DNA of 60,600 bases, filler included, from Hausera hauseri (lineage: Eukaryota): NCBI GenBank assembly GCA_046269625.1. It is 11 parts of 11 records of this genome, joined end to end, with 100 filler letters (N's around TTAATTAATTAA, not from the genome) between each part and the next. Parts side by side here need not be neighbours in the genome. Positions count along the whole stretch, not along the records: positions 23,861 to 28,696 come from JBJURY010419254.1; positions 28,797 to 33,109 come from JBJURY010641108.1; positions 33,210 to 38,313 come from JBJURY010334270.1; 8 more parts are not named here. One strand, given 5' to 3'. Of this stretch, positions 1 to 60,600 are shown piece after piece; position 1 is the stretch's first letter, and each line of letters starts with the position of its first letter. The notes under the pieces were generated by a model that made no database searches, was not told the DNA's origin, and saw only the letters and a list, made by a program, of their open reading frames with translations. The position numbers were made by a program, and so were the translations under genes.

Positions 1-5
1 TTGGT

Positions 6-105
6 AAATGCGTTAAAATGCGTTAAAAACGCGTTTAAATGCGTTAAAAACGCGTTTAAATGCGATTAAATGGGTTAAACGCGTTTTTTAACCCATTTAA
101 ACGGT
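6..105. repeat. Short degenerate tandem repeat (aaatgcgtta / aaaaacgcgttt units)
   Basis: Directly visible 10-21 bp reiterations at the contig start. Confidence 0.75.
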
Positions 106-111
106 TGTAAT

Positions 112-235
112 TAATTTCTTCTAATACTGACCAAGAGCTGGTATACTCATACGTATAAACGCCCTTTCTAGTGATAAAATGGAAATCATTGCAACGCCTC
201 CCGAAAAAATGCAATTGTTTCGATCTAAAAAACCA
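112..235 (-). pseudogene. Relic of a Polinton/Maverick-type protein-primed DNA polymerase B
   Basis: Minus strand translates as DFHFITRKGVYTYEYTSSWSVLEE, resembling the pPolB LLxRKGVxPYEY motif; frameshifted upstream. Confidence 0.55.
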
Positions 236-3200
236 TGATATTGATACAATAGTGACTAATAAAGGTGAGTTTCGAATTGTGAAGCGAATGGTTAGGATTC
301 TAACACGTTACCAATACACTACCCATTTTTCGATAAGTATAATGATGAGATGTAAATTTAAGATGGTGTTTAGTCATATTTTTTTCGGACGATTTATATA
401 TGTATGCAGGCATCGCCTGTATTGCATTTAAATATATAAAAAAAAGATCAAATTAAATTATAAAATTACGACATATGTGAAAAATGATAAACTGTCTTAT
501 ACCCGTTTTTGACAAAAAATGTTTGTTTTCAACGAATATATGGTTATTAATGACAGTGTTTTGCTAATACGTAATGCTACATAATATGTCATATAGTGTT
601 TTTGTTTCATTTACATTTATTCTGTGTAAGTAATTATCCTATATTATTGGCAGTTAAGTTCGTATTTACCTAATTTATTCGTTCAATTTTAAACGCAAAA
701 TAGCGTTAGGCCATAAATGAAACTGATGCAAGGTAGCAATGAGTATATGATGTTGTAACTCGTTTTTAACCCGATTATGGAAGAAACTCATTATTTTCAT
801 ATTTTAGTTAGTGTATAACAATGACAAGTAAGCATGGAGCACTTACGTTTTACATCAGTGGTGGACAATCATCCACCCACGATGTAGGTAACGTGTAGTC
901 CGTACGTTGATGCTAACAGCTGGCTAGTACGCCTTGTCCCTTGTAGGGTAGATGTGTATTGGTGTAGTTAATTTTTGTAAAAAATAAAAAGAAAAAAGGA
1001 ATTTTGTAGGACGGTCGGGTACAAGGATGCACTTTTGTCACTGAACATAACCTATTAATATAAAATCAATACCTTTATTAAACATGATAGGTTTAATATA
1101 ATGTATGCATATAATTAAAGTTATCTGTTATCATTTGTTATTCAACTGTTTTGATGTATAAATGACATTTTATACCTGAGATGTAAAGAATCAGAGACAT
1201 TAACGTATGTTTGGATTTTTTCTATTTTATAAAATGGATAAATTTAAATTAAAAAAATGTAAATAACAATAAAACCCGTTACATCCGTATTTATAGCTTG
1301 TGTGTTTTATGAAAGGTATAAAATAATGCGTTTTACCCGTTGTTTCCGTATGCATTTTGATTTCATATTGCTTATTCTGATAGGTGTAATAACAAAAAAA
1401 TAATAAAATAAAAAAATAATATTGAATGCATATGTTAGATAGGTAACAACTGTTGTACGAAAGGATCAAAGGAAATCCTATGGGTATCGGTACAAGGACA
1501 AAATTGGTGGCTCCTGAACGTGTTTTAACCCGTTTTTTTTTCTTTTTTCACTGAATGTATTTTACAATCGTCTTTTACTTGTGTATGATATATTTAATGG
1601 ATAAATTTAAAAAATGTATATATTCAAGTTTATAAAATTTCAAGTATAATAAAACTTTTTTGTATATGTCCTGTCTCTGTTTTAACTCGCTTACAACTGG
1701 TTCGTCTTTATATGTTATTTTACGTCGATTTCATCGTTTAGCGTCCGTTTCAGCAGTTTGCATGTCAAGAGCCATACATTAGATTCGGAGTCTGAAGTGT
1801 CTATTGCAATACTGAAAGTTGTATATTTCAGTAATGGGTGGATGGGTACACAGTCGATCTTCTTGGCTCCTGAACGCTTTTTAAACTGGTTTATCACAAA
1901 ATGTACATTTATAATGCGATTTTATCCTAATATGATATGTTTAAACGACAATTTTCATAAATATCAATTTTAAAGTGTTTCCATACCGACTTTAAATAAG
2001 GGTTTTTGAGCAGTATTATATTTTTACTGTTCTATAAAATACTAATGTCAGAAAGTGACAATCTTTCAATGTGCTATAATATTTTCTTCAGAGGGTATTG
2101 AATTTAGTCTAACACCGAGCGCGAACTGGAATAAACGTACGCATAAACGGCTTTTGTGACAAATTATACATCAACTGCTTTAAGACTCTTGAGGTGTGTA
2201 TAAAAAAAAGCGGGGTAGACGAGATTTTCGTAGCTGGACACTTGTATACAGATTTATAGACATTCTATTTACAACTTTGTCAAAATTATAATTTTTTTCC
2301 TGTAATTAATTCGTTTTAGTTCTGTAATTAATATTATTTTATGATAAAATGAGCAGTGTAAGAAGCCAAATTGTGATTAATGGAAAATTGATTTGATCAA
2401 CTAATTTAGATTACAGCTTTAAAAGGAGGGGGGGGGGATTTGTGTGTTTCCAATGCGATGCGTTTTGGAGAGGTGATAACCGTTGTCAATGTCATTATGT
2501 TAAAATTGTAGGTAACGTTTGCAAAAATAATTTTTGTTTGTATTTAGTTTGCTGTAAGGGACTTAGACGTTAATAAAACAGAAACGCACATGGGTTTCGG
2601 TATGTATGTATAGTAAATCAACATTAAGGGACATTTTAATGTTACACATTTTTTCAAGGGAATACTATATTTTTTATCAATTAACTTATGAAATTTAATA
2701 GATATGACTACATTGATCTGATGGACGATTTCAATATTCTTAACTATACATGACAAATTTAATTTTGGGGGAATCATATTTCGTCAGTATAGCCAAATAT
2801 CTGTTAACTAACCGTTTATGAACGTCACCGGTTACATATTTTGTTAGTATTACATATGTTAAACATTTATCAACATTATTATTCACATAATTACACACAC
2901 TTTTACTTTTAACAGATGGTTAGTCTATGTGGGATGAAAAGCTTACTGGTTTATATTTGTTTACGCGTAAAAGCCACACAAAGAGAAAGATCCACATGCT
3001 TCCTTTGTTTCAAAATTTTTCAAATTCCGTTTCTTCATTAATCAGGTATTTTAAATAGTTCTGACTAATAGCCTAACCAGCTATATTACTCTATGTAATG
3101 CAAAATGAATGGTTTTAAATATAAAAGTTGTTCAGTACATCAATTGTTGACGGTGTTCAATAAATGTTGCTGGGTGCGTACAGTGTGGGACTCGCCTCAC

Positions 3201-4760
3201 ACACGGATTATTTCAGTTTGTAGCTCGTAGCGTCTAAAACCCGGAACAAATGGATCCATCTCGTAGTATTTATTTCTTAACAGGGAGATCGGATGAAGCC
3301 TACTTGACAGCCCCTAAACATTTGAAAACTAACGGTTTTTAAGCCCCGAGACGCTCTAGATGTTGTGGTGGCCGATGCTTTTATCGTCTTATACGGGTGG
3401 CGGGACTATTGGAGAGTGTCTTCTGGGGTAACTCGATGGATTTGTAACGGGATGGATTCGGTGCTTTACGGTCTATTTTGTGTACTTTAGTTGTGTGGGA
3501 TTAGGTTATATGAATTTTTTTAAAATAAATATTAAAGTTAGTACCATCTAGGCAGATGATTGAATATAAATATAATATCCTGTCTAGGTTGAGCCATTCA
3601 AGGGTGGGTGACTTGGTTTTGGTGGATTGCAGCGTGGTTTTTATTTAAATACAGAGAGCCTACCATCACTTCCGCTGTACTGCGAATTAAGTTTCACTTT
3701 GTGAAATATATTCAAACACGTAAAATGTAACGTTACTATCCGCCGTCCACCGACTGCGACACCTGCATAGCAGTTGGATATTAAGCTCACCTTTAATAAA
3801 CAAAAAGGTATTTGTTATATATTTTAATATAGGTAAAATGATTAATAATCTCTGTTTATCATGGGTTGGTAATATCTGCTATTAAACATTTAATTGTACT
3901 CGGGATACACGTAAAAAATCGAAATAATTTTGAATTACAAAAGAAAGTTGTAAGGTATGTGGTAGGTGTGCGTTCGTTAGACTCCTACCGACCATATTTT
4001 AAAAGACTGCTCCCAAAGTGGAAAAGAACTTTTCAAAAGTATATTAAGTATTATAAAAGAAACCGCTCAGAGGTAATCGGTACCGGTCCGAAACTTTGAT
4101 GGGTGAGATTCACTTCACTACAACGTGCTCCAACACTAATGGTGCATATAGACATTTTTGACGTTATCCGCGAGCGTACGGTGTTTTGCAACGCTCTGCT
4201 TGATGGATGTCGGGCGACTAGAAACTGTACGGTGGCAAAGGACGATCTACAGAACATCGGAGACGTGTTGGGCGGTGGGCATAGGTGGTTGGACATAAAC
4301 CGGTTGGAAGTGGCGGTATCGGTTGATGGTATGAGATGTCGGTGTAGGGGTAATAATAATATATTTTATTCTTGAAAAAAACAAATAAATAGAATAATAT
4401 GATTAGACAAAACAATGGGAATCCACAATAATGCATATGAAAACTAATCAGTAATATCTGTCATTACATAAAAAAAAAAGACAACTCGTGCCGTTGGTAA
4501 ATTATATCAAAATAACAACAAAACAACAAAAAAAACAAAATCTAAACATTCAGAGTCAGAAAAGAAAATGAAATATACACAACACATCAAAGTTAAATTC
4601 AATAAAATGTAAATTTACTTTAATAATATTTAAAACAAAAAATATATATATAAGAAATCCCATATTGATTAATTTCTATTAGTGAATGACGACGGCTATC
4701 AATATTTTCCTGTTATATGTATTTATATTTTATATACTCTTATATGTATTTTTATATATA

Positions 4761-4860
4761 NNNNNNNNNNNNNNNNNNNNNNNNNNNNNNNNNNNNNNNN
4801 NNNNTTAATTAATTAANNNNNNNNNNNNNNNNNNNNNNNNNNNNNNNNNNNNNNNNNNNN
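4761..4860. other. Artificial contig spacer (44 N + TTAATTAATTAA + 44 N); the same spacer is at 11473, 17731, 23761, 28697, 33110, 38314, 44437, 50021 and 54636
   Basis: Identical 100-bp N-padded linker with stops in all six frames, repeated 10 times; sequence on either side is unrelated. Confidence 0.97.
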
Positions 4861-5242
4861 TAACCAAATCATAACATTACTTAAAAAATACTTATCAAAC
4901 AGAATGCAATCTGTTAAGACCACAATCCGACTACATAATACAAGTATATGGAAAGTATAGACAAAACCAAACATTTACATGGCGTACTCTAAACGAAATA
5001 GAATCGCATATTTACGAAAACATAAAAGACGAGATCACGACTGCAATCACCACACAAGCATCAATAAGATTAACCACATTACCAATCGTATCAATTATTA
5101 TATTATCAACGTTTGTTCTCATTATATTAATTGCGGCTTCTCGGTTAATTGCCAAAATTGTCATTCTAAGCGTCTTAAAACTACAGGATTGGATCTAAGG
5201 GCATTGGAACCCAAAGAGTATCTCTATGATAAAATAACCTGA
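4861..5242 (+). pseudogene. C-terminal part of a retroelement type I membrane protein (TM + YDKI tail), frameshifted homolog of 26037-27284
   Basis: One frame gives LTTLPIVSIIILSTFVLIILIAASR (TM); the ORF ends LRALEPKEYLYDKIT versus LRVWEPQEYVYDKIT in the other copy. Confidence 0.8.
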
Positions 5243-5325
5243 CAATTACAGATCGGGTTATTCTGTCATCAAACAAAGGACTGGTTTTGGTTTAAAACTA
5301 TACTTTGTTTTAAGATCAACCTTTA
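5240..5325 (+). promoter_or_regulatory. Candidate stop-codon readthrough element: UGA-CAA-UUA followed by a stem-loop
   Basis: TGA CAA TTA CAG; downstream ORF in the same frame with no stop; AAACAAAG/CTTTGTTT and TGGTTTT/AAAACTA stems; conserved at 25955-26039. Confidence 0.65.
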
Positions 5326-7436
5326 TTTATTGTTCTTCAGATTAGTAAGTATAGAAATGGCGACCAGAAGAAGTAATGAGCGACGTAGCATCGACAATTT
5401 TCTGCAACAATATGTCACTGTGTCGATTCCGCAATCTAAGTCGATATTCAAACAGATTAATAATGAATTGCAAGGAAAAACCCTCGTGAAGTACGAAAGA
5501 ATCATCGATACCCCCAACAACCTTAAAGGCACTACCGAAGAAATTAGGACCGTTTATCTATATGTATTGAGAGATGACAGGGATGCGAAGGCTTATGTTC
5601 TACATCACTTTGTCTACTACGAACCCAATCAGAACCAAAATATATTCATTCATTTACCAGATGGAGAGATCTATTATAGGTTAAAGGATCAAGTTTGGGA
5701 TTCCTCTCAAGGAAGACAGAATCGATATAGTATCTTCCTGCTCAATGGCAAAGATTTTCATCACTAGGACTGTGAACTAGAATTTCGTGTATCTGCATTG
5801 CCAGTAAAACTAATGATTAAGATAACGAACAAAGGAACACCATCTATTCCATTACAATCATTAGAATTTAGAACGAAACCCACCGAAGAAGACCAGGACA
5901 GACACTTACACTTATTTAGATTGGTACCCGATGCAAGTAATATTAGGATTATAGCTTTAAATTATGGAGAATGGGATGACGAAAACTATGTTCCAATTGA
6001 TGTATCAATCCTAGAAGCGGACGGTGTCGAGGTTTACTCAGAGATAATCAGCCCAAGAAAAAGGATCAGAGAAACTTAAGCGGAAGTGACCGGAATAAGA
6101 AAAGAACAACTAGTACGTGGCAAGAATATTGAATTGAACCCTAAAGTAACTGATGACAATGCTAAGATACGCGATAAGCCTGGTACAAGCTCCAACTCAA
6201 AAACGCAAATAAAATTCAAAGTACCTGAAATCCCCAAAAGGTATCAAGTGAAAGGAGCCGATTCAGAGGAAACAAAAATCGAACCTACAGTAGTCACAAA
6301 AAAGAGAAAAATGACTCTTTATGATTACCTATTCAGAAAGGAGAACAAAATCGCAAAAGCAGACATAGAAGCGAAGCCGGACCCATATCCGAACAAAACA
6401 AAGATTCGCCGTCCCCATCTGCGAATGGTCAGAACCGCTCCGCAGATAAAGTTAGACAACAAATAACCGAAATTAACGCATTACTAAAAAAAGACTCTCC
6501 TGACAACGTACATTTTGCTACAGTTAAGAATCATCCAAAAATGTTAGTGACTACTGAATATTATAGTCATCAGAAGATTAAGGAAGCCATGTTTTTTGTC
6601 AAGGTATTACCAGCACGGAAGTTTATGAGAACACCTATGTTTGGGAAAATCCCAAAATAGAGAAATACATTACACCAGCCTTCCAGTCAAAAAGAAATGG
6701 AAAATTGATAGTACCAGTAGACAAGTCCGTAAAGGTTTAACTTAGGAAACAGTATCAGAAGTGTCAGTTAGAGGGCGGGATTCCCGACTTAGATCGAGAC
6801 ACTATCAACTATTTGACGTTGGTACCGGTAGGATGCGACCCCAAAAAGAGTTTTATAAATACCAAAGAAAAAAGGATTTACGGCTATTTATACAAAGATT
6901 ATGATGAACTGGTGTTTGAGCCCATCGAGATCACAATACGAGTGGATTTGGACGATGAAAATTGGAAGAATGAAGAGAACGAATGTCCGGTTTGCGAAGC
7001 CGATCTTAAACAAGGATAAGTAGTCTTGGATAATCCAGATTGCCGACTCAAGTATTATCGAGACTGTCTAGAAAAATGGACATTAGACAACGGCAAAACT
7101 ACTTGTCCGATGTGCAGAGCCGAGGCCGCTGAATTGAAATATTTTTCACGTGGAAGTTATACTCGCGTGGGTCTAATAAAACCCCATTATAGTTATGAGT
7201 TTGAGACGATTTCTCGAGAGAATCGGGCGAGTATGCGCTCAGAGACCAGTCTACAACGACGGTCAAACTTAGTAAGACAGCCTAGCTCGGGTGTCACCTC
7301 TTATGACGCAATAGGCACATCCGAGGATGACGCTCAGGGAAGAGAAATGTTGAGAATTCATAATCAAACTATTTCTAGTCACGCAATAGCAAACAACAAT
7401 ATGGCAGGTGGCCGGAACTCACAAGAAATAAATTGA
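5243..7436 (+). pseudogene. Long accessory ORF of the retroelement 3' region, broken by stops, ending in a RING-H2-like finger
   Basis: ORFs 5330-5767, 5798-6079 and 6086-6466 share one frame and align with 23861-26036(-); CPVC..CRLKYYRDCLEKW..CPMCR at about 6984-7120. Confidence 0.75.
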
Positions 7437-7538
7437 AACGAAAGATAATATATATTTAATGTATATAGATTTATGTATGGGAAAAGTAGCATATATATAA
7501 AAAGGAATAGTGGCAAATGTATGATTAAAATTTTTATT

Positions 7539-7698
7539 ATGAAAAAGGAAGTGAAACACCTATTTTAATTCGAAGAAAAAAGAAATCATAAAGACAGCTG
7601 ATGAAGTATATGGAGTATATATAGCAGAGTGAAGATTGAAGAAAGCAAGCACAAAGTGGTTAATACCAAGACTCAAAGAAAGCTTATTGACGATTTCA
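7539..7698 (+). repeat. Possible polypurine tract and short 3' LTR
   Basis: gaaaaaggaag followed by TGAAA (7552), TATA-like tatatatag, and TTTCA ending at 7698; no second copy to confirm. Confidence 0.3.
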
Positions 7699-8439
7699 CA
7701 AACTTTTGATCTGTACTAATCTGTGTTGATTTTTGTGTCATTCATGCCAAGTGGTGTGGTAATTTGTTATTGTTAAAAAAATTTATATCTTCTTAAAATT
7801 TCCATATAGTTTTTTACCGCTTCTTAAAAGTGGTTTGAAGATGCCTCAAGAATTAAAATTTAGAGAAAAATCCATAGCTAAGACAAGAATTCGAGTAACG
7901 TAATTTTGCAAGAGAACACGCATTATCCTGCACCAAAATTAAAATATTTATAAGTAAAGCACAATCAGTGTATCCGAGAACCGTAGACCTTACCTGCACA
8001 TAGATTAATATATTTCAAGTGTAATTATTGCTATATAGTGGGAGATTGCATAAGGGCCACCCCATTATATAACAATGCGAACTTTAAGATGATCAAATTT
8101 GAAATCATAAAATATTTAAGCGTAGGCAGATAGGAAACCATATATGGTGAATTCAACTATGACGTCAGATATTTTAATACAAGTTCACGAGTTGAGTATT
8201 CGAAAATGGATAAGTTTAAAAAATTGGTAAATATAATGCAATATTATAGCAAAGTTTTAACATTGTAAATGCAATAATTAATTTGTCTTAAAATTCAAAA
8301 TTTAATTAAAAATCAATAAATCAAGCCAGTGAATATTGACATTGTTATATTTTACTATTTCAGAAATCCTTTCAACAAATGGTGAGTTTTTAATTCTGCT
8401 CACCTAAATTAAACATTTATTTAAAATTACATCTTCAAT

Positions 8440-9090
8440 GCAGAGTGCTTGGCAAATGTTCATGATGAACAGAATTGCCACGATACAATGAAACGATATT
8501 TCAGTTACAATTTCAACAGGTGAGAATATTTTGTATGTCCGACATGTGAGACAGTTAACAGAATCAGCTATGAAGAATTTTATAATATCCATAAACGTCA
8601 TCTCTTTTTCTATAAAACATCTGAAAAAGAAATCTTCAACAAAAACAAACCCAGCATGTCTTTTGCATCAAAGAAAATACAACAAAAATGTGATTTATGT
8701 AGTGCATGTACATCCAATGTGCACACCCCTCAGAACTGTCAGAACACAATACAGCGTCATTATGCTTACGAGTATAACAGACTGGACGTTTTCATCTGTC
8801 CAAGATGTGAGATAGTAAGCGAAGCAGGTTACCAAGAGTTATATGATTGCCGTAAAAGTCATTTCAGTGACTTCTCGACCAAGTCGAAAAAGGTTATCTT
8901 CAGTGAACATAAAGATGCAATTGAAATGGCTCGAAATATACTCAATCCTGCAACACCTTCAGCGCAATCAGTTCAACACAGGATTAAAGTGGACAGAAGG
9001 AAATTTCAATGTTTTATCCAAAGGTCAAAGAATAAGAAATCCAGAGAATTGTGCATTCAGAACGAATGTGAGTTGATATGTCACAGCTGA
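8440..9090 (+). pseudogene. Cys/His-rich protein fragment with two tandem CCHC-knuckle + CxxC modules
   Basis: CSACTSNVHTPQNC (CX2CX4HX4C)...FICPRC and an upstream in-frame paralogous unit ECLANVHDEQNC...FVCPTC, interrupted by a TGA. Confidence 0.5.
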
Positions 9091-9394
9091 AACAGGACAT
9101 ACAATGAGTTAACCAGATATCCATCGATGTTTTTGTGAGGATGAAATATAACACAAATAATACCCGAAGCGAAGAGAAAAGCATTATTCCATCAGTTCAA
9201 AATTTAAACGGACAAATACTAAAGACAGAATATTTAAATAATGCTAGCTTTCTGCAAAAATATTCTGAAGAAAACACCGATGATAAATATACAATTGGAT
9301 TGAAAACCAAGATGGAAAGTCACGAGATACCAAATCTAAATTTCAGTTTTAGAACCTCTGATATTGACTGTCTTGATTTGCAATCCGTGGCAGC

Positions 9395-11472
9395 ATGGCG
9401 ACTTACGCCGCAATGAACATCTTTGCGAACCAATTGTTGCCCAACAAATTCAGGAAAAGTGACGACGTGGAGAAGTTCATTAAAGCATGTGAAAAATTCT
9501 TTAAATATATGAACACTCCGGCGGCGAAAGGAAAACCATGGTTGAATGCCTCTTGGAGAAAAAGTACAAGAAAGATACGAGGCAGTAGATGCGAAAATAA
9601 TTGGATATCAAAACAGACTAAGGAAGGCTTTCGCCCGATCCTCAACGCTGTGCGAAGATCTGAAAGAAGCACTTGAGTACAGAATGAATGGAGCAGAACC
9701 GGAGGCTTATTTAGAGGCAGTCGAGAAACTTCTGGATAAAGTCGTGAAGCGCAATCTTTCATGCGATGCTCTAAAAAAGGAACTATTGTTCCGATGTTGT
9801 AACAACAGAGAGATGAGAAGAAAAATATGCCTCAGTGACAAATGATACGCGGAAACCATAAAGGAAAAAATACGGAAGATACACGAAGTAAAGATTAAGA
9901 CAAGACGTCAACACGGTTATGGAGTACCCTGGGATCGGTAAAAGAAGCCACTAGGATGTGGCGGTACAAAATATCAGGAAACTTAGAATCAATACGACCC
10001 AAACTAGAACATCAAATAGTAGATTAAAGTGTTGAACATGCCAGAAGGAAGGACATACGAGCAGATCTTGCACCATACGGAGACCGATAAAATGCTTTGG
10101 ATACGACAAAGAAGGACACATAAGCAGGCAGTGTCCCGAAAGGAAACCAATAAGATGCTACGGATGTGGTCAGCAGGGGCACATCAGACGAAATTGTACC
10201 AACCTTAGCTGTGCGTGATGCCACCATAGGGGACATACCGAAAAGGAGTGGTACACCAGGCTGGAGGGGAAAAGAGAACCAGGATGGGACACATACAAAG
10301 TGAAAAGAAGGTACCGAAATAATCCGAACAAAAGACGCGGGATGTCGCAAACGTAGAGGAAGAGGAAACAGAATCGGAACAGGAGTCAGTTGCCCCAAAA
10401 GGCAGAGCCCCGATAGAAGTGGAGCAAATCGGGGCACTACAACAGATTCAGTCTACCATAATATCGTTATGTATAACAGTAGTATTATATCAAACAGTAT
10501 AGACGGATAAAGAAGGGGACATGGAGATATAGTGATGGATAAAAGAACACAGGAAAAAGTATGGAAATTTATGAAAACGGAAAATTTCCAAGAAGTATCC
10601 TTTAACGGAATGGAGGAAAGTGGGAACGATACGAAAATCTTCACGCTAGACGAATTGTATGTCGAACATATATCATACAGGAAGTTTAATGGACGACCAG
10701 AAATCAAATTAAAGATACAAGACACATGGGAAAATTGTTTATTGGACACAAGGGCCAGGGTAAACGTCATACGAAAAAAGATTGTGGATAAACTGGCAAA
10801 CACACACAGAGAAATCAGATAGCACACTACGATGCGCAAACAATAGTCCCTCAGATTGTTTGGGCTCACTTACGACAGACGTAGAAATCAAGGGGCTAAG
10901 GAGACATGTGACATTTCCTGTAGTGTTGGAATTACGTGCAGAAATAATAGGTGGTGTGGACCTGAAAAAAGGCATTGGGAATGGAACTGGGATGGAAACG
11001 CATGGAAACGGAAACATTATAGCAAGATATATGCATCCTGGATGCCAAGTTCGGCCGTAAGGTGAGTAACCAAGAACGAGTCAACATGGCGAAGGAAGAT
11101 CTCCAGGTGAGTGACAACAAATAGCTTCTCAACATTATGAAGAAATACCCAGAAGTAGTCATGGCCGACAAGTGGGACACAGGATGCACACCTCTCATCA
11201 AACACCGAACAAACACGACAGGAGCGCCGATTAATATCAAACCTCACAGGCAACCAGTAAACCTAGAAAAGATGATCGACGAGACCATCCGAAAGCTATG
11301 GAAAACGACATTATCAAGCCATGTAACTCAGCATGGAAAACACCAATGATATAAGTATGGAAGAAAGATAAGAACGATGTCAGAATATGCCTGGACTTCA
11401 GACAGCTGAATCTTATAACGGAACGGAAGGCCTTCCCCATGCCTAACGTGGTAGAGATATTAGACAGGTTAT
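9395..11472 (+). mobile_element. Ty3/Gypsy element family B: gag (4 CCHC knuckles), protease, N-terminal RT; degenerate
   Basis: Gag MNIFANQLLPNKFRKSDDVEKFIKACEKFF; knuckles such as CYGCGQQGHIRRNC; protease LLDTRA (DTGA-like) and IIGGVD; RT start PINIKPHRQP...ICLDFRQLN. Confidence 0.85.
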
Positions 11473-11760
11473 NNNNNNNNNNNNNNNNNNNNNNNNNNNN
11501 NNNNNNNNNNNNNNNNTTAATTAATTAANNNNNNNNNNNNNNNNNNNNNNNNNNNNNNNNNNNNNNNNNNNNAAACAAAATCTACTTGAAATTCTGACGC
11601 AAAAAATGATTCAGACACATTCTCTCTCAATGTTGAACACATTGATCCCTGATAATGTTCCCAATATTCGACTTAAGAGCGAATTATCGAGAAAGCACTA
11701 TCTACCGTGATGATGTTGGCAAATGTCAGTCGCACTTCATCACACCTCGGGCGGGAAATT

Positions 11761-11772
11761 CGGTTACCCCGA
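11761..11772 (+). promoter_or_regulatory. Possible degenerate tRNA-Trp primer-binding site
   Basis: cggttaccccga is 10/12 identical to TGGTGACCCCGA and lies about 130 nt upstream of the UBL-gag region. Confidence 0.35.
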
Positions 11773-11891
11773 AATTTGAGACCCGCCGCGGCGAGGCTGA
11801 GGTCCCGGCCGCCTACCTTACACCATTGGGTCAGACGGCGCCTTTCGTTGCCGCCCCACAGCACGCTTCCGGACATACCACTTCGCCGCAT

Positions 11892-14800
11892 TTCATTTTC
11901 CTTCTTTTAAATAAACCCATTCACACATATACAGTATTACACTTCCATACTGCGGCTATTCACAATCTCACCTTTATCTTACTTCACTCCTCTGATTTCT
12001 ATCTAACACACAATGGATATATAGTGCCTTTCGCTGGACCCCTGCAACCTTCTACAAATTGTGTCTGCCTTCAAATTCACTTCTGTACCTGTGATGGCAT
12101 GGATTCACCACCAACAATTGATACCACGGACAAACCCACCAAACCACAGATCTCTATCAACTACTTACCCAAACAAAGTACTTCAAACACTTCGACACAA
12201 CACACACTTACTCAATCACCCTGCACAGAATACTTCCTCGACAGCCAAAGCTCTACTCAAACTTGGCTAAAACTGCATCAATTCTGGCTCCAATCACAAA
12301 ATGTTGTTGACTCTTTATCCAAAGCCAACAGCCTTTTTTTCATTTACCACCTTCTATTAAAACTAAAATTACCAATATCATCGACATCCTTCATCACACC
12401 GACCCATATACTCAACTTTAAAATGCCGTTCTTAAGCTTATTGAGCCGTCAATAGACTATATCATTTAAAGATTCTTCAACGTCAACGCCATGGGCCTAC
12501 AGAAGCCTTCTGAATTCTTGCGCACATATTTGTTGCACCTCAATGCTCTTGGCGTAACATATGAGCATAGTCCAGAACTTCGTCGCTATTTTTAAAATAC
12601 ATTGCCCCTTCAAATAATAGCTTTGCTTACTGTGGTCGAGGACTCCACCGCTCTGGAAAAGCTAGCAGAACTGACAGACAAAGTATATGAAGTACTCACT
12701 CTCACACAGCACTAACTATCTTTGCGGCATTAACAACAGACCAACAACAAAACAATGCTGCAGCAACAAATTGCTCAATTACGCACCGAAAATGAAGTGT
12801 TACAAAAGAGAGTTAACAACATAAATGAGAAATTAAATGAATTAACGCTGCCTCGACGTGGTTTTTCTAGGGTTTCTTCTCCTAATGTATTTAATCAACG
12901 TCAAAAACGGTCGCCTTCGCCCGCGCGGTCGTTTATTTGCTACTACCATAACAAATTTGGTAAAAATGCTCAGAAATGCTGCACCGGTTGTACATTTTAC
13001 TCTCCTGATTTTAATACAAGCAACATCGTTTGCATCTATCACTCGAAATTTGGCACAAAATCACAAAAATGCGCACCTGCCTGTAACTACAACACACACA
13101 ATAAAATCAACACTACTAAATTCACACAACAGAGTAGTTGAAACTCACCAGCTACAAAAAACTGATTTCGCCACTAGGATACACCGCAAGAAATAGCAAA
13201 GGCAACAACCTGCAAAAAGATAGCCGACACATTTCTTTTGCTGTATTCACGTTGGAAGCAGCAGTCATCACTCCAACAAAGCAAAACAATAACTTTATTA
13301 AAAATACCGGCGCCGCAATCACTTTACTGCCACCAACATAACACATCCAAAACAATCTCACTTCAAAAAAGCAACTATTCACTGCATCTGGTGAACCTTT
13401 ACAAATTTTTGGAGTTACCAAATTAACGTTCACTCTTCTACACTTCCCAAACACACTCACTTGGAAATTTACAGTAGACAATGTACGTACACCTATACTG
13501 GGTTCAGACTTTCTGTCCCAATACAATTTACTTGTAGATTGCAAACGATGTTCCTTAAAGGGCGGAAATAATCTTAATCAAATTAGCAGCATTTCGGTGA
13601 CCACCCGGGCGATCGCTTTCAGCATGTCAATACTGAAGAAAACGACTTCCGATTTAAATTATTTTTATAATCACACATTATACAAAAAATTTTTACTACG
13701 GTGACAAATACTATATTGCCAACTGCATGACACGATATCATTCACAGGCTCCATGGTTAGACCACTTTTTCCTGCATTGATTTGCACCAAGCATACCACC
13801 AAATTCCGGTGGCCTCAGCAAACATTCCGAAAACGGCTGTCATTAAACCTTTCGGCCTTTTCGAATACCTCTTCATGCCTTTTGGACTCCGTAGCACTTC
13901 CCAGAACTTCCAAAGGCATATTGATTAGTCTTATCAGGTTTAGACTTTGCCTATCCCCTCCACTAATCCACCCGCCCGAAAAACAGTCATCGAGGCAACC
14001 TTAATATAATTGACCTCAATTATGGTTCAGTAATAATCCTTTCCTATAAATGTCATATAAATATATTCATAAAATATCCTAATAGCATTACTAGCATAAG
14101 CAAAAAAATTAACATCAAAAGATTTATTTTCTTTCAATATTTTTATACATATAAAAAATAGATGTCAAATAATAATGAAAAATAATTAAATCAAACTATA
14201 TTTATTCAACCTGTTTCGTTAAAAAAATTGTGAAAATTGAACATATCTGTTTCTAGTGACAAATTGAACAGTAGGTTTATTTTGTTAAATTACTTATTCA
14301 TATATAGATTTTGAGAAATTTTGACAAATTAAGACCTTCATTCAAATGTGTTTTGTAACTGAAATATACAACTTTGGACCAAAATGTTTTTAGAGTTTAT
14401 AGAGGAAACACTGAGCTACGAGATTATGTTATCGCCACCAAGTTAGCATGTTCCAAAATGTGAAAAAATCGCGTTCAAAAAGTCATCCAAATTCATGTAA
14501 AAATTCTTTGCTTCCAAGACCTTCCAAAGGCATATTGATACAGTCCTATCAGGTTTAAATTTTGCCTATCCCTATATTGATGATATCTTAATTGCATCAT
14601 CCTTCTGGAAGCAACACTCTAAACACTTACGTCTAATCTTCCAACGCTTGCACCAAAACAACTTGCAAATTAATTTCTCTAAATGCTCTTTTTTCAACTT
14701 CCTAGGACATGTTGTTAGCTGCTCCGGACATTCACCTCAGCCAGAGTGCATAGCACAGCTAAAGAACAAACAGCTACCACTTACACCAACAGAGATGCGT

Positions 14801-17470
14801 TCTTTTCTGGGAACCTTGCACTTTATTTATAAGTATGTTTCACACTGTTCCACTCTAACTGCTCCATTTGCATCACTAAGCTCTGGCAAAAAAACAGTCT
14901 ATTCAATGGACCGCCAAACTAGTTAACGCTTTCGATCACCTAAAGATAATCTAAAAACCCGGGAAATCCTGGCCTATCCAGACTCCCATGCAAAACTCTT
15001 CTTAACGACGGATGCATCCACAACAGCTGCAGGTGCTATCCTCAATCAAGTCAAAAATGGATTTCATGAGCCATTAGAATTCTTCGCTCGAAAATTCACA
15101 GCACAAGAGCAAATATATTCCACCTGTGACCGACAGTTGCTTGCAATTGTCCTTGCCCTAAAACACTTTAAACACCTGCTAACTGCACAAACTTTACAAT
15201 ACAAACGGATTACAAGCCCTTGCTTCAAATTCTCACCATAAAATCGCCTTCTTCACGTGAGGAGAGGCAAATATTGTATTTGTCCACATTTAATTTTGTA
15301 ATTAAGCACCTAAACGGAGTCGGCAATTTAGTAGCTGACTTTTTGTCCCGATCGGTCAGCTCGATTGATTTCACACCAATTTTTCATCAATCCAAACTTC
15401 AACAAAACCAGCCACCTCCTGATATACTTAAATCTTTTAGATCGTGCAAAACCATCGACGGTGTGGCCTTTGACGCCTCCAAACCTAATAATCCTAAAGT
15501 CATCCTTTTTGAATCGCTTCAAAAATAAGCATTTAACAGTATCCATTCGTTGCATGATCCCGGTACCAAGGCCACTTTTCGACTCTTACAACGTCAAGTA
15601 GAATGGCCGTCGATGCACTTTGACGTGCAGGCATGGGTTAGGCAGTGTGTGGCATGGCAAAAATACAAAGTTACTAAGCATTTAAAGCCACCACTATATA
15701 ATTTTCCCTGCACGTCTTGTTTTGAATCTGTTCACATTGACCTTGTAGGCTAAATACACTTAGACAACGGTCATCAGTTCATTCTTACAATAATGGACCG
15801 TTCATGGCGATGGCCAGAGGCTGTTCCGCTTCGGAGCACCAACACAAACACCATCGCAGACGTTTTCATCCGCACTTGGATCAGCAGGTTTCGATCACCT
15901 CGCCACATGATTTCGGACCAAGGTCCACAATTCGAATCCAACCTGTTTAAAGCTCTTGTCAATTGATTAGGAATTAACCACATTCACACGTCACCATATC
16001 ATTCTCAATCGAATGGTCTTCTCGAACGCTTTCACCGAACGATGAAAACATTTCTTAAAATCCTTGCTGAGTCCAATCGCAGTTGGACCACACTCCTTCC
16101 GTACGTTTTGCTTGGCTGGCGGAACACACCATCTACGTCTACAGATTGCTCACCTGCAGAAGCATTATTTGGTACTTCTATCAGACCCCTATTCGAGCTG
16201 GCTGAGCTGGACAATATTTTTACAGTCGAAACCATACAAGCGTCACAGAGGCACATTTTTGCTATCAGCAAAGACTCATTTTGTAGACTACTACACGGAA
16301 ATAAACATTACATATCCGACGATTTGTATACTACCAAGTTTATATGGCTAAAAATCAGACGCCATATGGTTTTCAACTTCAGCATGTCGGACCTTACAAA
16401 GTAATTCGTTTACACTCACACAACATCATGATTCTCAAGGACGACAAAGAAGTAACAGTCCACATCAACAACGCTAAACCGACTTTCTTCATTGACGATA
16501 CGTCTCCCATCGAAACCACTTCTCAACCAACATCTTTACACGACGCGCAGCAATCCAACAATTCACCTTCCATCTATGCTCAATTCTTCAACCCACTTTC
16601 TCCTACATTTTCTACCAAGACTTCTTTAATTTTTTCTGATAGGTCATCTTCTTTTTCTCATCCGATTTTGCACCTTCAAGCCTTTTCACACCTCCTTTAT
16701 CCCCTGATAACAACTTGCTTTCTCCTCTTACAATACCGCCTCAATCAAATACCACTTCAACTTTACCAATCTCTGCATCCACCCCTTTCATCATTCCAGT
16801 CTCTTGCATAACACCCTCCAACTACTTTCGTCTGTCTTCTCCATCGTCTTGCTCTTTTCTGCATTGTCACTCTTCGTCGTCTTTTCTGTCTCTCTCTTTC
16901 TCCTTCCACACCTTCCTAATCTTCGGCGCTTTCTTTCTCCCTTTCTCCTCACACATATTATTTTACCCCTTTCATTTCCGCATCGCAACTTCCTCCTCTC
17001 TTAATTTCTATTCCTATCTCTCTTTCTCTCTTTACCACTACCTCTATTTCATCTTCCATTTCCACTCTTTCACCAAATTCAATTTCAATTTCTACGCTAC
17101 TTTTCGTCTCTCCTCCTTCATCCGCCACTACACCTTTTATCATTCCTTCGTCTTCCAACACTCTCTTGAATACCTTTAGCCATCCGTCTTCAATAATCTC
17201 TCTTTCTCCTTCACCTTCTTTTTCAACACTCACAACAAAATCCGACAATTTTTCCCCAACTTCAAATTCTGCAAGCAAACACATCGCATAAACACACAAC
17301 ATGCAAAATCACATTTAGCAAGTATGGTAGGGAAAATCAATAGAAGGCAGTCAACGTCTTGTTCACAGTAAGACCAACTGACACACACTTTTTCGTTTAG
17401 GGCTTGTTTCTTTCCGTCAGTTTTAATGTTTATAGTTTTCACCTTGTCATGGGGTGTGATGTGGTTCCCA
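11892..17470 (+). mobile_element. Ty3/Gypsy element family C (CsRN1-like): UBL-gag (2x CHCC)-PR-RT-RH-IN-Ser/Pro-rich tail-PPT/LTR start; degenerate
   Basis: CYYHNKFGKNAQKC twice; protease NTGAA and ILGSDFL; RT MPFGL and PYIDD; RH TDAS; IN H..C..HIDLVG, SDQGPQFES, GPY; ggggtg followed by TGATGT at about 17452-17463. Confidence 0.9.
13907..14573 (+). other. AT-rich insertion in RT flanked by an approximately 52-bp duplicated RT segment
   Basis: cttccaaaggcatattgat...tatcaggttta..tttgcctatccc at 13907-13958 and 14521-14573. Confidence 0.75.
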
Positions 17471-17830
17471 CAGTGGCCGGTGCCGTTTGGCCCGTTTTGT
17501 TGGCACGGCCGGGCGTTTGTTGCCGTCGCGTCGGATCCATAATAGGATCCGATTTTCCCGCTTCAAGAATCTAACACCGTTGCAGGTGCCTTTATCAGAA
17601 CCTCTGCAGCTGGTCAAAACGATGTATGATTCGTTTCTCCGCACCAAGTTCCATCCATCCAACGCATCATTAGTTAACTCAGACATTATTCGGAAGACCA
17701 AATTTCAAGTCATACCACATATAAAGCCAANNNNNNNNNNNNNNNNNNNNNNNNNNNNNNNNNNNNNNNNNNNNTTAATTAATTAANNNNNNNNNNNNNN
17801 NNNNNNNNNNNNNNNNNNNNNNNNNNNNNN

Positions 17831-18688
17831 AATAAAGTGTTGTCTGGCAGTGTGTGAGCAGTTGCTGCGGCTACTGGCTGCGAGTTATTGGACTGCAGAA
17901 TATCAAAGCTTTTGTCCGCCAATAAGGCGAGCTTTTCGAGGGCAGCAGAGTCATCTACTACAGTAAGCAAAGCTCGAAAGGAGGTTGGCAAAAACGAAAG
18001 GAAATACCGACAATGAAGATCGGCATTGTTTATAGGAGTCACGCCTAAAGAGCTCAGTTGTGAGATGGCAGTTTTAAGGAAATCCGATGGTTTTTGATTT
18101 CCGATGGCGTGTTCATTAAAATACTTCTGGATTATGTAGGTAATATGTAGAACCGATTCGTACAGAATATCATACAGGCTTGAAGAAGAGAGTATATCAA
18201 CCAGATTATTGATTTGCCTCTTGATGTTGGCTGGAAGTAATTTCAGCAAACTGTCAGCCCGCTGAAAGAAATCCGTAATATGATTGGCTTGAAGCCATTC
18301 CAAATGGAACTGCAGCCAGGTACGACTAGAATTCGTCTTGTGTAGAAAAAAAATCCGTGCAGGGGAGATTTGGAGTTGTTGGTGTGGTGTCGACAGGACG
18401 ACGACCAGATTTAGTTTTTGCTAAGTGTTCGGTAGAAGGATCAAGATCTGACCCACCACGGATGCGAAAATGGACATTGAGAGTAATGGAATATTTCTCG
18501 GGTGCAAAGGATGAAAAAGAGTCGTAAGGTTGCAAAGTTAGACCGTTGTGCATAAGATAAAAATCAGAGGAGTCGAGAAAAAAGGACAATTCAGTATAAA
18601 GAAATTGAGCTGTTTGTTTGTGCGTAACCCTTAATGTGTGGACATGTTTGTTATTAGAAAATATAAGAAAAGAGGGAACAGCGCGCAA
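17831..18688 (-). mobile_element. Family C 5' end: ubiquitin-like domain (ends RIRGG at 18452) fused to gag
   Basis: FLIF..HTLRV..DFYLMHNG..TLNVHFRIRGG followed in frame by Gag LPCTDFF..TWLQFHLEWL..KPSDFL. Confidence 0.85.
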
Positions 18689-18699
18689 CGGTGGCGGGC

Positions 18700-21102
18700 A
18701 CGCTCAACACCTCACCCAAAATATCAATAGCGTCGTTTCGCATTACAAAAGATGGTGTAACCATATGTAAATCATAATTACTTTTAATTGATAACGACTC
18801 TGACAATCGTTCCGCTAACTTCTGAGCAGCTTTGACATATTGAGGAATGCTTTGTTTCAGATATTTAAACAGCAAATTTGATGTCTGAGTGGAAGGGAAT
18901 TGTTGTGGAATAGATGCGATGTACATAGGATTATTGTTAAGTGATCTTGTTGGTTTCAAAGAGGAGTCACGGATAGACTGGATGTTTTGAAATGGAGGGT
19001 TGACTTGTTCTCGACTAAGTTCCCCACAATTCAATGGACTAGTCATATATCCGTATACAATTCTATTATCAATATACACAGAAAAGTTATTTGTTTGTGT
19101 CGATTTTGCAAAGAGGATTATATTGTTTACAGGATTAGAATTGTTTATCGATGGAATGAAAGAAAGGTTTTGTGTTTCAGTGATATTTAGACTGATCAAA
19201 TAAACCATATAAACCATTGGTGCTTCAAAGACACCTGTAGTCTTACATTTCTGAATAGCAAAATAATCGTTTGAACGTTTGTAGTAACCTTGTTCTGTTA
19301 TATCACCCCAAAAGTTGGCATAAGATTCAAACAATGGGCACTTCATTTTCCATTAAATAGGAAAGAATATTTTCATCATTTATCATTACATTAGCATCAA
19401 TCATAAACAAATAATCTGCCCATGCCCGACGTGCTGATTCTAGAGCTTCTTCTTTAATTCTCAAGATCACCTGCGTCAATGAACCAGTAAGTATTTCTGG
19501 TGGACAATAGTCATCGAACTCACTGTATACATGTTTGTTCACCAGTCGAAACAACTCACCGGAACGCACACGACCGGCTCGTCCTTTCCTTTGTTCACAA
19601 CACAACTTGCTAGCCCATTCAGTTTGCAGTGATGAAAAATGTGTTTCTCTGTCGTACCGAAGTCGTTTTATCATGCACAGATCAATCACATATCGAATAT
19701 CCTTCACTGTAATAGAACTTTCGGCTATGTTAGTCGATAGGATGATTTTATGTCGTCCATCCTGAGGATTATCGAATGACGGCTTTGTTCAGATATACCA
19801 ATACTAGAATGCAAAGCCATTAAGTAAAATGTTTCTTGATAAACTTCTTGAAGAGCAGGGTTCTTCAAAACATTGGCAATACAACTATCTGAGTAGATCT
19901 TTAACGGAAAAATGGTTGCTGACTGGCCAGCATTTGTGAACATATCCCTTTTTTGGGGATTTACACAAGATTCTCGATTAGCTCCCATAAGTAAGTATTC
20001 ATTAATCTCGGTAATTTCATTCAGACCCGGAGGGAAAATAAGAACGGATCCCATACTTAGATTATTTACATCTTTGCATCTGGCGTCTGCCATTTCCTTA
20101 TACGTAATATACATTAGCAATTGATAAATGATCCCTTTTAATTCTGCCGTAAGTCTCGACGTATTCGACATGTCACACGTGAATTCTTGACAAATACCGA
20201 GACCGGGCAAATTATCCAAAAAGTGTTCTTTTACTTCATACTTTAAAAATGGCACCGGGTAATGGATTCAGAGTTTTTGGATCTGTTTATTTTGAGAAAT
20301 AACATGATTTTTTTTAGCTACAACTGTGGCTGACATAAGAGTGACTTTAGTTTTGATGTCGTGAATAAGCAAATCTTTGACCACAGATAAAAGAAGATCC
20401 ATATCAACATCTCTTTCGTGAACTTCATCTTGTATAATGAGTGTAATCTGTGAGACACTGATTGTGTATCAATTGTTCTAACAGTACTCCAGTTGTGACG
20501 TATGTTATTACTGTATCACTGCCGCATTTCCTATCAAGGCCGACTTGGTAACCGACAGAATGACCAACTTCCCAATTACGTTCCGACGCAACATGCATGG
20601 CAAGACTTATTGCTGCAATTCTTCGAGGTTGCGTAACAACTATGTTGACTGGTTCGTCACGATTAAACGCATCGTCCAATATAAATTGCGGAATCTGTGT
20701 ACTTTTACCGCAACCCATACTGCCTTCAATTACCAATGTCTGATTATTTCCAACTTCTTGCATTATTTGCGTCTCGTACGCATGAATGGGTAATAATATT
20801 GATTTTCTTGGTCCGGAACCGGCACTTTTAACGCGATTTAATCGTTCACTGTTAACTTTCTTCTGGTGCACGTTTCGCACATCTTCAACATGATCCAAAT
20901 TTATATCCGTATTCAGATTATAAACAATTGACGCATTTTCTCGAGTTGTCACACTTTCCAAATCATCCATTCTCCGATAGCGAATACCATTAGTTTGTGA
21001 TTTTTGCATTGACCATTTTAATACACTTTCTTCATCACTATATCGTTTACCTTCATGAGCAATTTTAAAGTCAATATGATGATACTTTGACTGAATAGAC
21101 AA
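18700..21102 (-). pseudogene. TDRD9: TDRD9/spindle-E-like DExH RNA helicase fragment (frameshifted, internally deleted)
   Basis: GSMGCGKSTQIPQFILD, VTQPRRIAA, VGYQVGL, YVTTGVLL, DEVHER, MSAT, ALHSSI, STNIAESSITV, EQRKGRAGRV. Confidence 0.75.
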
Positions 21103-22146
21103 AATACAATCAATATTTTCGTACTGTTATTTCCTTTTTCGACATGAACCAGTGAAATAGATGCAAAATGCCAATTTGCCGACATTGTAAAAATTAGGAT
21201 ATCAATTGGATTTTCGTTTGTCATTGTAAAATACAAACTCTTCAGACTTTTAATCGAAATTGTTCCAAAATCCAAATGATTGTGGTATAATTCCGATCGA
21301 TGGGGCAGAATCGTCAGTTTGACATTGTAAACAAACAGAGGTATCATAAAGAGCAAAACGTTAGGAAGTACTGAAATTTGCGTTATAAAAGAACTTATAT
21401 TTTCGGACGGAATAAAATCAATTTCAAATGATGCCGTTTCTTTGGAATTTATGTGAATCGGTATTTTGGAATTTGGTAGCTTAAAAGAAATATTTCCTTT
21501 TGGAGAAAGGGAAAAAGAATAAATAGTTATTTTGAAATCAAATGTGTTGGTTAAAAATATGGATTTCCTTTCAATTTTAGGTTTTTTAGATCCCGAATAA
21601 AATTTTGTATAATTAGCATCATAAACCAAAGAACCATGGTAGATATTAGCAGCAACTGGACCTTTTAAAGTTTCTTTTCTTTCATCGATGACAATGATAT
21701 ATCCACTAGTCATTGGCATTAATTGCCTTTACAGCCGAAAACGTGACCGTTGCAATTCCCATTTTATTCTGAGTTCCTGGTGGAACGTATTTTGTATTGA
21801 TGTCAATCAGAACTGCTTCATGTGACTTATCCATCACGATATCCTTTATTACAAGCAATCGATGTCCGGAATTTATTACGTATGATTTCAACGATTTGAA
21901 TATAGATATTAATTGTATTGAAGATGATTCATGATTATTTAAAATTATAACTTCTTCCAATTTGCTTTCGCCGATATATCTGTTTAATCTTAGAATAAAC
22001 AACATTGATAATTTAAATACATACGTGGCCGCAAACTCAATTGTTGGAGGATCAAAATGTACAGGATTTGCGGGCACTTTTCCATTGTAAATCCTTAAAA
22101 ACAAATATGAAACTCTATCAAATACTATGTCCATATCAATTATCAA
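21100..22146 (-). pseudogene. TMEM131: TMEM131-like fragment with a retained 45-nt intron and internal deletion
   Basis: HFDPPTIEF..IGESKLEEVIILNN, INSG, IPLFVYNVKL, LDFGTI...FTMTNENPIDI match TMEM131 blocks; gtatgt...aacag intron near 21980-22024. Confidence 0.7.
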
Positions 22147-22237
22147 GATTCGCCTGAGTAATCTATATAAAAAATATGGAATATAACCTACACATTTAAC
22201 AAAAATACCACCCAGACAGTTGCAAACAATATATTAC

Positions 22238-22426
22238 CATCTTTTTCCTTAGGCGCTTTGTAAAACGACAATGCTAATGAGATGATGGCAGCAACAATGA
22301 GTATGATCAAGGTAACATCTTGCAATGCCTCCCATACTAACTGCAGGAAGCTCTTGGGAGGTTTTGGAGGAATAACATTTGAGCCAAACACCCTCCGCCT
22401 CTGTTCTAAGTCAGTACAATCAATAC
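22238..22426 (-). pseudogene. ATP2B: Isolated exon of plasma-membrane Ca2+-ATPase (PMCA)
   Basis: [51 protein letters not shown], bounded by ttttag and gtaata splice signals. Confidence 0.85.
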
Positions 22427-23429
22427 CTAAAATCACAGAGATATAAAGTATTTCGGAAGCCAGCTATCTTCAGGTGTCACTAAAACACAGTAGATGAGGT
22501 CCAATAAAAAGAGAACAATGCAAAGTCATTAAACAAAAAATACCAAAAATATGGCAAACAAAAAGAGCCGAAAATGAACATCTATTAGCATAAAGCAAAA
22601 ACACAACACAAATAAATCGGAGTATGTTAAAATGTTTCAGTAAACATGGGGAGTCTGAGGTACTACAAGCGCCCTGGCAACCCTCTACCTCAGCAACATG
22701 TTTAGTCCATACCTCTCCCGACCTCAAGGTGGTGGTTTCAGGCAATAGAAGAGAACCCTTCCTGCCTATAGTGACAGGCTCGGGATGGTCACCAACTTGA
22801 AGATGGACCACTTCAAGACGGTCACATTAATAAGTACTAACTGCACTGAGGAGCTTAATCAATCCTTTATGTAAGCATAAGGATGGCAGAAAGCTTTGCC
22901 AATCTCTCAAACAAGGCTCGTATAGAAGAATACAAACTCAGTGAATCAGAGTTAACAACAATAAAAATTCCCTTGCCAGCAGATAAATATTTTAACTCTG
23001 ATAAAAACCAAAAAATAAATTATTAAAGGATCCCACAACTGTAAATGGAAGACACAATTTTTTTTTTAAATACATCACAATCACAATCTGATAAAAACCA
23101 ATGAAATATTACAGAACAAGAACTGAATAAATAAAGTAATACAGAAATATATAAAACACACAGCAATACGTGAACTTACTACTTACTTGGTTGTAGAAAA
23201 ATAAAACATAATTACAACAATAGAAATAGACAATAGAATCAAATAACTAGAACTCACAGAAACAAACATACTGACTAATACAAAGAGTTTAAAGTTGTTA
23301 TACAAAGAAAAGTCTGAGATGAAATATACTATGGAGATGTTACATTAGTGTTTCAGCGTCACAAGTTGGCTTCCTAGTGATCCTGGCCCCAGCAAAGGAT
23401 TTCACTGTATGTTGTCCAGCTTTTAGTTC

Positions 23430-23760
23430 ATCTATCTGGTGGAGATACTGGCAAGAAATAGCCGCGCTAAAGATGGAAAATGGCATAGGAAAATACCAGC
23501 AAATAAAAAGAGGTGTGCGTCAAGGATGTGTCTTATCACCTGATCTGTTCTCCATATAAAGTGAAATGATAATGAATGCTGTAGACGACAAACAAGGAAT
23601 ATTAGTAGGAGAGCACAATATAATATAACCTAAGATATGCTGACGACACTGTATTGATTGCTACAATTGAAAAAGATCTACAAACACTTGTAGAGAAAGT
23701 AGTAGAAGAGAGTGACAGCAAAGGTCTCAATCTTAATCCATAGAAAACAGAAATAATGGT
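23430..23760 (+). mobile_element. Non-LTR (RTE-like LINE) reverse transcriptase fragment
   Basis: KRGVRQGCVLSPDLFSI and NLRYADDTVLIA motifs. Confidence 0.85.
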
Positions 23761-23860
23761 NNNNNNNNNNNNNNNNNNNNNNNNNNNNNNNNNNNNNNNN
23801 NNNNTTAATTAATTAANNNNNNNNNNNNNNNNNNNNNNNNNNNNNNNNNNNNNNNNNNNN

Positions 23861-26036
23861 CATAATTTACTGGGACTAATGTCCAGTCCATAATGGTTTC
23901 TTTATCTAAGTCGGGAATCTCACTTTCCCTTTGGTAAACTTGATATTGCATTTGAAACATTATTTTAATGTGGTTGTTCACAGGAACGGACAGCTTTTCA
24001 GTCCTTTTGGACCTAAAAATTGGGGTTAAATAATTTCCTATGCTGAGGTTTTCCCAAGCGTATACTCCATCTGGTATTTCTTGTATTCCAGCGTTTTTCA
24101 CACAGAACATCGCTTCCTTTATTTTCTGATGGCTACAATATTCGGCCGTTACGAGTAGTCTGGAAAATTCTTTGTTCGTGGAAAAATGCACATTTTTTTT
24201 GATCTTTTCTTTTTCAAGACGTTCACTTCCCTGATAACGATATCGTTGTCTGATTTCCTCCTTTGGGTTTGAGTTCTAGTTTTCTTTTTATCTCTTCGGA
24301 GTGCATTTCTTTTCTTTTATTCGGGGTTTCTGTGCTCGGAGATTCCTTTTTTATTATTTCGTTTTGAGTTTCTGTCTTTTCAGGCTTTTTAAGTTTTGCA
24401 ACTACGGTTATCTTCGCCATTATTCTTCTTTTTGAATAAGTATTCGTATAGGGATAGTTTCCTTTTTCCCATGGAAAATATAGCTTCTTCTTCACCTTTT
24501 CGGTTTCTTTCGGATTTCTTCAGTACCTTGAATTCTTCTTGATCCTTGGATCTTTGCTTGACCGGCTCTGAATTTGGACTTTGATTGGTGCTGGGGTAAT
24601 TGTTTGTCGTGATGATTTGCTTCGGTTCAATTTTCTAAATTGTAACTAGGTAACTGTCCCCTGTTGTTGATTCAACCGTTCTGACGGAGAAATAAGGCCT
24701 AAAATGCCTTCTGTGTTTGAAACTTAATCCTTCGGGGTTTGTTGTGCTTGTCAAATTTTGTCTAGGGTTATCTGGAGTCCATTCGTGTTCCCATTTAAGT
24801 CCAGAATATATCTCTTAGATATTGGGAACGTTGACTCGCTGTCAAGAGTCTGCTAATTCGAACGTGTTCTCCACTCATAGCCTCCAACATTAGCTTAAAT
24901 CGGCCTTCTGCTGTCGGTGGTAAATAACCATTTCTTTTGCTGACGGTCTGTTCCATCTGCTGCATTACTACTGGGTAAGTCTCGATTTCTCTAACTCCAC
25001 TCACGTGGGTATCAGGTAATTTCAACTTCTTCATAATTCTTTCTATTTGATATCCAACAAGTATACTTCCATCCAGGCAATGGATTAATTCTTCGTGAAC
25101 TAATTCGCTGCCTCTGCCGTTAACTAATTGCTCCTTTTTGATTCCAGTAACTTCTGAAAAAGTTTTTCATACTTTCTTCTTAGGGCTAATGATTTCTGCA
25201 TAGAGTTCGGTTCCTCCTAGTTTTCGTATTGATACTCCAATTGGAACGTCATTTCCTTCGTCTGTTTCTCCGTAATTAACAGTAATAATCCTGGCATTTT
25301 TATCGTCTTGGACTAATTTGAAGGAGTGCAGGTGGTCGTCTTGATCATCTTCCGTTGGTCTTTGAATGAATCATAGTGGTGATAACTGAATAAATGGAGC
25401 GTATTCATAACATACTTCTATCATAAGTTTGACAGGCAGTGTGGCAACTCGAAATTCTAATTCACAATTGTAATGGTGGAAATCTGCGCTATTGATTAGA
25501 AAAGTACTGTATCTATGCTGACGTCTTTGTGCAGAATCCCAATTTTGATCTTTTAACCTATAATAGATTTCTCTGTCCGCTAAGTGAATAAATATATTCT
25601 GGTGATATACTGGTTCATATTGAACGAGTTGTTTTAATGCCTACGCTCGTACGTCCTTATCTTCTCTCATTGCGTATAATCGTACTGTCCGGTTCTCCTC
25701 GTTACTGCCTTTTAAGTTATTTGGGACCTTACGTGTTCGTTTGTATTCTACGAATTGCTTTCCGTGTAGTTCGTTATTGATTTGTCGGAATATTGACTTA
25801 GATTTAGGGATTAGTACTGTGGCACAATTCTGTAGGAAATCGTCGATGCTACGTCGGCTGTTTCCTGAATTAAATTTCTGGGCTTGATCGTCGATACTAC
25901 GTCGGCTGCTTCCGGAATCCATCTGGATTCTTATCAATCTAAACAATAGACAGTAAGGGTTAATCTTACAACAAAGCATAGTTTTGAACCAAAACCAATT
26001 CTTTGTTTGATGATAGAAGAACCCGACCTGTAATTG
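23861..26036 (-). pseudogene. Second copy of the long accessory ORF (homolog of 5243-7436), broken
   Basis: Shared blocks RRSIDxFLQ, IPxSKSIFxQINNEL, EIYYRLKDQxWDS, DFHH, LPVKLM, EVTGIxKEQLV, EYxSHQKIKEAMF. Confidence 0.8.
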
Positions 26037-26039
26037 TCA
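25955..26039 (-). promoter_or_regulatory. Candidate readthrough element UGA-CAA-UUA + stem-loop (copy 2)
   Basis: TGA CAA TTA CAG then an open frame into ORF 25641-25979; hairpin AACAAAG/CTTTGTT and TGGTTTTG/CAAAACTA. Confidence 0.65.
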
Positions 26040-27284
26040 GGTTATTTTATCATAGACATATTCTTGGGGTTCCCATACCCTTAATTCCCGTTCTACGATT
26101 TTAGTACGCTTAGTTCGACAATTTACGGTAACTAATCGAAATATCGCGATACATATTATAAATACAAGCGTTGACAGACTTACGATCATTACTATGGATA
26201 ATGTAGTCAACTTTTCGGGTTCATTAATCATTGTCTCAGTAGTAGTTTCTTGTCTTGTGTTTTTGTCTGCATGTGGCGCTATTTGCATTTCTGCTAAGGT
26301 TTGTATTGTAAACGTTTGACTCTGAGTATCTTTTGCATGTGTTTGGATTATATATTCCGTCTTGAGTTTTAACGAGTTACATTTGGCGTGATGTGAGCCT
26401 TTCCATAAGGTTGTTTTCACAGTTTTATACATCGTACGGCAATATATTTCGACATTATAATTAAGCTTCTCTTCTACTGAAAATAGTACTTTGTGTTGCT
26501 GTATAGAGCATTTTACAGGAATCTTAAGCCATTTCTTTTTGTTCATCTCGCTTGTTGTAGTAAGCTTACCAATGGTGCTTATTAGAGTAGTCCACTTCGT
26601 CGTCGTCGTTTCGATTGGAATTTTCCAGATTCCACTGTCTGGATGATATCTTCCTAAATAAATACTTGATTTATTTATTCTGATTCCATAGAGGTCAAAA
26701 TGAATCCTATATTCATGACCTGCTGCAATTTTACAACAAATCCTAAGATCTGTGATCTTTAGACTACAATATTCAGGCGTTGGACTTGACTCCTTTAATT
26801 TGGTAAATTGGATTGAGATTTCTTGTTTACTGGGCAATCTTCCTTTTGTGTCTATTTGGATACATTTGCCGTTCTTATTAGCAGAAATTTTGACTATATT
26901 TTCATTTAATACCCATTTGATGGGGTCCATCGATTGTACTATGTCATCGAGTTTCGTTATGTTAGCCCGTTCTTTAGCTGGTATGACTAATTTTACTTGC
27001 GGTCTTATTGCTCCTTGAGTGTGCTCATAGTTTTTGTAATACATTCGTATGGTAAAGGTATAAGTGTCTCCATAATTTACGACACAACAATTTTCTTGAG
27101 CTCCATATGGAAAATCACAATGAGTCATTACTCGTTTATTAGCGTTCCATAGGACTACTTGGTATCTTACCGATTTTTTCACGGCTCCGTCCGTCTTAAA
27201 TAACAGACAATCTCCTTTTGAGTCTATACTTTGGACTTTAAAACGATCTAAAGTGTTTAAATCATTTCTTTTTATTCTTATCAA
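26037..27284 (-). CDS. Retroelement-encoded type I membrane protein with about three FN3-like repeats, Thr-rich stalk, TM and YxxI tail
   Basis: Repeated strand motifs NYGDTYTFTIRM, AAGHEYRIHFDL, LKLKTEYIIQTHA; TM LSIVMIVSLSTLVFIICIAIF; tail YVYDKIT. Confidence 0.65.
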   Translation of the reverse strand: MIRIKRNDLNTLDRFKVQSIDSKGDCLLFKTDGAVKKSVRYQVVLWNANKRVMTHCDFPYGAQENCCVVNYGDTYTFTIRMYYKNYEHTQGAIRPQVKLVIPAKERANITKLDDIVQSMDPIKWVLNENIVKISANKNGKCIQIDTKGRLPSKQEISIQFTKLKESSPTPEYCSLKITDLRICCKIAAGHEYRIHFDLYGIRINKSSIYLGRYHPDSGIWKIPIETTTTKWTTLISTIGKLTTTSEMNKKKWLKIPVKCSIQQHKVLFSVEEKLNYNVEIYCRTMYKTVKTTLWKGSHHAKCNSLKLKTEYIIQTHAKDTQSQTFTIQTLAEMQIAPHADKNTRQETTTETMINEPEKLTTLSIVMIVSLSTLVFIICIAIFRLVTVNCRTKRTKIVERELRVWEPQEYVYDKIT

Positions 27285-27296
27285 TTTATTCTTCGT

Positions 27297-27722
27297 TTAT
27301 TGGCGCAATTGTTGTATTAATCCTCCTTGAGCATTGGCCTTCGGAATAATTGAGGCTTTCAGTGATAGTGATAAGACTATCTGTAAATAAGACATGGGTC
27401 TGGTAACAATAGACGAAGTTTTGGTTTTCTTTCCTTCTGTTTTCGGGTTCGCTTTTGTATCGTTAGTGCGTAATTGATATCGTTTTTCTGGCCTTATTTC
27501 CGTCTTCACCACTCGTTGTATTGACACAACTTCTTCCTTCCCGTTTTTACTAATAGAAACAGTGGTGGGTGTTACTCTGATAATTTCGTACGGTCCTCGT
27601 CCAGTACGCGTAAGTTTTAACGATGTGCCTTTCTTCGCTACGGGATAGTGTACATAAACCCAATCTCCGTTTCTTAGATCATGTGGTTTCGCGTTTTTGT
27701 CATACTGCTTCTTAAAGCTCAT
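27297..27722 (-). mobile_element. Gypsy integrase C-terminal (GPY/F) region followed by a signal-peptide-like segment
   Basis: KKQYDKNA..LRNGDWVYV..KLTRTGRGPYEII; then MSYLQIVLSLSLKASIIPKANA; same frame as 26037-27284. Confidence 0.8.
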
Positions 27723-28796
27723 GCAGCAGGACGAAGCACTTCTTTACACGCCTTAAGATGAGCCGCCGGAGCCCTGACCGTGTGAAAACCAGTATTGGTT
27801 TGACCGACATAAATAGGAGGCAGATTTAAGCAAAAAGCCCAACTCGTCTTTCCTGAGCGTGTTCCCTGAAGTAGTTGAAGAGGCCAGGAATAAGAATGCC
27901 ATTTGCATATTCACAACATGACTTGCCGGAGTCAAAGGAAACTTTGCCTCGCTATAAGCCTTGGGTGCTCGTGGTCCACGGTTTATTTTGTTTGTCTCCT
28001 AAATGCACCGCCGAGCACCTCAAAAATCGAAGATGAAAAATCGAAAAAAAAATATTAGACTTGCCAGTCATCGTCATCATCGTCATCATCAAGTGACTTA
28101 ACAATCACTGCTCGGGAAAAAAACAATGAAATCTACCAAGGCGGAGTTCCTCACTGGTGTCAATGAGATCGATTCTGATCCGAGGTTCTCCAGAGTGGAA
28201 GCGAACGGAGAACTTATGGATATGTATCCATGTGCAAAGATGTTGACCCTTCTACTCAACTAAAACCAACAAAACCAAACTAATAACAGTGAGAAGAAAG
28301 GTGGTATAAGTATAAAGCAACATCAACTATAACCTGACTTTCTAAACCTCATAGAAATCCTAATTCCTATTACTTTCTTCTATAAATGATTTATAAATTG
28401 TAGGTGTAAGTTATTGGGACAGATGACCAATGGACTTAATGCATGAGAAGCAAAACACAACTTGCATTTTACTGTTCAGTGAGCTGGTATAAGTTTTGAA
28501 ACAAAAAATGTCACCTTGCATTTCTAAAATCCCTCCCTAATCTACTCAAAATAGTTAGATTCTTTGTTAAGCCATATTTCACAAATTCCTTTGGTTCAGT
28601 TCATGTATTAACTGAGTTTACCGTTTTTTTTTTCTGTAATGGAACAATCTCATAATATTTGGCTTCTCAAAGAATATGTAATTTGCATAACTTTTCNNNN
28701 NNNNNNNNNNNNNNNNNNNNNNNNNNNNNNNNNNNNNNNNTTAATTAATTAANNNNNNNNNNNNNNNNNNNNNNNNNNNNNNNNNNNNNNNNNNNN

Positions 28797-30060
28797 TATA
28801 CCTGGCCGTCCTTGTAGTTTATCTGCCTTTCCGTCAGTCCTTTAAGGAAAAGATCCCCTCTTCATGGAGGCTCTCTTTTTAACTTTCTGTAAATCGAACT
28901 TGTTTGTTTCTGTCGCAAAACATTTCCATTTTTATGAACCTCCTTACCTTTTCCTCTGTTCTTTCCTTTATTTCTTCAATACCCTGTCCGATCCTTTCAA
29001 TATTTTAGGAGCCTTTAGAGTTGTTTAATGTAATGCCCCGACTAGCTCCACTTCTGTCGAGGCTCTGCATTTTGGGTTTGTAGACTCTGTGATGGATTCT
29101 TCGTAGTCCTCGGCAATATCTGCAACGTATGCGTGCCTGCTGTTCGCCCTCTCTCCATATCTTTTCTGACTATACCCCGCACTTTTGAAATTGTCGATAT
29201 ATGTATTTTTTTCTCTTCTGCTCTTGTCCAATTTTGTATAGCAGTCTTCTTTCCTGTGCCCTCTATTGTGACATCTATTGCATTTTATGTTTATATAATT
29301 TTGCCTTGTGTGTCCTTGCTGACCACATCCATAGCATATTATGGGTTTCCTTTCCGGGCAATTCCTGTTAATGTGCCGTTTTTTCCCTCAACCAAAACAT
29401 CTTGGTGCATGTTATAGGTTGCATGCCCTACTTGTGTGCCCGTCATTTTGGCACGACCACAATTTCATCGTACTCTGCCTGCGTATTGCGCAGCTTGAAA
29501 TCCTTTCCTTCACCGCCACATCCTGGTAACTCCGTCGACACTCTCTAGTGTATTCTCTGACTGTGTTTATCTCTTCCGTCTTTGTTGCCACTTCGTGGAC
29601 CTTCCGTATTTTCTTTTTGATTTGCTCCATGATGTTTTCGTCACTGCAATAGATTTCCTTTCTCATCTCTGGATTGTCGCAAAATTGGATCATCAATTCC
29701 TCTGTTAGGGCTTCCAATGTTATTTTGTGGCTAAGAATGCTCTTCGCCAATTGTTCAATTTTGTTGAAGTAGGCGTCCGGCTCTGCCCCTCATTCTGTAG
29801 TTCAAGGCCTCATGCAAATCTCCGCACCGCGTTGTGGGTTTTAAAAATGCTTTTCTCAACCGGTTTTGGTACCTTTCACTTTCTGGTTCACCAGATTGTA
29901 TTTTTCCTGTGCTTCATCCGCCATCAGACACAGGATCGCAGTTTCCTGGTCCGTCTCCGACATCTTTATGAAGTCGAAGTATCTCTCACACTTTCCAATA
30001 AAGGTTTCCACGCTGTTACCTTTCTGGAATTCTTTCGGCATCAATTTCTTCTCGAAGACG
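28797..30060 (-). mobile_element. Family B gag, second degenerate copy
   Basis: MMPKEFQKGNSVETFIGKCERYF homologous to 9395+; knuckles SCQNDGHTSRAC and CYGCGQQGH. Confidence 0.85.
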
Positions 30061-31554
30061 TCTCTTAAAGCGTTGAAGCACGTATCATGTCACGAGTGAT
30101 GATGTTTGAAACTCGATGAAAATTTTGTTGGTATTTGCCACACAACCTGTATCTAAATGATGACATGATGGCGTAATGCATAATATTTAATATATACATA
30201 CTACTGATGTATTTGTCAGTAGTATCAAATGTCATTTACTAATCTATATATAGTATGTTACATTTCAGGTTACTAAATCAATTATTGATTGAATGATTTC
30301 ATTTCAACGGGGGAGTTAGACAATTCATAAATTTATCAATTAAATGATCCAGACTACGGTTAATATAACCCACCTCATGGTGTATGTTTGACCACACTGG
30401 GTAAAATTAAATGGTCTGTGAATGGTCTAACTCCCACTTTGAAATTACAATGATGTCAGAAGTACAGATCATACTCTACCGTCTCATGCATTTCGGAATG
30501 GCTTGATTATCGGACATTCGAATGCAATGCAGGGTTGGAGGATTGCTGATTCTGTGATTCGCGGAACTTTTTACGTTTTTATTTCCTTGTAAATAATGTA
30601 CGGGTAACTATTGTTAAAGTTAAAACGGATGTCGATGATTTTACCACAAAAACAATATTAAATCCCATTATGATAACATACTGCATTCTAATATACTGCA
30701 TTTTTGTTTTAATGCATCAATTGAATGAAATTAATAAATCCGCCAAATTTAATTCATCATCTAGAAATTCACAGTGAAGCAACATATGCGCACCAGAATT
30801 TATCAATTCGCAAATATTCGAATTGTGAACCGATATGCGAACTTCTGACGTCATAATCGGACTCCCCATACATGTTTTCCTATCTATCTATGCTTAAAGA
30901 TTTATCGATTCTTGTACCCCACAGTTTGAAAATCAAGTTAATTAAAGCGCGTGCACACACATTTGTGAAATTTTCAATGTTAATTTACTCGGTAAGGATT
31001 CATCGAACATGGTCTATTTTATTTTTTATGCAAGGTTTTCACAGATGTGGAATCGAATAAAACCATCAGATTCTTAGAACAATGTACTCCTGATCGAGTT
31101 TTTGAGTTCGAATAGCTTTGTATTCGACTTGTAAGCTCGAATTAGAATACATGATACCATATTCCGATTTGCCATGCACGACTTCCTATCCCGCCCGCTT
31201 ATAGATTTATCGATTTCTACTTCAGTGGGATTCAAATTCACATTTTGCTTAATTCAGAATATTGACTTTGTATCTATATAGTACATTTTAATGCAATAAT
31301 TTTTATGCATTAGGGGTTTTCCGCTGTTAGAGTTCCGCTGTTAGATTTTTTGAATAGTTCGATATTCGATATTCGGGCGAAAATTTTTTCGAATTTCGAA
31401 TATGTAACTCGATATTTGAAATCTCCATAGTCGACTTCCAATCTGTCCCCGATAATTATAATACCGAATTTCGCTTTCTTGGGGCCTAAAAGCCTATGGG
31501 AAGTCTGCCTCAGTTGCATTTTTTATCGATATTATTCAAAATCGGCTGGATAAA

Positions 31555-32340
31555 TTTAAATTCTAACTTCACATTCATATAGTGCATCGTATTTCCAATC
31601 GATCCCACCAGGTCACATATCCTATTCATCAATATTGAAAATATCGGAAATCCGATATTATTGGTTTTTGCACACTTACACACGAGTTTTTGCACTGTGT
31701 GGTGTACATCATGGTACATCTCGATGTTCTCTATCTACCTGCACTTGACACCGATCGATTCCATCAATCCTAGGCTGCACAATGACCAATATGCGAAAAG
31801 TGAAAAAGTGCCTTGGAAACCGTATCCAAGAGCACAGCTGACTAGAGTACTTTACTGATCGATAGTACATCAAGTACTGCACCCGCCGATATATGTGCCA
31901 TATTGATATTATTGATTTTCAATTTTTAGCGGAAAGGCCTATTTATGTACTGTCCCAGTTGGTAGTTATTCGAAAACCAATCAATATATTTAAATTCTAA
32001 CTGCAGATGCACACAGTGCATCATGTATGCTACCGATTGCACCCGGTGCCGGGTGTAAATAATGAATATTGGGAATATCGGAAATCTTATATTATTGATT
32101 TTTGCACACCACATGTGCTGCACAATTGCACGGTGCACCAATCTATGAGCACTGATGTGCACTATCGATTAGCGCTTTGTCCCGATCGACTCGATAAACA
32201 CTGCACTATGCAGCGATCGATTTGTGAAATGTGCAAAAATGTGCTTAGCAACGGTGCCTAGCGGCACCATCGCCTAGCACTCTACCGATCGATAATGCAC
32301 AGCGTGCACTATCGACTGAGACATGTGCACTATCGATTTA
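31555..32340. repeat. Diverged tandem repeat with a period of about 430 bp
   Basis: tttaaattctaact...aatatcggaaatc..tattattg.tttttgcacac at about 31555 and about 31989; ORFs 31510-31719 and 31926-32162 are paralogous. Confidence 0.7.
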
Positions 32341-34820
32341 TAGATGCGCACACACCCCCGGGGGGATGTGCCAGAATCCCCATTTTTACTGTACTACCGA
32401 CCGCACCACTAAACTTGCCGTTGTCGATTTTACCACAAACCGTTCATTTCCCGACGGTAACATCAATGGTTCATTGAAATTCACCACTTTTCCTTTCGCT
32501 TGCTTTTTGTCTCTTTGACCGACTTCCCACTTTTTTCAAACACGCGAACCCCATGTTTCCCACATCATTCGAACGCCCATACTATACTCTACACTTTCTC
32601 TTATCCATTCCTGCTCAAATTTTGCTTCGGGAAAAAGTTCGTTTTTTTTTTGCATTTCCCGGATTTGTCTTTAGCGACACGCAAAAACCGACCTTACCAT
32701 TCAACTCGCCGTTGTCGAATTGACCAATCAGCATGCGAGCGTTACGTGGTTGGTCAGTTGGTGCGTGGGTGGATTCCCACCCATGTCCTTGTTCCAGATT
32801 CATCTTTTTTCCTCTACTATCTTGTAATAAAAATATTGTGAATGCCATATTTTTGTAAATTTTTATATATATATGTGCCAAAAACATTTAAGTATTACAT
32901 CAACCTTTACATTAATTTTTATAAATTTCGTTAATATTTCTACCAGATACTTTATTGTTCAATGGAAAATAGTTAATAAAAATAATTTACTTAATATTAC
33001 AACACTTTTGTAGATATCGAAGTTGTTACAATATACATATCCCGTTTCGGTGAACTAAACAATAGTTACTTATATGATGTCATTCAAGGAACACTGCATG
33101 GGTAAAATTNNNNNNNNNNNNNNNNNNNNNNNNNNNNNNNNNNNNNNNNNNNNTTAATTAATTAANNNNNNNNNNNNNNNNNNNNNNNNNNNNNNNNNNN
33201 NNNNNNNNNCGAATTATGTCGGCCTTTAACATTCGTTCTACCTCTTTCGTTATTTCTGGTCTCAATGAATGAGGAGGTGGATACCATTTAGGCATTTTCT
33301 GTTCCTCTAGATTGATTTCATCGTTGGAACAGGGTTTCTTCCTTAACGGGAATTGTTAATCTCAGGGCTTTTGCTCTGCCTGTGTCTTCCTCATTTTGTG
33401 CGATTATTGACCGGTACTTACATAGTAATTTGTAGAACTTTCAATATGCCTAAGGAGAGAATTTGGTTTCAACATGAGTTGAAAATTTAGCACACTTGTA
33501 TGGTTTCTCCTCTATTGTCACTGCCGATACTCTGTACGTATGACCCAAGGTAGCATACAATCTTACTCAGTTTGGCGCGTTGTTCACTAATTTGATAGGT
33601 ATTCGTCCCGTCATTATTCTACATAGAATATTGCTAAACATAAGATTTGGGTCAATGTTCTCTTAAGGCTCGAAGTATATTGGGCGATCCTCGTCCTGTC
33701 GAATCTGTGAGAAAATTATCATTTCAGTTTTAGGCGGAATGTCTTTATCTACCGGAATCCATAATTCGCCCGATTTCCTTTCCTTTATTACTTTTGTCTC
33801 TTTTATAGTTTCGAGCACAATTAATTTTCCGTTATGCACATCGATTGCCATGCCCGGCATTTGTTTTAATATATCACAACCTAGTACTACATCGTCTGTT
33901 AACTGGTCCATTATCGCAAGTTTATGTTGAAGTGCTTGGCCCATCATATAAACGGTAGGAGTCCATTTAACTTTCGACTTCGATACTTGCCCAAATGCCC
34001 CTGCGCTACCTGGATCCGATAATGCGGGTGGACATTGCTGGTCTCGCAATGTGGTTGGTATAGATTCATATTTTATAAACGATTTTTCTGATCCGGTGTC
34101 GATTAATGCATACCCTTCCCAATCTTCGATGTGTATTTTAGCGAAGGATCTTTCTTCTGCTACTGTTCCGTAGCAATTTGACACTATCTTTGATTGTTTT
34201 ATTGTGGAGATTCTATATCCATTTATCGTTATTTCTGGCGATGAAATGATATCTTGTTTTAATTGTATTTACTCTCCGTTCGGGTACAAGTTATTGTTTG
34301 TTATTTTAATAACGCGACTGTCGATGAGCGGTTCCTGGAGTAGTAGACTCGAGATCGAACACATTTTTGGGTTTTCTCAGATTGTTGATTTCGATTCTAT
34401 GTGACGCGGTATTCTTTTTGAGTACAATATTCCGTGGTCGTTTTCGGTTGGTCTTTGGTTGATAACATTCATTTTCCGTAGTACTCTGTATTGTTTTGTT
34501 TTTTCATAAGGAACTTCATAATTAATGGGCTTTTGATAGTTTTCGGACCTACGTGATACAATTGAATTGCGGTCGCAGTCTTCATATACTGGTGATGTTG
34601 GTGGAATGATGGGTAATGGCGCGTTAATCACTGAATACATCTTGTGCATCTTCATTCTGGAGCTCACTTCTCTTCCCTTAGGCTCGTCAGCATCTGAATC
34701 ATCCTTTCGTATCATTGCTTTCTTATTTTTACGTTTATTGAGAATCGACGGCCCCCCTCGCCGTTTGCGATTATAGTACCCGACGTGGCGTTCTACGTCA
34801 TTTTTCCATCGGTTCTCTTC

Positions 34821-36650
34821 TTAGGCCTTGAGCATTTTCCCGAAGGGCGTGATAATTTCAGTCAAAATTTTGCAGGAAAATCCTGTTAAGTTGAATATTT
34901 TATAGCCGTTGATGATGGCTTGGATCACTGCTTTGATTACTTTGACTAAAAAGTAAATGGCTAGGAATCCAGATGCGGCTCGTCCAAAAATTAGAAACCT
35001 TCCCCAAATCTTATACAGTATTTTTGAAGTTACCCTTTGATAGTGATTAGCGCCGAGTAACGATTCCCATTTCACTTGGAAGCGGGTGTCATCCATGACC
35101 ATTGACATAGCCCAATTCAGTTCATAAGTTCTTTGGCGTGGAAATGCTAAGAATTGCTTAAATGCTTCTATGTCTTTTGGTCTATAAATTCCTTTATTAG
35201 CCGTGTCCTCAAACTTCTCTTCTGATAATCCCTTTATTAAATTTGTCCCAGTTAGTTTACTAGGGCCTGCGGCAGCGCCTCCATTGGGCAAACGTATCCA
35301 GTCGGTTCCACTACGTCGGAACATGGGTTCACCTAGACTCGTCTTACATTATTTCAGTACTGCTGGTTCGGTTGAGTTTGCCGATAATACTCTGGTGAGT
35401 GGCATCGCTAGTCTTGGCATATTCTCATAGATGACCGGTAATTCTTGCATACATCTTTTCTCTTCTACGTTGATTTGTACGTCTCTTTTCTCGCATGCAT
35501 ACGTTAATAGGACTTCTTCGGTATCTCGTCCAAAAACGTCTTCCTTCATTGGTATAATTGGTGATGCTAGTTCTGGGTTGGCATAGATTAAGGCCAGCTT
35601 GGTTCTCATGACTTCAGTATCTAATCTGCAGTCATTTGTTATCATTTTGTGGTATAGTTCTGCTATTCCGGTCTGTTCTTTGAAACAGAAATAGTCGTCT
35701 CGATTCTTGAGATTATCCTCAATCCGTATGTCTTGCGTTTTCAAATTATACGTTTTCATGTTGATTTCAGTTTCTGCCACGAAAAATGCTTCGTAATTTG
35801 TGGCATACATAATTACATCGCAGCGTGTAAACATTTCTTTTCTAAGAAACTTCAATCCATGTGCGTCCGATATCAATGTCGTCGGTGTGAGATGATCTAT
35901 AACATTTTCCCTTGATCTAGTATTTGTGTGTAACTTATCTGTATAACGTTTTACGCTTGTCTCATTAAACTTTAGTTCTTTGATTTTAATGAAGTTACAA
36001 TCTCTCTTGGAGGGTGGGCTCCATTCAACGACTGAACTTCTGAACGTGCAAGCTCCATCTTGAATGTGACAGTTTTGATTTTCAGTGAATAGCTTGGTAA
36101 CACTATAAAACATCGCTTTTAAAGATCTTAATTCGGTTTCATAAAAGTCCACGACTACTATTCCTCATTCTATTCTGTTCCCTGTGTCATATTTTCCTCC
36201 GACACAATAACCGGTATGCATGTTCAATTTTCCTACTGCCACTTTGTAGGCTCTAATTATTTTCTATTCTTAGGCTTCCAGTTCCATGCTGTCCCAGACC
36301 ATTTTACCTGTTAACCGGGCTCCTAAACAATGTTGTGTATCTACGTTCATTGGAATCAATGGAGTGGTCGGTTTAATTATTGAAGAATGCCCGTGCATAT
36401 TGCCACAATGAAAAATGCTGCGAGAGCTCCGTATCGTGCATTCTGTCGCATCCATTGCGATTAATTCACGTTGTTGATATAATATGTACCTTTTTTGTCT
36501 CGAGTTTATGAGGTCTCGCATCTTCGTATGTTTCTAAGTCCATTAAGGAATATTTCTGACCCACTTTGAACTTATCGCAATTATATACGGTAACTGCCCC
36601 TAACTGCTTCACTAGCATCATTATCGTCACCAAGTTGATTAACCAAATGG
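34821..36650 (-). pseudogene. Chuvirus-like glycoprotein (env-like), broken by stops and frameshifts
   Basis: Signal-like IWLINLVTIMMLVKQLGA then VTVYNC; ECTIRSSRSIFHCGNMHGHS; TM WGRFLIFGRAASGFLAIYFLVKVIKAVIQAIINGY. Confidence 0.8.
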
Positions 36651-36927
36651 ATTCGTTTTCTTTGTTCGGAGAGATATTTCGTATGATGTCTTCTAAGTTA
36701 TTAGTCCCTTTTGAATTATCCTCTTTTTCAAATAATTTAGTCCATTTTATTTCCTTAGGTACTCTTCTTGCAGCTTTTCTGGCTAATTCAATTGTCTTGT
36801 CAAATTCATTTTCCCGAAAAGGGTTAGTTTTTAATGCCAGATATATCAAGACTTTCCTTAATTCTTCCATCGTATTGTCTATCGTAATTCTTTCAATTAC
36901 TGTTTCCTCAGTGAGAGTGCTTTTAGA

Positions 36928-37767
36928 TTATTTAAATCGCGAAGTTCTTATCGTCCGGGTTATATTATATATTAGTCTTTCCTTCTCAGATAGTATGTCG
37001 CCTTGGAATTCGGTGTAATTGACTGTGCTTATTAGATCTTTCATTAGTTCAGTCAGTTTTTCATTATCGGAACTTGGAGTAGGTACTGATAGTTGTCTTA
37101 ATTCTCTAATCAGATCCGCGTTATAACCGATTTCCTTTATTTTTCTTGCTCTTCCGACCGGCCGTTTCGCTTTTATAGGTGGTGCGGTTTCGCTCAGCGG
37201 GACTATATTCTTATCGTATTGCGGTTTGTCCTCGTCCGTCTGTAAGTATTCGAAATACATTGAAGCAGCCTGAATCCCCATGATTCTTCCAACGCACTGT
37301 TCTGTATGTGCCTTTCTCATAGCTTTGTCTTTGGTTTGCTCACTGGCGATTATTGTTAATATTATCCTATTTTCCTCGAAAGGTATAATCCCTACGTCTA
37401 TTAAGGATTTTAACTTATCTAGTATCCTACCTCTGAAATATAGCCGATAATTAATTCCTTTCCTATCATCCTTATCCATTATCCGTTGTTTTATATCCGC
37501 AACAGTGGTATAAGTAGTGCACTCAAATTCCTCGTCATCCATCCATTCGGATGATACCTTTACTTTAAGTTGCGTTTTTGGTTTATTTCTTAGAAATTTA
37601 GCGTACTTCTTTATTAGGAGCTTGGGTACAGCGCTGTATGCGGTATTTTCACTAGATAGTTTGGTCAAGGTTGGAATCAATCTCCTTAACCTATCTTCAC
37701 TTATATGTATTTTCAACACATTGCTCAGTTCCTTTTCGGCTATTGTAGGATCAAGCAGCATTTGCAC
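36928..37767 (-). CDS. Family A upstream protein segment with an internal ubiquitin-like domain (about 37348-37575) and AT-hook-like motif
   Basis: QLKVKV..TTVADIKQRI..YRLYFRGRILD..SLIDVGI..IILTI follows the ubiquitin-fold pattern; KRPVGRARK. Confidence 0.7.
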   Translation of the reverse strand: MQMLLDPTIAEKELSNVLKIHISEDRLRRLIPTLTKLSSENTAYSAVPKLLIKKYAKFLRNKPKTQLKVKVSSEWMDDEEFECTTYTTVADIKQRIMDKDDRKGINYRLYFRGRILDKLKSLIDVGIIPFEENRIILTIIASEQTKDKAMRKAHTEQCVGRIMGIQAASMYFEYLQTDEDKPQYDKNIVPLSETAPPIKAKRPVGRARKIKEIGYNADLIRELRQLSVPTPSSDNEKLTELMKDLISTVNYTEFQGDILSEKERLIYNITRTIRTSRFK

Positions 37768-38413
37768 GTCAAATTTCGTCCTCTGGGTACCAATAAGTTA
37801 CTCAAAAATTTGTATTGAAATTCTTTGGCTTTGTTCGTTTAGACCTTGGAGATATTCATCACACTCGGCTTCATTACCTGCGTCAGGTAACTCAGTTCAT
37901 TAGCGCCGCATGTCCGACCTGGACTCTTTCGCGTAATTCTCTTATCTAAAGTTGCAATGTTTTCATTACGGATATCCTTAACCCGTCTCCATTTCCGCAC
38001 TCTTGTTGTATAAATGTTATTAGTCGGCACATTTCTTCTGGTTTTATCAAGGCTTTCTCCCGATAACTAGTCATTTCTGTGATTCTGTCTCTTTGTCATC
38101 TCTGTATAAATTCCATTTTGTTGTTCATTTCAGATTCCGTAAGGGAATACTTGTTCTTGAAAACTTCTGTTTCTCTCAGTAATTCGTTTAGCTCGCGTTG
38201 TCTTTTCTCGGAGCGTAACCGGGTTTCTTTTACCAAACGTATTCGATTTGTTAGTCGTTTGGCTACTACTTCGTCAATTTCTGCCATTTCTGTTAATAAT
38301 AGGATTAATTTGTNNNNNNNNNNNNNNNNNNNNNNNNNNNNNNNNNNNNNNNNNNNNTTAATTAATTAANNNNNNNNNNNNNNNNNNNNNNNNNNNNNNN
38401 NNNNNNNNNNNNN

Positions 38414-38487
38414 AAAAACACTTCCTAGCATCCCTTCAAAATCGCGTGTGATAAAAACAAGTCATGCGTCCGCCAGGTGAAATGGAT
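38414..38487. repeat. Exact 74-bp terminal direct repeat of the contig (second copy 44363-44436)
   Basis: aaaaacacttcctagcatccc...ggtgaaatggat is identical at both ends. Confidence 0.95.
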
Positions 38488-39525
38488 CGATCAGAGTGTC
38501 TGGAAGTACTTCTCTCCCTTAGAGGTCTGGTTTCGCTTCGTCGAGGCCTATTGAGATTATTTAGTTGGATTGTAATGGCTAGAATTGACTGCTGTAAGTC
38601 GTCAAACTGTCGCTGCATAAATTGCAATTGTTGTGAGAATGAAATGTTGTCGGTGTGTGAAGGTATGTGAGCGGTTGTTGCAGCTACTGGTTGTGGATTA
38701 TTAGACTGCAAAATGTCAAAACTTTTGTCTGCCAATAAGGCGAGCTTTCCAGGGGCTGTAGAGTCATCTACTACGGTGAGTAGCGCCCTGATGGAGGTAG
38801 GCAAAGATGAAGGAAAATACCGACGAAGAAGATTGGCATTATTTATGGGAGTGACGCCCAAGGAGCTCAATTGCGAGATTGCAGTTTTAAGAAAATCCGA
38901 TGGTTTTTGATTTCCGATGGCGTGTTCATTAAAGTATTTCTAAATTATGCTGTCAATGGAGGGGTCGGTGATATGCAGAACTGATTCATACAGCATACCA
39001 TATGGACTTGAAGAAGTAAGTTTGTCAGCAAAATTGTTGATTTGCTGATTGATGTAAGCTGGAAGTAATAGCATCAAACTGTTCGCCCGCAAAAGGAGTC
39101 TGTAATATGATTGGCTTTAAGCCATTGCAAGTAGAACTGCAACCAGGTACGACTAGAATTTGTCTTGTTTAGAAAAAAATCCGTGCAGGGAAAATTAGGA
39201 CATGTATTTAGTATGGAGTCGATAGGACGACGACCAGATTTGGTCTTTATGGGGTTTTCCACATAAGAAGGATCGGGTCCGGTCCACCACGTAAGTAAAA
39301 ATGGAGCATGAGACAGGTGTCTGGACGTTTGTGGCATAAGAAAAACGAAAGGGAGTCTGAAGGATGTACTATAAGCCCTTGATGTGTGAAATATAAATCA
39401 CAGATGCTATATGATGAGGACAATGCGGTATATAAGAACTGTGCTGTCTCGTTGAGTGGAGCATGTAAGGTGGTAATGTGTTGGTTGTAGCTAAAGACCA
39501 GGAAAGATAATTGTAATGAGGTCAT
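38414..39525 (-). mobile_element. Family C 5' end: UBL (ends YLRGG at 39283) fused to gag; degenerate
   Basis: Homologous to 17831-18688; Gag runs to MTCFYHTRF at the contig edge and continues at 44436. Confidence 0.85.
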
Positions 39526-39725
39526 ACCAAAGGCACGATGAAATGCACGGGGGCTTGAGCAGTTACCTTTTGGATTAAGAAGCGGTTCGAGCGTACAGTC
39601 GGGATAGTGGTGGCAAATGATGTTTGGGATAAAGAAATATACAAAGACGTTAAGTTTAGAAACCCTTTAAAATGAAAAATAGTTTAAGCCAGGAAGGGTC
39701 TACACATGCACAGAGAGTGGTAACA

Positions 39726-40058
39726 CTAGTGGGTAAAAATCAATGAAAATGTCACCCACCTGTGTTTAGATGAATCTGATGATGGAATGTCCACCGGTCG
39801 ATCGGCGAGGTTGCTATTGACTCGCGGTACGTTCATAAAATCGTTGCGGTAATCCGGTCCAGAAATTTCAAGAGTTTTCATAACCTCTAACTGTACGTTG
39901 TAATTAGCAATTTTACCCAGAGCCTCTGGTGGCGGAATAGCGGATGTAAGTGAACCATTTGTCTGGAAATCAGGCACCAAGCCAGCAACTTGTCTTTTGA
40001 AGTCATCTTGCCATTTCTTTTTCAAGTTCATCTCTTCATCTTTGGAAATGTTTTCCAC
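39726..40058 (-). pseudogene. Unidentified host-like coding fragment
   Basis: 110-aa open frame of normal protein composition ending at a donor-like ag|gtgggt; family not recognised. Confidence 0.35.
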
Positions 40059-40109
40059 ATTGACGCTGGTATTCCATCACCATTAATTGCTTTATTTAGT
40101 TTATTCATA

Positions 40110-40355
40110 GTCTTAACAGTTTAAAATGCAGTGGAAATGGCATTATGGGTCATAACTGCACTTCTAAATCGATTGTAATCATCGTGCCACGACGTTGCTT
40201 TGACATCCAAAATGATTCCCCGTCGATCTCAGTAATTTCGAATTCTTTTCAAATATAGATTCGATTTGCACCAAAATTAGTTCGACTTCGGTACCTCGTA
40301 CACCTTAGAAAATTGTTATTTGAAAACGAGCAAAATGAGCTTGGCGCTAACAAAT
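40110..40355 (-). pseudogene. DNAH2: Axonemal dynein heavy chain (DNAH2-like) N-terminal-region fragment
   Basis: QAHFAR..GVRGTEV..IESIFEKN..GIILDVKATSWHDDYNRFRSAV. Confidence 0.7.
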
Positions 40356-40768
40356 TTCCATTAAATATTTTTATGTTTCAATACTCCAGTAACTTGTACC
40401 GTTTCTTTAACATCATGGATCTTAAACAAACTGTTTTCCTCAGTTGGATAAAGACTGATTACAACACAATCCCACTTCTGACACCAATTTAATTTTGCTT
40501 TAGATGAATCCATTAGTAAAACAATAAATCCAGAGAAGAAGTCTATTTAAGAAAAGTTTCTATTTCAACGTCTATTTAAAAAAACTATCAATTATTCAAA
40601 ATCAATTTTTTACAACCTTGTTCATATAACATACTCATGAGATTATATTCTTCAAAAACGAACTAAACTTTATTAGAATTATCAATCAGTAAGTTCAAAC
40701 ATGTTCACTTTTTGTCATCAATGGTGTATTTGTCTAAGATTATTGATCCAATACAACCGTTAGTTCAT

Positions 40769-40985
40769 TAACAACCGAACTTGTCTTATTTTTTCATCTA
40801 TTATTGTCGAGTTTGATCTAGATCGGGAAATCGCTGGTAATATCGGTTTCATCTTCCTGATTCAGTGTTGCACGTGCAACAGAAAAAAACGCTTGTTCAA
40901 CATTCAAAGCTTCTTTAGCGCTATATTCGAAATATGGAATATCACTTTTAGATTGACACAATTGTTGTGCTCTTTTCGGCTGTAC
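40769..40985 (-). pseudogene. RAB7: Rab7 C-terminal fragment
   Basis: VQPKRAQQLCQSKSDIPYFEYSAKEALNVEQAFFSVAR..DFPI*IKLD. Confidence 0.85.
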
Positions 40986-41039
40986 GTAATGTCTTTATAG
41001 ACCAATCTATCCACTGATGATTATCGTCTCATTCCAATA

Positions 41040-44000
41040 TTGTCACACTGGTGGGGAAAGTCCTCCCATCGACACGTTAAGCCCTCCAATGAGACCACAC
41101 TCTAAGCACTACATCACCCCCCCCTTGGTAGAAGAGAAACTGTGCAAAGGTGGAAAGAAATGATAACGATAATAAGGATGAAAGGAACAATGTTTGACGT
41201 CTATTTGGTTTTGGTATGAGTTAGGCGTTGTGTGCCGTTACAGAATTTTTCTTTGCTGTAGGTGCTAAAGGTCACTATACGCGCCTTACATGAATGGTTT
41301 GTGCTTGGTTGTAGTTCGACGTTATGTGATGGAGGTGATGAGGAGAATATGTCAAGCAAAGGAGGCGATGCAATTGAACGCGATGAAACAGTGGGTATAG
41401 ACAAAGAAAGCGAAGAAAGTAGTGACATGATGACGGAGAGAAAGGCGAGAAGGATGGAGGAAATGATGATTGAGTGTGGTCAAACAGTGATCGCTGAAAC
41501 GGCGCAAAGTCGTTTAGAAAATCGGTAGACGAAAGTGTTGAGTTTGAATTGGTGTTAGCATTGACATTCGGATTGTCATAAATGAAGAAAGCAGGCTTTA
41601 GATTCAAAATGTGGACGTTGTAAGGTTTATCTTGGCGTAAAACGGTGGCTGTGTGAGACGAAATATTTAGCAGTTTGTACGGGCAAACATATTAAAGTCT
41701 AAAGCCTAAAAGTGATTGATCTTTTAACCACACAAACTTGGAGGCGTATAAATCCTTCGGAATATATGATTTGTTGCTGTTAAAGAGGCGACAGAATGAA
41801 TCTGAGCTGACCTCGACGAAGTGAGATTGTGCCGCACGAATGTTTTCGTCTGTAGGGTTGTCGACGAGATCAGAAAGTTCGAATAAGACCCCAATTGGAG
41901 TCACAAAGAGTGCTTCGGCTGGAGCACAACCGGTAGTGGTAGAGGGTGTGTTGCGCCAACCTAGTAGAACAAATGGTAGAATGGACGTCCAATTGCGATG
42001 AGTGTCAGCCAATATTTTTAAGGAAACATTTTTGTTCGATGGAACCTTTCAAGAAGGCTATTTGCTTGAAGATGATATGGTGTAGCACGAAAATGGGATA
42101 TTCCCAATCGTTTGACAAGTGATTTTAAAAGTTTCGACTAAAATTGTGGACCTTGATCCGTTATTATGTAACGTGGGGAACCAAAGCGACTGATACAGAT
42201 TTTTATAAAGGTGTCGGCAACTGAATCAATATTCGTTAAACGAAGAGGAACGACTTCAGGCTAGCGAGAAGCACGATCCATCATGGTAGGTATATGTTGA
42301 TATCCGTTGTCTGAAGATAAAGGACCAACTGTATCAAGATGAACCGTATGGAAGCGTGATGTACAGGGAAAATGGTACAGCGGCGGTTTAAGGTGTTTGT
42401 TGATTTTGTTTTTTTGACAGGCTACACATTCCTTAACCCAGCCCTGTATATCTTTGCGCATTGATGGCCATACAGCGTGACGTTGAAGCAAGCAAAAAAT
42501 TGCTTTCGAACCCGGATGATAAAGTGAGTGCGTATGAAGGAAAGCTGGCTTTTGTAAAGGTGGAGTTAGAATTATCTTTTTATTACCGGAATTCGACGTA
42601 TCAAAAGCAATGCCATCAATAATTTTGAAGGATTTAAAAGAGCTAAGGAAGTCGGTAGACGGTTAATTGGCCTTTAAGACTTCAGATGATAAAATTGGCT
42701 CAACTGTGTTGGATCTAACCAACCTCGATAGAACGTCTGCTACCAAATTGTTTGTGCCTAACATATATTTCAACACAAAGCTGAACGTAGACAGGTATGA
42801 TATATGTCTCTCTTGGTTCGGTGATGGCTATTTTAACGACATGATGTGCAGTAGAGGCTTGTGATCAGTTTGAGTGACAAATAAACGAGAAAGAAGTAGA
42901 TGTTTGTAATGTTTTACTGCCAGAACTATGGTGAATAACTCACGGTCAAATTCTGAATAACGGCTTTCAGGTTGCGTGAGCTTTCGGAAATAGAATTCTA
43001 ATGGTTCATCAACGCCATTGTATATTTGGTGTAATATCGCACCAGTTGCTGTGGTCGAGGCATCGGTGGTAAGTATAAGATCTGCGTTGGGCTTTGGATA
43101 GGCCAGTATTTTGACGGATTTTAGGCCATCGTAGCCCCACAGTAGATCGCGGTGAGTGATCTGCTTTGTGCAAAATAGCTATTTGAGATATTTTTTACAA
43201 AGATATTTGCGCAAGTCTTGCCATTTTGCGGAATAATAACGTGCGTTTAACCTCTAATTAATATAGAAAATGAAGCGACTGTATGACAAGTGTTGATGCC
43301 AGATTTTACCATTGTTTTCATGAAAATTGGATTGCAAAGGACAATTAAACATGTTTGTGCATGTTTAAGTGCAATAGTATTTGATTTTGAATTGATTGGT
43401 TTGTAATAAACATCAAATATTAATGAAATATGGTTCACTGGCAATGTATTGATTTTCATTTTTCTACAAAAATTTATATTTGACGGATTTTTCCCACTAA
43501 AAGTGATAAAATACTAATAAATATTTGGTAAAATAGTTATATTTTGTTATTCGTTGCAAGCAATCTAAACAAAAAGGGTGCATGATGTTAAAAAATAAAT
43601 ATACGTCAGTTTCTTCAAGGTGGCCTCAAACTTTTGACGGGGAGTGTAAGTCTGTTGTTATCAGCCGATAAACAACATGTCAAATTGACATTTGAATGAA
43701 CAGAGGGAAACAAGGTGTACGACTGTTCGTCTGGAAAGCATTTGTTGGTATTTGCAACGGAGTTCCTCCGCAAGAGACATCTATACTTACAGTCGACTAA
43801 AAAATCGTATACAGCTAGGAAATCGGAACCTGTTATGGGCGATCTAATGTTGGCTATATGAAATTTCCAGGAGAATTTCCCTTGTAGGTTGGAGAATGTG
43901 AAAGTCAGTTTTGTGGTACCTACAATGTTTAAAGGTTGACCACACGCACTGAAAAGTGGAGGAGAGAAAACTATGTTATATGTAGGAGCGAAAGACAAAG

Positions 44001-44436
44001 GAAGAAGTAAAAAGAAGTTCCTAAATCAATGAGGAAGTCTATGTGTGAGGTGTCTCCAAATAACATTTCAGCTTCCAACAGAAAGACTGCAGAGGCGGTG
44101 TCGAAACGGCCAGAAGTTTGAACGATATTGCCTGTACCAGAATGTGCCGTGGCATCTGGTGGCATTATTATTTTTTTTGAGACTTGGTAGAAAGAGGAGG
44201 AATGGTGAGTGCGAGGAGGCGAAGAAGGTGGAAAGAAACTAGAATTCCTTTTTTAATGTTTTCATCCTGGTACACATGATCTAGCCCGTGATTGAAACTT
44301 GTTGTGATAGACATAAATGAGGTTGTCCACAGCATACCGCTTGCTGTAGAACCAACAGCCCAAAAAACACTTCCTAGCATCCCTTCAAAATCGCGTGTGA
44401 TAAAAACAAGTCATGCGTCCGCCAGGTGAAATGGAT
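41040..44436 (-). mobile_element. Family C 3' part: gag end, PR, RT missing, RH, IN, Ser-rich tail, PPT, LTR start
   Basis: FLIDLGTS and ITGSDFL; TTDAST; CVACQKNK..HLDTVGP; poly-G PPT then TGATGT at about 41111-41125; RT replaced by AT-rich DNA at about 43130-43610. Confidence 0.85.
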
Positions 44437-44611
44437 NNNNNNNNNNNNNNNNNNNNNNNNNNNNNNNNNNNNNNNNNNNNTTAATTAATTAANNNNNNNN
44501 NNNNNNNNNNNNNNNNNNNNNNNNNNNNNNNNNNNNATTTATTACAACGGAACGTTTCCAACTTATGGTGAAAGTCAGTTGTCCGAACGCACAACAGCAG
44601 AATTGGAAAAT

Positions 44612-44718
44612 CTTTAAATGTGACAGCTTTTCTCATTTCTTTTGTATAAATGTACAAATTTCTTCTATTTTTAAATGTGACAGCTTTTCTCATTTCGTTT
44701 GTATAAATGTACAAATAT
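44612..44718. repeat. Two-copy tandem repeat of about 57 bp
   Basis: tttaaatgtgacagcttttctcatttc.tttgtataaatgtacaaat occurs twice. Confidence 0.85.
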
Positions 44719-45357
44719 TTTCTTTTATCTTTTGTTGTTATGCAAAGGTTGTACTTTTGAGCACACTTTTTGAAATCTGTATAATTCATGTTATTTCAAC
44801 TTTACGTTTTCAATGGGAGTTAAAAACGGCAAATATTTAAACAAAAACTCATTTCTTAATCTAATCAAATTCAACATCAAACATACCGATTTTTTTAATC
44901 AGATAAATTGCATAATTCTTACGTTTCAATAAGTGATGGATTAAATGCACACCAAGTTTAACTAAAACATTCACATGCAATTAGATTGTATACATGCAAC
45001 AATTAATTGATATCAACATATGACGAAATTTAATTTATCGTACTTATTCACTACTGACAGAAATAAGCAATATATTTATATACATTAAATGCTCTTTGTA
45101 TTCTGCAATTCGTTTTATTTAAGTCTGACTGTACTCAAAACTCTCATTGAAATGCGAGACTTTACATTGATCACACAAGTCAATATTAATGCTACTATTT
45201 GTTCTAAATTTGAAAAGAAATATTACTAATTTTCTTGATAAATGAAATGTTACTTTGTTATTTGAATCGGATTTATAAAATCAGTTATTATTGAATTATC
45301 GCAGATTTTTGAATTATCAATAAAAGAAGTTTATACTGCGTTATTTTTTTTTTCGTT

Positions 45358-48300
45358 ATGATTGAAAAGACAATGGTGTCAGTTAAATCAAATATAACAG
45401 TTAAATCAAATAGCACAGTTAAATCAAATATAACATATAGTATTAGAAGGAATTCAGAAATATGGGAAGTTAAACGGAAACTTAATCGTGTTTACTGGAT
45501 GCCAGACTCGATTTGTCACAAATGCTATGGATGTGACGAAGAATTTACTACCATAAAACGAAAACATCACTGTCGTATGTGTGGTCAAATATTTTGTTAT
45601 GGGTGCTGCAGTTTCGTACTTCCAGGATCGTTATGGAATTTATCGAAACCACAAAGATCATGTCGAAATTGTTTTCAGTCTTTTTATTCAAATGGAAACC
45701 TGAAAAATCACAATTCAGATTTTTTCCACCAATGTCAGAACGTCACATCTGAATTACATTCTCAAAAAACATTGCTAAACAATAACAACCCAACAAATTT
45801 TCCATCGCATACATCTGGTGATTCTTTAAACCGTACGCTGTCGTTTAGTTCTCAAGATATTGCTTACGTTAGTCAAAAACGAGATCCGCTATTGTCATTT
45901 GTTGACATTGATAGTTTGGAAACAGAATCTCTTGAAAATGTTAAGAGCACAGACGACCTTTCAACTATTAAAAGAACAGCCAGTTTGCCAAAATTAGACG
46001 CCATTGGAGGTGACTCATTTATTGAATGCCGGTGTGAAACTCATTTTGGAGATACTGCCTATAGACGTATTTGGTTATCAGTTTCAGTTAACACCAAATT
46101 TCCAGTGGGTTCTACTTTGCAGGTATTTTGTTTTACAGACTTTGTTAATTCGACGGATAAAGGTTTTTATAACGTTAATCAGTCATGTTTTAAAGATGGC
46201 AATCCAATCAACGTTACAGAATATGTTTTAAACTTTACGAGTCGTTACTTCACTTTGACTATTGAAAATGTTATTAGCAATTATCAAGGTTCTTATAGTT
46301 GCAACGTAGGTTTCTGTAATAATAATAATTATAATGATAACTCATCACGTTGTTATATTGTAAAAAGTTGCAATCTGCACATTTTAGTTTTTTCACCAAT
46401 GTTTGTCAAAAGATGTACTACAGGTCAACCTCTTATTGCTGGACAGCTGGTCTGGATTTCATTGACGGCTTATCCGGGGGAATACTGGTTCAAAACCTAT
46501 TCACGTTTGTCAATTACGGATGAACCAAAAACGTGGCATGTTCAACCACCTTTAGCAGATGGAACGTCATTAACAGCTAGTGAATTATTTGTTAATGTAA
46601 CTATTACTCTACCGGAATATCCGTTTGCTTATCCGCACGTAAACGTTTGTTGCACGATACAAAATGACGCAAATACACCTTTACGTTTAACATCATGCCA
46701 TTTATTTGATGTCATTCATTTACTTAAAGGTTCTATACAGACTAAACCGCCTGTGCATCATAATCAAAGAATTAAAGTTAATTCCACAATCGTATGTTAC
46801 GGACTTAGCGGATATCCACGTCCAACATATAAATGGATTCGTTTATCACCATCTGAGATATCATTCAGTGCTTTCCAAATTCCTAATTTAACATCCATCA
46901 ACGAAACACTTTACGTTGATAGTCGGAATACCGTTCGTGGTCAAATGTACATTTACCAATGCATTGCCAGACAACTTTCCCTTCATATTTCTTTCACCAT
47001 TCAGTTTGTTGTAAGCTTATGCAGTCATGAACTGATAATGGACCTGTTTGTTGCTGTCAATACGCAAATCCACACGACGTGCGGTTCTTCAAATAAGCAG
47101 GGTTCTGAATTTTTTAATGTTGCATACAAACCTTTTTTACAACGTTTCTTTTTATCTTTACCAATTACTCCAAAAAAGACACAATTGTATTTAATTCCAT
47201 TTTTAAATTTTGACCTGAAGCACAACGCAACGTTTGTTGAATGCTCCGACAATGTACTTTGTCCAAATATTTCCGACATTTTGCAATCATACCATAGCCA
47301 ATATAGGTCACGTTTCATTCGGCCATGTGATGGAATGGAATTGTCGTGCTCTGATGTGGGTTTAAAAAACCTATACTATACCATAAATAAAGGAAGAAAG
47401 AATATTCCAAATATAGCCATCTTGGGTCGTGATGAGTCAGCCTGTGTTCAATTTAGCTACGATAAACGTGATTTAAAACTATATTCACAACTAATACGAG
47501 ATGAAAATTTTCTGATTTGGCTTCATTATTTCAATAGAAACATTAAATATATTATTGATGAAGAACCACTCATACAGCCAAACAGAACATTCATGCTCGT
47601 GAATAATTCATTGAATATATCACATTTTGGAGTATGTTGCAATCTCACCGAATATGCCTCTTTGTTTTCAATCGATGGACGCGACTTTTTAGATAGCGTT
47701 TGTTCTAAGTCCGCCATATCAAAGGATCCGTTAGGCAATCCAAATTTAACAATTTACTCGAAATTAATTTATTTAAATCTCGTTGTTACAGTTGAGTGCA
47801 CTGGAAATCCTGGCTATCCGAATGGTTCATTGACCATTTGTATCGGTGAAAACAATGCTCCCGATTGTACGTTGATCTTAAATAACATTACAAATTACGA
47901 AGAGGATAAAGTCTTTAACGTTGTTTACAATTTAACATTAATTTCTCAGTTTGATAAGAAATGGGTCATATGTATTGCAACAAATGCCATTCAAACTGTC
48001 GGGTTCGATCAGTTTTACTTTACTTCTACTCAACTGAACTATGTTTATAAACCAATGAGTTTTATGTTCATTAGCATCTATCCAAAAATCATTACTGAAG
48101 GAAGTACAGTTCTTATCAATTGTTCATTCAGCATTCCTATTTCCCCACCGATACATGTCGTAACATTGTCAAAGGAAGGAAAATTTCCCATTACCTTATT
48201 AACTGGCTTTATTAAACCAACTCAAAGCGAACAGTTTTTTATGAATACTCTACACGTTTAGTTTAACCAATATAACAAACGTTTCAAATGATCGGGACGG

Positions 48301-48806
48301 AGGAACTGTTGTGTCTTTGGAATAATTCAAAAGAAACTATCAACGATGCTGCTGCTTTGGTTATTGACTGGACGTTTGTAAAACAGCCACATTTAACAGT
48401 TAAAACCGGAGAAAATTATGATAATTCCCAAGAAGGTCGAATTGAACCGAATTATTTGCAAGCTGGAAATTGGGTCCTAATTAACTGCTCAAGTAACGTC
48501 GGCAATGGAAATAACTATCTTCAGTCACACGTTCAGTTTGGTTCGACTGAAATTATTTGGATTATTAATGATCACGATGAATGCCGTTTTCTTAACATTA
48601 TCGGAAATATGTCAACAGCCGACTCTAAATGTTCCGAAATTCGATTTCTCACGAGAAACGAAGATTTCAGACAAATTGCTTACGCAATACCAGAGTTATA
48701 TTCTACAGTCTACTTTCTTAACCTAACGTGCATGGCAAATAATTCTCTTAATCAACTAACGATTTCAGTGTTTTTCCAAATAGTGTCTGATTTCAAAGAA
48801 GGGTAA
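45358..48806 (+). CDS. Chimeric ORF: PIKfyve/Fab1-type FYVE finger joined to an Ig-like / VWA-like / Ig-like extracellular region (967 aa plus broken continuation)
   Basis: YWMPD..CYGC..RKHHCRMCGQIFC..C; Ig signatures LTIENV..YQGSYSC and C..SGYPRPTYKW..YQCIA; VWA-like MDLFVAV..KPFL; many NxS/T sites. Confidence 0.7.
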
Positions 48807-49739
48807 TTTGTAACGCTTCTGGGTATCCAAAAGCTGACATCAATTTAACTATAACCGGAACAGCTCCAGTTGACATAATTCATTCATTAAACAATCTCAA
48901 AGTCATAAAACATGAATGTATAAACACAGTCGTTGCAAAAATGGAAATGTGCGTTTCACGTTTCCATCAAAATATTCTTTTGTGTGGTCCACTATCTAAC
49001 CAAGTACAAAATTCCAACGGTATTAATGAATATATCGAAAATCCAAATCCCCGAATGGAAAGTTTGAACGGATCACCAGAAGAGTTTGAAAATGCTATTG
49101 AATGATACTCGAATGATTTATTTTAGTTGTTTCCAGATATCAGCCGAAAATACACTTCGCCACCGTTTAGAACCGAACCGGCATAGCTGTCCAGTCAGGC
49201 TTCTGCATTACCCACCGCGTATAAGCATCGAACACTCATTTACTGTCGCACAAGAGGCGATTTTCAATCCCATTATTGATTGTATCCCATACTCTTGTAC
49301 GGTCGGAAGTGCTGGACTCGTCTAGCTATAACAGTTAAAGCAAACCTACATGGAATATTCTTGTGAACTTTGTTCATCCCCCCTCCCGTGCAACGCAAAT
49401 CTAATATAATCAAATACTCTGGGACCCACCTTTAAAAAGGCGTAGTCTCAGTGTTGTTCAAACCCACCGCTAATGATTAAATCAGTTATGCACTGCGTTA
49501 TTTTCTTACATTTATATTGACCTATGGTTTTTATAACTCAGGCTTGAACCTACAATTGCGCACAAGCATAAGCATAACAGGGAATGTTAATTGTCGGCCT
49601 TTTCGTCTTTTCAAACACTTTAAAACCTAGAAAATACTGGCAGCCGTCCCAATTAACTGCTTCTTTCAAGGCTAACCTTAGCAATGTTTGACTCTGCCAC
49701 AATATGAAAAGGCTACACCTGTATTAATTTCTCCTGATT

Positions 49740-50020
49740 CTTTGCATCTACATCTTTTATCTTCCAGCTTATTGAATAATGCAGTATTGAATGTTGTTGT
49801 GCCTCTGCGTAGTGATGACCTCCATGTTGAGTGATTCGCTGCAAGTTTTTCCCAGTTACTAACTTAAATGTGAAAGTCCTCCACTGATGATTTACGAACA
49901 TCTTTATATCTCATCTTTGGTCTCCCTCTTGCCCTTGCCCACTCTGACAATTCACCTAATAAAATCTGTCTGGGAATGCAGCTGTCCCTCATTCTGCTAA
50001 TGTCCCAGCCATCTAAGTCT
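49740..50020 (-). mobile_element. RTE-like LINE ORF2 C-terminal fragment
   Basis: IPRQILLGELSEWARARGRPKMRYKD. Confidence 0.7.
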
Positions 50021-50414
50021 NNNNNNNNNNNNNNNNNNNNNNNNNNNNNNNNNNNNNNNNNNNNTTAATTAATTAANNNNNNNNNNNNNNNNNNNNNNNN
50101 NNNNNNNNNNNNNNNNNNNNAGGTAAAATAAAACCAGACGAGCAAAGAACTGGATTAATGCCAGATACTTTTTAAATGTTTGGTCTTTGGTTATAAAAGC
50201 TGCAGAAAGACGACGGCTGGATTAATTCATGTCTGAAGCCAACAATAAAACAAGAATTGTTTTTCTGTTCAGTCAAATGAACTAAAGCTGATGAGCTCGA
50301 CCTGAACATCCAGAGAAAACTAATCGGTTCCAGATGTTTAGGGACGTCCAGCTGCTTCTTTCTTTCGGGGTCACTGGTGCCCAGACCACTGCGAGGTGGG
50401 GACACCTGGACAGG

Positions 50415-50530
50415 TCTCAGCCTAACGTGCATGTTTTCAGTCTGTGGGAGGAAACCCACGCATGCACGGAGAGAACATGCACACCACCCAGAAAGGCCCC
50501 CGGAGCTAGGATTTGAACCAGCAACCTAAA
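50415..50530 (+). mobile_element. Teleost-type SINE fragment
   Basis: gcatgttttcagtctgtgggaggaaacccacgcatgcacggagagaacatgca..cagaaaggccc..ggatttgaacc resembles widespread fish SINE sequence. Confidence 0.65.
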
Positions 50531-51312
50531 GGTTTGGAACTAAACCCACAAACTGGAATTGAAAACCAGAGACTATAAAACTTTTCCAGTTTAGATTGCT
50601 CCTAGAAACAGAAACCATTTTTAGATCTTTCATAAAAACAGTTTTTCTTGTTAGTTCTTTATTCCAACCTGTGAGGTCACAGATGTCTCGTACGGGAGTC
50701 GAACAGGGCGTCGTTTATCTGAAGTCATATTTATTTTAATAAGTTTTGTCTCGACTTACCTGAGTTGAGGATGAAAGCCGTCTGAGAAATAATATAAACC
50801 ACAAACTGAATCAAAACATCATTTCTGTATCTTTATTATAACTAACAATTTATTATCTCTTAAAACATTTGAAATTCATATATATTCCATATGAACGAGT
50901 GTATACGTGTTCCACATATACATAAATAATCTGCAGGTTACCTTCAGTTCAGATTCTGTTTGTTTAAAAGATCTCTTAAAGGAAAAACGTTTTCTATAAA
51001 GTCGAACCAGTTCGTCACGTTTTCTGCTCGTTTTAAACACCTTTAAAAACCAGGAAGTTGAGGAACGTGGCCCATTCACACTGAGACGTCACAACACGTT
51101 GATAATCTGCTGCTTCCCTGCAGGATGACCGGTCTGAATGTATAGAAAGATTTAAATACTTTTCATGATAAACATTCTTTAGAACTTTTTAGATTTTTTT
51201 TTTACATCTTAAACCACGTTTAATAATTTTCATCGTCCTTATTGCTATTTCCTTTGAATTCTGCTCAGACCTTCAGCTCGAAGCAGAAAATCAGAAAATT
51301 CACGTGAAGTTT

Positions 51313-52245
51313 CAGTGTGTTACAGAGTGTGATAAAGTTTGTGTTACAGAATGTGATAGTGTGTGTTACAGAGTGTGTTACAGAGTGTGTTACAGAGTAC
51401 GATACAGAGTGTTTTACAGAGTATGATACAGAGTGTGATACACACTGTGTTAGTATGATACAGTGTGTGTTACAGAGTGTGATACAGTTTGTGTTACAGA
51501 GTGTGATAGAGTTTGTGTTACAGAGTGTGATACAATGTGTGTTACTGAGTGTGAAACAAAGTGTGTTACAGAGTGTGAAACAGTGTGTGTTACAGAGTGT
51601 GATACAAAGTGTGTTACAGTGTGTGATACAGTTTGTGTTACAGAGTGTGATACAGTGTGATACACACTGTTACTATGATACAGTGTGTGTTACAGAGTGT
51701 GTTACAGTGTGTGATACAGTTTATGTTACAGAGTGTGATACAAAGTGTGTTACAGTGTGTGATACAGTGTGTGTTAGAGTGTGATACAACTTGTGTTACA
51801 GAGTGTGATAGAGTTTGTGTTAGTGTGATACAGTTTGTGTTACAGAGTGTTACAGAGTATGATACAATGTGTGTTACAGAGTATGATACAATTTGTGTTA
51901 CAGTGTGATACAATGTGTGTTACAGAGTGTGCTACAGTTTGTTTTAGAGACTGTGATACAGTGTTACAGAGTGTGATAGTGTGTGTGTTAGTGTGTTACA
52001 GAGTGTAATACAGAGTGTGTTACAAAGAGTGCTACAGTGTGTGTTACAGTGTGTTACAGAGTGTGATACAGTGTGTGATACAGCGTGTGTTACAAGAGTG
52101 TGTTACAGAGTATGATACAGTGTGTGTTACAGTGTGACACAGAGTATGATACAGTGTGTGTTACAAAGTGTGATACAGACTGAGTTACAATGTGTGATAT
52201 GGTTTGTGTTACAGAGTGTGATGCAGAGTGTGTTACAATGTGAGG
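51313..52245. repeat. Minisatellite built from gtgttacaga / gtgtgataca units
   Basis: Directly visible about 24-bp imperfect tandem array. Confidence 0.95.
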
Positions 52246-52254
52246 TAATTTTTT

Positions 52255-52520
52255 TTTTTTCATTTACCCTTTATTTATCCAGGTAGTCTCATTGAGCCAC
52301 GAGAACTCATTTTCAAGAGAGACCTGTTAGGGAGCAGATGGTGGGGGTTAAGGGCCTTGCTCAGGGGCCCAGAGTTGGGTGAATGAGGGTGGAGGCAGGT
52401 GTGGGTGTTTCACTTTTTTCCACCCACATTTTTTGATGTTGTCGATACCGGGGCTTAAACCGGCGATCTTCCGATCACAGGCCCACCGTTTCTAACCACT
52501 GCACCACCACTCCCCCAATT
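52255..52520. mobile_element. Second fish-type SINE-like repeat
   Basis: Poly-T end, ggggttaagggccttgctcagggg and ctaaccactgcaccacc motifs. Confidence 0.55.
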
Positions 52521-53890
52521 ATTATAGTTATGTGAGTCACTAGTCATTTTTTCTGGTTCTGGTTCCTTTAGTTGCACAAAATAGGTCAGCAGAGTGTTTC
52601 ATTTTAACCTTTAGCAGTGTTGTGTGTATCTTTAAATTCAAACTCCCTGAAGAAATAATTACACCAGAGCAGCTTCATGATAATTCCTCCTGCACTTAAA
52701 TCATGCCAGAACTTGCCAGGTAAGTGACTACAGGTGTGTTCTGCAGCACTGCCCGTAATCACAGGTGGAAGGACAGCGGTTAGACTTCACAACACGAAGA
52801 AACAAGAACTAAAATGACAGCAAGGACAGAACATGTCTGAGGTGAAAGAAATGTTGTTTAAATAGCTACAAATGAACAACAGCATTTTGCACTTTTAACT
52901 TTTTATATGGAATTTTAAAATGGTAATTAAAAACAAATTTATTGTCAGTGTTAGAAACAAAGCAGAGTTTATTCAGGTCTAAATATTGGTAGTTAAAGTT
53001 TAAACATTTTAAAATGTCTCTCAAGAGGAACAGCTTCTACCATGAAATCCCTAATCAGGATTATCGTTGTGAGAAATTAAAAAAATCTGTAATGCCACTT
53101 TGATTGGTGGTATGTGCTGCTGATCTCATGCTGCTGATTATCTTATGCTGCTGTATTCATTTATACCCATCTGCTCACACAGACAGAGTTCACACAGTTC
53201 GTGCTGCTGTTATGCCATATTATCTTGCATTATTAGTGTTAAGCGTATATCTTAGTTTATAGTTTATATCCTTATACTGTATACCATTTCTTTTTACACT
53301 TTATATTTTTGCTATTGTTGGATATAACTGTGTACATAATTTTGTTCCACCACATGTACTATGTGGTGAAAAGACAATAAACCAGTTCAATAAACTTGAG
53401 GTTAAAAAATGTATATTACAGTATTACATATGGTGAATTACCACAAAAATCAAGAAACTGTTGCTTCCATTTTTGCCATTTTAATTACAAAGTATATTCT
53501 TTAAGTATTTTATATTCTTTATGTATTTTATATTTCAATTTATTCCTGTTGATCTTTGCATTGTGCTTGTTGTTTGCTTTTACACAATCTCTCTGATATG
53601 TTTCTTGCTGTAAAGTGTCCTTGGGTGTCCTGAAAGGTGCTTTTTAAATAAAATGATTATTATTACTATTATCATCCAGTGTCTTCAGTTGAAACAGAGA
53701 GACATGAAGAAAAGATAAACCTGTTAAATGAAAATGAGGTTGATAATTTTCATTTATCATGCGATTAACTGATTTAGTGTTTATTGAAACAGGCCTATGT
53801 TTCAGTGGTATTAATGTGTCTACATATTACCCAGAACAAATGTTAAAACCTCAGGGCTGCAAACCTCATCCCATCCAAACCTATATCTCA

Positions 53891-54040
<150 letters not shown>

Positions 54041-54129
54041 TTAACTTTCAAATCAGATCTTTGAGCCAAAGTGCAGATGAAAAAAAGAAATGTCAAAGCT
54101 GTCACCATTCCACACAAAATGCCTACCAA

Positions 54130-54450
54130 CAATTCAGAGTATTCCGGCCACAGACGTTAGTAACAAGGAACTCTTGAGAGAAGCGAAAACGAAGATTTAG
54201 ACACAGTGATTAGAAAAAAAGTGATGGAAATGGATCGGATATGTCCTCAGGAAGGATCCAGAGGACATTACCAGGACCGCACCGTGCTAGACACCAAAGG
54301 GAAAGATAAAAAGAGAGAAACCAAAGATAACCTGGCTTAGAACATTAGACGCTACACAGCAATGAGGCTGGCTGCAGATCGAGATAAGTGGAGTGCATAT
54401 GTTGCTGCTCCGTGAGACACCTTAGGTCATGGTGGATGATGAATGCTTTG
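54130..54450 (+). mobile_element. Decayed RTE-like LINE 3' fragment
   Basis: WKWIGYVLRKDPEDITR..PKGK-like peptide followed by a gatgat-type tail. Confidence 0.55.
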
Positions 54451-55099
54451 AAGGTCTTCATTCAGAGATGATGATGATTATAAAGATAACTCTATTTCGC
54501 AGTGTTTGTTACATATTAACATAGCTAGAAACCATCGACCACATCGAATGTGAACAATTAGTCTTATGAGTCAAGTGAGAGAATGGCTAATCAGGGCAAT
54601 CCTGGCTCGCAGGACCCTCCCACAGGTTGGACATGNNNNNNNNNNNNNNNNNNNNNNNNNNNNNNNNNNNNNNNNNNNNTTAATTAATTAANNNNNNNNN
54701 NNNNNNNNNNNNNNNNNNNNNNNNNNNNNNNNNNNATTTCACAATCGACGATATTATATAATTAATCATAGAAAAACCGTCTCGTATAAATCTCGAAAAG
54801 GCGATATTGCTCCTAATATCGGAGACACTTAATAAAGCTGAATTAAAAGCCACAATCGGAAAAATAATTCTTGCTAGTAAAGCGATAATTCCGCAATATG
54901 GAAAATGGAGTGATCTATTTCTACAAAACGAAAATGAAAAGCTACTCGAGACAGAACCCACAAATGTAGAAAAAGCTATTCTGGAAATCACTCAAAATGT
55001 ATCTCAAGAAGAAATTATTCCCGTATTCATGGAGAAAATGACGGACCTATTACAGGAAGGAATCCAAAAAGTGATTATATAAAGTCCAATGGAATATTC

Positions 55100-58042
55100 G
55101 TGAAACTTATGTTACTCTTATTAATGTTATTTTTAAATTTTAAGAAGACTGGCACAATATTGGCTTATGATTGCAACAAAATATACAAAGGTAGCTACTA
55201 CTCATTGACGGATTTACAATCATGCCCAGATGCTCTTCCGAAAAAATTAGAGACTCAAACGCAGACTTTATATATTTATTATGATAAAACTATGCTACAC
55301 TTAGAGGGATTGGAATGCTCCCTACGTGCATCTCGTACTATATCTCATTGCGATCACTTACACCACGACACTTACATTAAGCCAACTACCGTACCTAAAT
55401 ATGTGTCAATAAATGCTACATATTGTAGAGATGCAGAAGAAACTCAACAGTTAAAATGGGGAGACATCTTATTGACCTCTACAAAAGCGCAAGTAACCCA
55501 ACAAGAGAAATGGATTGCTGGTTACAAAGTGAAAAAGAAAACTGTGGCGGAGGAAATTTTGATACCGGAAAAGGTACCAAGGCAAGCATAGTAGTGCATG
55601 ACCAATACGAGGTCGAAAATTAAGGATAATACCTATATTTTCGAGACTAGTACAAATTTAATGGTAAACGCATCCTTTTGTAAGTTGCAAATGGGACACT
55701 GTCATACTAGAACATCCAAAATAGTGTGGACACCTCCCACAAGTTATGATTGTACATTAGTACAAAGCAGAAAAGGAGAATTCAATGTTACTATCGGAAA
55801 ACGCTATGCTCGTCATTATGAGACTAATTGTGAGCATACCAATATTCAAGTTATTCCGGAAATGAAAACTCCTAAAATTGTGATATCTAAGGACATCAAA
55901 GGAGGAGTCAAATTTATACAACAAGATGTGATCACAAAATGCGGACAACAAGTATATAATACTAATTACGATAATTACTTCATATCAGAAAGAGACATCA
56001 TAGGTGCGGATAATGCTGCCACTAATAAAGCTCAGCTAGTGAACATTGTTGATTACATCGCAAACCGTGATGATTTTTTGTTTTACCTAACTCACAAATC
56101 CATTGAAGAAATATACTCTGAGACCATTCAGAACTTTTTTAGAGTGAATTTCGAAACCTTGAGAAACCGTTTGGCCATTAATGCATCTAACCCCGAAATG
56201 ATCACAATAACTCTACCGTTCAGCGAAGGAATTCAGGGCATAGTTTTAGGAGAACTTCTATACACATACAAATGTAAACGATTAGACCTACCCCTGATTA
56301 CTGGTACTCCCTGCTATTCTGAGATACTTGTTAAGTATAATGAAGAAATACAACATGTTCATCCGATTACCCGAGTACTTCTGGCACCACATACAATACT
56401 CACGGAAATTGAGAATTGTTCAGCACTGAATAAACCATTTATCAATTACGACAATAAGGACCTTTGGGTTAGATTACCGGATTGTGAAATGGTTAAAGAA
56501 AGACCTAATAAATTAACGATGGCAAATTTGAGTATTGCAATTAAAACCAATATGTTTACGGACGTGTCTAAATCCGCATTATACAGCAAAAAAGAAATTG
56601 ATTCATTCGTGAAGTTTCTAGCATATCCTGGACAGAGAGAGCAAATAGTAAATCGCGGAATACACCGAGTAATCGACGACACAGCTGGAGAAGAAAAATG
56701 GGACAGGTTATGGACGCCTGACGCTTATACTAAAATAGTTTCAAATCTGTGGTGTAAAATGTGGGGTGGATTCCTGAAATTCGGCCAAGTAGCCTCTGGG
56801 TTTCTGGCCATATACTTTATCATACAGACTTTGAAAGTCTGTATCAATTTCGTATTAAATGCCCATGAGATTTACAACTTAACGGGACAATCTCTAAGCA
56901 TAATAGGTGCTGTATTTTTCCCACTTGGTAAATTCATTAAAGCTTGCCATGAGAAACAATGGTTAGGTAAACTAGAAAAACATATTCATTATAAATCAAA
57001 GAAGCCTTTTCGAAAGGATACCCTGTCAAGTTCCGATAACGACAACGTCCCTGGATATTATACTACCACAGGGATTACAAAAGATACGAAAGGAAAATTC
57101 AGGTTTATGAAACCAAAGGAGAAAAATAGACCTAAATCACTTGTTGCGCCATATGAGAATAAAACAGTTCCCATTTGCATATTACCAATATTAACAGACC
57201 TAAAGGATCCGTATGGAAAAATGGAGGAGTATATAAAATTACGTAATTTACCAAAATATTCCCAGGTAGAGATACGTCAATCCATTATCACGCGAAACAT
57301 GGAAAACAACTGTGTAACATTACATACATCACCTAAGTTAGGTATACTGCCACCTATACCTTATCACCAAACAACCCGATTAATGAAAAATCAAGTAGAT
57401 GGAGAATCCAATTTAACGACCTCACAATCCGCTAGTAAGCAAAACACAACATTACAACGTGTAAGTTGCTACCCAGACTTGACTGAACTCAAAGAGGAAG
57501 TGAAAGGAGTGGACAACTATACTCAATCTTTGGAAAGTTTAGCGGTTATATTATCAAGCGGCACTACCCGATATTGTTCAGCTAGTTACAGCTTGATGGA
57601 ACCACATATAGATAATCATAACGATGTATTAACGTTTCTCAAGCTGTTATGGGATAATCGACCACACACAACAGTTCACTTTGATAGTTTTGACATGAAT
57701 GCCATGGTCGACATCGGAGCTAACGTTGCATTAATAGGAAAACATGCGATTCCGGAAGACTTACAACCTCAGATAAAATTGACTACTGAAGATTCGCCTT
57801 GTACGACGTCTGCCTTCCAACAGTGCAGCAAGCCTTATGGATATTGGAAATGTGAACCGTGGATTGGCGGACAAAGAATTAAAATAACTTTTGATGTAAT
57901 GACTACCTTAGATCCAAGATGTATTTTAGGTATGAACGTGTTACGAAAACTAGAAGGTGTTCACATAAATTTACAATCGGGATCAATTTGTCCAAATAAC
58001 CAAGATATCCCCTTAAATACAACAAAGCAGTCATTTGGGTAG
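55100..58042 (+). pseudogene. Chuvirus-like glycoprotein in frame with the aspartic protease (frame damage near 55530-55620)
   Basis: LMLLLLMLFLNFKKTGTILAYDC..SLTDLQSC..ECSLRASRTISHC; TM WGGFLKFGQVASGFLAIYFII; the same 814-aa ORF contains AMVDIGANVALI (57710) and ILGMNVL. Confidence 0.85.
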
Positions 58043-58470
58043 GACGTGTTGAGAAAATACCACCAAATTCCTGGATTGTTATACATTCACGGACGGTATA
58101 CCCAGACAATAGTGTAATTGAGTTTATATCAAAAACTCTTCGAAATGGACTTATATTACTACATTATTGTATTAAGGTAATTGGAGGAACGGTTTCAGTA
58201 GAAGTTTTAAACACCACTCCAAGATGTGTCACGATATTCACTAAAATAAAAATTGGACAATCCCTTGAAACTACACGCCACGAGAAATACGACAACAAAG
58301 TTGCGATCATCTCTACAGCGGAACAAAAAAATGTTGAAGACACACTTAATGTCGTTCTTGCTAAAGCCAAGAAAATGTTATCAGATGAATTTCTAGGGAA
58401 TTTCTCAGATCTCATTTATTAGTACCTTGATATTTTTGCAAAAAACGAAACGAATGTCGGACGAACAGAT

Positions 58471-59370
58471 TTGATCGAATTCCGATTATCATTTATTGTC
58501 GATCCCACAACCGAAAAAGAGGTAGATTTATTACGACAACCAATACCAAAATGGTATCCTCCTCCAAAAGCACTCCAAAGGGAAGTTGAGGTACAAATTC
58601 AATCAGTGCTCGATAAAGGTATTATAGAACCAAGTCAATCACCATGGCCCTCTCTCATAGTTATGGCCAAGAAAGCTAATACGACTAAATACCGCCTGTG
58701 CGTAAATTACGTTACCTTAAATAAACACCTTATGAATCACGCTTATCCAATCCCTCGAATACGAGACATCATTGATGAACTAAAAGATTGTAAATATTTC
58801 ACCACATTAGACTTGCAAAGTGGATTTTGGCAAATCCCCGTTGCCGAAGAGGATCGGTGGAAAACTGCATTCAAAACCCATACGGGAATCTATCAATTCA
58901 CACGCATGCCATTTGGTTTAAAGACGGCACCCACTTTCGTCCAAGAATTTATTCATTTAGTACTAAAAGGAGTGCGGGGGCTATCGTACATTAACGACAT
59001 CCTCATAGCCTCCAAGACATGGTCTGCACATTTAGTGGAATTAAAGAAATATTTGATTGGATCAGACTTGCTAAATTGAAATTAAACCCAAAAAATGCGA
59101 ATGGTGTAAGAAGGAAGTTAGATACCTGAAATTGGTGGTTTCCAGTAAAGGGATATCGACCAGCCCCGATTTAGTAGCTAAAATATTGGGATACCCCCTC
59201 CTAGCACCTTGCATGAAATGAAAGCCTGGTTAGGATTGGGAGGATTTTATGCTACTTTCATACCCGACTTTGCTGAAAATAACCAACCGCAATACAAGTT
59301 ATTAAGAAAGGACCAAAAATGGGAATGGACTGATGAGAACTAGAATGCCTTTGACGAGATAAAAAGACGA
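58471..59370 (+). pseudogene. Reverse transcriptase (Ty3/Gypsy)
   Basis: YRLCVNY..LN, LDLQSGFWQI, KTAF, MPFGLKTAP, YIND (mutated YxDD). Confidence 0.92.
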
Positions 59371-59735
59371 ATGGTGTCAGCACCGATATTGAGATACACA
59401 GATTTTTCGTTACCATTTATTCTGAAAACCGACGCTAGCATCAAAGCTATTATGGTCACCTATGGAGGACGAAGTTTAAATAAAGCTGAACGGAAATACT
59501 CAACCACTGAACTAGAGCTCTTAGCAATTCGAGATGGACTACGATATTATGAGTATTATGTTTATGGCCATAAAGTCATAGTATATACTGATCAAAAAGC
59601 ACTGTTGTCTTTACGTTCCGACAACAGACACGTATCAAGTCGACTGCAAAGATGGAAATTCGAACTTCTGAATTATGACCTTGAATACTGATATTGCCCA
59701 GATAAAGAGAATGTGGATGCAGATGCGCTTTCAAG
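59371..59735 (+). pseudogene. RNase H (Ty3/Gypsy)
   Basis: ILKTDAS, YSTTELELLAI, VYTDQKAL, RLQRW, NVDADALSR. Confidence 0.9.
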
Positions 59736-59976
59736 AATACCATACGCAAGAAGGGTAGCCGCGGTTCATAAACAATTAAATAGCAGAAACGACAAACTAC
59801 TGAATGAGAAAATTATAAACGATGTGTTACAAGAACAATGACAAATTCAAGGACGAAATATCAACACTACAAAACCAAGATCCCTTTATTGTTCAAATCA
59901 AACAATTAATCAACGGGCAGTTAGTTAACCCGATACCAAATCATATTCAAAAGTTTTATAAAAAAAACGAGTAAAT

Positions 59977-60600
59977 TTGGAAATTGAAAATGGGATTTTA
60001 CACATAAAAGCCGGAGAACGGAAACTGATAATTGTACCTACATTGGCCATCAATGCTGTTATGCTACAGGAGCATGATTCACACTTATCTGGACATCCGT
60101 CTTTGAACAAGACTTTGAAGCGTATAACTGCAAAGTATTATTGGCCTCAAATGAATAAACCTATTGAAGGATGGGTCCGTTTATGTAAAATGTGTGCTAC
60201 AAGAAAAGATAGAGGATTTCGGACAAAACCATTTCTAGGAAGTTTACCTGAAGCACGAAAGCTAATGGAAGTGTGTTCAATGGATATTGCCGGACCTTTC
60301 CCAGTTTCTGACTCAGGATACAAATACATTTTGTCATTTGTTGATTATTTATCGCGCTACGTCGTATTAGTACCATTAAAAAACATGACTAGTAGCACAG
60401 TTGCGGAAGCCATTTCTATGAAATATCCTACTTCATTAGCGAATTCTTTGAAAAAGTGTCAAAAATACTCCAATATAAACACCTGTTAACGACATCCTAC
60501 TATCCACAATGCAACGGTATGGTCGAATGGATGAATCGAACTGTTCAGGGCATACTTTCTACAAAGGTAGCACAAGATCAGAATGATTGGCATAATAACA
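59977..60600 (+). pseudogene. Integrase (HHCC + core), truncated by the window end
   Basis: HDSHLSGH..YYWPQM..CKMC..MDIAGP..VDYLSRY..YYPQCNGMVE. Confidence 0.9.

Follow-up and report, generated by a model that had tools for sequence, protein, structure and literature searches.

A conserved UGA stop codon in a TMV-type context, at the end of the accessory membrane-protein gene of a retrotransposon, probably works by programmed readthrough. We read it in two decayed copies of the element, about 66% identical, within a 60,600-nucleotide stretch of Hausera hauseri DNA (assembly GCA_046269625.1; hereafter the window): the stop with the following CAA-UUA-CAG lies at 5240–5251 on the + strand in copy 1 and at 26028–26039 on the − strand in copy 2. 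Because the same stop stands in both copies, is followed by the nine letters of TMV and is accompanied by predicted hairpins, occasional readthrough is likely. Most ribosomes would terminate at the UGA, and their product, predicted to be FN3-receptor-like, would be short; the minority that decode the UGA as an amino acid would go on through a 38-codon linker into a downstream frame, ORF-X. The resulting longer protein would have a large cytoplasmic part, probably with a RING-like finger at its end. The preliminary description of this DNA had favoured readthrough, and that reading still appears to fit best, given a stop kept in four lineages, its TMV context, suppressed pS and the coding pattern of the linker.

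Direct reading confirmed that the membrane protein ends YDKIT-TGA-CAA-TTA-CAG in both copies (5225–5251, + strand; 26054–26028, − strand) and that the next ORF continues in the same frame. In a 1.2-kb comparison, the longest exact run common to both copies is 29 nt from 5223, ending UGA-CAA-UUA-CAG. The assignment to the tobamovirus stop-CAR-YYA motif also held: CAA-UUA directly follows the stop in both copies, as in type I signals, and all nine letters 3′ of it are those of the TMV readthrough context, as given in PMC2754532 and PMC3159437. With both strands scanned, this 9-mer matches in the window only at the two copies (chance expectation 7.6e-6 per site), and CARYYA stands directly 3′ of 10 of the window's 6,630 stop triplets. 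The usual type I stop, UAG, is replaced by UGA in both copies, and the next codon is CAA, not the CGG or CUA of type II signals. Among the tobamovirus flanks, the G closing the third codon is present (CAG) and the A at −1 is absent, the stop being preceded by ACC with its C; changes at this −1 flank lowered readthrough in PMC2754532. The UGA version of the TMV context is read through in plants with insertion of tryptophan (PMC2754532); CARYYA also stimulates UGA (PMC3542737, PMC2754532) and is active in mammalian systems too (PMC13517186, PMC3542737). In Tca2, according to PMC2194720, a stop and structure looked convincing, yet gave no readthrough in yeast.

The stop stands at the same place in four lineages, namely the two copies and two relatives from a public protein collection (P0001 and P0002, 36% and 42% identical to the copy 2 membrane protein), which end YDRIT and YGRIT and so share the final residue of both copies; the relatives are protein sequences only and may come from the same assembly as the copies. 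Within ORF-X, none of the five in-frame decay stops coincides between the copies, with a 14-codon offset allowed for. Since these decay stops are unshared, whereas P0001 and P0002 end at the same residue, the conserved UGA, as judged from sequence, is not itself a product of decay. The two relatives were the yield of a full HMMER scan, which returned no fused form, and a word-based protein search with the membrane protein confirmed none of 1,229 candidates. A search of metagenome and viral contigs by exact pattern gave no loci for further DNA copies, and none of the 171 and 199 stretches picked out in scans guided by the protein was confirmed.

In copy 2, the gene upstream of the stop (26040–27395, − strand) encodes a type I membrane protein with a signal peptide, three predicted FN3-like domains, a transmembrane helix and the YDKIT tail, and holds one in-frame stop (27297–27299). 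A structure model of the protein (pLDDT 56) matches triple FN3 fragments, and a Pfam scan places no fusion-glycoprotein family on it, although Monjiviricetes_fusion is matched in that scan by other ORFs in the window. The protein is therefore better predicted to be FN3-receptor-like, and a fusogenic errantivirus-type Env (F-type or HSV/gB-type; PMC13524379) was rejected on the same two grounds. Copy 1 retains the transmembrane segment (5070–5150, + strand; Kyte-Doolittle 2.94 over 19 aa) and the short cytoplasmic tail ending YDKIT (5156–5239, + strand); a frame break near 5153 puts the tail out of frame with that segment. The YxxI within this tail is similar to a tyrosine sorting motif.

Upstream of the copy 2 membrane protein lies an integrase-like C-terminus (27396–27743, − strand; Pfam MLVIN_C, E 0.008, below cut-off), with what we take to be a GPY-type motif. 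It runs stop-free into the signal peptide, and integrase end, membrane ORF and ORF-X are all in one frame. Downstream on the copy 1 contig, zf-CCHC is matched at 10036–10215 (E 1e-11). The element is a probable Ty3/gypsy retrotransposon, with its gag, pol and accessory genes not together on one intact contig; the contigs are 4–7 kb long.

ORF-X of copy 1 (5357–6466, + strand) is in frame with the stop and is itself interrupted by in-frame stops at 5765 and 6077. Its counterpart in copy 2 lies, with the linker, a candidate acceptor AG (25940–25939) and the ATG (25922), at 24798–26036 on the − strand, where it carries three in-frame decay stops and starts 14 codons longer with the frame kept. 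Between copies, pS is 0.78–0.83 and pN 0.20–0.25, and ORF-X is under purifying selection. Both N-terminal pieces of ORF-X match 0 Pfam families, and word-based protein searches confirmed 0 of 121 candidates as homologues and 0 of 232 as longer forms holding the linker. Further downstream in copy 1 is a degenerate RING-like finger (6984–7118, + strand), which a stop at 7017 interrupts and which Pfam zf-RING_2 matches below its curated cut-off (E 4.6e-4). We infer that ORF-X and the finger were once one frame, across frame changes, and that the long form would be a membrane-tethered ubiquitin ligase.

The 38-codon linker between the stop and the ORF-X ATG (5243–5356, + strand, in copy 1) is open in both copies, and the differences between them fall 5/4/14 over the three codon positions, a third-position share of 14 in 23 (p=0.006). 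The excess persists in the part upstream of the AG at 5340 (10/17, p=0.027); for 5243–5326 taken alone it is not significant (6/11, p=0.12). An open run of 38 codons has a chance of 0.04–0.06, and a linker given 23 random changes is still open about 26–28% of the time. Together with ORF-X, where pN is about 0.2 vs a pS of about 0.8, the linker pattern gives the open, selected frame past the stop that marks type I signals. Frame-breaking indels or stops between TGA and ATG had been named as evidence that would count against readthrough; in a contig comparison covering 40 of 418 variants and 12 of 17 indels, none of those 12 indels falls between 5220 and 5365.

Identity between the copies is 88% at 5240–5325 (76/86), against 95/148 and 496/742 on the flanks (5050–5200 and 5357–6100). 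The claim that some 90 nt here are more conserved than their surroundings was thus upheld, except for where the block begins, since the sequence is already conserved upstream of the stop (34/39 at 5201–5239). The pS values agree: 0.30 3′ of the stop vs about 0.8 on the flanks (Fisher p 3.6e-4), a suppression of synonymous variation also used to recognize type II signals, and, before the stop, 0.14 at 5201–5239 (Fisher p 5.6e-4) and 0.28 at 5156–5200; the two flanks give 0.80, 0.70, 0.83 and 0.78 between copies. Invariant letters upstream of the stop are unaccounted for by readthrough alone. Low pS forms one continuous 170-nt block (5156–5326) between saturated flanks, as a recent gene-conversion tract between subfamilies would leave, with the leaky-looking context a coincidence. 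That origin is hardly credible: the tail shows no drop in pN (0.32), many further contigs have only this conserved core in common and unlike flanks, the final residue is the same in two distant relatives, and the context is improbable by chance. In the family-wide comparison, 46 contigs leave the stretch before 5225 and 26 behind 5275, and 7 of the 15 joints listed end at 5224–5229. Summed contig depth, which is neither a copy number nor a basis for ranking parts, peaks at 69,037 and 42,654 over 5208–5295 vs 6–324 from 5340 on; run X1 in that comparison could be where the window itself came from.

The region between this block and ORF-X offers another route to ORF-X expression. A pyrimidine tract, an AG (5339–5340) and an aligned ATG (5357) had been noted in both copies, and all three were borne out, which keeps splicing plausible; copy 1 has a candidate acceptor at 5316–5340 (+ strand) made up of a branch-like site, a T-rich tract and CAG. 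On this account ORF-X would be translated from a spliced subgenomic mRNA, from the ATG at 5357 or the start of an upstream exon, with the hairpins adjusting splicing through masking of the branch site. The T-rich tract and YAG occupy corresponding positions in the two copies and no further YAG intervenes between +12 and the site, the aligned ATG has G at +4, the branch-like site falls within the 3′ arm of the outer stem described below, and the whole resembles a host acceptor near 22427. A match to YTRAY, about 20 nt further up, is confined to copy 2, and the letter that copy 2 has at 5317 occurs in 60 contigs. We nevertheless regard this as an unlikely explanation of the conserved block, because the acceptor region is poorly conserved (18/31 identical at 5326–5356) and splicing there does not account for the exact 29-nt match at the stop, which lies 90 nt further upstream, for the TMV-identical context or for the third-position excess upstream of the AG. 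Splicing at 5340 may coexist with readthrough.

The motif could alternatively be a splice signal in its own right, with CUGAC over the stop as branch site and UUACAG (ending at 5251) as a phase-0 acceptor, so that the stop is spliced out and an upstream exon joined to linker and ORF-X. Both copies have YTRAY at −1 and YAG at +9, the coding pattern of the linker would be accounted for too, and copy 2 has an in-phase GT donor-like site 51 nt upstream. Copy 1 has no GT at that position, P0001 and P0002 have Glu there, whose codon cannot start GT, and no donor is common to both copies within 120 nt. There is also no pyrimidine tract, and the branch-to-AG distance is merely 9 nt, which is short for animal introns. 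Taken together, these points make such an arrangement very unlikely.

Folding predictions place the stop in a hairpin of its own, H1 (5226–5269, + strand), with the stop in the 5′ arm and an 8-nt loop (−15.6 kcal/mol, z −5.25, 0/200 shuffles as stable); copy 2 has its equivalent at 26010–26053 on the − strand (−15.5 kcal/mol, z −5.20). A second hairpin, H2, of two 8-bp helices, follows at 5271–5310 (+ strand; pair probability 0.88–0.89 in 500-nt context) and 25969–26008 (− strand; 0.85–0.94), and in copy 1 it can be extended by outer helices into a 3′ stem-loop (5255–5322, + strand) whose stem starts at +16. The preliminary description had reported a hairpin starting about 12 nt after the stop. 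It is predicted in both copies, but only its inner part, 5271–5310, is robust to context, and the stronger, stop-enclosing H1, the best local fold and by prediction mutually exclusive with the outer 3′ stem, had been missed. Folded after a 12-nt spacer, the downstream hairpin reaches z −1.7 in copy 1 (13/200 shuffles as good) and −3.2 in copy 2 (1/200). Its outer helix has a probability of 0.93–0.99 when the fold ends at 5340, of at most 0.12 in seven of eight longer ribosome-mimicking folds and, near the stop, of 0.0 in 500-nt context. Eight of nine differences between the copies are compatible with the 3′ stem-loop (permutation P 0.033), and nine of nine in the reverse direction (P 0.003), for structures derived from the same two sequences used to judge their conservation.

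H1 raises the question of whether what is conserved is instead an RNA element, formed by H1 and H2, that serves another purpose (packaging, export or localisation, or shielding from nonsense-mediated decay), the leaky-looking context being a by-product of its position in the H1 loop. H1 is the strongest local fold in both copies (windows at or below −15 kcal/mol number 13/1312 and 8/957), 14 of its 18 positions are paired and invariant in both, and its edges coincide with the family-wide conserved core, whose loose contig ends lie at 5225 and 5275; H1 must also be unfolded whenever a ribosome is decoding the stop. Indirectly, and at the protein level, the D/G and K/R changes of P0001 and P0002 are among the 7–8 of 28 single amino-acid-changing substitutions that spare H1 pairing. 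Against this, H1 is almost as stable on the opposite strand (−13.7 and −15.3), has a probability of just 0.08 in the 500-nt context of copy 2 and was evaluated in a stretch picked after the fold had been seen. The covariation anticipated across copies did not appear, as no helix holds a compensatory pair between the two decayed DNA copies, and Rfam gives no match in the window at gathering scores. As sole cause, an RNA element would moreover require the nine-letter match to a known readthrough context, the open frame and the coding pattern all to be coincidences, and we consider it quite unlikely.

Under programmed readthrough, the two folds might act in turn: a ribosome at the stop would have melted H1, and the freed H1 3′ arm could then lengthen H2 into a stem that begins 12 nt after the stop, the position at which readthrough stimulators work. 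A bolder form of this idea, conceivable but doubtful, is that one RNA of a high-copy animal retrotransposon family yields two forms of the receptor-like surface protein, the short one an FN3 decoy and the one made by TMV-type readthrough a RING ubiquitin ligase tethered to the membrane, with the stop set in a ribosome-operated RNA switch. H1 would hide the stop in untranslated RNA, and ribosome-melted H1 would refold into the readthrough stimulator. If true, the retroelement would own a tunable receptor-ligase, possibly removing surface proteins of the host or of rival elements. A stop-enclosing hairpin that excludes a downstream stimulator offers a small model, open to direct testing, for coupling translation to another RNA state.

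Several further readings were rejected. A +1 frameshift at ACC-UGA would enter a frame that stays open for 33 codons in both copies, but it would put 14 of the 23 differences at second codon positions; for a −1 frameshift, inspection found no in-frame slippery heptamer common to both copies. Selenocysteine insertion would call for a SECIS element, but Rfam gives no match in the window, and what precedes the UGA is a sorting-type tail rather than an active site. If the stop were edited A-to-I within H1, the target A would have a 5′ G, which ADAR disfavours; termination-reinitiation, whose range is far shorter, would have to reach an ATG 115 nt away. A second transmembrane helix in the linker was dismissed on hydropathy (1.73 and 1.10 vs 2.3–3.0 for the true helix).

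Tobamovirus type I signals (UAG-CAA-UUA) share CAA-UUA-CAG after the stop (PMC3159437, PMC2754532), and in type I systems, which include the coat-protein extensions of benyviruses and pomoviruses and Providence virus (PMC3159437, PMC3542737), a minor share of a structural-type protein is made in a longer version, as would be the case here; benyviruses also pair this context with a predicted 3′ stem-loop. Unlike type I, the present case has UGA and C at −1, encloses the stop in a hairpin and belongs to an animal retrotransposon, not an RNA virus, with the stop after a membrane protein. Alphavirus type II signals are similar in UGA-C and in suppressed synonymous variation 3′ of the stop (PMC3159437, PMC13517186), and the Sindbis virus stem starts at +16 (PMC13517186), as is predicted here; the next codon (CAA), the want of compensatory changes and the suppression upstream as well set our case apart. 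The nine-letter TMV match would make this animal retrotransposon a clear instance of convergence on a single optimal leaky context, with UGA in place of the usual UAG.

Retroelement readthrough is already known at gag–pol and, in SIRE1, at pol–env, where the stop reportedly has a CARYYA context. New here, if true, would be readthrough at the end of an accessory membrane protein, as the step that determines whether a large cytoplasmic effector is joined to the receptor-like ectodomain. SIRE1, a soybean Sirevirus, is likewise an LTR retrotransposon with a leaky stop at the boundary of the third, envelope-position gene (PMC2829016, PMC2194720). The parallel drawn earlier is nevertheless inexact, as the SIRE1 stop lies between pol and env and not after the membrane ORF, whereas in copy 2 the integrase end runs stop-free into the membrane ORF and the leaky stop comes after it, before a fourth region. 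At the gag–pol stops of MuLV, Tj1/Tosmo/Tcry and Tca2, too, a single conserved in-frame stop sets the ratio of two products, and the fission-yeast elements share UGA-C (bioRxiv 10.1101/2022.12.06.519325, PMC2194720); those stops govern Gag vs Gag-Pol, and ours would govern two forms of an accessory membrane protein.

A literature search of open-access texts found no earlier paper on this arrangement. The planarian giant gypsy elements Burro/GYPSM1, compared by description, also have accessory domains with a link to ubiquitination (RING), and their long polyprotein likewise includes membrane proteins in frame, although the Burro env resembles fusion glycoproteins and sits between gag and pol; the word readthrough is absent from that review (PMC6431247). 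Another parallel is L-MPZ, the readthrough form of myelin protein zero: readthrough lengthens the cytoplasmic tail of this single-pass protein, whose ectodomain is a beta-sandwich (PMC7070019) and whose membrane topology is type I (PMC7465998). L-MPZ comes from a host gene of unrelated sequence, whereas the extension here would be several hundred residues long and probably include the RING-like finger.

The stop under study sits in two copies of one retrotransposon family, copy 1 (contig 4861–11472, + strand) and copy 2 (contig 23861–28696, − strand), in animal DNA in which decayed retroelements are abundant. The 11 contigs (4.3–6.6 kb each) are joined by N-flanked linkers, so neighbours across linkers are without proof of true adjacency. 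Copy 2 carries an integrase-like C-terminus (Pfam MLVIN_C, E 0.008, below cut-off), the membrane protein, the UGA and the downstream ORF-X in a single shared frame. No stop codon lies between the integrase-like end and the signal peptide (27743–26040, −), and the membrane protein, in that same frame, either may be released by signal peptidase from a Pol polyprotein or may begin at an ATG of its own (27395). In copy 1, a degenerate RING-like finger (zf-RING_2, E 4.6e-4, below cut-off) lies 3′ of ORF-X across frame changes, with a gag bearing CCHC knuckles (E 1e-11) further downstream. The host element is probably Ty3/gypsy. We infer that ORF-X is continuous with the RING-like part, frame changes intervening in both copies.

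As the preliminary description had it, both copies read YDKIT-TGA-CAA-TTA-CAG and continue into in-frame downstream peptides. The window has 6630 stop triplets, and CARYYA, the tobamovirus readthrough context also used by SIRE1, stands after 10 of them; the full 9-mer 3′ of the stop occurs there only at these two sites (7.6e-6 expected per site). The proposed conserved block of about 90 nt is borne out in 76 of 86 positions (5240–5325), but conservation also extends upstream of the stop (34/39 at 5201–5239), against 95/148 further upstream and 496/742 in ORF-X. The longest exact run common to both copies is 29 nt from 5223. Gene conversion as the source of this likeness is very improbable.

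When 1.84 billion representative sequences were scanned with HMMER, the membrane protein had two relatives, P0001 (479 aa, 36%) and P0002 (189 aa, 42%), unnamed singletons available as protein only that may derive from the same assembly; at this divergence they count as further lineages. Both terminate at the residue aligned to the last one before the stop, in YDRIT and YGRIT. Within ORF-X, copy 1 has two in-frame stops and copy 2 three, and none of the five coincide. Judged on these alignments, the stop is therefore not decay; the stop region is a real, conserved feature. Copy 1 has a frame break near 5153, which puts its tail and its transmembrane segment in different frames.

The membrane protein is intact in P0001, which was annotated as a separate gene. 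An AlphaFold2 model (three sequences; pLDDT 56, pTM 0.29) predicts three beta-sandwich blocks plus a single helix at the C-terminus. In the PDB it best matches triple fibronectin type III (FN3) fragments (E 1.5e-8, low TM-scores), a viral structure library gave tail, FN3 and Ig-like proteins, and the nearest named Atlas clusters to the membrane protein are FN3 and cytokine-receptor proteins (0.84–0.88, lead level only). The protein is neither an F-type nor an HSV/gB-type Env. Hydropathy indicates one helix (2.3–3.0) and a tail of ~30 residues, closed in all four lineages by YxxI, which resembles a sorting motif. The 38-codon linker between the stop and the ORF-X ATG is mildly hydrophobic (1.73, 1.10), probably because its RNA is U-rich. 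Pfam and protein searches detected no ORF-X homologs.

Synonymous divergence (pS) between the copies is 0.80 at the ectodomain end and 0.70 in the helix, drops to 0.28 in the tail and 0.14 in the last 13 codons, stands at 0.30 in the 28 codons past the stop and returns to 0.83 and 0.78 in ORF-X (the three low blocks have Fisher p values of 3.6e-4 to 5.6e-4). With a nonsynonymous divergence (pN) of 0.20–0.25, ORF-X is, by its substitution pattern, under purifying selection. Differences in the linker fall 5/4/14 by codon position (p=0.006); counts for 5243–5326 alone are 2/3/6, not significant (p=0.12). A 38-codon open run has a chance of 0.04–0.06, and the linker would remain open through 23 random changes with a chance of 0.26–0.28. 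Upstream of the AG at 5340 the linker counts are 3/4/10 (p=0.027), a coding pattern that splicing to that acceptor would leave without explanation, along with the invariant run around the stop. The T-rich tract, YAG and ATG previously put forward for such splicing do line up between the copies, and a branch-like site lies ~20 nt upstream of the acceptor in copy 2; we consider this route to ORF-X unlikely, and it may coexist with readthrough. An acceptor at 5251, with its branch site over the stop, is more doubtful still: branch-to-acceptor spacing is short, a donor common to both copies is absent, and P0001 and P0002 have Glu at copy 2's donor position.

The proposed 3′ stem-loop (5255–5322) is predicted in both copies (z −1.7, −3.2), but in 500-nt context only its core, H2 (5271–5310, +), holds, with pair probability 0.85–0.94 against 0.0 for the outer helices. 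Pairing is kept by 8 of 9 differences (P 0.033; reverse direction 9/9, P 0.003), and the covariation sought between the two copies amounted to 0 compensatory pairs. In a competing predicted hairpin, H1 (5226–5243 paired with 5252–5269, +), the UGA is part of the 5′ arm, with the leaky context lying in the loop. H1 reaches about −15.5 kcal/mol in both copies (z −5.2, 0/200 shuffles; the window was picked after the fold was seen), its opposite strand folds almost equally well, and its probability in 500-nt context is 0.86 in copy 1 and 0.08 in copy 2. Of its 18 positions, 14 are paired and invariant, 1 is changed on one side and 3 are open in at least one copy; the two-copy comparison gave no compensatory changes. 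H1 and the outer stem compete for 5255–5259. When sequence up to +12 or +15 is removed to mimic the ribosome, the outer stem reaches 0.93–0.99 if the fold ends at 5340 and ≤0.12 in 7 of 8 longer folds, so a modelled switch between the two is only a hypothesis. An Rfam search of the window gave no match.

A search for sequencing runs that contain the stretch found one, possibly the window's own source and not registered as RNA; its contigs were aligned to the stretch at 80% likeness (984 records placed; the depth peak over 5208–5295 is no copy count). Other sequence stands before 5225 in 46 contigs and behind 5275 in 26 (best 6 of 194 loose-end rows), and 7 joints end at 5224–5229 among the best 15 of 25 listed. 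H1's edges coincide with this family-wide conserved core among the rows listed. There were no variants at 5240–5251 among the best 40 of 418 rows, and four listed variant rows at 5265–5317 (60–79 contigs each) show copy 2's letter. Frame-breaking indels before the ATG had been named as telling against readthrough; among the best 12 of 17 rows, there were no indels between 5220 and 5365. With this share of the rows covered, both absences are weak evidence. Scans of other sequence collections found no further DNA copies. An RNA element with another job best accounts for the conservation upstream of the stop and is a likely second role; as sole cause it is improbable, leaving context and open frame without explanation. 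The tail at 5156–5200 (+) and its copy 2 equivalent have low pS (0.28, p 4.4e-4) with pN not lowered (0.32), and neither H1 nor H2 covers it.

Elsewhere, the stretch between the RING and the next gag (8074–8216, 8524–9087, +) has a repeat that recurs twice in contig 28797–33109 (30797–31244 and 31532–32109), as well as a cysteine-rich ORF that is itself internally repeated. The two gag genes are 61% identical, near the divergence of the two accessory regions. ORF-X of copy 2 opens with a duplicated RRSID-type repeat (25900–25830, −), frame kept, 14 codons longer than copy 1. In two other elements (33210–38313, −; 54736–60600, +) the protease is preceded by a fusion glycoprotein of Monjiviricetes type (Pfam E 6e-13 and 3e-45), matching the GAG-ENV-POL order that PMC13524379 describes in flatworms, nematodes and bryozoans. 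One has a ubiquitin-like domain upstream (36928–37797, E 3e-4). A 982-codon unbroken ORF (45313–48806, +) with a FYVE finger (E 1e-16) and Ig-like domains looks like a chimeric retrocopy. Broken intron-free pieces (18654–22460, −), which on inspection resemble TMEM131 and a TDRD9-like DEAH helicase, come after an exon that presumably belongs to a plasma-membrane calcium pump gene. A 74-nt exact repeat marks both ends of one contig (38414–38487 and 44363–44436), and a degenerate tandem array occupies 51315–52242.

Programmed readthrough is, on the sequence evidence, the probable function of the stop. Most ribosomes would terminate at the UGA, and their product would be a short receptor-like protein; in a few percent of cases an amino acid would be put in there, yielding a long form with cytoplasmic ORF-X and probably the RING. 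The TMV sequence in PMC2754532 carries the identical nine letters 3′ of its stop; there, plants read through a UGA version at a rate below UAG, inserting tryptophan, and flanking-codon changes reduced readthrough. Of the xxA-UAG-CAA-UUA-xxG invariant across 105 tobamoviruses (PMC3159437), the final G is present here and the −1 A absent. The predicted extended stem begins at +16, the position listed for the Sindbis virus stem (PMC13517186). In Tca2, a stop with downstream structure gave failed readthrough in a reporter (PMC2194720).

Retroelement readthrough is known at gag-pol (PMC2194720, bioRxiv 10.1101/2022.12.06.519325) and, in SIRE1, at pol-env (PMC2829016), whereas here the stop follows an FN3-type accessory membrane protein and a predicted hairpin encloses it, a combination of which we found no description in the open-access texts consulted, PMC6431247, PMC4132726 and PMC7070019 included. 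One review describes type I contexts as absent from animal viruses, yet insect Providence virus is listed with one (PMC3542737), so a type I context in an animal setting is alone not new. The site belongs strictly to neither class, its stop being UGA as against type I and its next codon CAA as against type II. By analogy, it would combine the action of a type I signal with a 3′ structure resembling that of type II, as has been proposed for benyviruses too (PMC3159437).

Follow-up and report, generated by a model that had tools for sequence, protein, structure and literature searches.

Decayed Ty3/gypsy fragments in Hausera hauseri probably belong to a giant Burro-like family with two predicted membrane glycoproteins and likely spliced accessory genes

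The usual depiction of env-bearing Ty3/gypsy elements has three genes and a single glycoprotein. Complex retroviruses express accessory genes from spliced mRNAs, and alphaviruses and flaviviruses rely on internal signals and stop-transfer segments in their polyproteins, from which signal peptidase thereby releases the glycoproteins; the elements described here resemble these viruses in working only, their Pol being Ty3/gypsy and their fusogen class III-type. Burro/GYPSM1 are giant planarian gypsy-like LTR retrotransposons, for which the published account lists MATH, BIR, BCL2, Smc and midasin-like domains and elements of >30 kb (Arkhipova and Yushenova 2019, PMC6431247). GAG-ENV-POL errantiviruses with an HSV/gB-type env are reported from Platyhelminthes, Nematoda and Bryozoa, with six Schmidtea elements spanning 14.5-18 kb; the main text of that report, in the form available to us, makes no mention of fibronectin, exonuclease, ubiquitin, readthrough or splicing and leaves the post-integrase region undescribed (Chary and Hayashi 2026, PMC13524379). 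Juno and Vesta are LTR elements of bdelloid rotifers that carry a DEDDy (RNase D-like) exonuclease as ORF3 in place of env (Rodriguez 2017, PMC5408684).

The DNA analyzed here (the window; 60,600 nt from Hausera hauseri) consists of 11 contigs with N spacers between them, four of which carry the fragments of interest: K2 (4861-11472), K5 (23861-28696), K7 (33210-38313) and K11 (54736-60600), all in window coordinates. As originally predicted, K7 (minus strand) and K11 (plus strand) are homologous 5′ halves (tblastx pieces 26-52% identical, E 1e-90; no match with blastn), K2 and K5 are homologous 3′ halves (blastn, 66.9% over 1058 nt), K11 breaks off in the core of integrase, at the edge of the window, and K5 begins in the integrase tail. 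All four copies are interrupted by stops or frameshifts, and K6 (28797-33109), which lies inside the span 23861-38313, is a fragment of a different retroelement.

On the minus strand of K7, a coiled-coil-like stretch reaching the contig end at 38313 lies upstream of a ubiquitin-like domain (UBL; 37387..37536; Pfam ubiquitin E 3e-4), which is followed by an internal signal-like segment (36592..36648; hydropathy 1.79) and a broken class III-type fusion glycoprotein G (34830..36590), matched in three pieces by PF24664 (Monjiviricetes_fusion; E 3e-8, 6e-13 and 8e-21) and containing a TM segment (~34911-34991). The contig then ends in an aspartic protease (33855-34157), a spacer and the start of RT (together 33210..34157; RVP E 3e-6; tblastn of clade proteins). 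K11 presents, on the plus strand, a signal-like segment (55079-55135) and G with its TM (56801-56857) within 55079..56944 (PF24664 E 6e-10 and 3e-45; hydropathy), an aspartic protease (57653-57958) and putatively dUTPase-like spacer (58024-58320) within 57653..58320 (RVP E 0.0016), and a broken RT, RNase H and integrase, cut in its core by the window end (58423..60600; RVT_1 E 1e-20, RT_RNaseH E 6e-22, Integrase_H2C2 zinc finger E 3e-17, rve E 8e-5). This Pfam order is the gypsy-type PR-RT-RH-IN also seen in the relatives, and places K11 in Ty3/gypsy (Metaviridae). The PR-RT spacer had no Pfam match, and its profile gave only weak PDB matches, the best four being dUTPases and a dCTP deaminase (E 0.16-0.7), with the top dUTPases at E 0.16-0.26. 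The K7 UBL region matches P0052/P0053 at 25%, and a Ubi/SUMO-like domain sits at the same place before env in P0036 (E 4e-5) and in L001 (E 0.0025), all three including K7 scoring below the Pfam cut-off. The stretch between UBL and env has a helical region, and Pfam returned no Bcl-2 match in the K7/K11 ORFs and 15 relatives.

Intact natural relatives were used to read the gene order. PF24664 was present in 21 of 85 long Pol relatives, and 14 of these form a single Pol clade (SH-aLRT 100; 100/100 when re-tested with 9 rows). The clade proteins are unbroken (2,694-4,057 aa), are ordered Gag-(UBL)-signal-class III G-TM-PR-RT-RH-IN, and hold G before PR in the same ORF in all 14 cases; PF24664 thus precedes RVP in these relatives as well as in K7 and K11, with Gag seen only in the relatives. 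The signal-like segment before G recurs at the same position in 12/14. After the integrase, two hydrophobic segments were found in 11 proteins, one in two and none in one, and the FN3-like repeats of K5 occur in seven; the second membrane protein carries FN3 repeats in some relatives and Ig domains in others. P0036 (4,057 aa) unites CCHC, UBL, G, ankyrin, PR, RT, RH, IN, signal, two repeats and TM, and CCHC, G and Pol share a single ORF in P0036, P0039, P0044 and P0062. Both halves also lie on one natural contig in L001 (~13.4 kb, without LTRs), which contains a 3,703-codon ORF and an accessory ORF. The gene order read from K2, K5, K7 and K11 is therefore real at the family level, as shown in unbroken natural ORFs. 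Of the composite order originally predicted, UBL-G-PR-RT-RH-IN-FN3/TM is found in single proteins such as P0036, and L001 combines G-Pol-FN3-TM with an accessory homologue, but no element with both G and RING was recovered. Nor did G-pol followed directly by an LTR appear, as all 14 clade proteins extend a further 397-802 aa from the point where the integrase tail starts. No direct-repeat (LTR) pair was detected in L001, L003, L005, L007 or the four window copies, all of which are incomplete contigs.

On the minus strand of K5, the family sequence starts with the C-terminal tail of integrase, including the YxLR-like family end (27462..27719; phmmer matches and alignment), where the Pfam integrase C-terminal match (27300-27743) was weak. 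A second internal signal-like segment, in frame with the integrase (27330..27395), corresponds in alignment to the signal-like stretch at the N terminus of P0001; this position is strong in 13/14 clade proteins, but in K5 it falls below the hydropathy cut-off used (1.6), so that signal-like and TM segments embedded in the Pol frame were confirmed by hydropathy with the exception of the K5 signal. The ectodomain (~26200-27296) includes a repeat (26259..26564) modeled by AF2 with a mean pLDDT of 84, for which the Foldseek and VIA lists were filled by FN3 domains (best Z 9.8, rmsd 2.2 over 79). The repeat is predicted to be a seven-strand beta sandwich of FN3 fold, with 7-20% sequence identity to its matches; Pfam and PDB sequence searches for FN3 in the window gave no support, but the original FN3 assignment is supported by the predicted fold. 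When only G-bearing relatives contributed, a profile of 18 repeats, themselves originally collected with a K5-seeded profile, recovered K5 at E 3e-7 (best decoy 0.56). The FN3 protein ends in a TM anchor (26139..26195; hydropathy 2.98), equivalent to 5079-5135 on the plus strand of K2 (hydropathy 2.94), where the end of the FN3 repeat, TM, tail, stop (5240-5242) and an invariant block occupy 4875..5251.

Beyond the stop lies an accessory ORF, which in K5 is broken and runs off the contig before any RING (23861..25922, minus strand; 41-46% to P0003), and in K2 ends in a RING (5357..7436, plus strand; tblastn of P0003), its nuclease half having ~160 codons fewer than that of P0003. The K2 RING (~6990-7118, plus strand) is interrupted by a stop and weakly matched (Pfam E 5e-4), whereas that of P0003 is intact (E 3e-7). 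What had been described as a RING region is RING at its end only and mainly a cupin-like domain and a DEDDh pseudo-exonuclease, which in K5 extend to ~24800 and precede the C-terminal part. A nuclease profile including K2 and K5 matched PolC exo (E 2e-5), DnaQ and ISG20L2 in the PDB, and the model of the L001 nuclease homologue (pLDDT 87) matched ISG20 in Foldseek (E 9e-11, rmsd 2.9); the ORF is predicted to adopt cupin and ISG20-like DEDDh exonuclease folds. Read by eye from an alignment with intact relatives, the catalytic D-E-D-D-H is absent from K2, K5, P0002, P0003 and five relative ORFs, and present in L001 and the second ORFs of L005 and L007, with one D-to-E change in L003. Judged from these residues, the nuclease is disabled in the K2/K5 lineage, where it is fused to RING. 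An accessory ORF was found in seven of the eight top loci, and that of L001 was matched by P0002 at E 6e-10. G and RING were not seen together on any contig: L001 and L003 have G without RING, and L002 and L004 have RING on contigs that start inside the integrase.

The expression of this ORF was originally attributed to stop readthrough, and spliced mRNA is now judged the more likely source. A splice-acceptor-like site precedes the accessory ATG in K5 (25922..25965, minus strand; AG ends at 25939, 17 nt before ATG 25922; rank 4 of 356 contig AGs) and, at the base-homologous position, in K2 (5309..5359, plus strand; AG ends at 5340, before ATG 5357; rank 1 of 499), although the acceptor score was designed after the K2 site had been seen. 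Among relatives, YAG stands immediately 5′ of the first ATG in 5/12 accessory ORFs (background 2.9%, P 1e-5), and an acceptor-like site lies ≤20 nt from the start in 8/12 (background 7.5%). Readthrough is not needed, because the accessory ORFs start at such sites, and from sequence they are likely made from spliced mRNA; six of seven relatives also keep them separate from the polyprotein. Splicing nevertheless leaves unaccounted for the UGA-CAA-UUA of a 29-nt block that is identical in K5 (26028..26056, minus strand; stop TGA at 26037-26039) and K2 (5223-5251), the TGA CAA TTA standing at the same stop in both copies. It is conceivable, if doubtful, that this stop is leaky and that some ribosomes read on into the pseudo-nuclease and RING, which would then extend the cytoplasmic tail of the FN3 protein and create an E3-like protein anchored in the membrane. 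The stop hexamer fits the CAR YYA motif and is followed by an open frame, and this motif is described as essential for TMV readthrough (PMC2754532). By composition its chance is 0.27%, and it follows 10 of the window's 6,630 stop triplets. Of all identical stretches in a 1,018-nt, 69% alignment, the one that holds it is the longest (29 nt; next 17), and K2 and K5 share hairpins there (z -2.6 and -3.0). The 38 codons after the stop are open with an overall dN/dS of 0.17, P0001 and P0004 terminate at the same residue, and the SIRE1 env offers a precedent for stop readthrough (PMC2829016). Conversely, codons 1-26 after the stop show 6 amino-acid-changing against 2 silent differences (one copy pair), and the apparent coding signal is carried by codons 27-38, a stretch shared with the acceptor and its downstream exon. 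L006 points both ways, as it has TGA CAA followed by an in-frame accessory ORF, but also, 3 nt ahead of its third ATG, a site resembling an acceptor (rank 14 of 216) and a hairpin that is not unusual (z -0.2). Readthrough and splicing could coexist.

How the two halves relate is a separate matter. They had been predicted to tile one element, but they represent four copies, with at least two subfamilies per half, and there is practically no chance that they are a single element broken by assembly. Their contig ends do meet in the integrase, ~80 codons apart on P0012; against this, K7 and K11 overlap in G at only 34% amino-acid identity, K2 and K5 overlap at 67% nucleotide identity, and K5 runs upstream into 970 nt of unrelated DNA. 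The overlaps already contradict the one-element reading, leaving only a join between K11 and an unseen K5-like copy. K5 is 5′-truncated inside its own contig, with unrelated DNA where K11 should join (27723-28696, ~970 nt, no match to 30 family proteins or 58 loci). This truncation is also consistent with the halves coming from different families, K7 and K11 being GAG-ENV-POL elements with another 3′ end and K2 and K5 the tails of another clade lineage, a reading we consider rather improbable. In its favor, both trees place the long-branched K11 Pol outside the clade, next to an unrelated chromodomain Pol (support 98; second tree 96/80), and other G-before-Pol proteins (e.g., P0077) lack the FN3 repeat; constraining K11 into the clade was not rejected (AU p 0.21), which does not demonstrate membership. 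No natural sequence joining a K11-type Pol to a K5-type tail, and no close intact relative of K7 or K11, was found among the relatives searched. However, the G of K7 and K11 is far nearer to clade G than to any other G tested (clade G profile E 5e-95 for K7 and 1e-87 for K11; six other G-bearing Pols at E 2e-8 or worse, a seventh unscored), the K7 UBL region matches clade members, and both halves are divergent sisters of the same reference set in the G and nuclease trees, both unrooted, the K7/K11 placement in the G tree being flagged as a long-branch join.

We therefore favor, with reasonable confidence, the reading that K2, K5, K7 and K11 are decayed fragments of separate copies, likely of one wider giant Burro-like Ty3/gypsy family, whose intact relatives, homologous to K5 in ectodomain repeat and accessory ORF, encode one Gag-UBL-signal-G-TM-PR-RT-RH-IN-signal-FN3-TM polyprotein, which is predicted to weave across the ER membrane and to yield two membrane glycoproteins on cleavage, alongside a likely spliced accessory cupin-exonuclease(-RING) gene. 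Each internal signal would open a luminal segment and each TM would close one; given this alternation, cleavage by signal peptidase would release G and the FN3 protein, and PR-RT-RH-IN would stay cytosolic and membrane-tethered, made in about the same amount as Gag. Membrane fusion would fall to G; the FN3 protein may mediate attachment or act as a receptor decoy, and host RNA and protein defenses may be the targets of the nuclease or pseudo-nuclease and of RING. More tentatively, and with the odds against it, an undescribed invertebrate Ty3/gypsy group may have independently reached a complex enveloped-virus layout. One Gag-Pol would then yield both a class III fusogen and, as a distinct glycoprotein, an FN3 protein for attachment or as a decoy; an ISG20-like nuclease, a dead paralogue of it and a RING ligase would come from spliced accessory genes and counter the small-RNA and protein defenses of the host; and a leaky stop in K2/K5 would add a membrane-anchored pseudonuclease-RING.

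The 5′ half is of a known type, matching planarian Burro and the GAG-ENV-POL errantiviruses. With Burro/GYPSM1 it shares a huge single ORF in which Gag, with its CCHC knuckles, and a Ubi/SUMO-like domain come first, an env resembling that of mononegaviruses lies in frame between gag and pol, and PR is separated from RT, RH and IN by a spacer that is here putatively dUTPase-like. Accessory ORFs are likewise shared, and ankyrins occur in some elements (here P0036 and P0008); the single ORF from Gag to beyond the integrase with in-frame env is found in the relatives, whereas the window copies are broken. Pfam found no MATH or BIR in the proteins scanned, the window copies being incomplete. For Burro/GYPSM1, that account mentions neither a second signal-FN3-TM protein after the integrase, nor a DEDDh nuclease ORF, nor spliced accessory genes (PMC6431247). 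The class III-type env before pol is common to the GAG-ENV-POL errantiviruses, and Schmidtea env rows in the available part of that report share cysteine and motif landmarks with the G of K7 and K11 in a comparison by eye only (PMC13524379). Juno and Vesta likewise have a DEDD-family exonuclease downstream of pol, and between PR and RT they have a dUTPase, the counterpart here being a putative one (PMC5408684). In the present elements, by contrast, a DEDDh (ISG20/Pan2/SDN1-like) nuclease is joined to a cupin-like domain, is in many cases duplicated or disabled, and is found alongside G and an FN3 membrane protein. The relatives thus add a second, fast-changing membrane protein fused behind the integrase and, as their sequences suggest, likely spliced accessory genes that vary from element to element, among them active-type and dead ISG20-like nucleases and RING proteins; we found no description of such a second glycoprotein and accessory genes in the literature searched. 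If this is correct, class III fusogens of retroelements may work with a partner protein, as in many enveloped viruses, and the accessory genes would be named candidates for element resistance to host silencing. For annotators of Burro-like elements, the region 3′ of the integrase is a concrete place to look. K11 itself is a high-copy, diverged repeat, to which 4,034 contigs of run X1, a sequencing run that may derive from the source sample, aligned, 3,321 of them at <95% identity.

The long gene order, in which two glycoprotein cassettes lie around Pol, exists in natural relatives of the window contigs. A phmmer search with contig K5 (23861-28696, minus strand), which carries part of the 3' half of the putative element, gave 34 matches, among them three natural ORFs (P0008, P0012 and P0013) in which the integrase (IN) is followed by a signal-like segment, then by an ectodomain and a transmembrane segment (TM). 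The fusion family Monjiviricetes_fusion, a class III-type glycoprotein (G), was found in 21 of the 85 longer relatives of P0012; 14 of these 21, with lengths of 2,694-4,057 aa, group into a single Pol clade, in which G precedes the protease (PR) within the same ORF. After the integrase, two hydrophobic segments are present in 11 of the 14 clade proteins, one in two proteins with Ig domains, and none in the remaining one. P0036 combines CCHC, a ubiquitin-like domain (UBL), signal, G, TM, ankyrins, PR, reverse transcriptase (RT), RNase H (RH), IN, signal, two repeats and TM in a single chain, and the originally predicted order UBL-G-PR-RT-RH-IN-FN3/TM is thus present whole in one protein. Extra aspartic-protease-like domains occur before PR or right after the integrase in P0008, P0013, P0042, P0044, P0048, P0049, P0052, P0053, P0055 and P0061.

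The predicted fold of the post-integrase repeat of K5 (seven strands, pLDDT 84) matched FN3 domains in both structure searches, which backs the FN3 assignment of the original prediction. The initial repeat profile gained no members at E 1e-3 and needed a threshold of E 0.05; the K5-seeded profile reached 7 of the 14 clade proteins and five further loci, with no decoy below E 0.3. A second profile, built solely from 18 repeats that belong to G-bearing proteins, recovered K5 at E 3e-7 (best decoy 0.56), a test that is not fully independent since these repeats had been collected with the K5 seed. An additional FN3-like repeat lies between G and the main protease at L003:4781-5089, far from the post-integrase cassette of this metagenome locus.

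The gene order thus stands as a family plan seen in the ORFs of relatives; the proposal that four contigs of the window tile one element is contradicted by the contigs themselves. The 11 contigs are separated by N spacers, and all four copies concerned are interrupted by stops or frameshifts. For the 5' half, K7 (33210-38313, minus strand) has Pfam matches to ubiquitin (weak), Monjiviricetes_fusion in three pieces and protease, and K11 (54736-60600, plus strand) to Monjiviricetes_fusion, protease, RT, RNase H and integrase. For the 3' half, K5 weakly matches the integrase C-terminal domain and K2 (4861-about 7440, plus strand) weakly matches RING. K7 and K11 share G and PR, yet give no blastn match and are only 34% identical in G amino acids, and the overlap of K2 and K5 has 66.9% nucleotide identity. 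Moreover, the integrase tail of K5 begins at 27719. On its upstream side, the remaining 970 nt of the contig match none of 30 family proteins and none of 58 loci, so the 5' portion of this copy is missing. These divergent overlaps and the loss in K5 rule out a single element. The K2 accessory ORF, behind the polyprotein stop, is about 160 codons shorter than that of P0003. K11 is one member of an extensive, diverged family of repeats. In run X1, possibly the source sample, 4,034 contigs align to it, 189 of them at 99% identity or more; no RNA run was listed as containing K11, a result that is neutral on its expression.

Whether the K7/K11 and K2/K5 halves belong to the same family was judged from G, the UBL and Pol, and a link at that level is probable. 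A profile of clade G proteins matches K7 at E 5e-95 and K11 at E 1e-87, compared with E 2e-8 or worse for other G-bearing Pols; the UBL region of K7 matches P0052 and P0053; and in unrooted trees both halves branch as divergent sisters to one common reference set, the G join being flagged as long-branch. An origin of the halves in different element families, which would fit the placement of K11 Pol outside the clade in two trees, is rather unlikely given these matches, and a tree constrained to hold K11 Pol with the clade was not rejected (AU p 0.21). No close intact relative of K7/K11 was found, as a word search with G gave no long relatives and a viral_contigs search with G gave nothing. Among the best 120 of 307 matches to K11 Pol, relatives were at 26-40% only and none lay on the 16,242-, 12,445- or 4,939-bp contigs encoding P0001-P0004.

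Scanning metagenomes with the integrase tail identified 58 loci, of which the top 8 and L015 were examined for ORFs. L001 (16,645 nt) contains a 3,703-codon ORF and an ORF at 12085-13473 that is matched by P0002 (E 6e-10), and L003 has the same layout. One or two accessory ORFs are present in seven of the top eight loci, and the eighth ends before that point. The original prediction had proposed to look in related genomes for an LTR-bounded element holding both G and the FN3/RING region; G and an accessory ORF occur together on L001, G and RING together on no contig examined. Direct-repeat checks of four loci (L001, L003, L005 and L007) and the four window contigs found no LTR pair, a polypurine-tract scan no convincing LTR start, and a tRNA gene search no tRNA gene. 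The K2/K5 accessory profile matches PolC exonuclease, DnaQ and ISG20L2, Pfam RNase_T is matched by four relatives (three above cut-off), and the predicted structure of the L001 accessory protein combines a cupin-like domain with an ISG20/Pan2-like nuclease. Visual inspection of the alignment shows the catalytic residues in four ORFs of relatives, with a D-to-E substitution in one of them; five others have lost these residues, as have K2, K5, P0002 and P0003. RING is fused to the nuclease in K2 and P0003 and forms a separate ORF in L002 and L004. At L005:7268-10374 and L007:6861-9923, a disabled and an intact accessory nuclease gene lie in tandem, spaced by short repeats in which a GC-rich motif is common to both loci.

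Judged from sequence, the accessory ORFs are likelier to be made by splicing than by the readthrough originally predicted, which is probably wrong. Acceptor-like sites, the codon pattern after the stop and the separation of accessory ORFs from the polyprotein in six of seven relatives all argue for splicing. By a tract score that was self-devised and post hoc, the acceptor-like AG ranks first of 499 AGs in K2 and fourth of 356 in K5, and such a site lies within 20 nt of 8 of 12 relatives' accessory ORFs (background 7.5%); independently of this score, YAG immediately precedes the first ATG in 5 of 12 (background 2.9%, P 1e-5). The dN/dS of 0.17 between K2 and K5 over 38 codons after the stop stems from the last 12, since codons 1-26 show six changing and two silent differences, and these last 12 overlap a pyrimidine tract and AG located 17 nt ahead of the accessory ATG. 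A leaky stop operating in addition to splicing is possible, if doubtful. K2 and K5 share TGA CAA TTA, which fits the TMV readthrough motif CAR YYA (PMC2754532; chance 0.15-0.27%), and in L006 a TGA CAA lies in the frame of the accessory ORF. Furthermore, the stop lies within 29 consecutive nt that are identical in the two copies, no other such stretch of the 69% alignment being as long, and hairpins are shared; splicing does not explain this invariant block. Against such leakage stand the codon differences directly behind the stop and the separate ORFs of most relatives, and splicing remains the preferred reading. For P0002, the idea that its start reflects a frame shifted after the stop was abandoned (p 0.04 in only 1 of 18 tests), and its match to K2 just before the ATG (p 0.002) is explained by the acceptor T tract as well as by protein conservation.

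Based on this domain layout and on what is generally known of polyprotein topology, a single polyprotein would be translated, its first internal signal directing G into the ER lumen and the TM of G bringing PR-RT-RH-IN back to the cytosolic side. The FN3 repeats would then be sent into the lumen by the second signal and anchored by the final TM. Cutting by signal peptidase and the element protease would yield two type I glycoproteins together with equal amounts of membrane-tethered Gag and Pol. G would mediate membrane fusion, and the FN3 or Ig protein, whose repeat number and sequence vary greatly, may serve as attachment protein or decoy. Spliced mRNAs would supply nuclease, pseudo-nuclease and RING, which plausibly counter host RNA and protein defences.

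The 5' half of the K7/K11-type plan is already known from planarian Burro, whose single ORF of ~4,900 aa includes Ubi/SUMO, an in-frame mononegavirus-like env flanked by gag and pol, and a dUTPase-like spacer (PMC6431247); BURRO1 is expressed upon knockdown of a PIWI protein (PMC8532177). GAG-ENV-POL elements of flatworms, nematodes and bryozoans have been described with gB-type env (PMC13524379). LTR elements of rotifers are known to carry accessory DEDDy nucleases (PMC5408684), and SIRE1 to rely on stop suppression for its env (PMC2829016). In the literature searched, no description was found of a post-integrase signal-FN3-TM protein, a cupin-DEDDh gene or accessory splicing; the figures and supplements of Grohme 2018, Repbase entries and bioRxiv supplements may cover the Burro 3' end. 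The family is filed here as Burro-like; strict Burro membership, which would turn on BCL2, MATH and BIR domains, LTRs and the host, is possible.

Several other features were observed in the window. An intron-free 982-codon ORF at 45313-48806 (plus strand) couples a FYVE finger (Pfam E 1e-16) with Ig-like repeats, runs past a stop and resembles a chimera derived from host genes. A gag-like region is common to two contigs at 17831-22470 and 38414-39700 (both minus strand; 78% over 654 nt); upstream of it, K4 carries stacked broken fragments of a DEAH helicase and a TMEM131-like Ig domain, along with what we take to be a calcium-ATPase exon. The ends of K8 are identical over 74 nt (38414-38487 and 44363-44436), which marks the contig as a gypsy element assembled in circularised or tandem form. 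Downstream on K2, outside the composite element, another gag(CCHC)-pol fragment, of ordinary type (9377-11472, plus strand), is homologous to K6 (28797-30900, minus strand). Finally, K10 (50121-54635) contains a long tandem array at about 51310-52240, and its segment 50172-50525 presumably resembles a fish repeat, so the sample may mix two animals.

Follow-up and report, generated by a model that had tools for sequence, protein, structure and literature searches.

A putative retroelement gene for an FN3-like membrane protein in Hausera hauseri and its candidate read-through stop

The DNA analysed here (the window) is a stretch of 60,600 nucleotides from Hausera hauseri, consisting of 11 unrelated short contigs with N spacers between them. 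Two loci were compared: copy 1, the minus-strand locus at 27743-26037 together with the sequence downstream of it, and copy 2, the plus-strand locus at 4875-7436, which lies on another contig. The frame of copy 1 (27743-26037, minus strand) contains 148 open codons, a TAA at 27299-27297 and a further 419 open codons. Pfam matches and contig depth assigned 27495-27722 of the minus strand to a probable SH3-like (GPY) tail at the C terminus of a retroelement integrase, GPY itself lying at 27596-27588. Integrases with such a module belong to Ty3/Gypsy LTR retrotransposons; the tail matched MLVIN_C at E = 0.002 and SH3_Tf2-1 at E = 0.067, neither reaching the curated cut-off. This copy is truncated upstream of the tail, the integrase core being absent from its contig and family coverage stopping at ∼27748, with single-copy DNA beyond. 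A PDB sequence search with the tail returned designed repeats only, and the tail plus the signal that follows it had no homologue among proteins of 995 to 2,840 aa, a result that constitutes weak evidence. As an earlier reading made from the sequence only had described, the tail continues in the same frame into a signal-like stretch (27330-27395, minus strand), which begins at an in-frame ATG at 27395, ends in A-N-A and is moderately hydrophobic, its Kyte-Doolittle 19-mer of 1.13 being the second highest in the frame. A splice-acceptor-like site (27399-27414, minus strand), comprising a pyrimidine-rich tract (8 of 12 positions) and a CAG at 27402, is present 4 nt before this ATG.

The TAA at 27297-27299 (minus strand) falls between the signal and the first ectodomain repeat. 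As the signal precedes the TAA, this stop is most simply read as decay, and it is probably a mutation of copy 1. The gene downstream has three premature stops in 413 codons, a rate that predicts about four in 568 codons, so the one stop seen in the FN3 frame is to be expected. The first Met past the TAA is residue 57 and lies within repeat 1; hence, the 419 codons do not form a separate protein with its own start, and the earlier proposal of a second protein following a TAA was not upheld, the signal being located upstream of the stop. The other elements of that proposal, an in-frame product after one TAA with three Y-x-F/I strands (Y79, Y196 and Y315 of the 419-codon frame), a Thr-rich stalk, a transmembrane (TM) helix and a YDKI tail, were all recovered, with a length of 419 rather than 415 codons.

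Three FN3-like repeats were predicted on the minus strand: repeat 1, with four Cys residues, at 26976-27257, repeat 2 at 26616-26912 and repeat 3 at 26289-26534. The AlphaFold2 model of repeat 1 (pLDDT 71, pTM 0.60) has six strands at pLDDT 75 to 88 and a last strand below 50. In VIA, this model aligned with fibronectin and the IL-20 receptor over 83 to 84 of 91 residues (Z 8.3, rmsd 2.6 to 2.8), a Z of about 8 being close to the level that common beta-sandwich arrangements reach, and 48 of the 50 rows were FN3-bearing proteins as judged by their titles. The top Foldseek matches were tissue factor and fibronectin (prob 1.00, TM 0.55 to 0.60, E only ∼0.01). In Atlas, all 10 rows for the ectodomain alone featured fn3, with scores of 0.85 to 0.87, below 0.9. 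These models agree with the FN3 folds anticipated from the sequence and predict a beta sandwich for repeat 1. Repeat 2 was assigned by alignment to repeat 1, in which the four Cys, a Gly and a Tyr are all in register at 17% identity; its match to Rho_GDI (E = 1.5e-4) was below the cut-off. Repeat 3 gave weak profile matches (Pur_ac_phosph_N, E = 0.029; Dscam FN3, E = 0.52), and hhalign detected no link between it and repeats 1 and 2. The translation of the FN3 gene did not match Pfam fn3 above the cut-off. The predicted FN3 fold is, on these models, good for repeat 1, made by homology for repeat 2 and weak for repeat 3. No homologue of the 419-aa frame was found among proteins of 230 to 734 aa. 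A BFVD search gave a best E value of 0.068. In a PDB sequence search, the whole protein yielded only two weak matches of METTL16 type (E 0.065 and 0.52), which were rejected.

A TM helix (26139-26195, minus strand; residues 368 to 386, Kyte-Doolittle 2.98) follows the Thr-rich stalk and is kept in copy 2. The full-length model, which at pLDDT 43 is usable for the TM helix only, has a helix at residues 361 to 404, with blocks of pLDDT 88 to 89 at residues 371 to 390. By hydropathy, the order of signal-like stretch, ectodomain and TM helix fits the type I topology originally suggested. YDKI (a YxxI motif; residues 415 to 418, 26043-26054, minus strand) is found in the cytosolic tail. It had been proposed as a possible endocytosis signal, but its conservation does not count as evidence for one, because these codons sit in an island conserved at the RNA level. 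No fusogen had been recognised from the sequence, and none emerged here: repeat 1 folds as FN3 in its model, and no fusion family was matched in the FN3 gene by a Pfam scan that detected Monjiviricetes_fusion on four other open reading frames of the window. Apart from residue 7, the sequence R-x-K/R-R is confined to the cytosolic tail, and no fusion peptide follows a furin site, the best Kyte-Doolittle 19-mer of the ectodomain being 0.53. Class I cytokine receptors are marked by WSxWS and a proline-rich box 1. The protein resembles cytokine-receptor and tissue-factor FN3 modules in having a Cys-containing tandem FN3 ectodomain and a single TM helix, but WSxWS and box 1 are both absent from its translation, identity is only 8 to 18% and the matches are tied with fibronectin.

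The FN3 gene belongs to a multi-copy family. The copy 1 stretch is matched by 4,809 contigs, most of them <95% alike, and all bins across 23861-27748 had contig depths of 170 to 25,104 (4330 at 27587-27748) versus 4.17 in the two bins beyond, or 170 and above in the element versus 4 to 6 in the unique flank. The stretch was present in one sequencing run, possibly the source of the window itself and so not independent, and no RNA run was listed as containing it. One contig (depth 9.9) is a deletion derivative that joins 26056 to 27557. Sense-strand A makes up 37 to 41% of the tail, the FN3 gene and the downstream gene, as against 29% of the flank, and the FN3 gene is intronless across its 419 codons. 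Copy 2 (4875-5242, plus strand) contains the end of repeat 3, the stalk, the TM helix, the tail and the same TGA context. Two segments of it match copy 1 residues 299 to 419, one at 43% identity (E 4e-14) and the other at 34% (E 4e-6). The tail reported as conserved is present in this copy, but on another contig and across a one-base frameshift in the TM/tail boundary region. Pattern searches of viral contigs (5 matches) and metagenome contigs (262 matches) yielded no confirmed related locus, and no single contig examined joins an integrase core, the FN3 gene and a RING. The FN3 membrane gene is very probably borne by the element.

Downstream of the FN3 gene of copy 1 lies a further accessory gene (23861-25922, minus strand), with an N-terminal domain and a DEDDh-like pseudo-exonuclease at ∼25295-24804, which leaves the contig before the RING. 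It is collinear with residues 58 to 699 of a natural relative, P0005, and is broken by stops at 25641-3, 25371-3 and 25167-9 and by later frameshifts. The linker and downstream gene of copy 2 (5243-7436, plus strand) carry an internal deletion, so that P0005 residues 58 to 306 and 598 to 870 are covered, and include a decayed RING at ∼6985-7120 (zf-RING_2, E = 4.6e-4); the intact RING of P0005 scored 30.8 bits against zf-C3HC4 (cut-off, 21). An HMMER scan with the downstream frame gave two matches, a match to ZNRF3 was confined to the RING, no match bore out an N-terminal barrel, and a search with P0005 residues 50 to 420 returned P0005 itself only. The exonuclease domain matched PolC exonuclease (E = 2.3e-5), DnaQ (E = 0.002) and ISG20L2 (E = 0.004). 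The Exo I motif of DEDDh exonucleases is an acidic D-x-E; Asn occupied the presumed first Asp in all four rows of alignment A1, and the fold-search alignment omitted the motif. The frame is continuous across the TGA in both copies, and whether the RING shares a chain with the TM helix depends on read-through.

The TGA is followed by CAA-TTA-CAG (26028-26039, minus strand; identical at 5240-5251), the context of type I (tobamovirus) read-through. Of the window's 6,680 stop triplets, only 2 are followed by CAATTAnnG, both of them in the FN3-gene copies. The 5′ context is ACC-UGA, the 5′ xxA and the UAG of the tobamovirus motif being missing, and UGA-CAA does not match the type II contexts UGA-CUA or UGA-CGG. 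In a letter-by-letter comparison covering the two copies only, DNA identity peaked on the stop (37/40 versus about 25/40). Inside 25965-26060, 1 of 22 codons for the same residue differed, as against 90 of 155 elsewhere (Fisher p 9e-7); such a freeze beside the stop is a mark of type II sites also. Contig depth peaked at 25,104 (100 to 108 contigs) on this conserved island, where loose ends were seen at positions 26004 and 26054, indicating that many divergent copies keep the island. An extended stem-loop was predicted 12 nt 3′ of the TGA (25957-26024, minus strand), the spacer reported for read-through stem-loops being 7 to 9 nt. It has 24 pairs, with 47 of 48 cells paired in the two copies and compensatory double changes at 0 of 24; the folding z scores over 120 nt from the stop were −2.8 and −1.6. 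A fluoride riboswitch, the subject of one subthreshold Rfam match on the other strand (E 0.18), was dismissed. Between the TGA and the next shared ATG is an open linker of 39 codons (25920-26036, minus strand), free of stops and indels in both copies and resembled by relative P0004. Third positions accounted for 14 of its 23 changes (p 0.006), and the chance of 38 codons staying open was ∼0.06. Judged by these sequence features, the stop is quite likely a programmed read-through site. Both the conserved TGA of read-through type and the gene that follows it in frame probably change the function to be expected of the FN3 protein, which had been suggested to be an attachment protein, receptor decoy or immune modulator.

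The best explanation of the locus as a whole, to which we would give an even chance, is an accessory gene of the element that encodes a type I protein with three FN3 domains and is extended part of the time, by read-through of the UGA, to a RING ligase form. The protein, encoded in frame behind an integrase-like tail, would be directed into the endoplasmic reticulum by the signal that starts at 27395. It would be translated from a subgenomic RNA spliced at the acceptor 4 nt before this signal, or else be released from Pol by signal peptidase. Most ribosomes would end at the UGA, giving a surface protein of ∼430 residues with a short tail, and a few percent would pass it, giving a form of ∼1,300 residues whose cytosolic pseudo-exonuclease and RING would make it a membrane-anchored ubiquitin ligase. 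The FN3 ectodomain may bind a protein on the host cell surface, and the long form may use its RING to ubiquitinate this target or its partners for uptake, which could blunt a route of host defence or signalling in cells where the element is active. The more specific account, in which type I read-through and the stem-loop switch a fraction of an animal retrotransposon's FN3 surface protein to a membrane pseudonuclease-RING ligase, falls slightly short of evenly balanced, and that the long form is a ubiquitin ligase acting on surface partners is put forward tentatively, the balance being somewhat against it.

The downstream gene can also be explained without read-through, because an acceptor-like AG (9 to 10 of 12 pyrimidines) lies 16 nt before its ATG in both copies. 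The FN3 protein would then end at the UGA, and a separate spliced subgenomic RNA would serve for the pseudonuclease-RING protein; the island would be some other RNA element, such as a splicing control, export or packaging hairpin, and the CAA-TTA would be there by chance. We consider this arrangement of two separately expressed genes rather unlikely, but several observations favor it. The AG before the ATG is matched by the site before the signal ATG, an identical 10-mer preceding both in copy 1, and another possible AG directly follows the read-through motif. Stimulators located 3′ of the stop leave unexplained that the island begins ∼45 nt 5′ of it, and the fit is just as good for an alternative hairpin enclosing the UGA (31 pairs, 98% paired; z of −2.9 and −4.1 over 111 nt spanning the stop). 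Spliced messages are typical for the ORF3s of LTR elements (PMC5408684), and in Tca2 a stop with a predicted structure need not drive read-through (PMC2194720). However, separate expression leaves unexplained the exact 9-nt in-frame match to the tobamovirus motif after the stop and the open, indel-free linker, whose third-position excess persists when only the 32 codons ahead of the second acceptor-like AG are counted (10 of 17 changes, p 0.03); moreover, splicing and read-through are compatible with each other. A different product is envisaged if read-through is real but the long form serves as an RNA tether for spread of the element, the pseudo-exonuclease binding element RNA or particles, the TM helix anchoring them at budding membranes, the RING recruiting budding machinery and the FN3 domains acting as an attachment protein for neighbouring or germ cells. 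The env-like position of the FN3 gene suits this idea, as do the coat-protein read-through extensions of luteo-, beny- and pomoviruses, which are minor long forms (the latter two sharing the motif), the RNA binding kept by inactive DEDD derivatives (PMC5408684) and the fusion glycoprotein genes on other window contigs, which could provide fusion in trans. It is nevertheless unlikely, as the FN3 gene lacks a fusogen and cell-leaving particles of this family are unsupported.

Two further possibilities concern the upstream part of the locus. The TAA could be a conserved boundary, either a second recoded stop or the true end of Pol, with the integrase bearing a hydrophobic tail and the FN3 protein starting elsewhere. 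A single stop in 568 codons is rather few under pure decay (p 0.08), 27297-27299 is not among the 40/1,075 copy differences listed, and pol and env of SIRE1 are parted by one stop (PMC2194720, PMC2829016). Such a boundary is, however, quite improbable, given that the TAA comes 10 codons past the predicted signal cleavage site in a context with no read-through motif, that neither a Met nor a signal separates it from repeat 1 and that its bin (depth 426) shows no conservation peak. Least credible, and very improbable, is a host receptor gene situated beside an integrase scrap at the copy 1 locus only. The layout of FN3 domains, TM helix and YxxI is an ordinary one for host receptors, and the contig lacks an integrase core, but the contig depth of a multi-copy family (80 to 99% likeness) largely refutes this origin, and the gene is intronless, its base composition is element-like, the diverged copy 2 has the same neighbours and no host homologue was found in the protein searches above.

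When LTR elements carry an additional 3′ ORF, it usually encodes a fusogen or has no explanation. The FN3 gene would instead encode a receptor mimic that is not a fusogen; in a collection of 5.8 billion proteins, no relative of the 419-aa frame was detected among those of 230 to 734 aa. RNF43 and ZNRF3 and the viral K3 and K5 proteins, which combine an ectodomain or a TM anchor with a cytosolic RING, clear surface proteins, and their layout is the working model for the long form; they differ in having a PA domain or no ectodomain, a constitutive RING, no leaky stop and no pseudo-nuclease. Should read-through of the UGA occur, one gene would yield, at a fixed ratio, both a surface protein and a ubiquitin ligase bound to the membrane, with the pseudonuclease and RING pieces tied to the FN3 gene. 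A transposon would then have built a recoding-controlled receptor-ligase, a retrotransposon would remodel the surface of its host cell in the manner of large DNA viruses, and a tobamovirus-type recoding signal would be placed in an animal element.

The literature was searched for counterparts, with Repbase, subscription papers and supplements outside the search; within that scope, no paper was found that describes, for an LTR element, an FN3 membrane ORF or a membrane protein extended by read-through into a RING gene. Type I read-through in tobamo-, beny- and pomoviruses occurs at UAG-CAA-UUA (PMC3542737; PMC3159437). These sites are like the present one in having CAA-UUA-xxG directly after the stop and a freeze at synonymous sites, with a local stem-loop added in benyviruses, but have UAG and a 5′ xxA where this locus has UGA, no 5′ xxA and a 12-nt spacer. 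UGA may replace UAG in type I sites (PMC3542737, PMC13517186). According to a 2026 review (PMC13517186), animal viruses lack type I sites, though Providence virus is classed as type I in PMC3542737. SIRE1, a soybean Sirevirus (Ty1/copia), expresses an env-like ORF via stop codon suppression (PMC2194720, PMC2829016) and shares the design proposed here, an LTR retroelement with an in-frame leaky stop leading to a 3′ accessory ORF. It differs in being a plant copia element with the stop between pol and env, whereas the stop described here is in an animal, ends a membrane protein and would extend its cytosolic tail. The ORF3s of the bdelloid rotifer elements Juno and Vesta are also non-fusogen 3′ ORFs, encoding small TM proteins and DEDDy exonucleases, but the exonucleases keep their catalytic residues and are in separate ORFs (PMC5408684); 'fibronectin', 'RING' and 'readthrough' have 0 occurrences in that paper. 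The planarian giant gypsy elements Burro/GYPSM1 would share an invertebrate gypsy setting with ubiquitin-related accessory domains, but Burro carries an env of fusion type, in frame, between gag and pol, and no FN3 membrane protein or read-through was found in the text available (PMC6431247). Errantivirus env proteins (F-type and HSV/gB-type) have a signal peptide, ectodomain and TM helix 3′ of pol and an acceptor-like site before the start, as here, but are fusion glycoproteins rather than an FN3 sandwich lacking a fusion peptide (PMC13524379). Ty3/Gypsy LTR retrotransposons have the order PR-RT-RH-IN and flanking LTRs with a PPT, of which two purine tracts (7541 and 7572) and a shared segment (8110-8216) give no more than a hint.

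The window holds 11 unrelated contigs of 4.3 to 6.6 kb from an AT-rich animal genome, joined by spacers of N44, 12 nt and N44, and adjacency across a spacer is without meaning. Contig 23861-28696 carries the locus described here (copy 1) on its minus strand, and a diverged copy (copy 2) is present at the start of contig 4861-11472. Copy 1 has a single frame, interrupted by one TAA (27299-27297), that begins at 27743 and ends with a TGA at 26039-26037. Its first part encodes a C-terminal SH3-like integrase tail with a GPY motif, for which both Pfam matches (MLVIN_C, E=0.002; SH3_Tf2-1, E=0.067) were below the cut-off, followed by a basic linker and a signal-like stretch from an ATG at 27395 (KD 1.13). 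The 419 codons after the TAA (the FN3 gene) encode three beta repeats and Thr-rich segments, followed by a TM helix (KD 2.98) and a tail of 33 residues whose last five are YDKIT; the ectodomain contains 11 cysteines, and the product has two sequons for N-glycosylation. An integrase tail running in frame into a signal-like stretch, a TAA and a membrane protein, as well as the repeats, Thr-rich segments, TM helix and YDKI tail of that protein, had been described in a sequence-only reading, and all were present. Conservation of the tail in a second copy, also claimed there, was borne out by a match of copy 2 to residues 299 to 419, but the alignment crosses one frameshift.

Contigs of one sequencing run containing the stretch, possibly the source of the window, gave a depth, not equivalent to copy number, of 170 to 25,104 in each bin of 23861-27748 and of 4.17 in the following two bins, indicating that copy 1 is truncated within the integrase and that the membrane protein is not encoded by a host gene adjoining an integrase scrap. 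The possibility raised earlier of a host gene adjoining integrase only at this locus was thus contradicted by family-wide depth throughout this interval. Most of the aligned contigs (4,178 of 4,809) were <95% alike to the copy 1 stretch, and one deletion-derivative contig joins 26056 to 27557. The sense strand contained 37 to 41% A over the whole stretch between the integrase tail and the downstream gene, both included, compared to 29% in the flank. The single-copy flank adjoining the truncated integrase tail (27722-27910, minus strand) had no Pfam match and resembles a decayed GIY-YIG (Penelope-type) motif. A short, very abundant repeat (depth, 10,000 to 13,000) is located within the flank at 28073-28396.

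A single-sequence model of the whole FN3 protein failed (pLDDT 43). Alignment of repeats 1 and 2 placed four cysteines, one Gly and one Tyr in register, and a model of repeat 1 from this two-row alignment (pLDDT 71, pTM 0.60) showed six strands clearly and a seventh weakly. The top Foldseek matches to this model were tissue factor, fibronectin, monobodies and the EPO and IL-4 receptors (prob 1.00, TM 0.55 to 0.60, E ~0.01), in agreement with the FN3-like fold proposed in the sequence-only reading. VIA gave a Z of 8.3 to fibronectin and the IL-20 receptor (rmsd, 2.6 to 2.8 over 83 to 84 residues), a level near 8 that may mirror a common arrangement, and 48 of 50 rows were FN3-bearing as judged from titles. 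As the top VIA rows were tied, the matches of the modelled repeat point to no particular receptor family. In Atlas searches, treated as leads only, the whole protein matched FN3 type I membrane proteins (0.84 to 0.88), and all 10 rows obtained with the ectodomain by itself carried fn3 (0.85 to 0.87). Repeat 3 had weak matches to Pur_ac_phosph_N (E=0.029) and Dscam (E=0.52) and was not linked to repeats 1 and 2 by hhalign. No match to Pfam fn3 was detected in the gene product, and searches for sequence homologues yielded none of this protein in the PDB or among proteins of 230 to 734 aa, and none of the integrase tail plus signal among proteins of 995 to 2,840 aa. The earlier statement that it resembles no known fusogen held: fusion families were unmatched in a Pfam scan that detected fusion glycoproteins in four other ORFs of the window, and hydropathy revealed no fusion peptide.

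The sequence beyond the TAA had been viewed as a second protein. While 419 open codons do follow the TAA, the likely signal is upstream, with the TAA 10 codons beyond the likely cleavage site and in an ordinary context, and the next Met sits within repeat 1. Copy 1 is itself decayed, with premature stops at three of the 413 codons downstream, and 20 contigs differ at a Lys codon that breaks the hydrophobic core of the signal. From these features we infer that signal and ectodomain are one gene. The downstream decay rate predicts ~4 stops in 568 codons (p(≥1) 0.98, p(≤1) 0.08), so that a single stop is unsurprising. At one of the three downstream stops (25167-25169), 16 other contigs, representing 231 of 236 of the depth, differed from copy 1; the TAA position was not among the 40 listed of 1,075 differences between the contigs and copy 1. 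Since an acceptor-like CAG lies 4 nt upstream of the signal ATG, the FN3 gene could come from a spliced RNA, as for env, or otherwise from signal-peptidase cleavage off Pol, the retroelement polyprotein. One 10-mer is shared in copy 1 upstream of this and the other acceptor-like AG (27414-27400 and 25952-25937, minus strand).

In both copies the FN3 gene ends in TGA-CAA-TTA-CAG, a conserved read-through-type stop that had been missed in the sequence-only reading. The motif of type I read-through, CAR-YYA, is active after UGA too according to the excerpts of PMC3542737 and PMC13517186. CARYYA follows 10 of 6,680 stop triplets in the window, and CAATTAnnG follows just two, those at the two gene ends. 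Identity between the copies reached its maximum at the stop (37/40 versus ~25/40). Among codons for the same residue, 1 of 22 was changed within 25965-26060, an interval picked after the peak had been seen, versus 90 of 155 elsewhere (Fisher p 9e-7); third-position counts were 2 to 4 on this island, with a minimum of 8 among the 25-codon windows outside it. The island also had the highest depth, with 100 to 108 contigs and loose ends at 26004 and 26054, indicating that it is kept by many diverged copies. As YDKI sits inside the island, its conservation is not independent evidence for the endocytosis signal suggested previously. A 24-pair stem-loop starting 12 nt 3′ of the stop is predicted to be possible in both copies (pairing in 47 of 48 cells; two changes one-sided and none compensatory; z -2.8 and -1.6). 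The linker, 39 codons up to the next ATG common to both copies, is open and without indels, with third-position changes accounting for 14 of 23 (p 0.006), or 10 of 17 within codons 1 to 32 (p 0.03).

A full HMMER scan with the next ORF of copy 2 detected two relatives, 40% identical and each from one metagenome contig, P0004 (333 aa) and P0005 (870 aa). Residues 58 to 699 of P0005 are collinear with copy 1, and residues 58 to 306 and 598 to 870 with copy 2; the latter half of the linker is in addition similar to P0004. P0005 contains a C3HC4 RING above the Pfam cut-off and a DEDDh-like domain matching PolC exonuclease (E=2.3e-5), DnaQ and ISG20L2, in which Asn occupies what is presumably the position of the first catalytic Asp. 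Past the RING gene of copy 2, 7437-11472 (plus strand) contains purine tracts, a CxxC-rich ORF (8524-9090), a 107-nt piece shared with 30797-30903 and, at ~9380, a new gag-protease-RT start; this region is possibly composed of tandem elements around one LTR.

Most likely, the element makes a glycosylated surface protein with three FN3 domains, observed as sequence and predicted as fold, on a stalk. The majority of chains would terminate at YDKIT. A few percent would probably pass the UGA, which would add a cytosolic linker, the pseudo-exonuclease and the RING for a total of ~1,300 residues. This long form would have the layout of a membrane ubiquitin ligase, a reading based on a presumed likeness to RNF43/ZNRF3 and K3/K5. 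A more doubtful extension, by analogy, is uptake of a host protein at the cell surface: the ectodomain would select it, and it or its partners would be tagged by the RING. As the principal alternative function, the long form would hold element RNA at membranes to allow spread from cell to cell, and the FN3 part would serve as an attachment protein.

The main rival for expression is that there are two separately spliced genes, the downstream gene being expressed without read-through. A pyrimidine-rich AG lies 16 nt 5′ of the downstream ATG in both copies, so this gene alone could be expressed by splicing, and ORF3s are usually spliced (excerpts of PMC5408684). Against read-through, the island starts ~45 nt 5′ of the stop, a hairpin enclosing the UGA fits equally well (31 pairs, 98% paired, z -2.9 and -4.1), the 5′ xxA is missing, the spacer exceeds the reported 7 to 9 nt and, from the part of PMC2194720 on Tca2, a stop plus structure need not leak. 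The comparison behind the island and the open linker covers two copies. Extra ORFs and read-through are already known from retroelements. Excerpts of PMC2194720 and PMC2829016 cite a leaky stop reaching a 3′ ORF in SIRE1, as proposed here, and those of PMC3542737 and PMC2754532 describe a similar motif for beny- and pomovirus coat-protein extensions. Rotifer ORF3s (excerpts of PMC5408684) and Burro resemble this element in cargo, and the FN3 gene falls outside the errantivirus env classes in the excerpts of PMC13524379. The literature covered, which did not extend to Repbase, subscription papers or supplements, described neither an FN3 membrane ORF nor read-through from a membrane protein into a RING for any LTR element.

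Elsewhere in the window, a Monjiviricetes-type fusion glycoprotein lies upstream of protease (and RT, integrase) at 54938-59691 (plus strand) and 33666-36164 (minus strand), an env-before-pol order that is the layout of Burro and flatworm elements. A ubiquitin-like piece is present at 36931-37797, and 45313-48261 (plus strand) is a 982-aa stop-free intronless ORF whose product has a FYVE finger at the N terminus (E 1e-16) and weakly matching Ig domains. Broken ORFs at 18657-22233 (minus strand), part of which recurs at 38663-39313 with 78% identity, had Helicase_C, weak STAND/KaiC NTPase and TMEM131L/Cep192 Ig-like matches. The segment 22242-22427 (minus strand) resembles an exon of a P-type cation ATPase (Cation_ATPase_N E 3e-15), probably a plasma-membrane calcium pump. 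A degenerate tandem array of 10 to 12 bp occupies 51291-52310, and an identical 74 nt at the two ends of one contig (38414-38487 and 44363-44436) represents a tandem or circular assembly overlap.

Follow-up and report, generated by a model that had tools for sequence, protein, structure and literature searches.

Why should a viral-type fusion glycoprotein precede retrotransposon enzymes on separate contigs of one genome, and does this order mark a family of elements or an accident of insertion or assembly? We analyzed a stretch of 60,600 nucleotides from Hausera hauseri (the window), which consists of 11 contigs with N spacers between them. Two of these contigs carry the glycoprotein gene (G): copy B at positions 33210-38313 (5.1 kb) and copy A at positions 54736-60600 (5.9 kb). 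The first-pass annotation had treated them as independent contigs, and they are indeed separated by N spacers and give no blastn match to each other.

On the minus strand, copy B encodes a ubiquitin-like domain, a helical domain, a signal-like stretch, G (PF24664), a transmembrane (TM) helix, a linker, a retropepsin, a dUTPase-like fold and the start of a reverse transcriptase (RT). Copy A, on the plus strand, follows the same order from the helical domain onward and continues through RT, RNase H and integrase. Both contigs end within the coding region, short of Gag and the LTRs, and both copies are decayed by stops and frame changes. We conclude, with a probability of about 85%, that A and B are decayed copies of two sister Ty3/gypsy subfamilies, in which G stands before protease, RT, RNase H and integrase, likely within one Gag-Env-Pol protein of the Burro type.

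Domain organization of the two copies

The upstream part of copy B (37348..37785, minus strand) comprises a short helical stretch followed by the ubiquitin-like domain (37572-37348). The latter matches Pfam ubiquitin at E 6e-4 and Rad60-SLD_2 at E 0.019, in each case under the curated cut-off, and aligns with the pre-G stretch of a related library protein, P0158 (E 8e-9), as well as with P0011 and P0022. A helical domain (36703..36912) precedes an internal signal-like hydrophobic stretch with the VYNC motif (36577..36648), recognized by its hydropathy (1.79 across 19 residues at 36648-36592). The VYNC at 36588 is predicted to be the start of mature G; at this site, a hydrophobic stretch and [AG][YF]DC are seen in the relatives too. 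The signal region is in frame with the upstream ORF, and a frame change then follows near 36510.

The fusion glycoprotein of copy B (34764..36497; PF24664, E 1e-51) is of the Monjiviricetes type (chuvirus/gB type), contains 5 in-frame stops in its 578 codons, and includes HCGNMHGHS at 36410 and a TM helix at 34991-34935 detected by hydropathy. It is followed by a linker of about 200 codons (34155..34763) with two stops, which is in frame with G and the protease and has no recognized domain, and by the retropepsin (33855..34154; Pfam RVP, E 9e-6) with DTGS at 34100-34089, whose model resembles Ddi1 and retroviral proteases (Z 12.2, rmsd 2.7, 107 aligned). Between protease and RT (33510..33794), structure matches to the model suggest a dUTPase-like fold with middling scores: among the 14 fold matches listed that cover model residues 130-237 (Z 5.7-6.7, rmsd 3.3-5.6, 84-102 aligned), 12 have dUTPase or dCTP deaminase titles. 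G, linker, protease and this domain share one frame, interrupted by stops. The RT start (33210..33334) lies past a further frame change and is cut by the contig end at 33210. The order from signal through VYNC, HCGNMHGHS, TM, linker and DTGS to the RT start is present on the minus strand of copy B as the first-pass annotation had described it. The motif words themselves are confined to copy B, and their counterparts in copy A read AYDC, HCDHLHHDT and DIGA.

Copy A begins with the helical domain, a frame change and a signal-like stretch (55079-55159), together at 54738..55159 on the plus strand. Its G (55157..57004; PF24664, E 1.5e-53) has a TM helix at 56789-56845 and, according to tblastx frames, a short out-of-frame piece near 55540-55620. 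The linker and retropepsin occupy 57005..58042, the protease itself lying at 57653-57988 with the catalytic motif DIGA; it matches RVP under the cut-off (E 0.0018) and a local protease profile with E 2e-16. The region 58030..60600, interrupted by stops and frame changes and cut by the end of the window, encodes the post-protease domain and then RT, RNase H and an integrase with its zinc finger and core. Its Pfam matches (RVT_1, E 7e-20; RT_RNaseH, E 1e-19; Integrase_H2C2, E 3e-16; rve, E 3e-4; also RT_RNaseH_2) complete the Pol order protease, RT, RNase H, integrase, of which the copy B contig holds the protease and the start of RT. None of the Pfam families that we take to mark BEL/Pao elements matched the copy A Pol at E 0.1.

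In both copies, Env is located upstream of the gypsy Pol and in frame with it, with stops in copy B and without them in copy A, where an ORF at 55595-58042 runs through 815 stop-free codons from the middle of G to the protease.

Protein similarity between the copies

The two G proteins are identical at 185 of 590 positions (31%, E 1e-96). They had been thought to align mainly at cysteines and short blocks, which does not hold: the alignment is full-length, and in a second alignment cysteines make up 10 of 182 identities and each full 50-column block contains 7-23 identities. Each ectodomain lies between two hydrophobic stretches, signal-like and TM, and judged by sequence is of chuvirus/gB type in both copies. 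The match between the copies extends beyond G: 24% in the protease (127 aa, E 4e-12), 18% in the post-protease domain (153 aa, E 6e-7), 39% at the RT start (41 aa) and 29% in the helical stretch that precedes the signal (96 aa, E 6e-5). It thereby exceeds both the originally proposed extent, 33210..36870, and the features listed there.

The linkers are the exception. As noted earlier, they have no recognizable likeness (best pairwise E 0.17), and the distance from G to protease is about 230 residues in both copies. An origin of the linkers as decayed extra proteases found no support, the best match to a profile of 31 protease copies having E 0.065. The linker is likely a fast-drifting spacer.

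Six-frame translation of the window contains the word PKWYPPP at two places, 33292 (minus) and 58546 (plus), each time at the RT start. That the copies have it in common at this place is correct; its supposed unusual character is not, since it is a lineage variant of an ordinary RT-start motif. As a special motif it was rejected, the relatives carrying Q[RK][AP]Y[RPK] at the same place. The word together with a short insertion before it is common to A and B and absent in all seven RT-bearing relatives. A full-text literature search for PKWYPPP gave no match.

Relatives with unbroken frames

An HMMER library search yielded 150 matches. G followed by protease in one unbroken frame was found in 14 of them, including 12 of the top 18, and six extend to RT; none of the 150 has protease or RT ahead of G. 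Pfam analysis of 25 of the 150 placed G, protease and RT within one ORF in P0008, P0009, P0014, P0019 and P0023. The stretch between the envelope anchor and Pol holds two to five retropepsins in 8 of the 14 relatives, one of which adds ankyrin and zinc-finger modules. Other searches with copy A were negative: word-based protein searches with the G-protease ORF (longer proteins; residues 1-460) gave no match, viral contigs searched with the RT-start ORF gave no relative, and PDB sequences gave no match to the G-protease protein at E 1.

Since the same order recurs in 14 of 150 matches and the reverse order in none, misassembly or a one-off insertion is very unlikely, as the first-pass annotation had argued. 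The contigs are short and repeat-rich, which could invite an assembly artefact or a chance nesting of a viral glycoprotein insert beside gypsy fragments, and no piece listed from the sequencing run described below (run X1; all pieces under 500 bases) spans from G to protease. Yet the same order stands on two contigs without DNA likeness, the junction in copy A lies within the 815-codon stop-free frame, and the same fusion of G and Pol is present in unrelated public assemblies. Such an accident is hardly credible.

Is G also joined to Gag? Gag marks ahead of G were detected in P0011 (zf-CCHC, above the cut-off) and in P0023 and P0016 (both below it), and in these three proteins a single ORF runs from the Gag marks into G. 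In copy B the upstream ORF continues into the signal, Gag itself lying off the contig. An element of the same domain order could instead express Env separately from Gag, through a separate start, splicing or programmed frameshifting in the manner of three-ORF GAG-ENV-POL elements, so that only Env and Pol are fused. This would agree with the frame change close to the signal in both copies (near 55040-55080 in A and near 36510 in B), with the presentation of GAG, ENV and POL as ORFs in the accessible text of PMC13524379, and with several relatives that start just 130-200 residues ahead of G, possibly through cut gene calls. However, the frame-change sites differ, each is in frame in the other copy, and P0011, P0016 and P0023 join Gag marks to G. 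We consider a separate Env unlikely and prefer one continuous Gag-Env-Pol protein.

Phylogeny of G and Pol

In the G tree (35 rows), A and B are sisters (100/100) within a group (100/99) to which all 14 G rows of polyprotein type belong; the 19 G rows that lack protease and RT fall outside it. Trees of the protease region recover the same pair with 100/98 and, on 10 rows, with 100/99 under a mixture model and with 98/96 after removal of the PKWYPPP block. The sister relation in both G and the protease region fits one shared origin. A and B are long branches and come from a single genome, so their union may owe something to shared bias. The comparison of G and Pol-side trees upholds the A+B pair, whereas deeper splits partly differ: three of seven are common to the two trees (three of five when RT-RNase H-integrase is compared). 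Each split that differs lacks a star in one tree or both, with one exception: P0009+P0158+P0160 carries a star in the G tree but is not recovered for the protease region. Deeper exchange may thus have occurred.

These differences, the lack of an A/B linker alignment, which would be read as different junctions, and the description in available parts of PMC13524379 of GAG-ENV-POL elements as not monophyletic in the POL tree would suit a scenario in which two gypsy lineages each captured, or swapped in, a related glycoprotein independently. Against this stand the sister position of A and B in both trees, the upstream helix common to them, PKWYPPP with its preceding insertion in both copies and in none of the seven RT-bearing relatives, and the equal distance of about 230 residues from G to protease. 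Independent captures therefore appear highly improbable, and a single origin of the two sister subfamilies is preferred. The layout had been called an old, maintained family trait: the sister copies and the 14 relatives among 150 matches bear out a family trait, whose age is read from divergence only.

Abundance in a sequencing run

In run X1, copy B drew 9829 contigs and copy A 4034, in each case across 30 of 30 bins and mostly less than 95% alike; this is one run from one study, which may be the window's own source. These counts and the low likeness fit two multicopy families. Among the pieces listed, one bridges the linker and protease of copy A (57471-57731). Differing sites fell at third codon positions in 4 of 31 cases for B and 5 of 26 for A among the sites listed, which come from a selected subset of the 40 rows given out of about 730 and 710. 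Since the rows are so selected, they give a weak hint of coding constraint, and in the families only.

Elsewhere in the window, a TDRD9/spindle-E piece is about equidistant from proteins of arthropods, molluscs and echinoderms; the best 120 of its 1270 matches name no flatworm.

Comparison with known elements

An envelope placed before the enzymes is an already published layout, as the accessible parts of PMC6431247 and PMC13524379 document. The Burro/GYPSM1 elements of planarians are gypsy-like LTR retrotransposons of giant size (Arkhipova and Yushenova 2019, PMC6431247). According to the sections of that paper at hand, their Env matches mononegavirus fusion glycoproteins and lies in frame between gag and pol, a Ubi2/SUMO-like domain is found upstream of Env and a BCL2-like motif just ahead of it, a dUTPase-like domain separates protease and RT, the cargo includes MATH, BIR, AIR1 and ankyrin, and decayed copies also exist.

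By that description, the ubiquitin-like domain and the dUTPase-like fold of copy B sit at Burro positions, and the helical domain of both copies occupies the place of the BCL2-like motif; the comparison is one of described layout, and the 5-6 kb contigs show no MATH, BIR, AIR1, ankyrin or Gag part and no LTR. The Ubi2/SUMO-like domain upstream of Env has a weak counterpart in copy B, through the sub-cut-off Pfam matches and the alignments to P0158, P0011 and P0022. For the helix before the signal, a three-row profile gave no match to Bcl-2, hhalign a probability of 7.6%, and the best Atlas match (0.87) is unnamed; its model is weak (pLDDT 55), with no Bcl-2 chain among 50 listed fold matches. 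Relative P0012 shows a weak Bcl-2 match just ahead of G (E 1e-3).

GAG-ENV-POL errantiviruses of the Ty3/gypsy class with an HSV/gB-type Env are reported from Platyhelminthes, Nematoda and Bryozoa (Chary and Hayashi 2026, PMC13524379), and share with our copies a Ty3/gypsy Pol behind a glycoprotein with signal and TM. As far as its accessible text goes, that report connects the gB type with the chuvirus-like glycoprotein, lists only intact elements, among them nine from flatworms (six in Schmidtea mediterranea at 1-215 copies), gives Env pairwise identities of 20-30% as usual within groups, obtains its insect elements with a chuvirus-like glycoprotein from a GAG-POL-ENV search, and contains no discussion of in-frame fusion. 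Anakin of mosquitoes (Dezordi 2020, PMC7642597), as described in the available part of its report, is likewise an LTR retrotransposon with a chuvirus-like glycoprotein, but its Pol is of BEL/Pao type, in contrast to the gypsy-type Pfam families in the copy A Pol. For an arthropod set, the consulted portion of a later study gives no clear glycoprotein capture by gypsy elements (Dezordi 2023, PMC10084718).

Proposed expression and significance

With Gag and the LTRs placed beyond the contig ends by analogy to the relatives, the ribosome would first make a cytosolic Gag with the ubiquitin-like and helical part. Through the internal signal sequence, G would next enter the ER, where signal peptidase would cleave just ahead of its first cysteine motif. 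Transfer would end at the TM helix, so that linker, protease, dUTPase-like domain, RT, RNase H and integrase would stay cytosolic, and the retropepsin could release the cytosolic enzymes by cleavage. On an enveloped particle, G would serve as a class III fusogen.

More speculatively, and in our estimate rather improbably, A and B may form a deep separate Burro-type branch, marked by PKWYPPP, in a non-planarian host. The stretch between anchor and Pol would then be an exchangeable slot, in which multiple retropepsins, which would share among them the cleavage of a membrane-anchored Gag-Env-Pol, have been replaced here by unrelated spacers of equal length.

As two sister subfamilies with one origin, A and B would enlarge the published group of gypsy elements with an envelope by two subfamilies, whose G and Pol have stayed linked despite protein divergence to about 30% identity.

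Domain organization of the two copies

The Monjiviricetes fusion glycoprotein (G; PF24664) was identified in copy B (contig 33210-38313, minus strand; Pfam E 1e-51) and in copy A, the comparison element (contig 54736-60600, plus strand; E 1.5e-53). Hydrophobic stretches flank G in each copy, signal-like on one side and a transmembrane helix (TM) on the other, and Pfam places a retropepsin after G in both; copy A continues through RT, RNase H and integrase in the gypsy order. The order described for copy B by the first-pass annotation (signal, VYNC, HCGNMHGHS, TM, linker, DTGS protease, RT start) was recovered in full. Copy A shares the order, with motif words of its own: AYDC, HCDHLHHDT and DIGA stand in place of VYNC, HCGNMHGHS and DTGS of copy B. 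PKWYPPP, reported as common to both, occurs twice in the window, once at each RT start.

The copies are joined by a collinear chain of tblastx matches (combined E 3e-91), with no DNA-level match between them by blastn. As had been noted, the linkers (between G/TM and protease) are unalike, giving no alignment (best E 0.17). The G proteins were said to align mainly at cysteines; instead, 185 of 590 residues are identical (E 1e-96), and cysteines make up only 10 of 182 identities.

Copy A retains an 815-codon stop-free ORF from mid-G through TM and linker to the protease. The G, TM, linker, protease and next domain of copy B share one frame, with five in-frame stops in G, two in the linker, none in the protease and four after it. 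Frame changes lie near 36510 and 33340 in copy B, and near 55060, 55540-55620 and 58030 as well as inside Pol in copy A; because their positions differ between the copies, they look like decay. Both copies are dead.

A structure model of the copy B protease region (pLDDT 66, alignment of 9 rows) matched retropepsins with Z up to 12.2. Its second domain matched dUTPase-fold proteins at Z 5.7-6.7; of 14 rows that span this domain, 12 bear the title dUTPase or dCTP deaminase. Ahead of G, copy B encodes a ubiquitin-like domain that scores below the Pfam cut-off, matches the relative P0158 at E 8e-9 and is also alignable with P0011 and P0022. The helical stretch that follows is common to copy A (29% over 96 aa), and the relative P0012 has a weak Bcl-2 match at this place; four tests on the window's own stretch gave no clear Bcl-2 match. 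The start of copy B (38311-38000, minus strand) is a charged, coiled-coil-like frame without a Pfam match; in the corresponding region, Burro, a giant gypsy-like element of planarians, has an Smc-like part (PMC6431247).

Relatives with protease and RT behind G

A HMMER search of 1.84 billion representatives returned 487 matches at E 0.001, of which the best 150 were examined using local profiles built partly from the same proteins. A protease follows G in one ORF (polyprotein-type) in 14 of these 150, including 12 of the top 18, and RT is reached in six; 136 have G without protease or RT, and none of the 150 has a protease or RT ahead of G by these profiles. Pfam, applied to 25 of the 150, confirmed G, protease and RT in a single ORF in five proteins of 1251-3243 aa and found Gag marks before G in three, one above the cut-off. 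The domain order is identical in two cluster members, which are 3003 and 4844 aa long. The ten relatives whose origin was traced come from assemblies in ENA and NCBI; a bacterial genome bin is given as the source of one, which is likely a stray contig.

Two to five protease copies lie between G and RT (or the protein end) in 8 of the 14 polyprotein-type relatives, a set that includes two pairs from shared clusters. These tandem retropepsins, most with a DTG motif, follow G in P0007, P0009, P0010, P0011, P0013, P0016, P0158 and P0160, accompanied by ankyrin and C2H2 matches in P0160; P0009 and P0160 have additional proteases behind RT. PKWYPPP is found in none of seven RT-bearing relatives, where Q[RK][AP]Y[RPK] occupies its place.

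Phylogeny of G and of the Pol side

The G tree comprised 35 rows: the two window copies and, hand-picked from the matches, 14 polyprotein-type rows and 19 in which G comes with neither protease nor RT. Copies A and B group together (100/100; two support values per split) inside a 100/99 group containing all 14 polyprotein-type rows. They also pair in ten-row trees of G (100/99) and of the protease, dUTPase-like domain and RT start (100/98), the latter giving 100/99 under a mixture model and 98/96 without the PKWYPPP block. The G and Pol-side ten-row trees share three of seven splits (A+B, P0009+P0160, P0019+P0023); the others differ, most of them with weak support, which limits the demonstrated congruence to the tips. 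The full RT tree includes copy A alone because copy B supplies just 41 RT residues. The sister position of the copies and the unbroken relatives of identical order bear out the reading of the layout as a family trait, one that is old as judged by divergence.

A probable second membrane protein downstream of integrase

In contig 23861-28696, at 27743-26037 (minus strand), the frame of an integrase C-terminal piece (42% over 89 aa to P0158; MLVIN_C E 0.008) continues through a signal-like stretch and about 380 further residues to a TM, forming a second membrane protein. Compared with the tails of five relatives, this protein gave no clear match (best E 0.019). At least two hydrophobic stretches, about 250-400 residues apart, lie behind integrase in the unbroken relatives P0008, P0009, P0019, P0158 and P0160, which suggests a second membrane protein within the same ORF.

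Sequencing run and other contigs

One sequencing run contains the stretch (share 0.36) and may be the window's own source. Of its contigs, 9829 match copy B and 4034 match copy A, mostly at less than 95% identity, and all 30 of 30 bins are covered in each copy; we infer that these numbers fit two multicopy families. No piece spanning G to protease is among the run matches listed.

The window's 11 contigs, each 4-7 kb and separated by N spacers, are in the majority retroelement debris. Contig 17831-23760 (minus strand) carries several host-gene pieces in a row, all broken and apparently poor in introns: one that is P-type ATPase-like by its translation, a TMEM131-like Ig domain and a TDRD9/spindle-E helicase. 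The helicase is about as distant from arthropod as from mollusc and echinoderm proteins, with no flatworm named among the 120 matches listed of 1270. A Gag-like stretch comes after these pieces, and the opening 650 bases of the contig resemble 38663-39313 at 78%. In an unbroken 982-codon ORF at 45313-48261 (plus strand), a FYVE finger (E 1e-16) precedes Ig-like matches that score below the cut-off; this cytosolic finger is oddly paired with cysteine- and glycosylation-rich sequence, and the ORF is possibly a fused gene mosaic. A degenerate tandem array occupies 51310-52240; it matches itself at 77-81% identity when shifted by multiples of ~75 bases. The 74 bases that open one contig (38414-38487) recur unchanged at its end (44363-44436), as either a tandem unit or a loop in the assembly.

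Proposed working and known systems

From the layout and general knowledge of viral polyproteins, we propose a working for elements with the order, homology, shared frame, sister position and unbroken relatives observed here. One long protein would be produced, an internal signal would thread G into the ER, signal peptidase would release the G N-terminus and the TM would halt transfer. Pol would remain cytosolic and be excised by the retropepsin, and G would be the class III fusogen with which an enveloped particle enters cells.

The layout is a real feature and is already published. As far as the contigs extend, the domain order of copies A and B is that given for Burro (PMC6431247); by analogy, they would work like Burro-type elements, and formal membership is likely, the likeness being one of description and the contigs ending short of Gag and LTRs. 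GAG-ENV-POL elements with gB-type glycoproteins are known in Nematoda, Bryozoa and Platyhelminthes, with nine flatworm elements in the supplement (PMC13524379); compared by description only, these may already cover copies A and B. Anakin, a mosquito element with a chuvirus glycoprotein, is described as BEL/Pao (PMC7642597) and does not fit the two copies. Two small points are new: a branch of two subfamilies that have PKWYPPP as their mark, and a variable slot between G and Pol in the relatives that is often filled with proteases.

Follow-up and report, generated by a model that had tools for sequence, protein, structure and literature searches.

What is encoded upstream of the glycoprotein in an env-bearing retroelement of the Hausera hauseri genome, and where is the capsid gene of that element? 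The question arises from a window of 60,600 nucleotides, the whole stretch of DNA analysed here, which consists of 11 short contigs joined by N spacers. On one of these, 33210-38313 (JBJURY010334270.1), a coding-like tract on the minus strand leads from an open reading frame with a ubiquitin-like domain (UBL) into a fusion glycoprotein (G), and then into a protease and the beginning of a reverse transcriptase (RT).

Contents of the window

The coding-like tract of contig 33210-38313 runs into the contig end at 38313, where the N spacer begins. About 1.7 kb are visible upstream of G, and about 1,700 codons are present on the contig down to the RT start. The order is coiled-coil-like stretch, UBL, helical region, hydrophobic segment, gB-type G, membrane anchor, tail, protease, spacer and RT start. 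The features are given below in the direction of translation, followed by a second copy found elsewhere in the window. Several are set against their counterparts in Burro/GYPSM1, the giant gypsy-like LTR retrotransposons of planarians, Burro1-4 (PMC6431247, cited throughout from the excerpted text of that paper).

38099-38311, minus strand: charged helical stretch, coiled-coil-like, in the place of Burro's Smc-like region and cut off by the contig end
37798-38098, minus strand: broken zone, with stops at 38098, 37948 and 37800 and a frame change near 37895
37342-37569, minus strand: probable ubiquitin-like domain, no terminal GG; sequence-based, fold unconfirmed by model
37141-37167, minus strand: basic motif KRPVGRARK, not a canonical AT-hook
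36928-36930, minus strand: in-frame TAA, probably a decay stop
36649-37130, minus strand: region predicted to be helical, lying between UBL and signal peptide at the position of Burro's BCL-2-like domain; BCL-2 undetected
36589-36648, minus strand: hydrophobic segment, likely the internal signal peptide of G; the only hydropathy peak in the 443-residue read-through
34824-36588, minus strand: Monjiviricetes/chuvirus-type (gB-like) fusion glycoprotein with a C-terminal membrane anchor; PF24664 in three pieces
33855-34157, minus strand: retroviral-type aspartyl protease (PF00077, E 2.7e-6), sharing its frame with most of G
33210-33830, minus strand: protease-RT spacer, at the position of Burro's dUTPase-like domain, then the RT start at the contig end
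54736-60600, plus strand: second, distant member with helical region, signal peptide, G, tail, protease, spacer, RT, RNase H and integrase

PF24664, matched in three pieces of G (E 3e-8, 6e-13 and 8e-21), is above the cutoff and lies upstream of the protease. G itself is broken by stops and by one frameshift near 36500. In the second copy PF24664 is likewise above the cutoff and upstream of the protease, and G, tail and protease occupy a single stop-free frame of 815 codons (55595-58039), after which RT, RNase H and integrase follow in that order by Pfam. The best PDB match of the second copy's RT is the Ty3 RT (E 3e-32). The two G proteins are 31-39% identical, the two proteases match with an E of 8e-14, and the spacer between protease and RT, about 140 codons long, is common to both copies (E 6e-5); a Pfam scan of the spacer gave no dUTPase match. 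Comparison with the second copy by eye identified the RT start at the end of contig 33210-38313. The A-run near 36500 was considered as the site of a programmed -1 shift, and this was rejected: G continues in the other frame, and the second copy is single-frame there. A search with the second copy's G against longer proteins found none of 2,062 candidates related, a search with a three-sequence G alignment none of 5,612, and scans of viral contigs and metagenome contigs found no related locus.

The initial annotation had assigned a G signal peptide to the downstream reading frame, and the hydrophobic segment at 36648-36589, which precedes the start of G, agrees with that assignment. The Pfam G model in the second copy begins at the matching hydrophobic segment. 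At the other end of the tract, the charged stretch at 38099-38311 is composed of 46% E/K/R/Q and contains no Pro or Gly. Its heptad moment is weak: of three segments scored, the best was equalled by 87 of 2,000 shuffles and the others by 147 and 404. A Pfam scan of the stretch returned no match.

Other contigs of the window carry other elements and host-like pieces. An intact frame of 982 codons at 45313-48261 (plus strand) combines a FYVE finger (E 1e-16, with a PIKfyve-like start by eye) with Ig-like domains and looks like a chimera of two host genes. A gypsy gag start is closely preceded, at 18654-22233 (minus strand), by broken, apparently intron-free pieces of a TMEM131-like gene (PF24498) and of a DEAH helicase (Helicase_C; by eye it resembles spindle-E); this is probably a host mRNA capture. 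A second retroelement family is found at 23861-27743 (minus strand) and 4861-11472 (plus strand), with extra ORFs after the integrase C-terminus. Its members share a set of ORFs, with 67% DNA identity over 1,058 bp. A 419-aa protein at 26037-27296 has a hydrophobic segment late in its sequence, 7020-7436 is the remnant of a RING, and 8524-9090 is a CxxC-rich ORF. Related Gag-like pieces with weak zinc-knuckle matches occur at 29025-29789 (minus strand) and 9640-10822 (plus strand). The latter was rejected as the Gag of the env-before-pol family, as a protease-like motif directly follows it (by eye). Three related compact gypsy elements (11573-17730, 17831-18482 and 38414-44436) are 65-78% identical in DNA and have a Cys-His-Cys-Cys Gag motif, which we take to recall the CsRn1 clade. 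The same 74 bases are present at both ends of the third of these contigs (38414-38487 and 44363-44436), as would be the case if the assembly path was circularised or if they mark the end of an element. Finally, there is a degenerate tandem array of about 0.9 kb at 51309-52242, and a 144-bp direct repeat with 74% identity (31532-31675 and 31966-32109).

The probable ubiquitin-like domain and its reading frame

The stop-to-stop frame at 37797-36931 (minus strand, 289 aa) contains the residues which had been read as a ubiquitin fold without a terminal GG. At the level of sequence that reading is supported. Residues 77-152 of the frame (37569-37342) align with ubiquitin without a gap and are identical to it at 16 of 76 positions, most of the core hydrophobic positions being kept together with K27, R42, L43, F45, G47, L50 and L56. 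K48 is replaced by R and I44 by Y, and the terminal Gly-Gly, the mark of a conjugatable ubiquitin or SUMO modifier, is missing. By alignment score to ubiquitin this frame ranks first among 259 ORFs of the window, and its score was matched by one of 5,000 shuffles. The Pfam ubiquitin model gives 23.2 bits (E 5.8e-5), below its cutoff of 25.4, and Rad60-SLD_2 an E of 0.0038. In a PDB sequence search the best 31 matches were all ubiquitins or engineered ubiquitin variants, and the best single-domain match was a viral ubiquitin (E 0.0025). A phmmer search of 1.84 billion representatives returned one match, a polyubiquitin (E 4e-4). Among the Atlas matches listed, the six named clusters are all ubiquitin-like or CLU_N, with scores of 0.85-0.87 that serve as leads, and three of the six carry PF11976, the family cited for Burro. 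When the whole frame was compared with longer proteins, none of 4,166 candidates was related.

Modelling did not bear out the expected beta-grasp fold. A single-sequence model of the domain had the right order of elements (strand-strand-helix-strand-strand) at a pLDDT of 62.5, yet no ubiquitin appeared among the Foldseek matches listed for it, and none of these had an E up to 0.001. AlphaFold gave a pLDDT of 36 for the entire 289-aa frame. On sequence grounds, the UBL is likely to be real.

An AT-hook is defined by its central Gly-Arg-Pro core. The AT-hook-like motif of the initial annotation, KRPVGRARK, is indeed present at 37167-37141, but it has GRA instead of the GRP core and the Pfam scan gave no AT-hook match there. 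It is best called a basic motif.

The reading frame around the UBL is only partly as it had been described. The region 36928-38313 had been taken as one open frame, and it is not: upstream of the UBL frame it is interrupted by a TAA at 37800-37798, the frame shifts near 37895, and the upper frame carries two further stops, at 37948 and 38098. Beside that shift, at 37893, eleven contigs of sequencing run X1 (about 16% of the local depth) are of another length than the window. The observation that the UBL frame is in phase with the signal-peptide-bearing frame at 36466-36870, with a single TAA between them, was confirmed. The frames 37797-36931 and 36927-36469 are separated by the TAA at 36930-36928, which is the sole stop between 37797 and 36469. 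The upstream tract contains four stops in 614 codons, compared with 6.5 expected from the 11 stops in 1,044 codons of G, protease and spacer; its off-frames contain 51-54 stops per 475 codons. The coding tract is likely to be continuous across the TAA at 36928.

The TAA could instead be the natural end of an ORF1 made up of Gag with coiled-coil and UBL extensions, followed by an env-pol ORF that would begin at the ATG at 36870 or be reached through readthrough or splicing. That ATG is in frame, 20 codons after the TAA; a survey of errantiviruses describes GAG, ENV and POL ORFs in the order GAG-ENV-POL (PMC13524379, of which the main text is cited here in part); and among the 40 difference rows listed, out of 1,137 for run X1, none falls on the TAA. 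Against these points, the second copy is without a Met where it aligns with ATG 36870, the upstream stop count needs no special cause, and in Burro the ubiquitin-like domain and env are within one ORF (PMC6431247). We regard a two-ORF arrangement as unlikely. Since the number of upstream stops matches the rate of the element, and the second copy lacks the Met, decay is the simpler reading of the TAA, and the TAA and the breaks above it are likely to reflect decay in this copy.

Whether the UBL belongs to the element at all was judged from contig coverage in the same run, X1, which is possibly the window's own source and hence not independent of it. In that run 11,343 contigs align to the stretch, 9,057 of them less than 95% alike, and 30 of 30 bins are covered. 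The summed depth over the UBL bins is about 3,800-6,100, within the range over G and protease, this depth not being a copy number. Individual contigs that diverge from the window (about 82-86% alike) reach across the TAA, at 36678-37091, and over 37405-37826 and 37441-37919. Because many divergent contigs cover the UBL evenly with G and bridge the joints, the UBL is a family trait of the element and not a one-off host insertion. A piece of host gene, or an assembly chimera, joined to G in this copy only would be in keeping with the assembly of the window from short contigs and with the captured host-gene pieces on some of the others. That explanation is largely refuted by the even cover over UBL, TAA and G and by the bridged joints. 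It is also opposed by the homology of the downstream helical part to the second copy and by the host proteins, among which nothing matched except ubiquitin itself, and it is scarcely credible. The homology in question is weak (54762-55061 with 36927-36631, E 4e-4, 30% in the alignment), and the second contig, 54736-60600, begins downstream of any UBL position.

We therefore hold, with good though not full confidence, that the segment is the middle part, now decayed, of a Ty3/gypsy element present in many copies, in which env precedes pol, likely as one long Burro-like polyprotein, with Gag likely to lie farther upstream than the contig reaches. What is generally known of viral polyproteins suggests how such a product might be processed. 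Synthesis of the N-terminal part, ie Gag, accessory modules and UBL, would take place in the cytosol. As an internal signal peptide, the hydrophobic segment would direct G into the ER, and signal peptidase would cut the segment. The C-terminal anchor of G would stop transfer, so that protease, RT, RNase H and integrase would stay cytosolic, and the pol portion could be released by the element's own protease. With no terminal GG, the UBL would not undergo conjugation; it may be an integral module for interaction with the ubiquitin, proteasome or apoptosis machinery of the host.

Position of the capsid gene

The initial annotation had reported about 1.6 kb upstream of G without a CA or CCHC motif, and this description stands. 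None of the minus frames of contig 33210-38313 contains a CCHC or CHCC pattern, and Pfam scans of pieces upstream of G found no Gag family. No LTR, primer-binding site or Gag was seen on the contig, and the one primer-binding-site motif that was searched for had no matches, a result which says little. From the blank region it had been proposed that the polyprotein extends N-terminally and that Gag is far upstream, highly diverged or replaced. The first part is favoured by the coding character of the tract from UBL to coiled-coil, and a Gag far upstream is what Burro predicts; positive evidence for a diverged or replaced Gag is absent.

The N-terminus of Burro ORF1, which encodes 4,873 aa in one species and 5,140 aa in another, carries a typical Gag and CCHC knuckles (PMC6431247). 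Because this published order puts Gag N-terminal and far from env, the capsid gene of the present element most likely lies beyond the contig end at 38313. If the element is sized like Burro1, about 2,000 codons including Gag would be found there.

The same blank region might also be expected of an enveloped element in which Gag is missing or replaced, the leader of coiled-coil, UBL and basic motif packaging the RNA, or a capsid being borrowed in trans. The capsid and zinc-knuckle signals are absent from the 1.7 kb seen, a basic motif is present, and the upstream region is without relatives in large protein searches. However, the contig stops inside the coding tract, and with Gag at the N-terminus of an ORF as long as that of Burro (PMC6431247) a blank 1.7 kb is to be expected. 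Such an element is very unlikely here. Similarly, we find it highly improbable that the family as a whole is without any capsid-type Gag. In that case, once signal peptidase had freed G, the leader would stay on the membrane as a matrix-like, RNA-binding protein linking genome and pol to the envelope, ie the element would be a capsid-less reverse-transcribing virus. In giant polyproteins of this kind the absence of a capsid from a short contig is a truncation effect, and the finding would matter more only if full-length natural copies were without Gag.

Comparison with known enveloped elements

Capture of this class of envelope has been described in other LTR retrotransposons. The glycoprotein of Anakin is of the same chuvirus class, and Anakin belongs to the BEL/Pao superfamily in mosquitoes (PMC7642597, from the part of the paper available), whereas the RT here is Ty3-like. 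Troyka was rejected as the identity of the element, as it is without env in the portion of PMC12440569 available. Closer are the GAG-ENV-POL 'ancient errantiviruses' of Platyhelminthes, Nematoda and Bryozoa with an Env of HSV/gB type (PMC13524379), which share with the present element a gB/chuvirus-like env placed before a Ty3/gypsy pol. Of the traits of Ty3/gypsy GAG-ENV-POL elements, a Ty3-like RT and the order PR-RT-RH-IN are found in the second copy, and a gB-type env upstream of pol in both copies. Compared by eye, env sequences of S. mediterranea from that survey have runs of motifs in common with both copies in the window. The errantiviruses described are intact, whereas the copy here is dead. 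The word 'ubiquitin' has no occurrences in the main text of PMC13524379, and neither have 'fused' and 'polyprotein', an env-pol fusion not being discussed in that text.

The one relevant paper returned by a literature search for a UBL in such elements was PMC6431247, on Burro. In its excerpted text, a Ubi2/SUMO-like domain (PF11976) lies between MATH and BCL-2. After BCL-2 and ahead of the protease comes an in-frame env that matches fusion glycoproteins of mononegaviruses, and a dUTPase-like domain separates the protease from RT. ORF1 also has Smc, MATH, BIR and ankyrin motifs, and Dugesia japonica contains decaying copies with stops and frameshifts. BCL-2 and dUTPase, which are present in Burro, were undetected here. 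For the helical region between UBL and env, BCL-2 was absent by Pfam and by PDB sequence searches, and an Atlas search with the helical ORF of the second copy gave no usable match. Against two viral BCL-2 proteins hhalign gave a probability of 0.04%, and the best of the shuffled pairwise scores was 38 of 500. All of these tests were negative, though of low power, given two-sequence profiles and decayed copies. A likeness of the helical region to BH motifs, seen by eye, failed the tests against the two viral proteins. As a separate observation, BCL-2-family proteins are encoded on two viral contigs 130-148 kb long (L002:195-725 and L006:305-802), that of L002 with a BH4 region.

As BCL-2 was not detected, the element is filed as Burro-like and not as Burro, a likeness of layout and not of tree or of Burro sequence. 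The resemblances to Burro and to the flatworm errantiviruses suggest a flatworm host. Gag, MATH, BIR, ankyrin, the LTRs and the giant size of Burro lie beyond what a 5.1-kb contig can show. The role of the UBL, the excision of a type I fusion protein from Gag-Env-Pol, and infectivity are questions already posed in PMC6431247, and a dead copy makes them no more testable. The layout is not new, having been published for planarian Burro. Here as in Burro, a ubiquitin- or SUMO-like domain is found upstream of a mononegavirus-type fusion glycoprotein. In both, env is in frame with the protease, over 815 stop-free codons in the second copy and with scattered stops in the copy on contig 33210-38313. 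A protease-RT spacer, a coiled-coil-like region and decayed copies are likewise common to the two. The present work adds one decayed, many-copy Burro-like family, and confirms in another genome the published layout in which a UBL precedes env and env is fused to pol.

Follow-up and report, generated by a model that had tools for sequence, protein, structure and literature searches.

The window, that is, the whole 60,600-nucleotide stretch of Hausera hauseri DNA that was analysed, consists of 11 small contigs joined by spacers, and positions run along its full length. The contig at 54736–60600 carries a decayed Ty3/Gypsy element in the order glycoprotein (G), one membrane anchor, linker, protease (PR), reverse transcriptase (RT), RNase H (RH), and integrase (IN); the first four of these, from G to the protease, share a frame. 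The long open reading frame (ORF) runs from stop to stop at 55595–58042 (815 codons); counted from its Met at 55598, it encodes 814 aa. Within it, Pfam recognised PF24664 (Monjiviricetes_fusion) at aa 75–450 (E 3.1e-45) and RVP at aa 687–788 (E 0.0016, barely under the cut-off). A sequence-only reading had placed G, a transmembrane segment, a linker, and a protease in this 814-aa ORF; the ORF scan, the two Pfam families, and the landmarks (anchor at 56801, DIGA at 57710, and ILG at 57923) confirmed it. An N-terminal G piece at 55088–55588 also matched PF24664 (E 2.8e-10) and shares the frame of the long ORF, from which two stops at 55589–55594 separate it. The long ORF had no PDB match at E up to 10 when searched by sequence, and an Atlas search with it returned no usable match. 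The contig is 5.9 kb, and both ends of the element lie beyond it. Because the window is built of small joined contigs, the LTRs and most of gag fall outside this one.

Upstream of env, a Gag-side remnant of about the last 106 codons, cut by the contig end, occupies 54762–55082 on the plus strand, in a frame that differs from that of G in this copy. It resembles the corresponding part of a second window element, which there lies upstream in frame (35% over 51 aa, E 4e-4), and neither a capsid (Pfam) nor a knuckle (CCHC pattern search) was recognised in it. None of the contig's sense frames showed a CCHC pattern, which bears out the earlier statement that no zinc knuckle lies between G and PR. 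Its absence there is explained by relatives, in which the knuckle lies upstream of env. Gag capsid, knuckle, and LTRs were seen on neither element contig; therefore, gag and the LTRs are assumed from relatives.

Signal and transmembrane assignments are based on hydropathy windows (KD). An internal, signal-peptide-like hydrophobic stretch (55088–55165, plus strand, KD window 1.93) ends at a predicted signal-peptidase site before YDC, in the same context as in relatives. The AYDC start that had been placed behind such a stretch was found at 55163, preceded by it. The G ectodomain follows at 55166–56788 on the plus strand (541 codons, 16 Cys, and 6 sequons), and the two in-frame stops interrupt it inside a locally disturbed stretch. 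The predicted structure of the ectodomain has a mean pLDDT of 86 and is low solely at residues 124–134. With this model, Foldseek retrieved a chuvirus-type G (E 1e-27, TM-score 0.66–0.70); in the VIA-align structure search, the top five rows were all herpesvirus gB, and HSV gB was aligned over 420 residues (Z 9.8, rmsd 9.7). Judged from PF24664 and the predicted fold, G is a chuvirus-type class III (gB-fold) fusion glycoprotein; the sequence-only reading had called it chuvirus-like. The membrane anchor region (56789–56945, plus strand) has the anchor, with a window of KD 1.98 at 56801, and behind it a weaker hydrophobic amphipathic helix (KD 1.47).

The basic, Ser/Thr-rich linker behind the anchor is the predicted cytoplasmic tail and spans 231 codons (56942–57634, plus strand). 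It contains no stop in the G/protease frame, against 20 in one of the remaining frames and 16 in the other, and a stop-free linker was reproduced in none of 20,000 shuffles. The linker had no Pfam match, and a profile built from the protease domains of 31 relatives detected no degenerate first protease in it. The retroviral-type aspartic protease (57635–58042, plus strand) is in frame with G and was recognised by RVP and by the profile of relatives' proteases (E 7.7e-16); its catalytic motif is degenerate. Between protease and RT lies a spacer of 140 aa (58000–58422, plus strand), homologous to the spacers of the second element (E 1e-6) and of relatives (E 4e-4). As regards a dUTPase-like identity, no Pfam or PDB match names the spacer, and its Atlas matches at 0.95–0.96 are unnamed.

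The RT (58423–59340, plus strand, RVT_1 E 9.8e-21) is interrupted by stops and frame changes. In the PDB it matched Ty3 RT best (E 3e-32 and 2e-31), followed by the next entry at 5e-22, with retroviral RTs also behind. RNase H of Ty3/Gypsy type occupies 59344–59691 on the plus strand (PF17917 E 6.1e-22, PF17919 E 7.7e-20). The integrase zinc finger and core (59962–60600, plus strand, PF17921 E 3e-17, rve E 8e-5, tblastn to 60590) contain a frame change and are cut by the contig end. No Bel/Pao-type Pfam family matched the contig at E up to 1, whereas Ty3-type families did. The order PR-RT-RH-IN is that of Ty3/Gypsy (Metaviridae), and together with the RNase H families and the best RT matches it identifies Pol, at the level of sequence, as Ty3/Gypsy type, in agreement with the first assignment. 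The earlier account of RT, RH, and IN behind the protease was confirmed by Pfam. In this copy, a change of frame near 58.0 kb puts the three outside the G-protease frame. Further stops and frame changes interrupt Pol, and the catalytic motifs of protease and RT each deviate from those of intact relatives; the copy is therefore dead.

A diverged element with the same layout, here element 2, lies on another contig (33210–38313, minus strand). Its upstream part is of coiled-coil and ubiquitin-like character and is followed by a signal stretch, then by G, TM, linker, protease, spacer, and the start of RT. The two elements are 28% identical and collinear, with the same domain order in one frame. 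That frame of element 2 holds 11 stops in 1070 codons versus 91 and 74 in the others, and its linker has stops at 3 of 217 codons in the G/protease frame. The distance from anchor to catalytic Asp is 293 aa in one window element and 307 aa in the other. The ubiquitin-like part upstream of env in element 2 is a weak match to PF00240 (E 3e-4).

Relatives were found by a full HMMER protein search, while word-indexed protein searches gave none. The 13 long relatives that were scanned come from the best 17 of 150 listed matches, with four short fragments left out. Among these 13, five continue past the protease into RT and four into integrase, and the cluster members P0152 and P0154 also run G-PR-RT-RH-IN. 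P0005 and P0016 end at the anchor or shortly behind it and lack a protease; they may be damaged, incomplete, or genuinely separate. P0005 has a Bcl-2 match upstream of G (E 1e-3). Five of 15 relatives have a CCHC knuckle, which in every case precedes G. Of the 13 relatives with a YDC-type start, 9 show a hydrophobic window of KD 1.6 or higher ahead of it. Behind the anchor, and up to the protease where present, no further window of at least this height occurs in 13 of 14 rows, and a weaker second hydrophobic helix (KD 1.0–1.7) follows the anchor in 13 of 14. The sequences thus compared support the view that fusion of G to the protease in one frame is characteristic of the family.

The G tree was built by a quick method with a midpoint root. 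In it, both window copies group with all 13 polyprotein-embedded Gs and five other rows, and element 2 is sister to the 54736–60600 G. A 23-row group with the Lishi spider virus 1 G is separate from the group of the window copies (SH-aLRT 99). P0050, a G with the Bel/Pao-linked domain DUF5641 upstream, is in the other half of the tree. In run X1, which may be the source sample and is given no independent weight, 4034 related contigs cover the element, mostly at 85–95% likeness. On these sequences, run X1 shows a multi-copy family, represented by contigs among which no intact member was shown. A scan of viral contigs yielded no relative among 60 pattern matches. The whole-contig indel table missed frame changes known in RT, and its blanks were not used.

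The 54736–60600 element is best read, with a probability of about 0.8, as a dead Ty3/Gypsy copy with a gB-fold env in frame before the protease, in the published Burro GAG-ENV-POL layout, whose intact members likely make one membrane-threaded polyprotein. The hydropathy of the family fits such threading through the ER, which the sequence-only reading had proposed together with release of G by signal peptidase and tethering of Pol to the G tail until protease cleavage. The Gag-side part would be synthesised in the cytosol, the internal hydrophobic stretch would act as a signal anchor, and a signal-peptidase cut before YDC would leave the G N-terminus free in the ER lumen. Since the single anchor would stop transfer, the linker, protease, RT, RNase H, and integrase would fold in the cytosol on the G tail. 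Were the weaker second helix to span the membrane as well, the protease would end up on the lumenal side. G trimers may concentrate protease monomers, and the protease may release Pol from the G tail during or after budding. The flavivirus capsid stays membrane-bound via its signal stretch until clipped, and Gag could be held in the same manner. The likely purpose would be enveloped particles that spread from cell to cell into the germ line.

Retrovirus and Ty3 particles contain far more Gag than Pol, and such an excess is required of them. A fixed 1:1:1 ratio of Gag, Env, and Pol would be odd for a retro-particle, so splicing or other control would be needed. The long ORF could instead be a coding reservoir, from which Gag, Env, and Pol arise mostly through spliced or shortened messages, with Pol packaged via Gag or RNA and not via the G tail. 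The linker would suit this, as its sequence is not conserved and the distance from anchor to first protease Asp varies from 126 to 378 aa in 13 relatives. Likewise, Cer1 splices within one long ORF, according to the available part of its description (PMC10309623). However, both window elements keep the linker readable in the frame shared by G and protease, and 11 of the 13 long relatives (best 17 of 150 listed matches) have G followed by the protease in one protein, which suggests translation through the junction. A coding reservoir is therefore judged unlikely, while keeping some weight.

A programmed frame change after the protease could also set the amount of Pol, yielding Gag-Env-PR and less Gag-Env-PR-Pol. 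This copy has a -1 change between protease and spacer and an in-phase slippery-type heptamer near 57968, read from the sequence; however, the shifted frame meets a stop within about 10 codons, and element 2 and the seven relatives with RT read through the equivalent of 58.0 kb in a single frame. In addition, the depth of related contigs collapses at the same spot, and among the 8 listed of 129 related contigs, all three that bridge it are gapped, two of them so that both frames coincide. The one-frame relatives and the gapped bridging contigs largely refute a programmed frameshift, which is very improbable, and by these comparisons the change near 58.0 kb is specific to this copy and not common to the family. 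The recent insertion into a gypsy element of an endogenous viral element encoding a chuvirus glycoprotein, in frame by chance, would suit the chuvirus-type identity of the nearest named structures and of one named sequence relative, yet it is refuted, to the point of having almost no probability, by the order shared with element 2 and intact relatives, by the placement of the window copies in the G tree apart from Lishi spider virus 1, and by the related contigs in all 30 bins of the element; G is thus not a nested insertion.

For the membrane-threaded polyprotein, a flavivirus-like strategy is proposed tentatively, at slightly under even odds. One ER-threaded Gag-Env-Pol polyprotein would hold Gag on the Env signal anchor and carry Pol into enveloped particles on the fusion-protein tail, with the protease activated by clustering of Env trimers. 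Neither the literature search nor the available passages yielded a description or test of this way of packaging Pol. The two window elements would also make up a distinct branch with long linkers, perhaps from a parasitic flatworm; the nine published flatworm rows include no parasitic species. If Pol truly rides on the envelope tail, there would be a second route to an enveloped retro-particle, one in which Gag, Env, and Pol are made at 1:1:1, and this would bear on how long gypsy elements have been associated with class III fusogens. The remaining interest lies in how such polyproteins function. The dead 54736–60600 copy is a poor object for a processing test, and naturally expressed planarian elements are better.

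The 54736–60600 copy probably comes from a flatworm, and several known systems resemble the window elements. The non-canonical nematode endogenous retroviruses of Sacco et al. reportedly have a continuous gag-env-pro-pol ORF in which the glycoprotein of an RNA virus precedes a Metavirus-type Pol, and are said to be restricted to nematodes. The layout had been thought novel; however, the accessible portions of two papers describe families with it, in frame in the first and as the order GAG-ENV-POL in the second. An existing family of this layout had been named beforehand as what would remove the novelty. In the Burro/GYPSM1 planarian gypsy-like LTR retrotransposons (Arkhipova and Yushenova 2019, PMC6431247), env lies in frame between gag and protease/pol. 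By that partial description, their env is like that of the window elements in its homology to fusion glycoproteins of the mononegavirus type and in its place ahead of the protease, in frame within one polyprotein. They also share zinc knuckles upstream of env (as in relatives of the window elements), a ubiquitin/SUMO-like domain upstream of env (weakly matched in element 2), and a spacer between protease and RT, which is dUTPase-like in Burro. Burro ORF1 (~4,900–5,100 aa) is described with BIR, ankyrin, MATH, and BCL2 domains (PMC6431247); none was seen on the short window contigs, whose elements lack their 5' ends.

The second family comprises GAG-ENV-POL gypsy "ancient errantiviruses" with an HSV/gB-type ENV from Platyhelminthes, Nematoda, and Bryozoa (Chary and Hayashi 2026, PMC13524379). 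The available text of that paper also reports 114 arthropod elements in which a chuvirus-like glycoprotein lies next to gypsy POL, and lists nine flatworm elements (Macrostomum, Prostheceraeus, and Schmidtea). Troyka (PMC12440569), without env and unrelated to the window element, and Cer1 (PMC10309623), without a true env, were rejected as counterparts on the available parts of their descriptions. Anakin, the mosquito Bel/Pao elements with chuvirus G (Dezordi et al. 2020, PMC7642597; described in PMC13524379), has the same glycoprotein family (PF24664), whereas its backbone is Bel/Pao and the window element has a Ty3-type Pol. The GAG-ENV-POL errantiviruses share with the window elements a Ty3/gypsy Pol, a gB-fold env, the order of env before pol, and multiple copies (PMC13524379). 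Env precedes the protease in both window elements, and gag motifs upstream of env are seen in relatives. The Schmidtea ENV rows of the same paper look like the window G, by eye only. The window copies differ from the elements it describes in being decayed, in forming their own branch, and in their longer-than-usual linker. The layout is thus already known, and the new part is one decayed lineage.

Element 1, a decayed Ty3/Gypsy copy, occupies the last (54736-60600, plus strand) of the 11 spacer-joined contigs of the window, which are 4.3-6.6 kb each. Both of its ends lie beyond this contig, so the LTRs and most of gag are out of view. An ORF of 815 codons, stop to stop (55595-58042), encodes a Monjiviricetes fusion glycoprotein family domain (G; aa 75-450, Pfam, E 3.1e-45) and then a retroviral protease (aa 687-788, Pfam, E 0.0016), and the start of the same glycoprotein family is found at 55088-55588 on the same strand (Pfam, E 2.8e-10). 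Scored with a profile built from 31 protease domains of relatives, the protease gave E 7.7e-16. RT, RNase H and integrase follow downstream in that order (Pfam). A hydrophobic signal-like stretch with AYDC (55163), a membrane anchor (56801, hydropathy) and the protease motifs DIGA (57710) and ILG (57923) lie on the plus strand, in the places given by the sequence-only reading. The linker (56942-57634) has no stop in its 231 codons and 20 and 16 stops in the other frames, and a stop-free linker arose in 0 of 20,000 shuffled sequences. A pattern search found no CCHC knuckle on contig 54736-60600. The in-frame arrangement of G and protease, as originally observed, is confirmed.

Element 1 is a dead copy, because its G is split by two stops (55589-55594), its reading frame shifts at about 55.05 kb and again at about 58.0 kb, Pol carries additional stops and frame changes, and the catalytic motifs of the protease and RT differ from those of intact relatives. 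Other copies were surveyed in a single public run (X1), which may be the source sample and contains the element 1 stretch. In this run, 4034 contigs cover all 30 bins of element 1, most of them 85-95% alike, showing that it belongs to a multi-copy, diverged family. The depth of matching contigs drops from ~1000 to ~50 near 58.0 kb. Among 8 of 129 aligned contigs viewed, all three that bridge this point are gapped, and in two of them the gaps bring the protease and RT frames together. Taken together with element 2 and with relatives that are intact, these contigs mark the shift of frame near 58.0 kb as decay peculiar to element 1.

Element 2, a relative on another contig (33210-38313, minus strand), is 28% identical to element 1 and collinear with it. 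Its order is an upstream part, signal stretch, G, anchor, linker, protease, spacer and RT start. It keeps a single frame from G to the spacer, in which 11 of 1070 codons are stops; the other frames contain 91 and 74. The upstream region (476 codons, 2 stops) continues into the signal stretch; it begins with a coiled-coil-like part and has a weak ubiquitin-like match (PF00240, E 3e-4) that lies ~300 codons ahead of the signal stretch. Neither a capsid nor a knuckle was recognised in element 2.

A HMMER search of 1.84 billion proteins returned 503 matches, with long polyproteins at the top. The layout was counted in the 13 long matches among the top 17, excluding four short fragments. G and then protease lie within one chain in 11 of the 13; the chain ends at or shortly past the anchor in P0005 and P0016. 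Five of the 13 extend to RT and four to integrase, and P0152 and P0154 have the order G-PR-RT-RH-IN. A CCHC knuckle occurs in 5 of 15 relatives, always upstream of G, which explains why none lies between G and protease. A G tree was built by a quick method with midpoint rooting (n=43: 2 window, 13 polyprotein and 28 picked from the remaining listed matches). Elements 1 and 2 are sisters (SH-aLRT 99). The group they fall into takes in every one of the 13 polyprotein Gs as well as 5 other rows, and is separate from the group that contains Lishi spider virus 1 G. The tree and the shared layout rule out a fresh chuvirus insertion as the origin of G and indicate that the G of element 1 represents an old embedded lineage.

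Several relatives have further features. At least two tandem protease domains lie behind the envelope anchor in P0003, P0004, P0006, P0007, P0010, P0152 and P0154, whereas the window elements have one. P0002, P0007, P0013, P0152 and P0154 carry extra hydrophobic segments past the integrase in the same chain. P0002 (HBK71150.1) is an intact envelope-bearing gypsy polyprotein entered at NCBI as a protein from a metagenome-assembled genome of Flavobacteriaceae, and is likely a mis-binned animal contig.

Elsewhere in the window, gypsy Pol fragments with no glycoprotein detected lie at 10081-11471, 13734-16170 and 42033-43109. At 26037-27719 (minus), tblastn detects the C-terminal part of an integrase. 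Behind it comes an ORF of 419 aa that has a membrane segment at its C-terminus and may encode a second surface protein. Intron-free host-like gene pieces (TMEM131-like, RNA helicase) adjoin a gag-like piece at 17831-23760 (minus). An odd mosaic at 45313-48261 (plus) is an intron-free 982-aa ORF that combines a FYVE finger with immunoglobulin-like domains. Contig 50121-54635 is unlike the rest, with a 12-base satellite (51.3-52.3 kb) and short interspersed-repeat-like pieces; our impression is that it may be DNA of another organism, e.g., a fish.

The G ectodomain (55166-56788) was modelled with 95 relatives and with X at both stops, giving a mean pLDDT of 86 and a pTM of 0.70, with low confidence only near the break. 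Against viral models, Foldseek placed chuvirus-type glycoproteins at the top (E 1e-27, TM-score 0.66-0.70) and herpesvirus gB below them. Among 48,161 solved chains, the best five rows were herpesvirus gB, followed by thogotovirus and rhabdovirus glycoproteins; HSV-1 gB gave Z 9.8 and rmsd 9.7 over 420 aligned residues. The G of element 1 is a class III fusogen; having this fold in common is not evidence of activity.

In 9 of 13 relatives, a hydrophobic window lies ahead of the YDC-type start. Basic residues follow the anchor, and 13 of 14 rows have no second strong hydrophobic window behind it. Order, frame, fold and hydropathy are observed; as the most likely processing route we infer one in which the Gag-side part would remain cytosolic, an internal signal would direct G into the ER, signal peptidase would release G and the anchor would halt transfer. 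Pol would fold in the cytosol, tethered to the tail of G until released by protease cleavage, and the signal stretch would keep Gag membrane-held. No test of such processing or packaging was found in the literature searched; the figures and GitHub set of PMC13524379 and Sacco et al. 2022 may bear on the point. In nearly all rows, however, the anchor has a second, weaker hydrophobic helix behind it, which could alter the topology of this ER-threaded model. It would also be unusual for Gag and Pol to be made in equal amounts, and the actual Gag:Pol ratio may therefore come from splicing.

Nematode elements reportedly contain a 'continuous gag-env-pro-pol ORF' (Sacco et al. 2022). Chary and Hayashi 2026 (PMC13524379) describe gypsy elements of Nematoda, Bryozoa and Platyhelminthes that have a GAG-ENV-POL order and a gB-type env, crediting Sacco et al. 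2022 for the nematode elements, and 114 arthropod elements in which chuvirus-like glycoproteins adjoin gypsy POL. In view of these reports, it no longer holds that env in elements of this kind always forms an ORF of its own at the 3' end. The sequence-only interpretation is partly supported: its chuvirus-like glycoprotein in frame with the protease stands, and its claim of a novel layout falls to these published elements. By eye, the window G resembles the Schmidtea ENV rows of PMC13524379, and this likeness and the Burro-like anatomy make a flatworm the likely host. The anatomy of element 1 is like that of Burro, the planarian gypsy-like elements with an in-frame env between gag and protease (PMC6431247), and element 1 is a further, decayed example of an already known layout.
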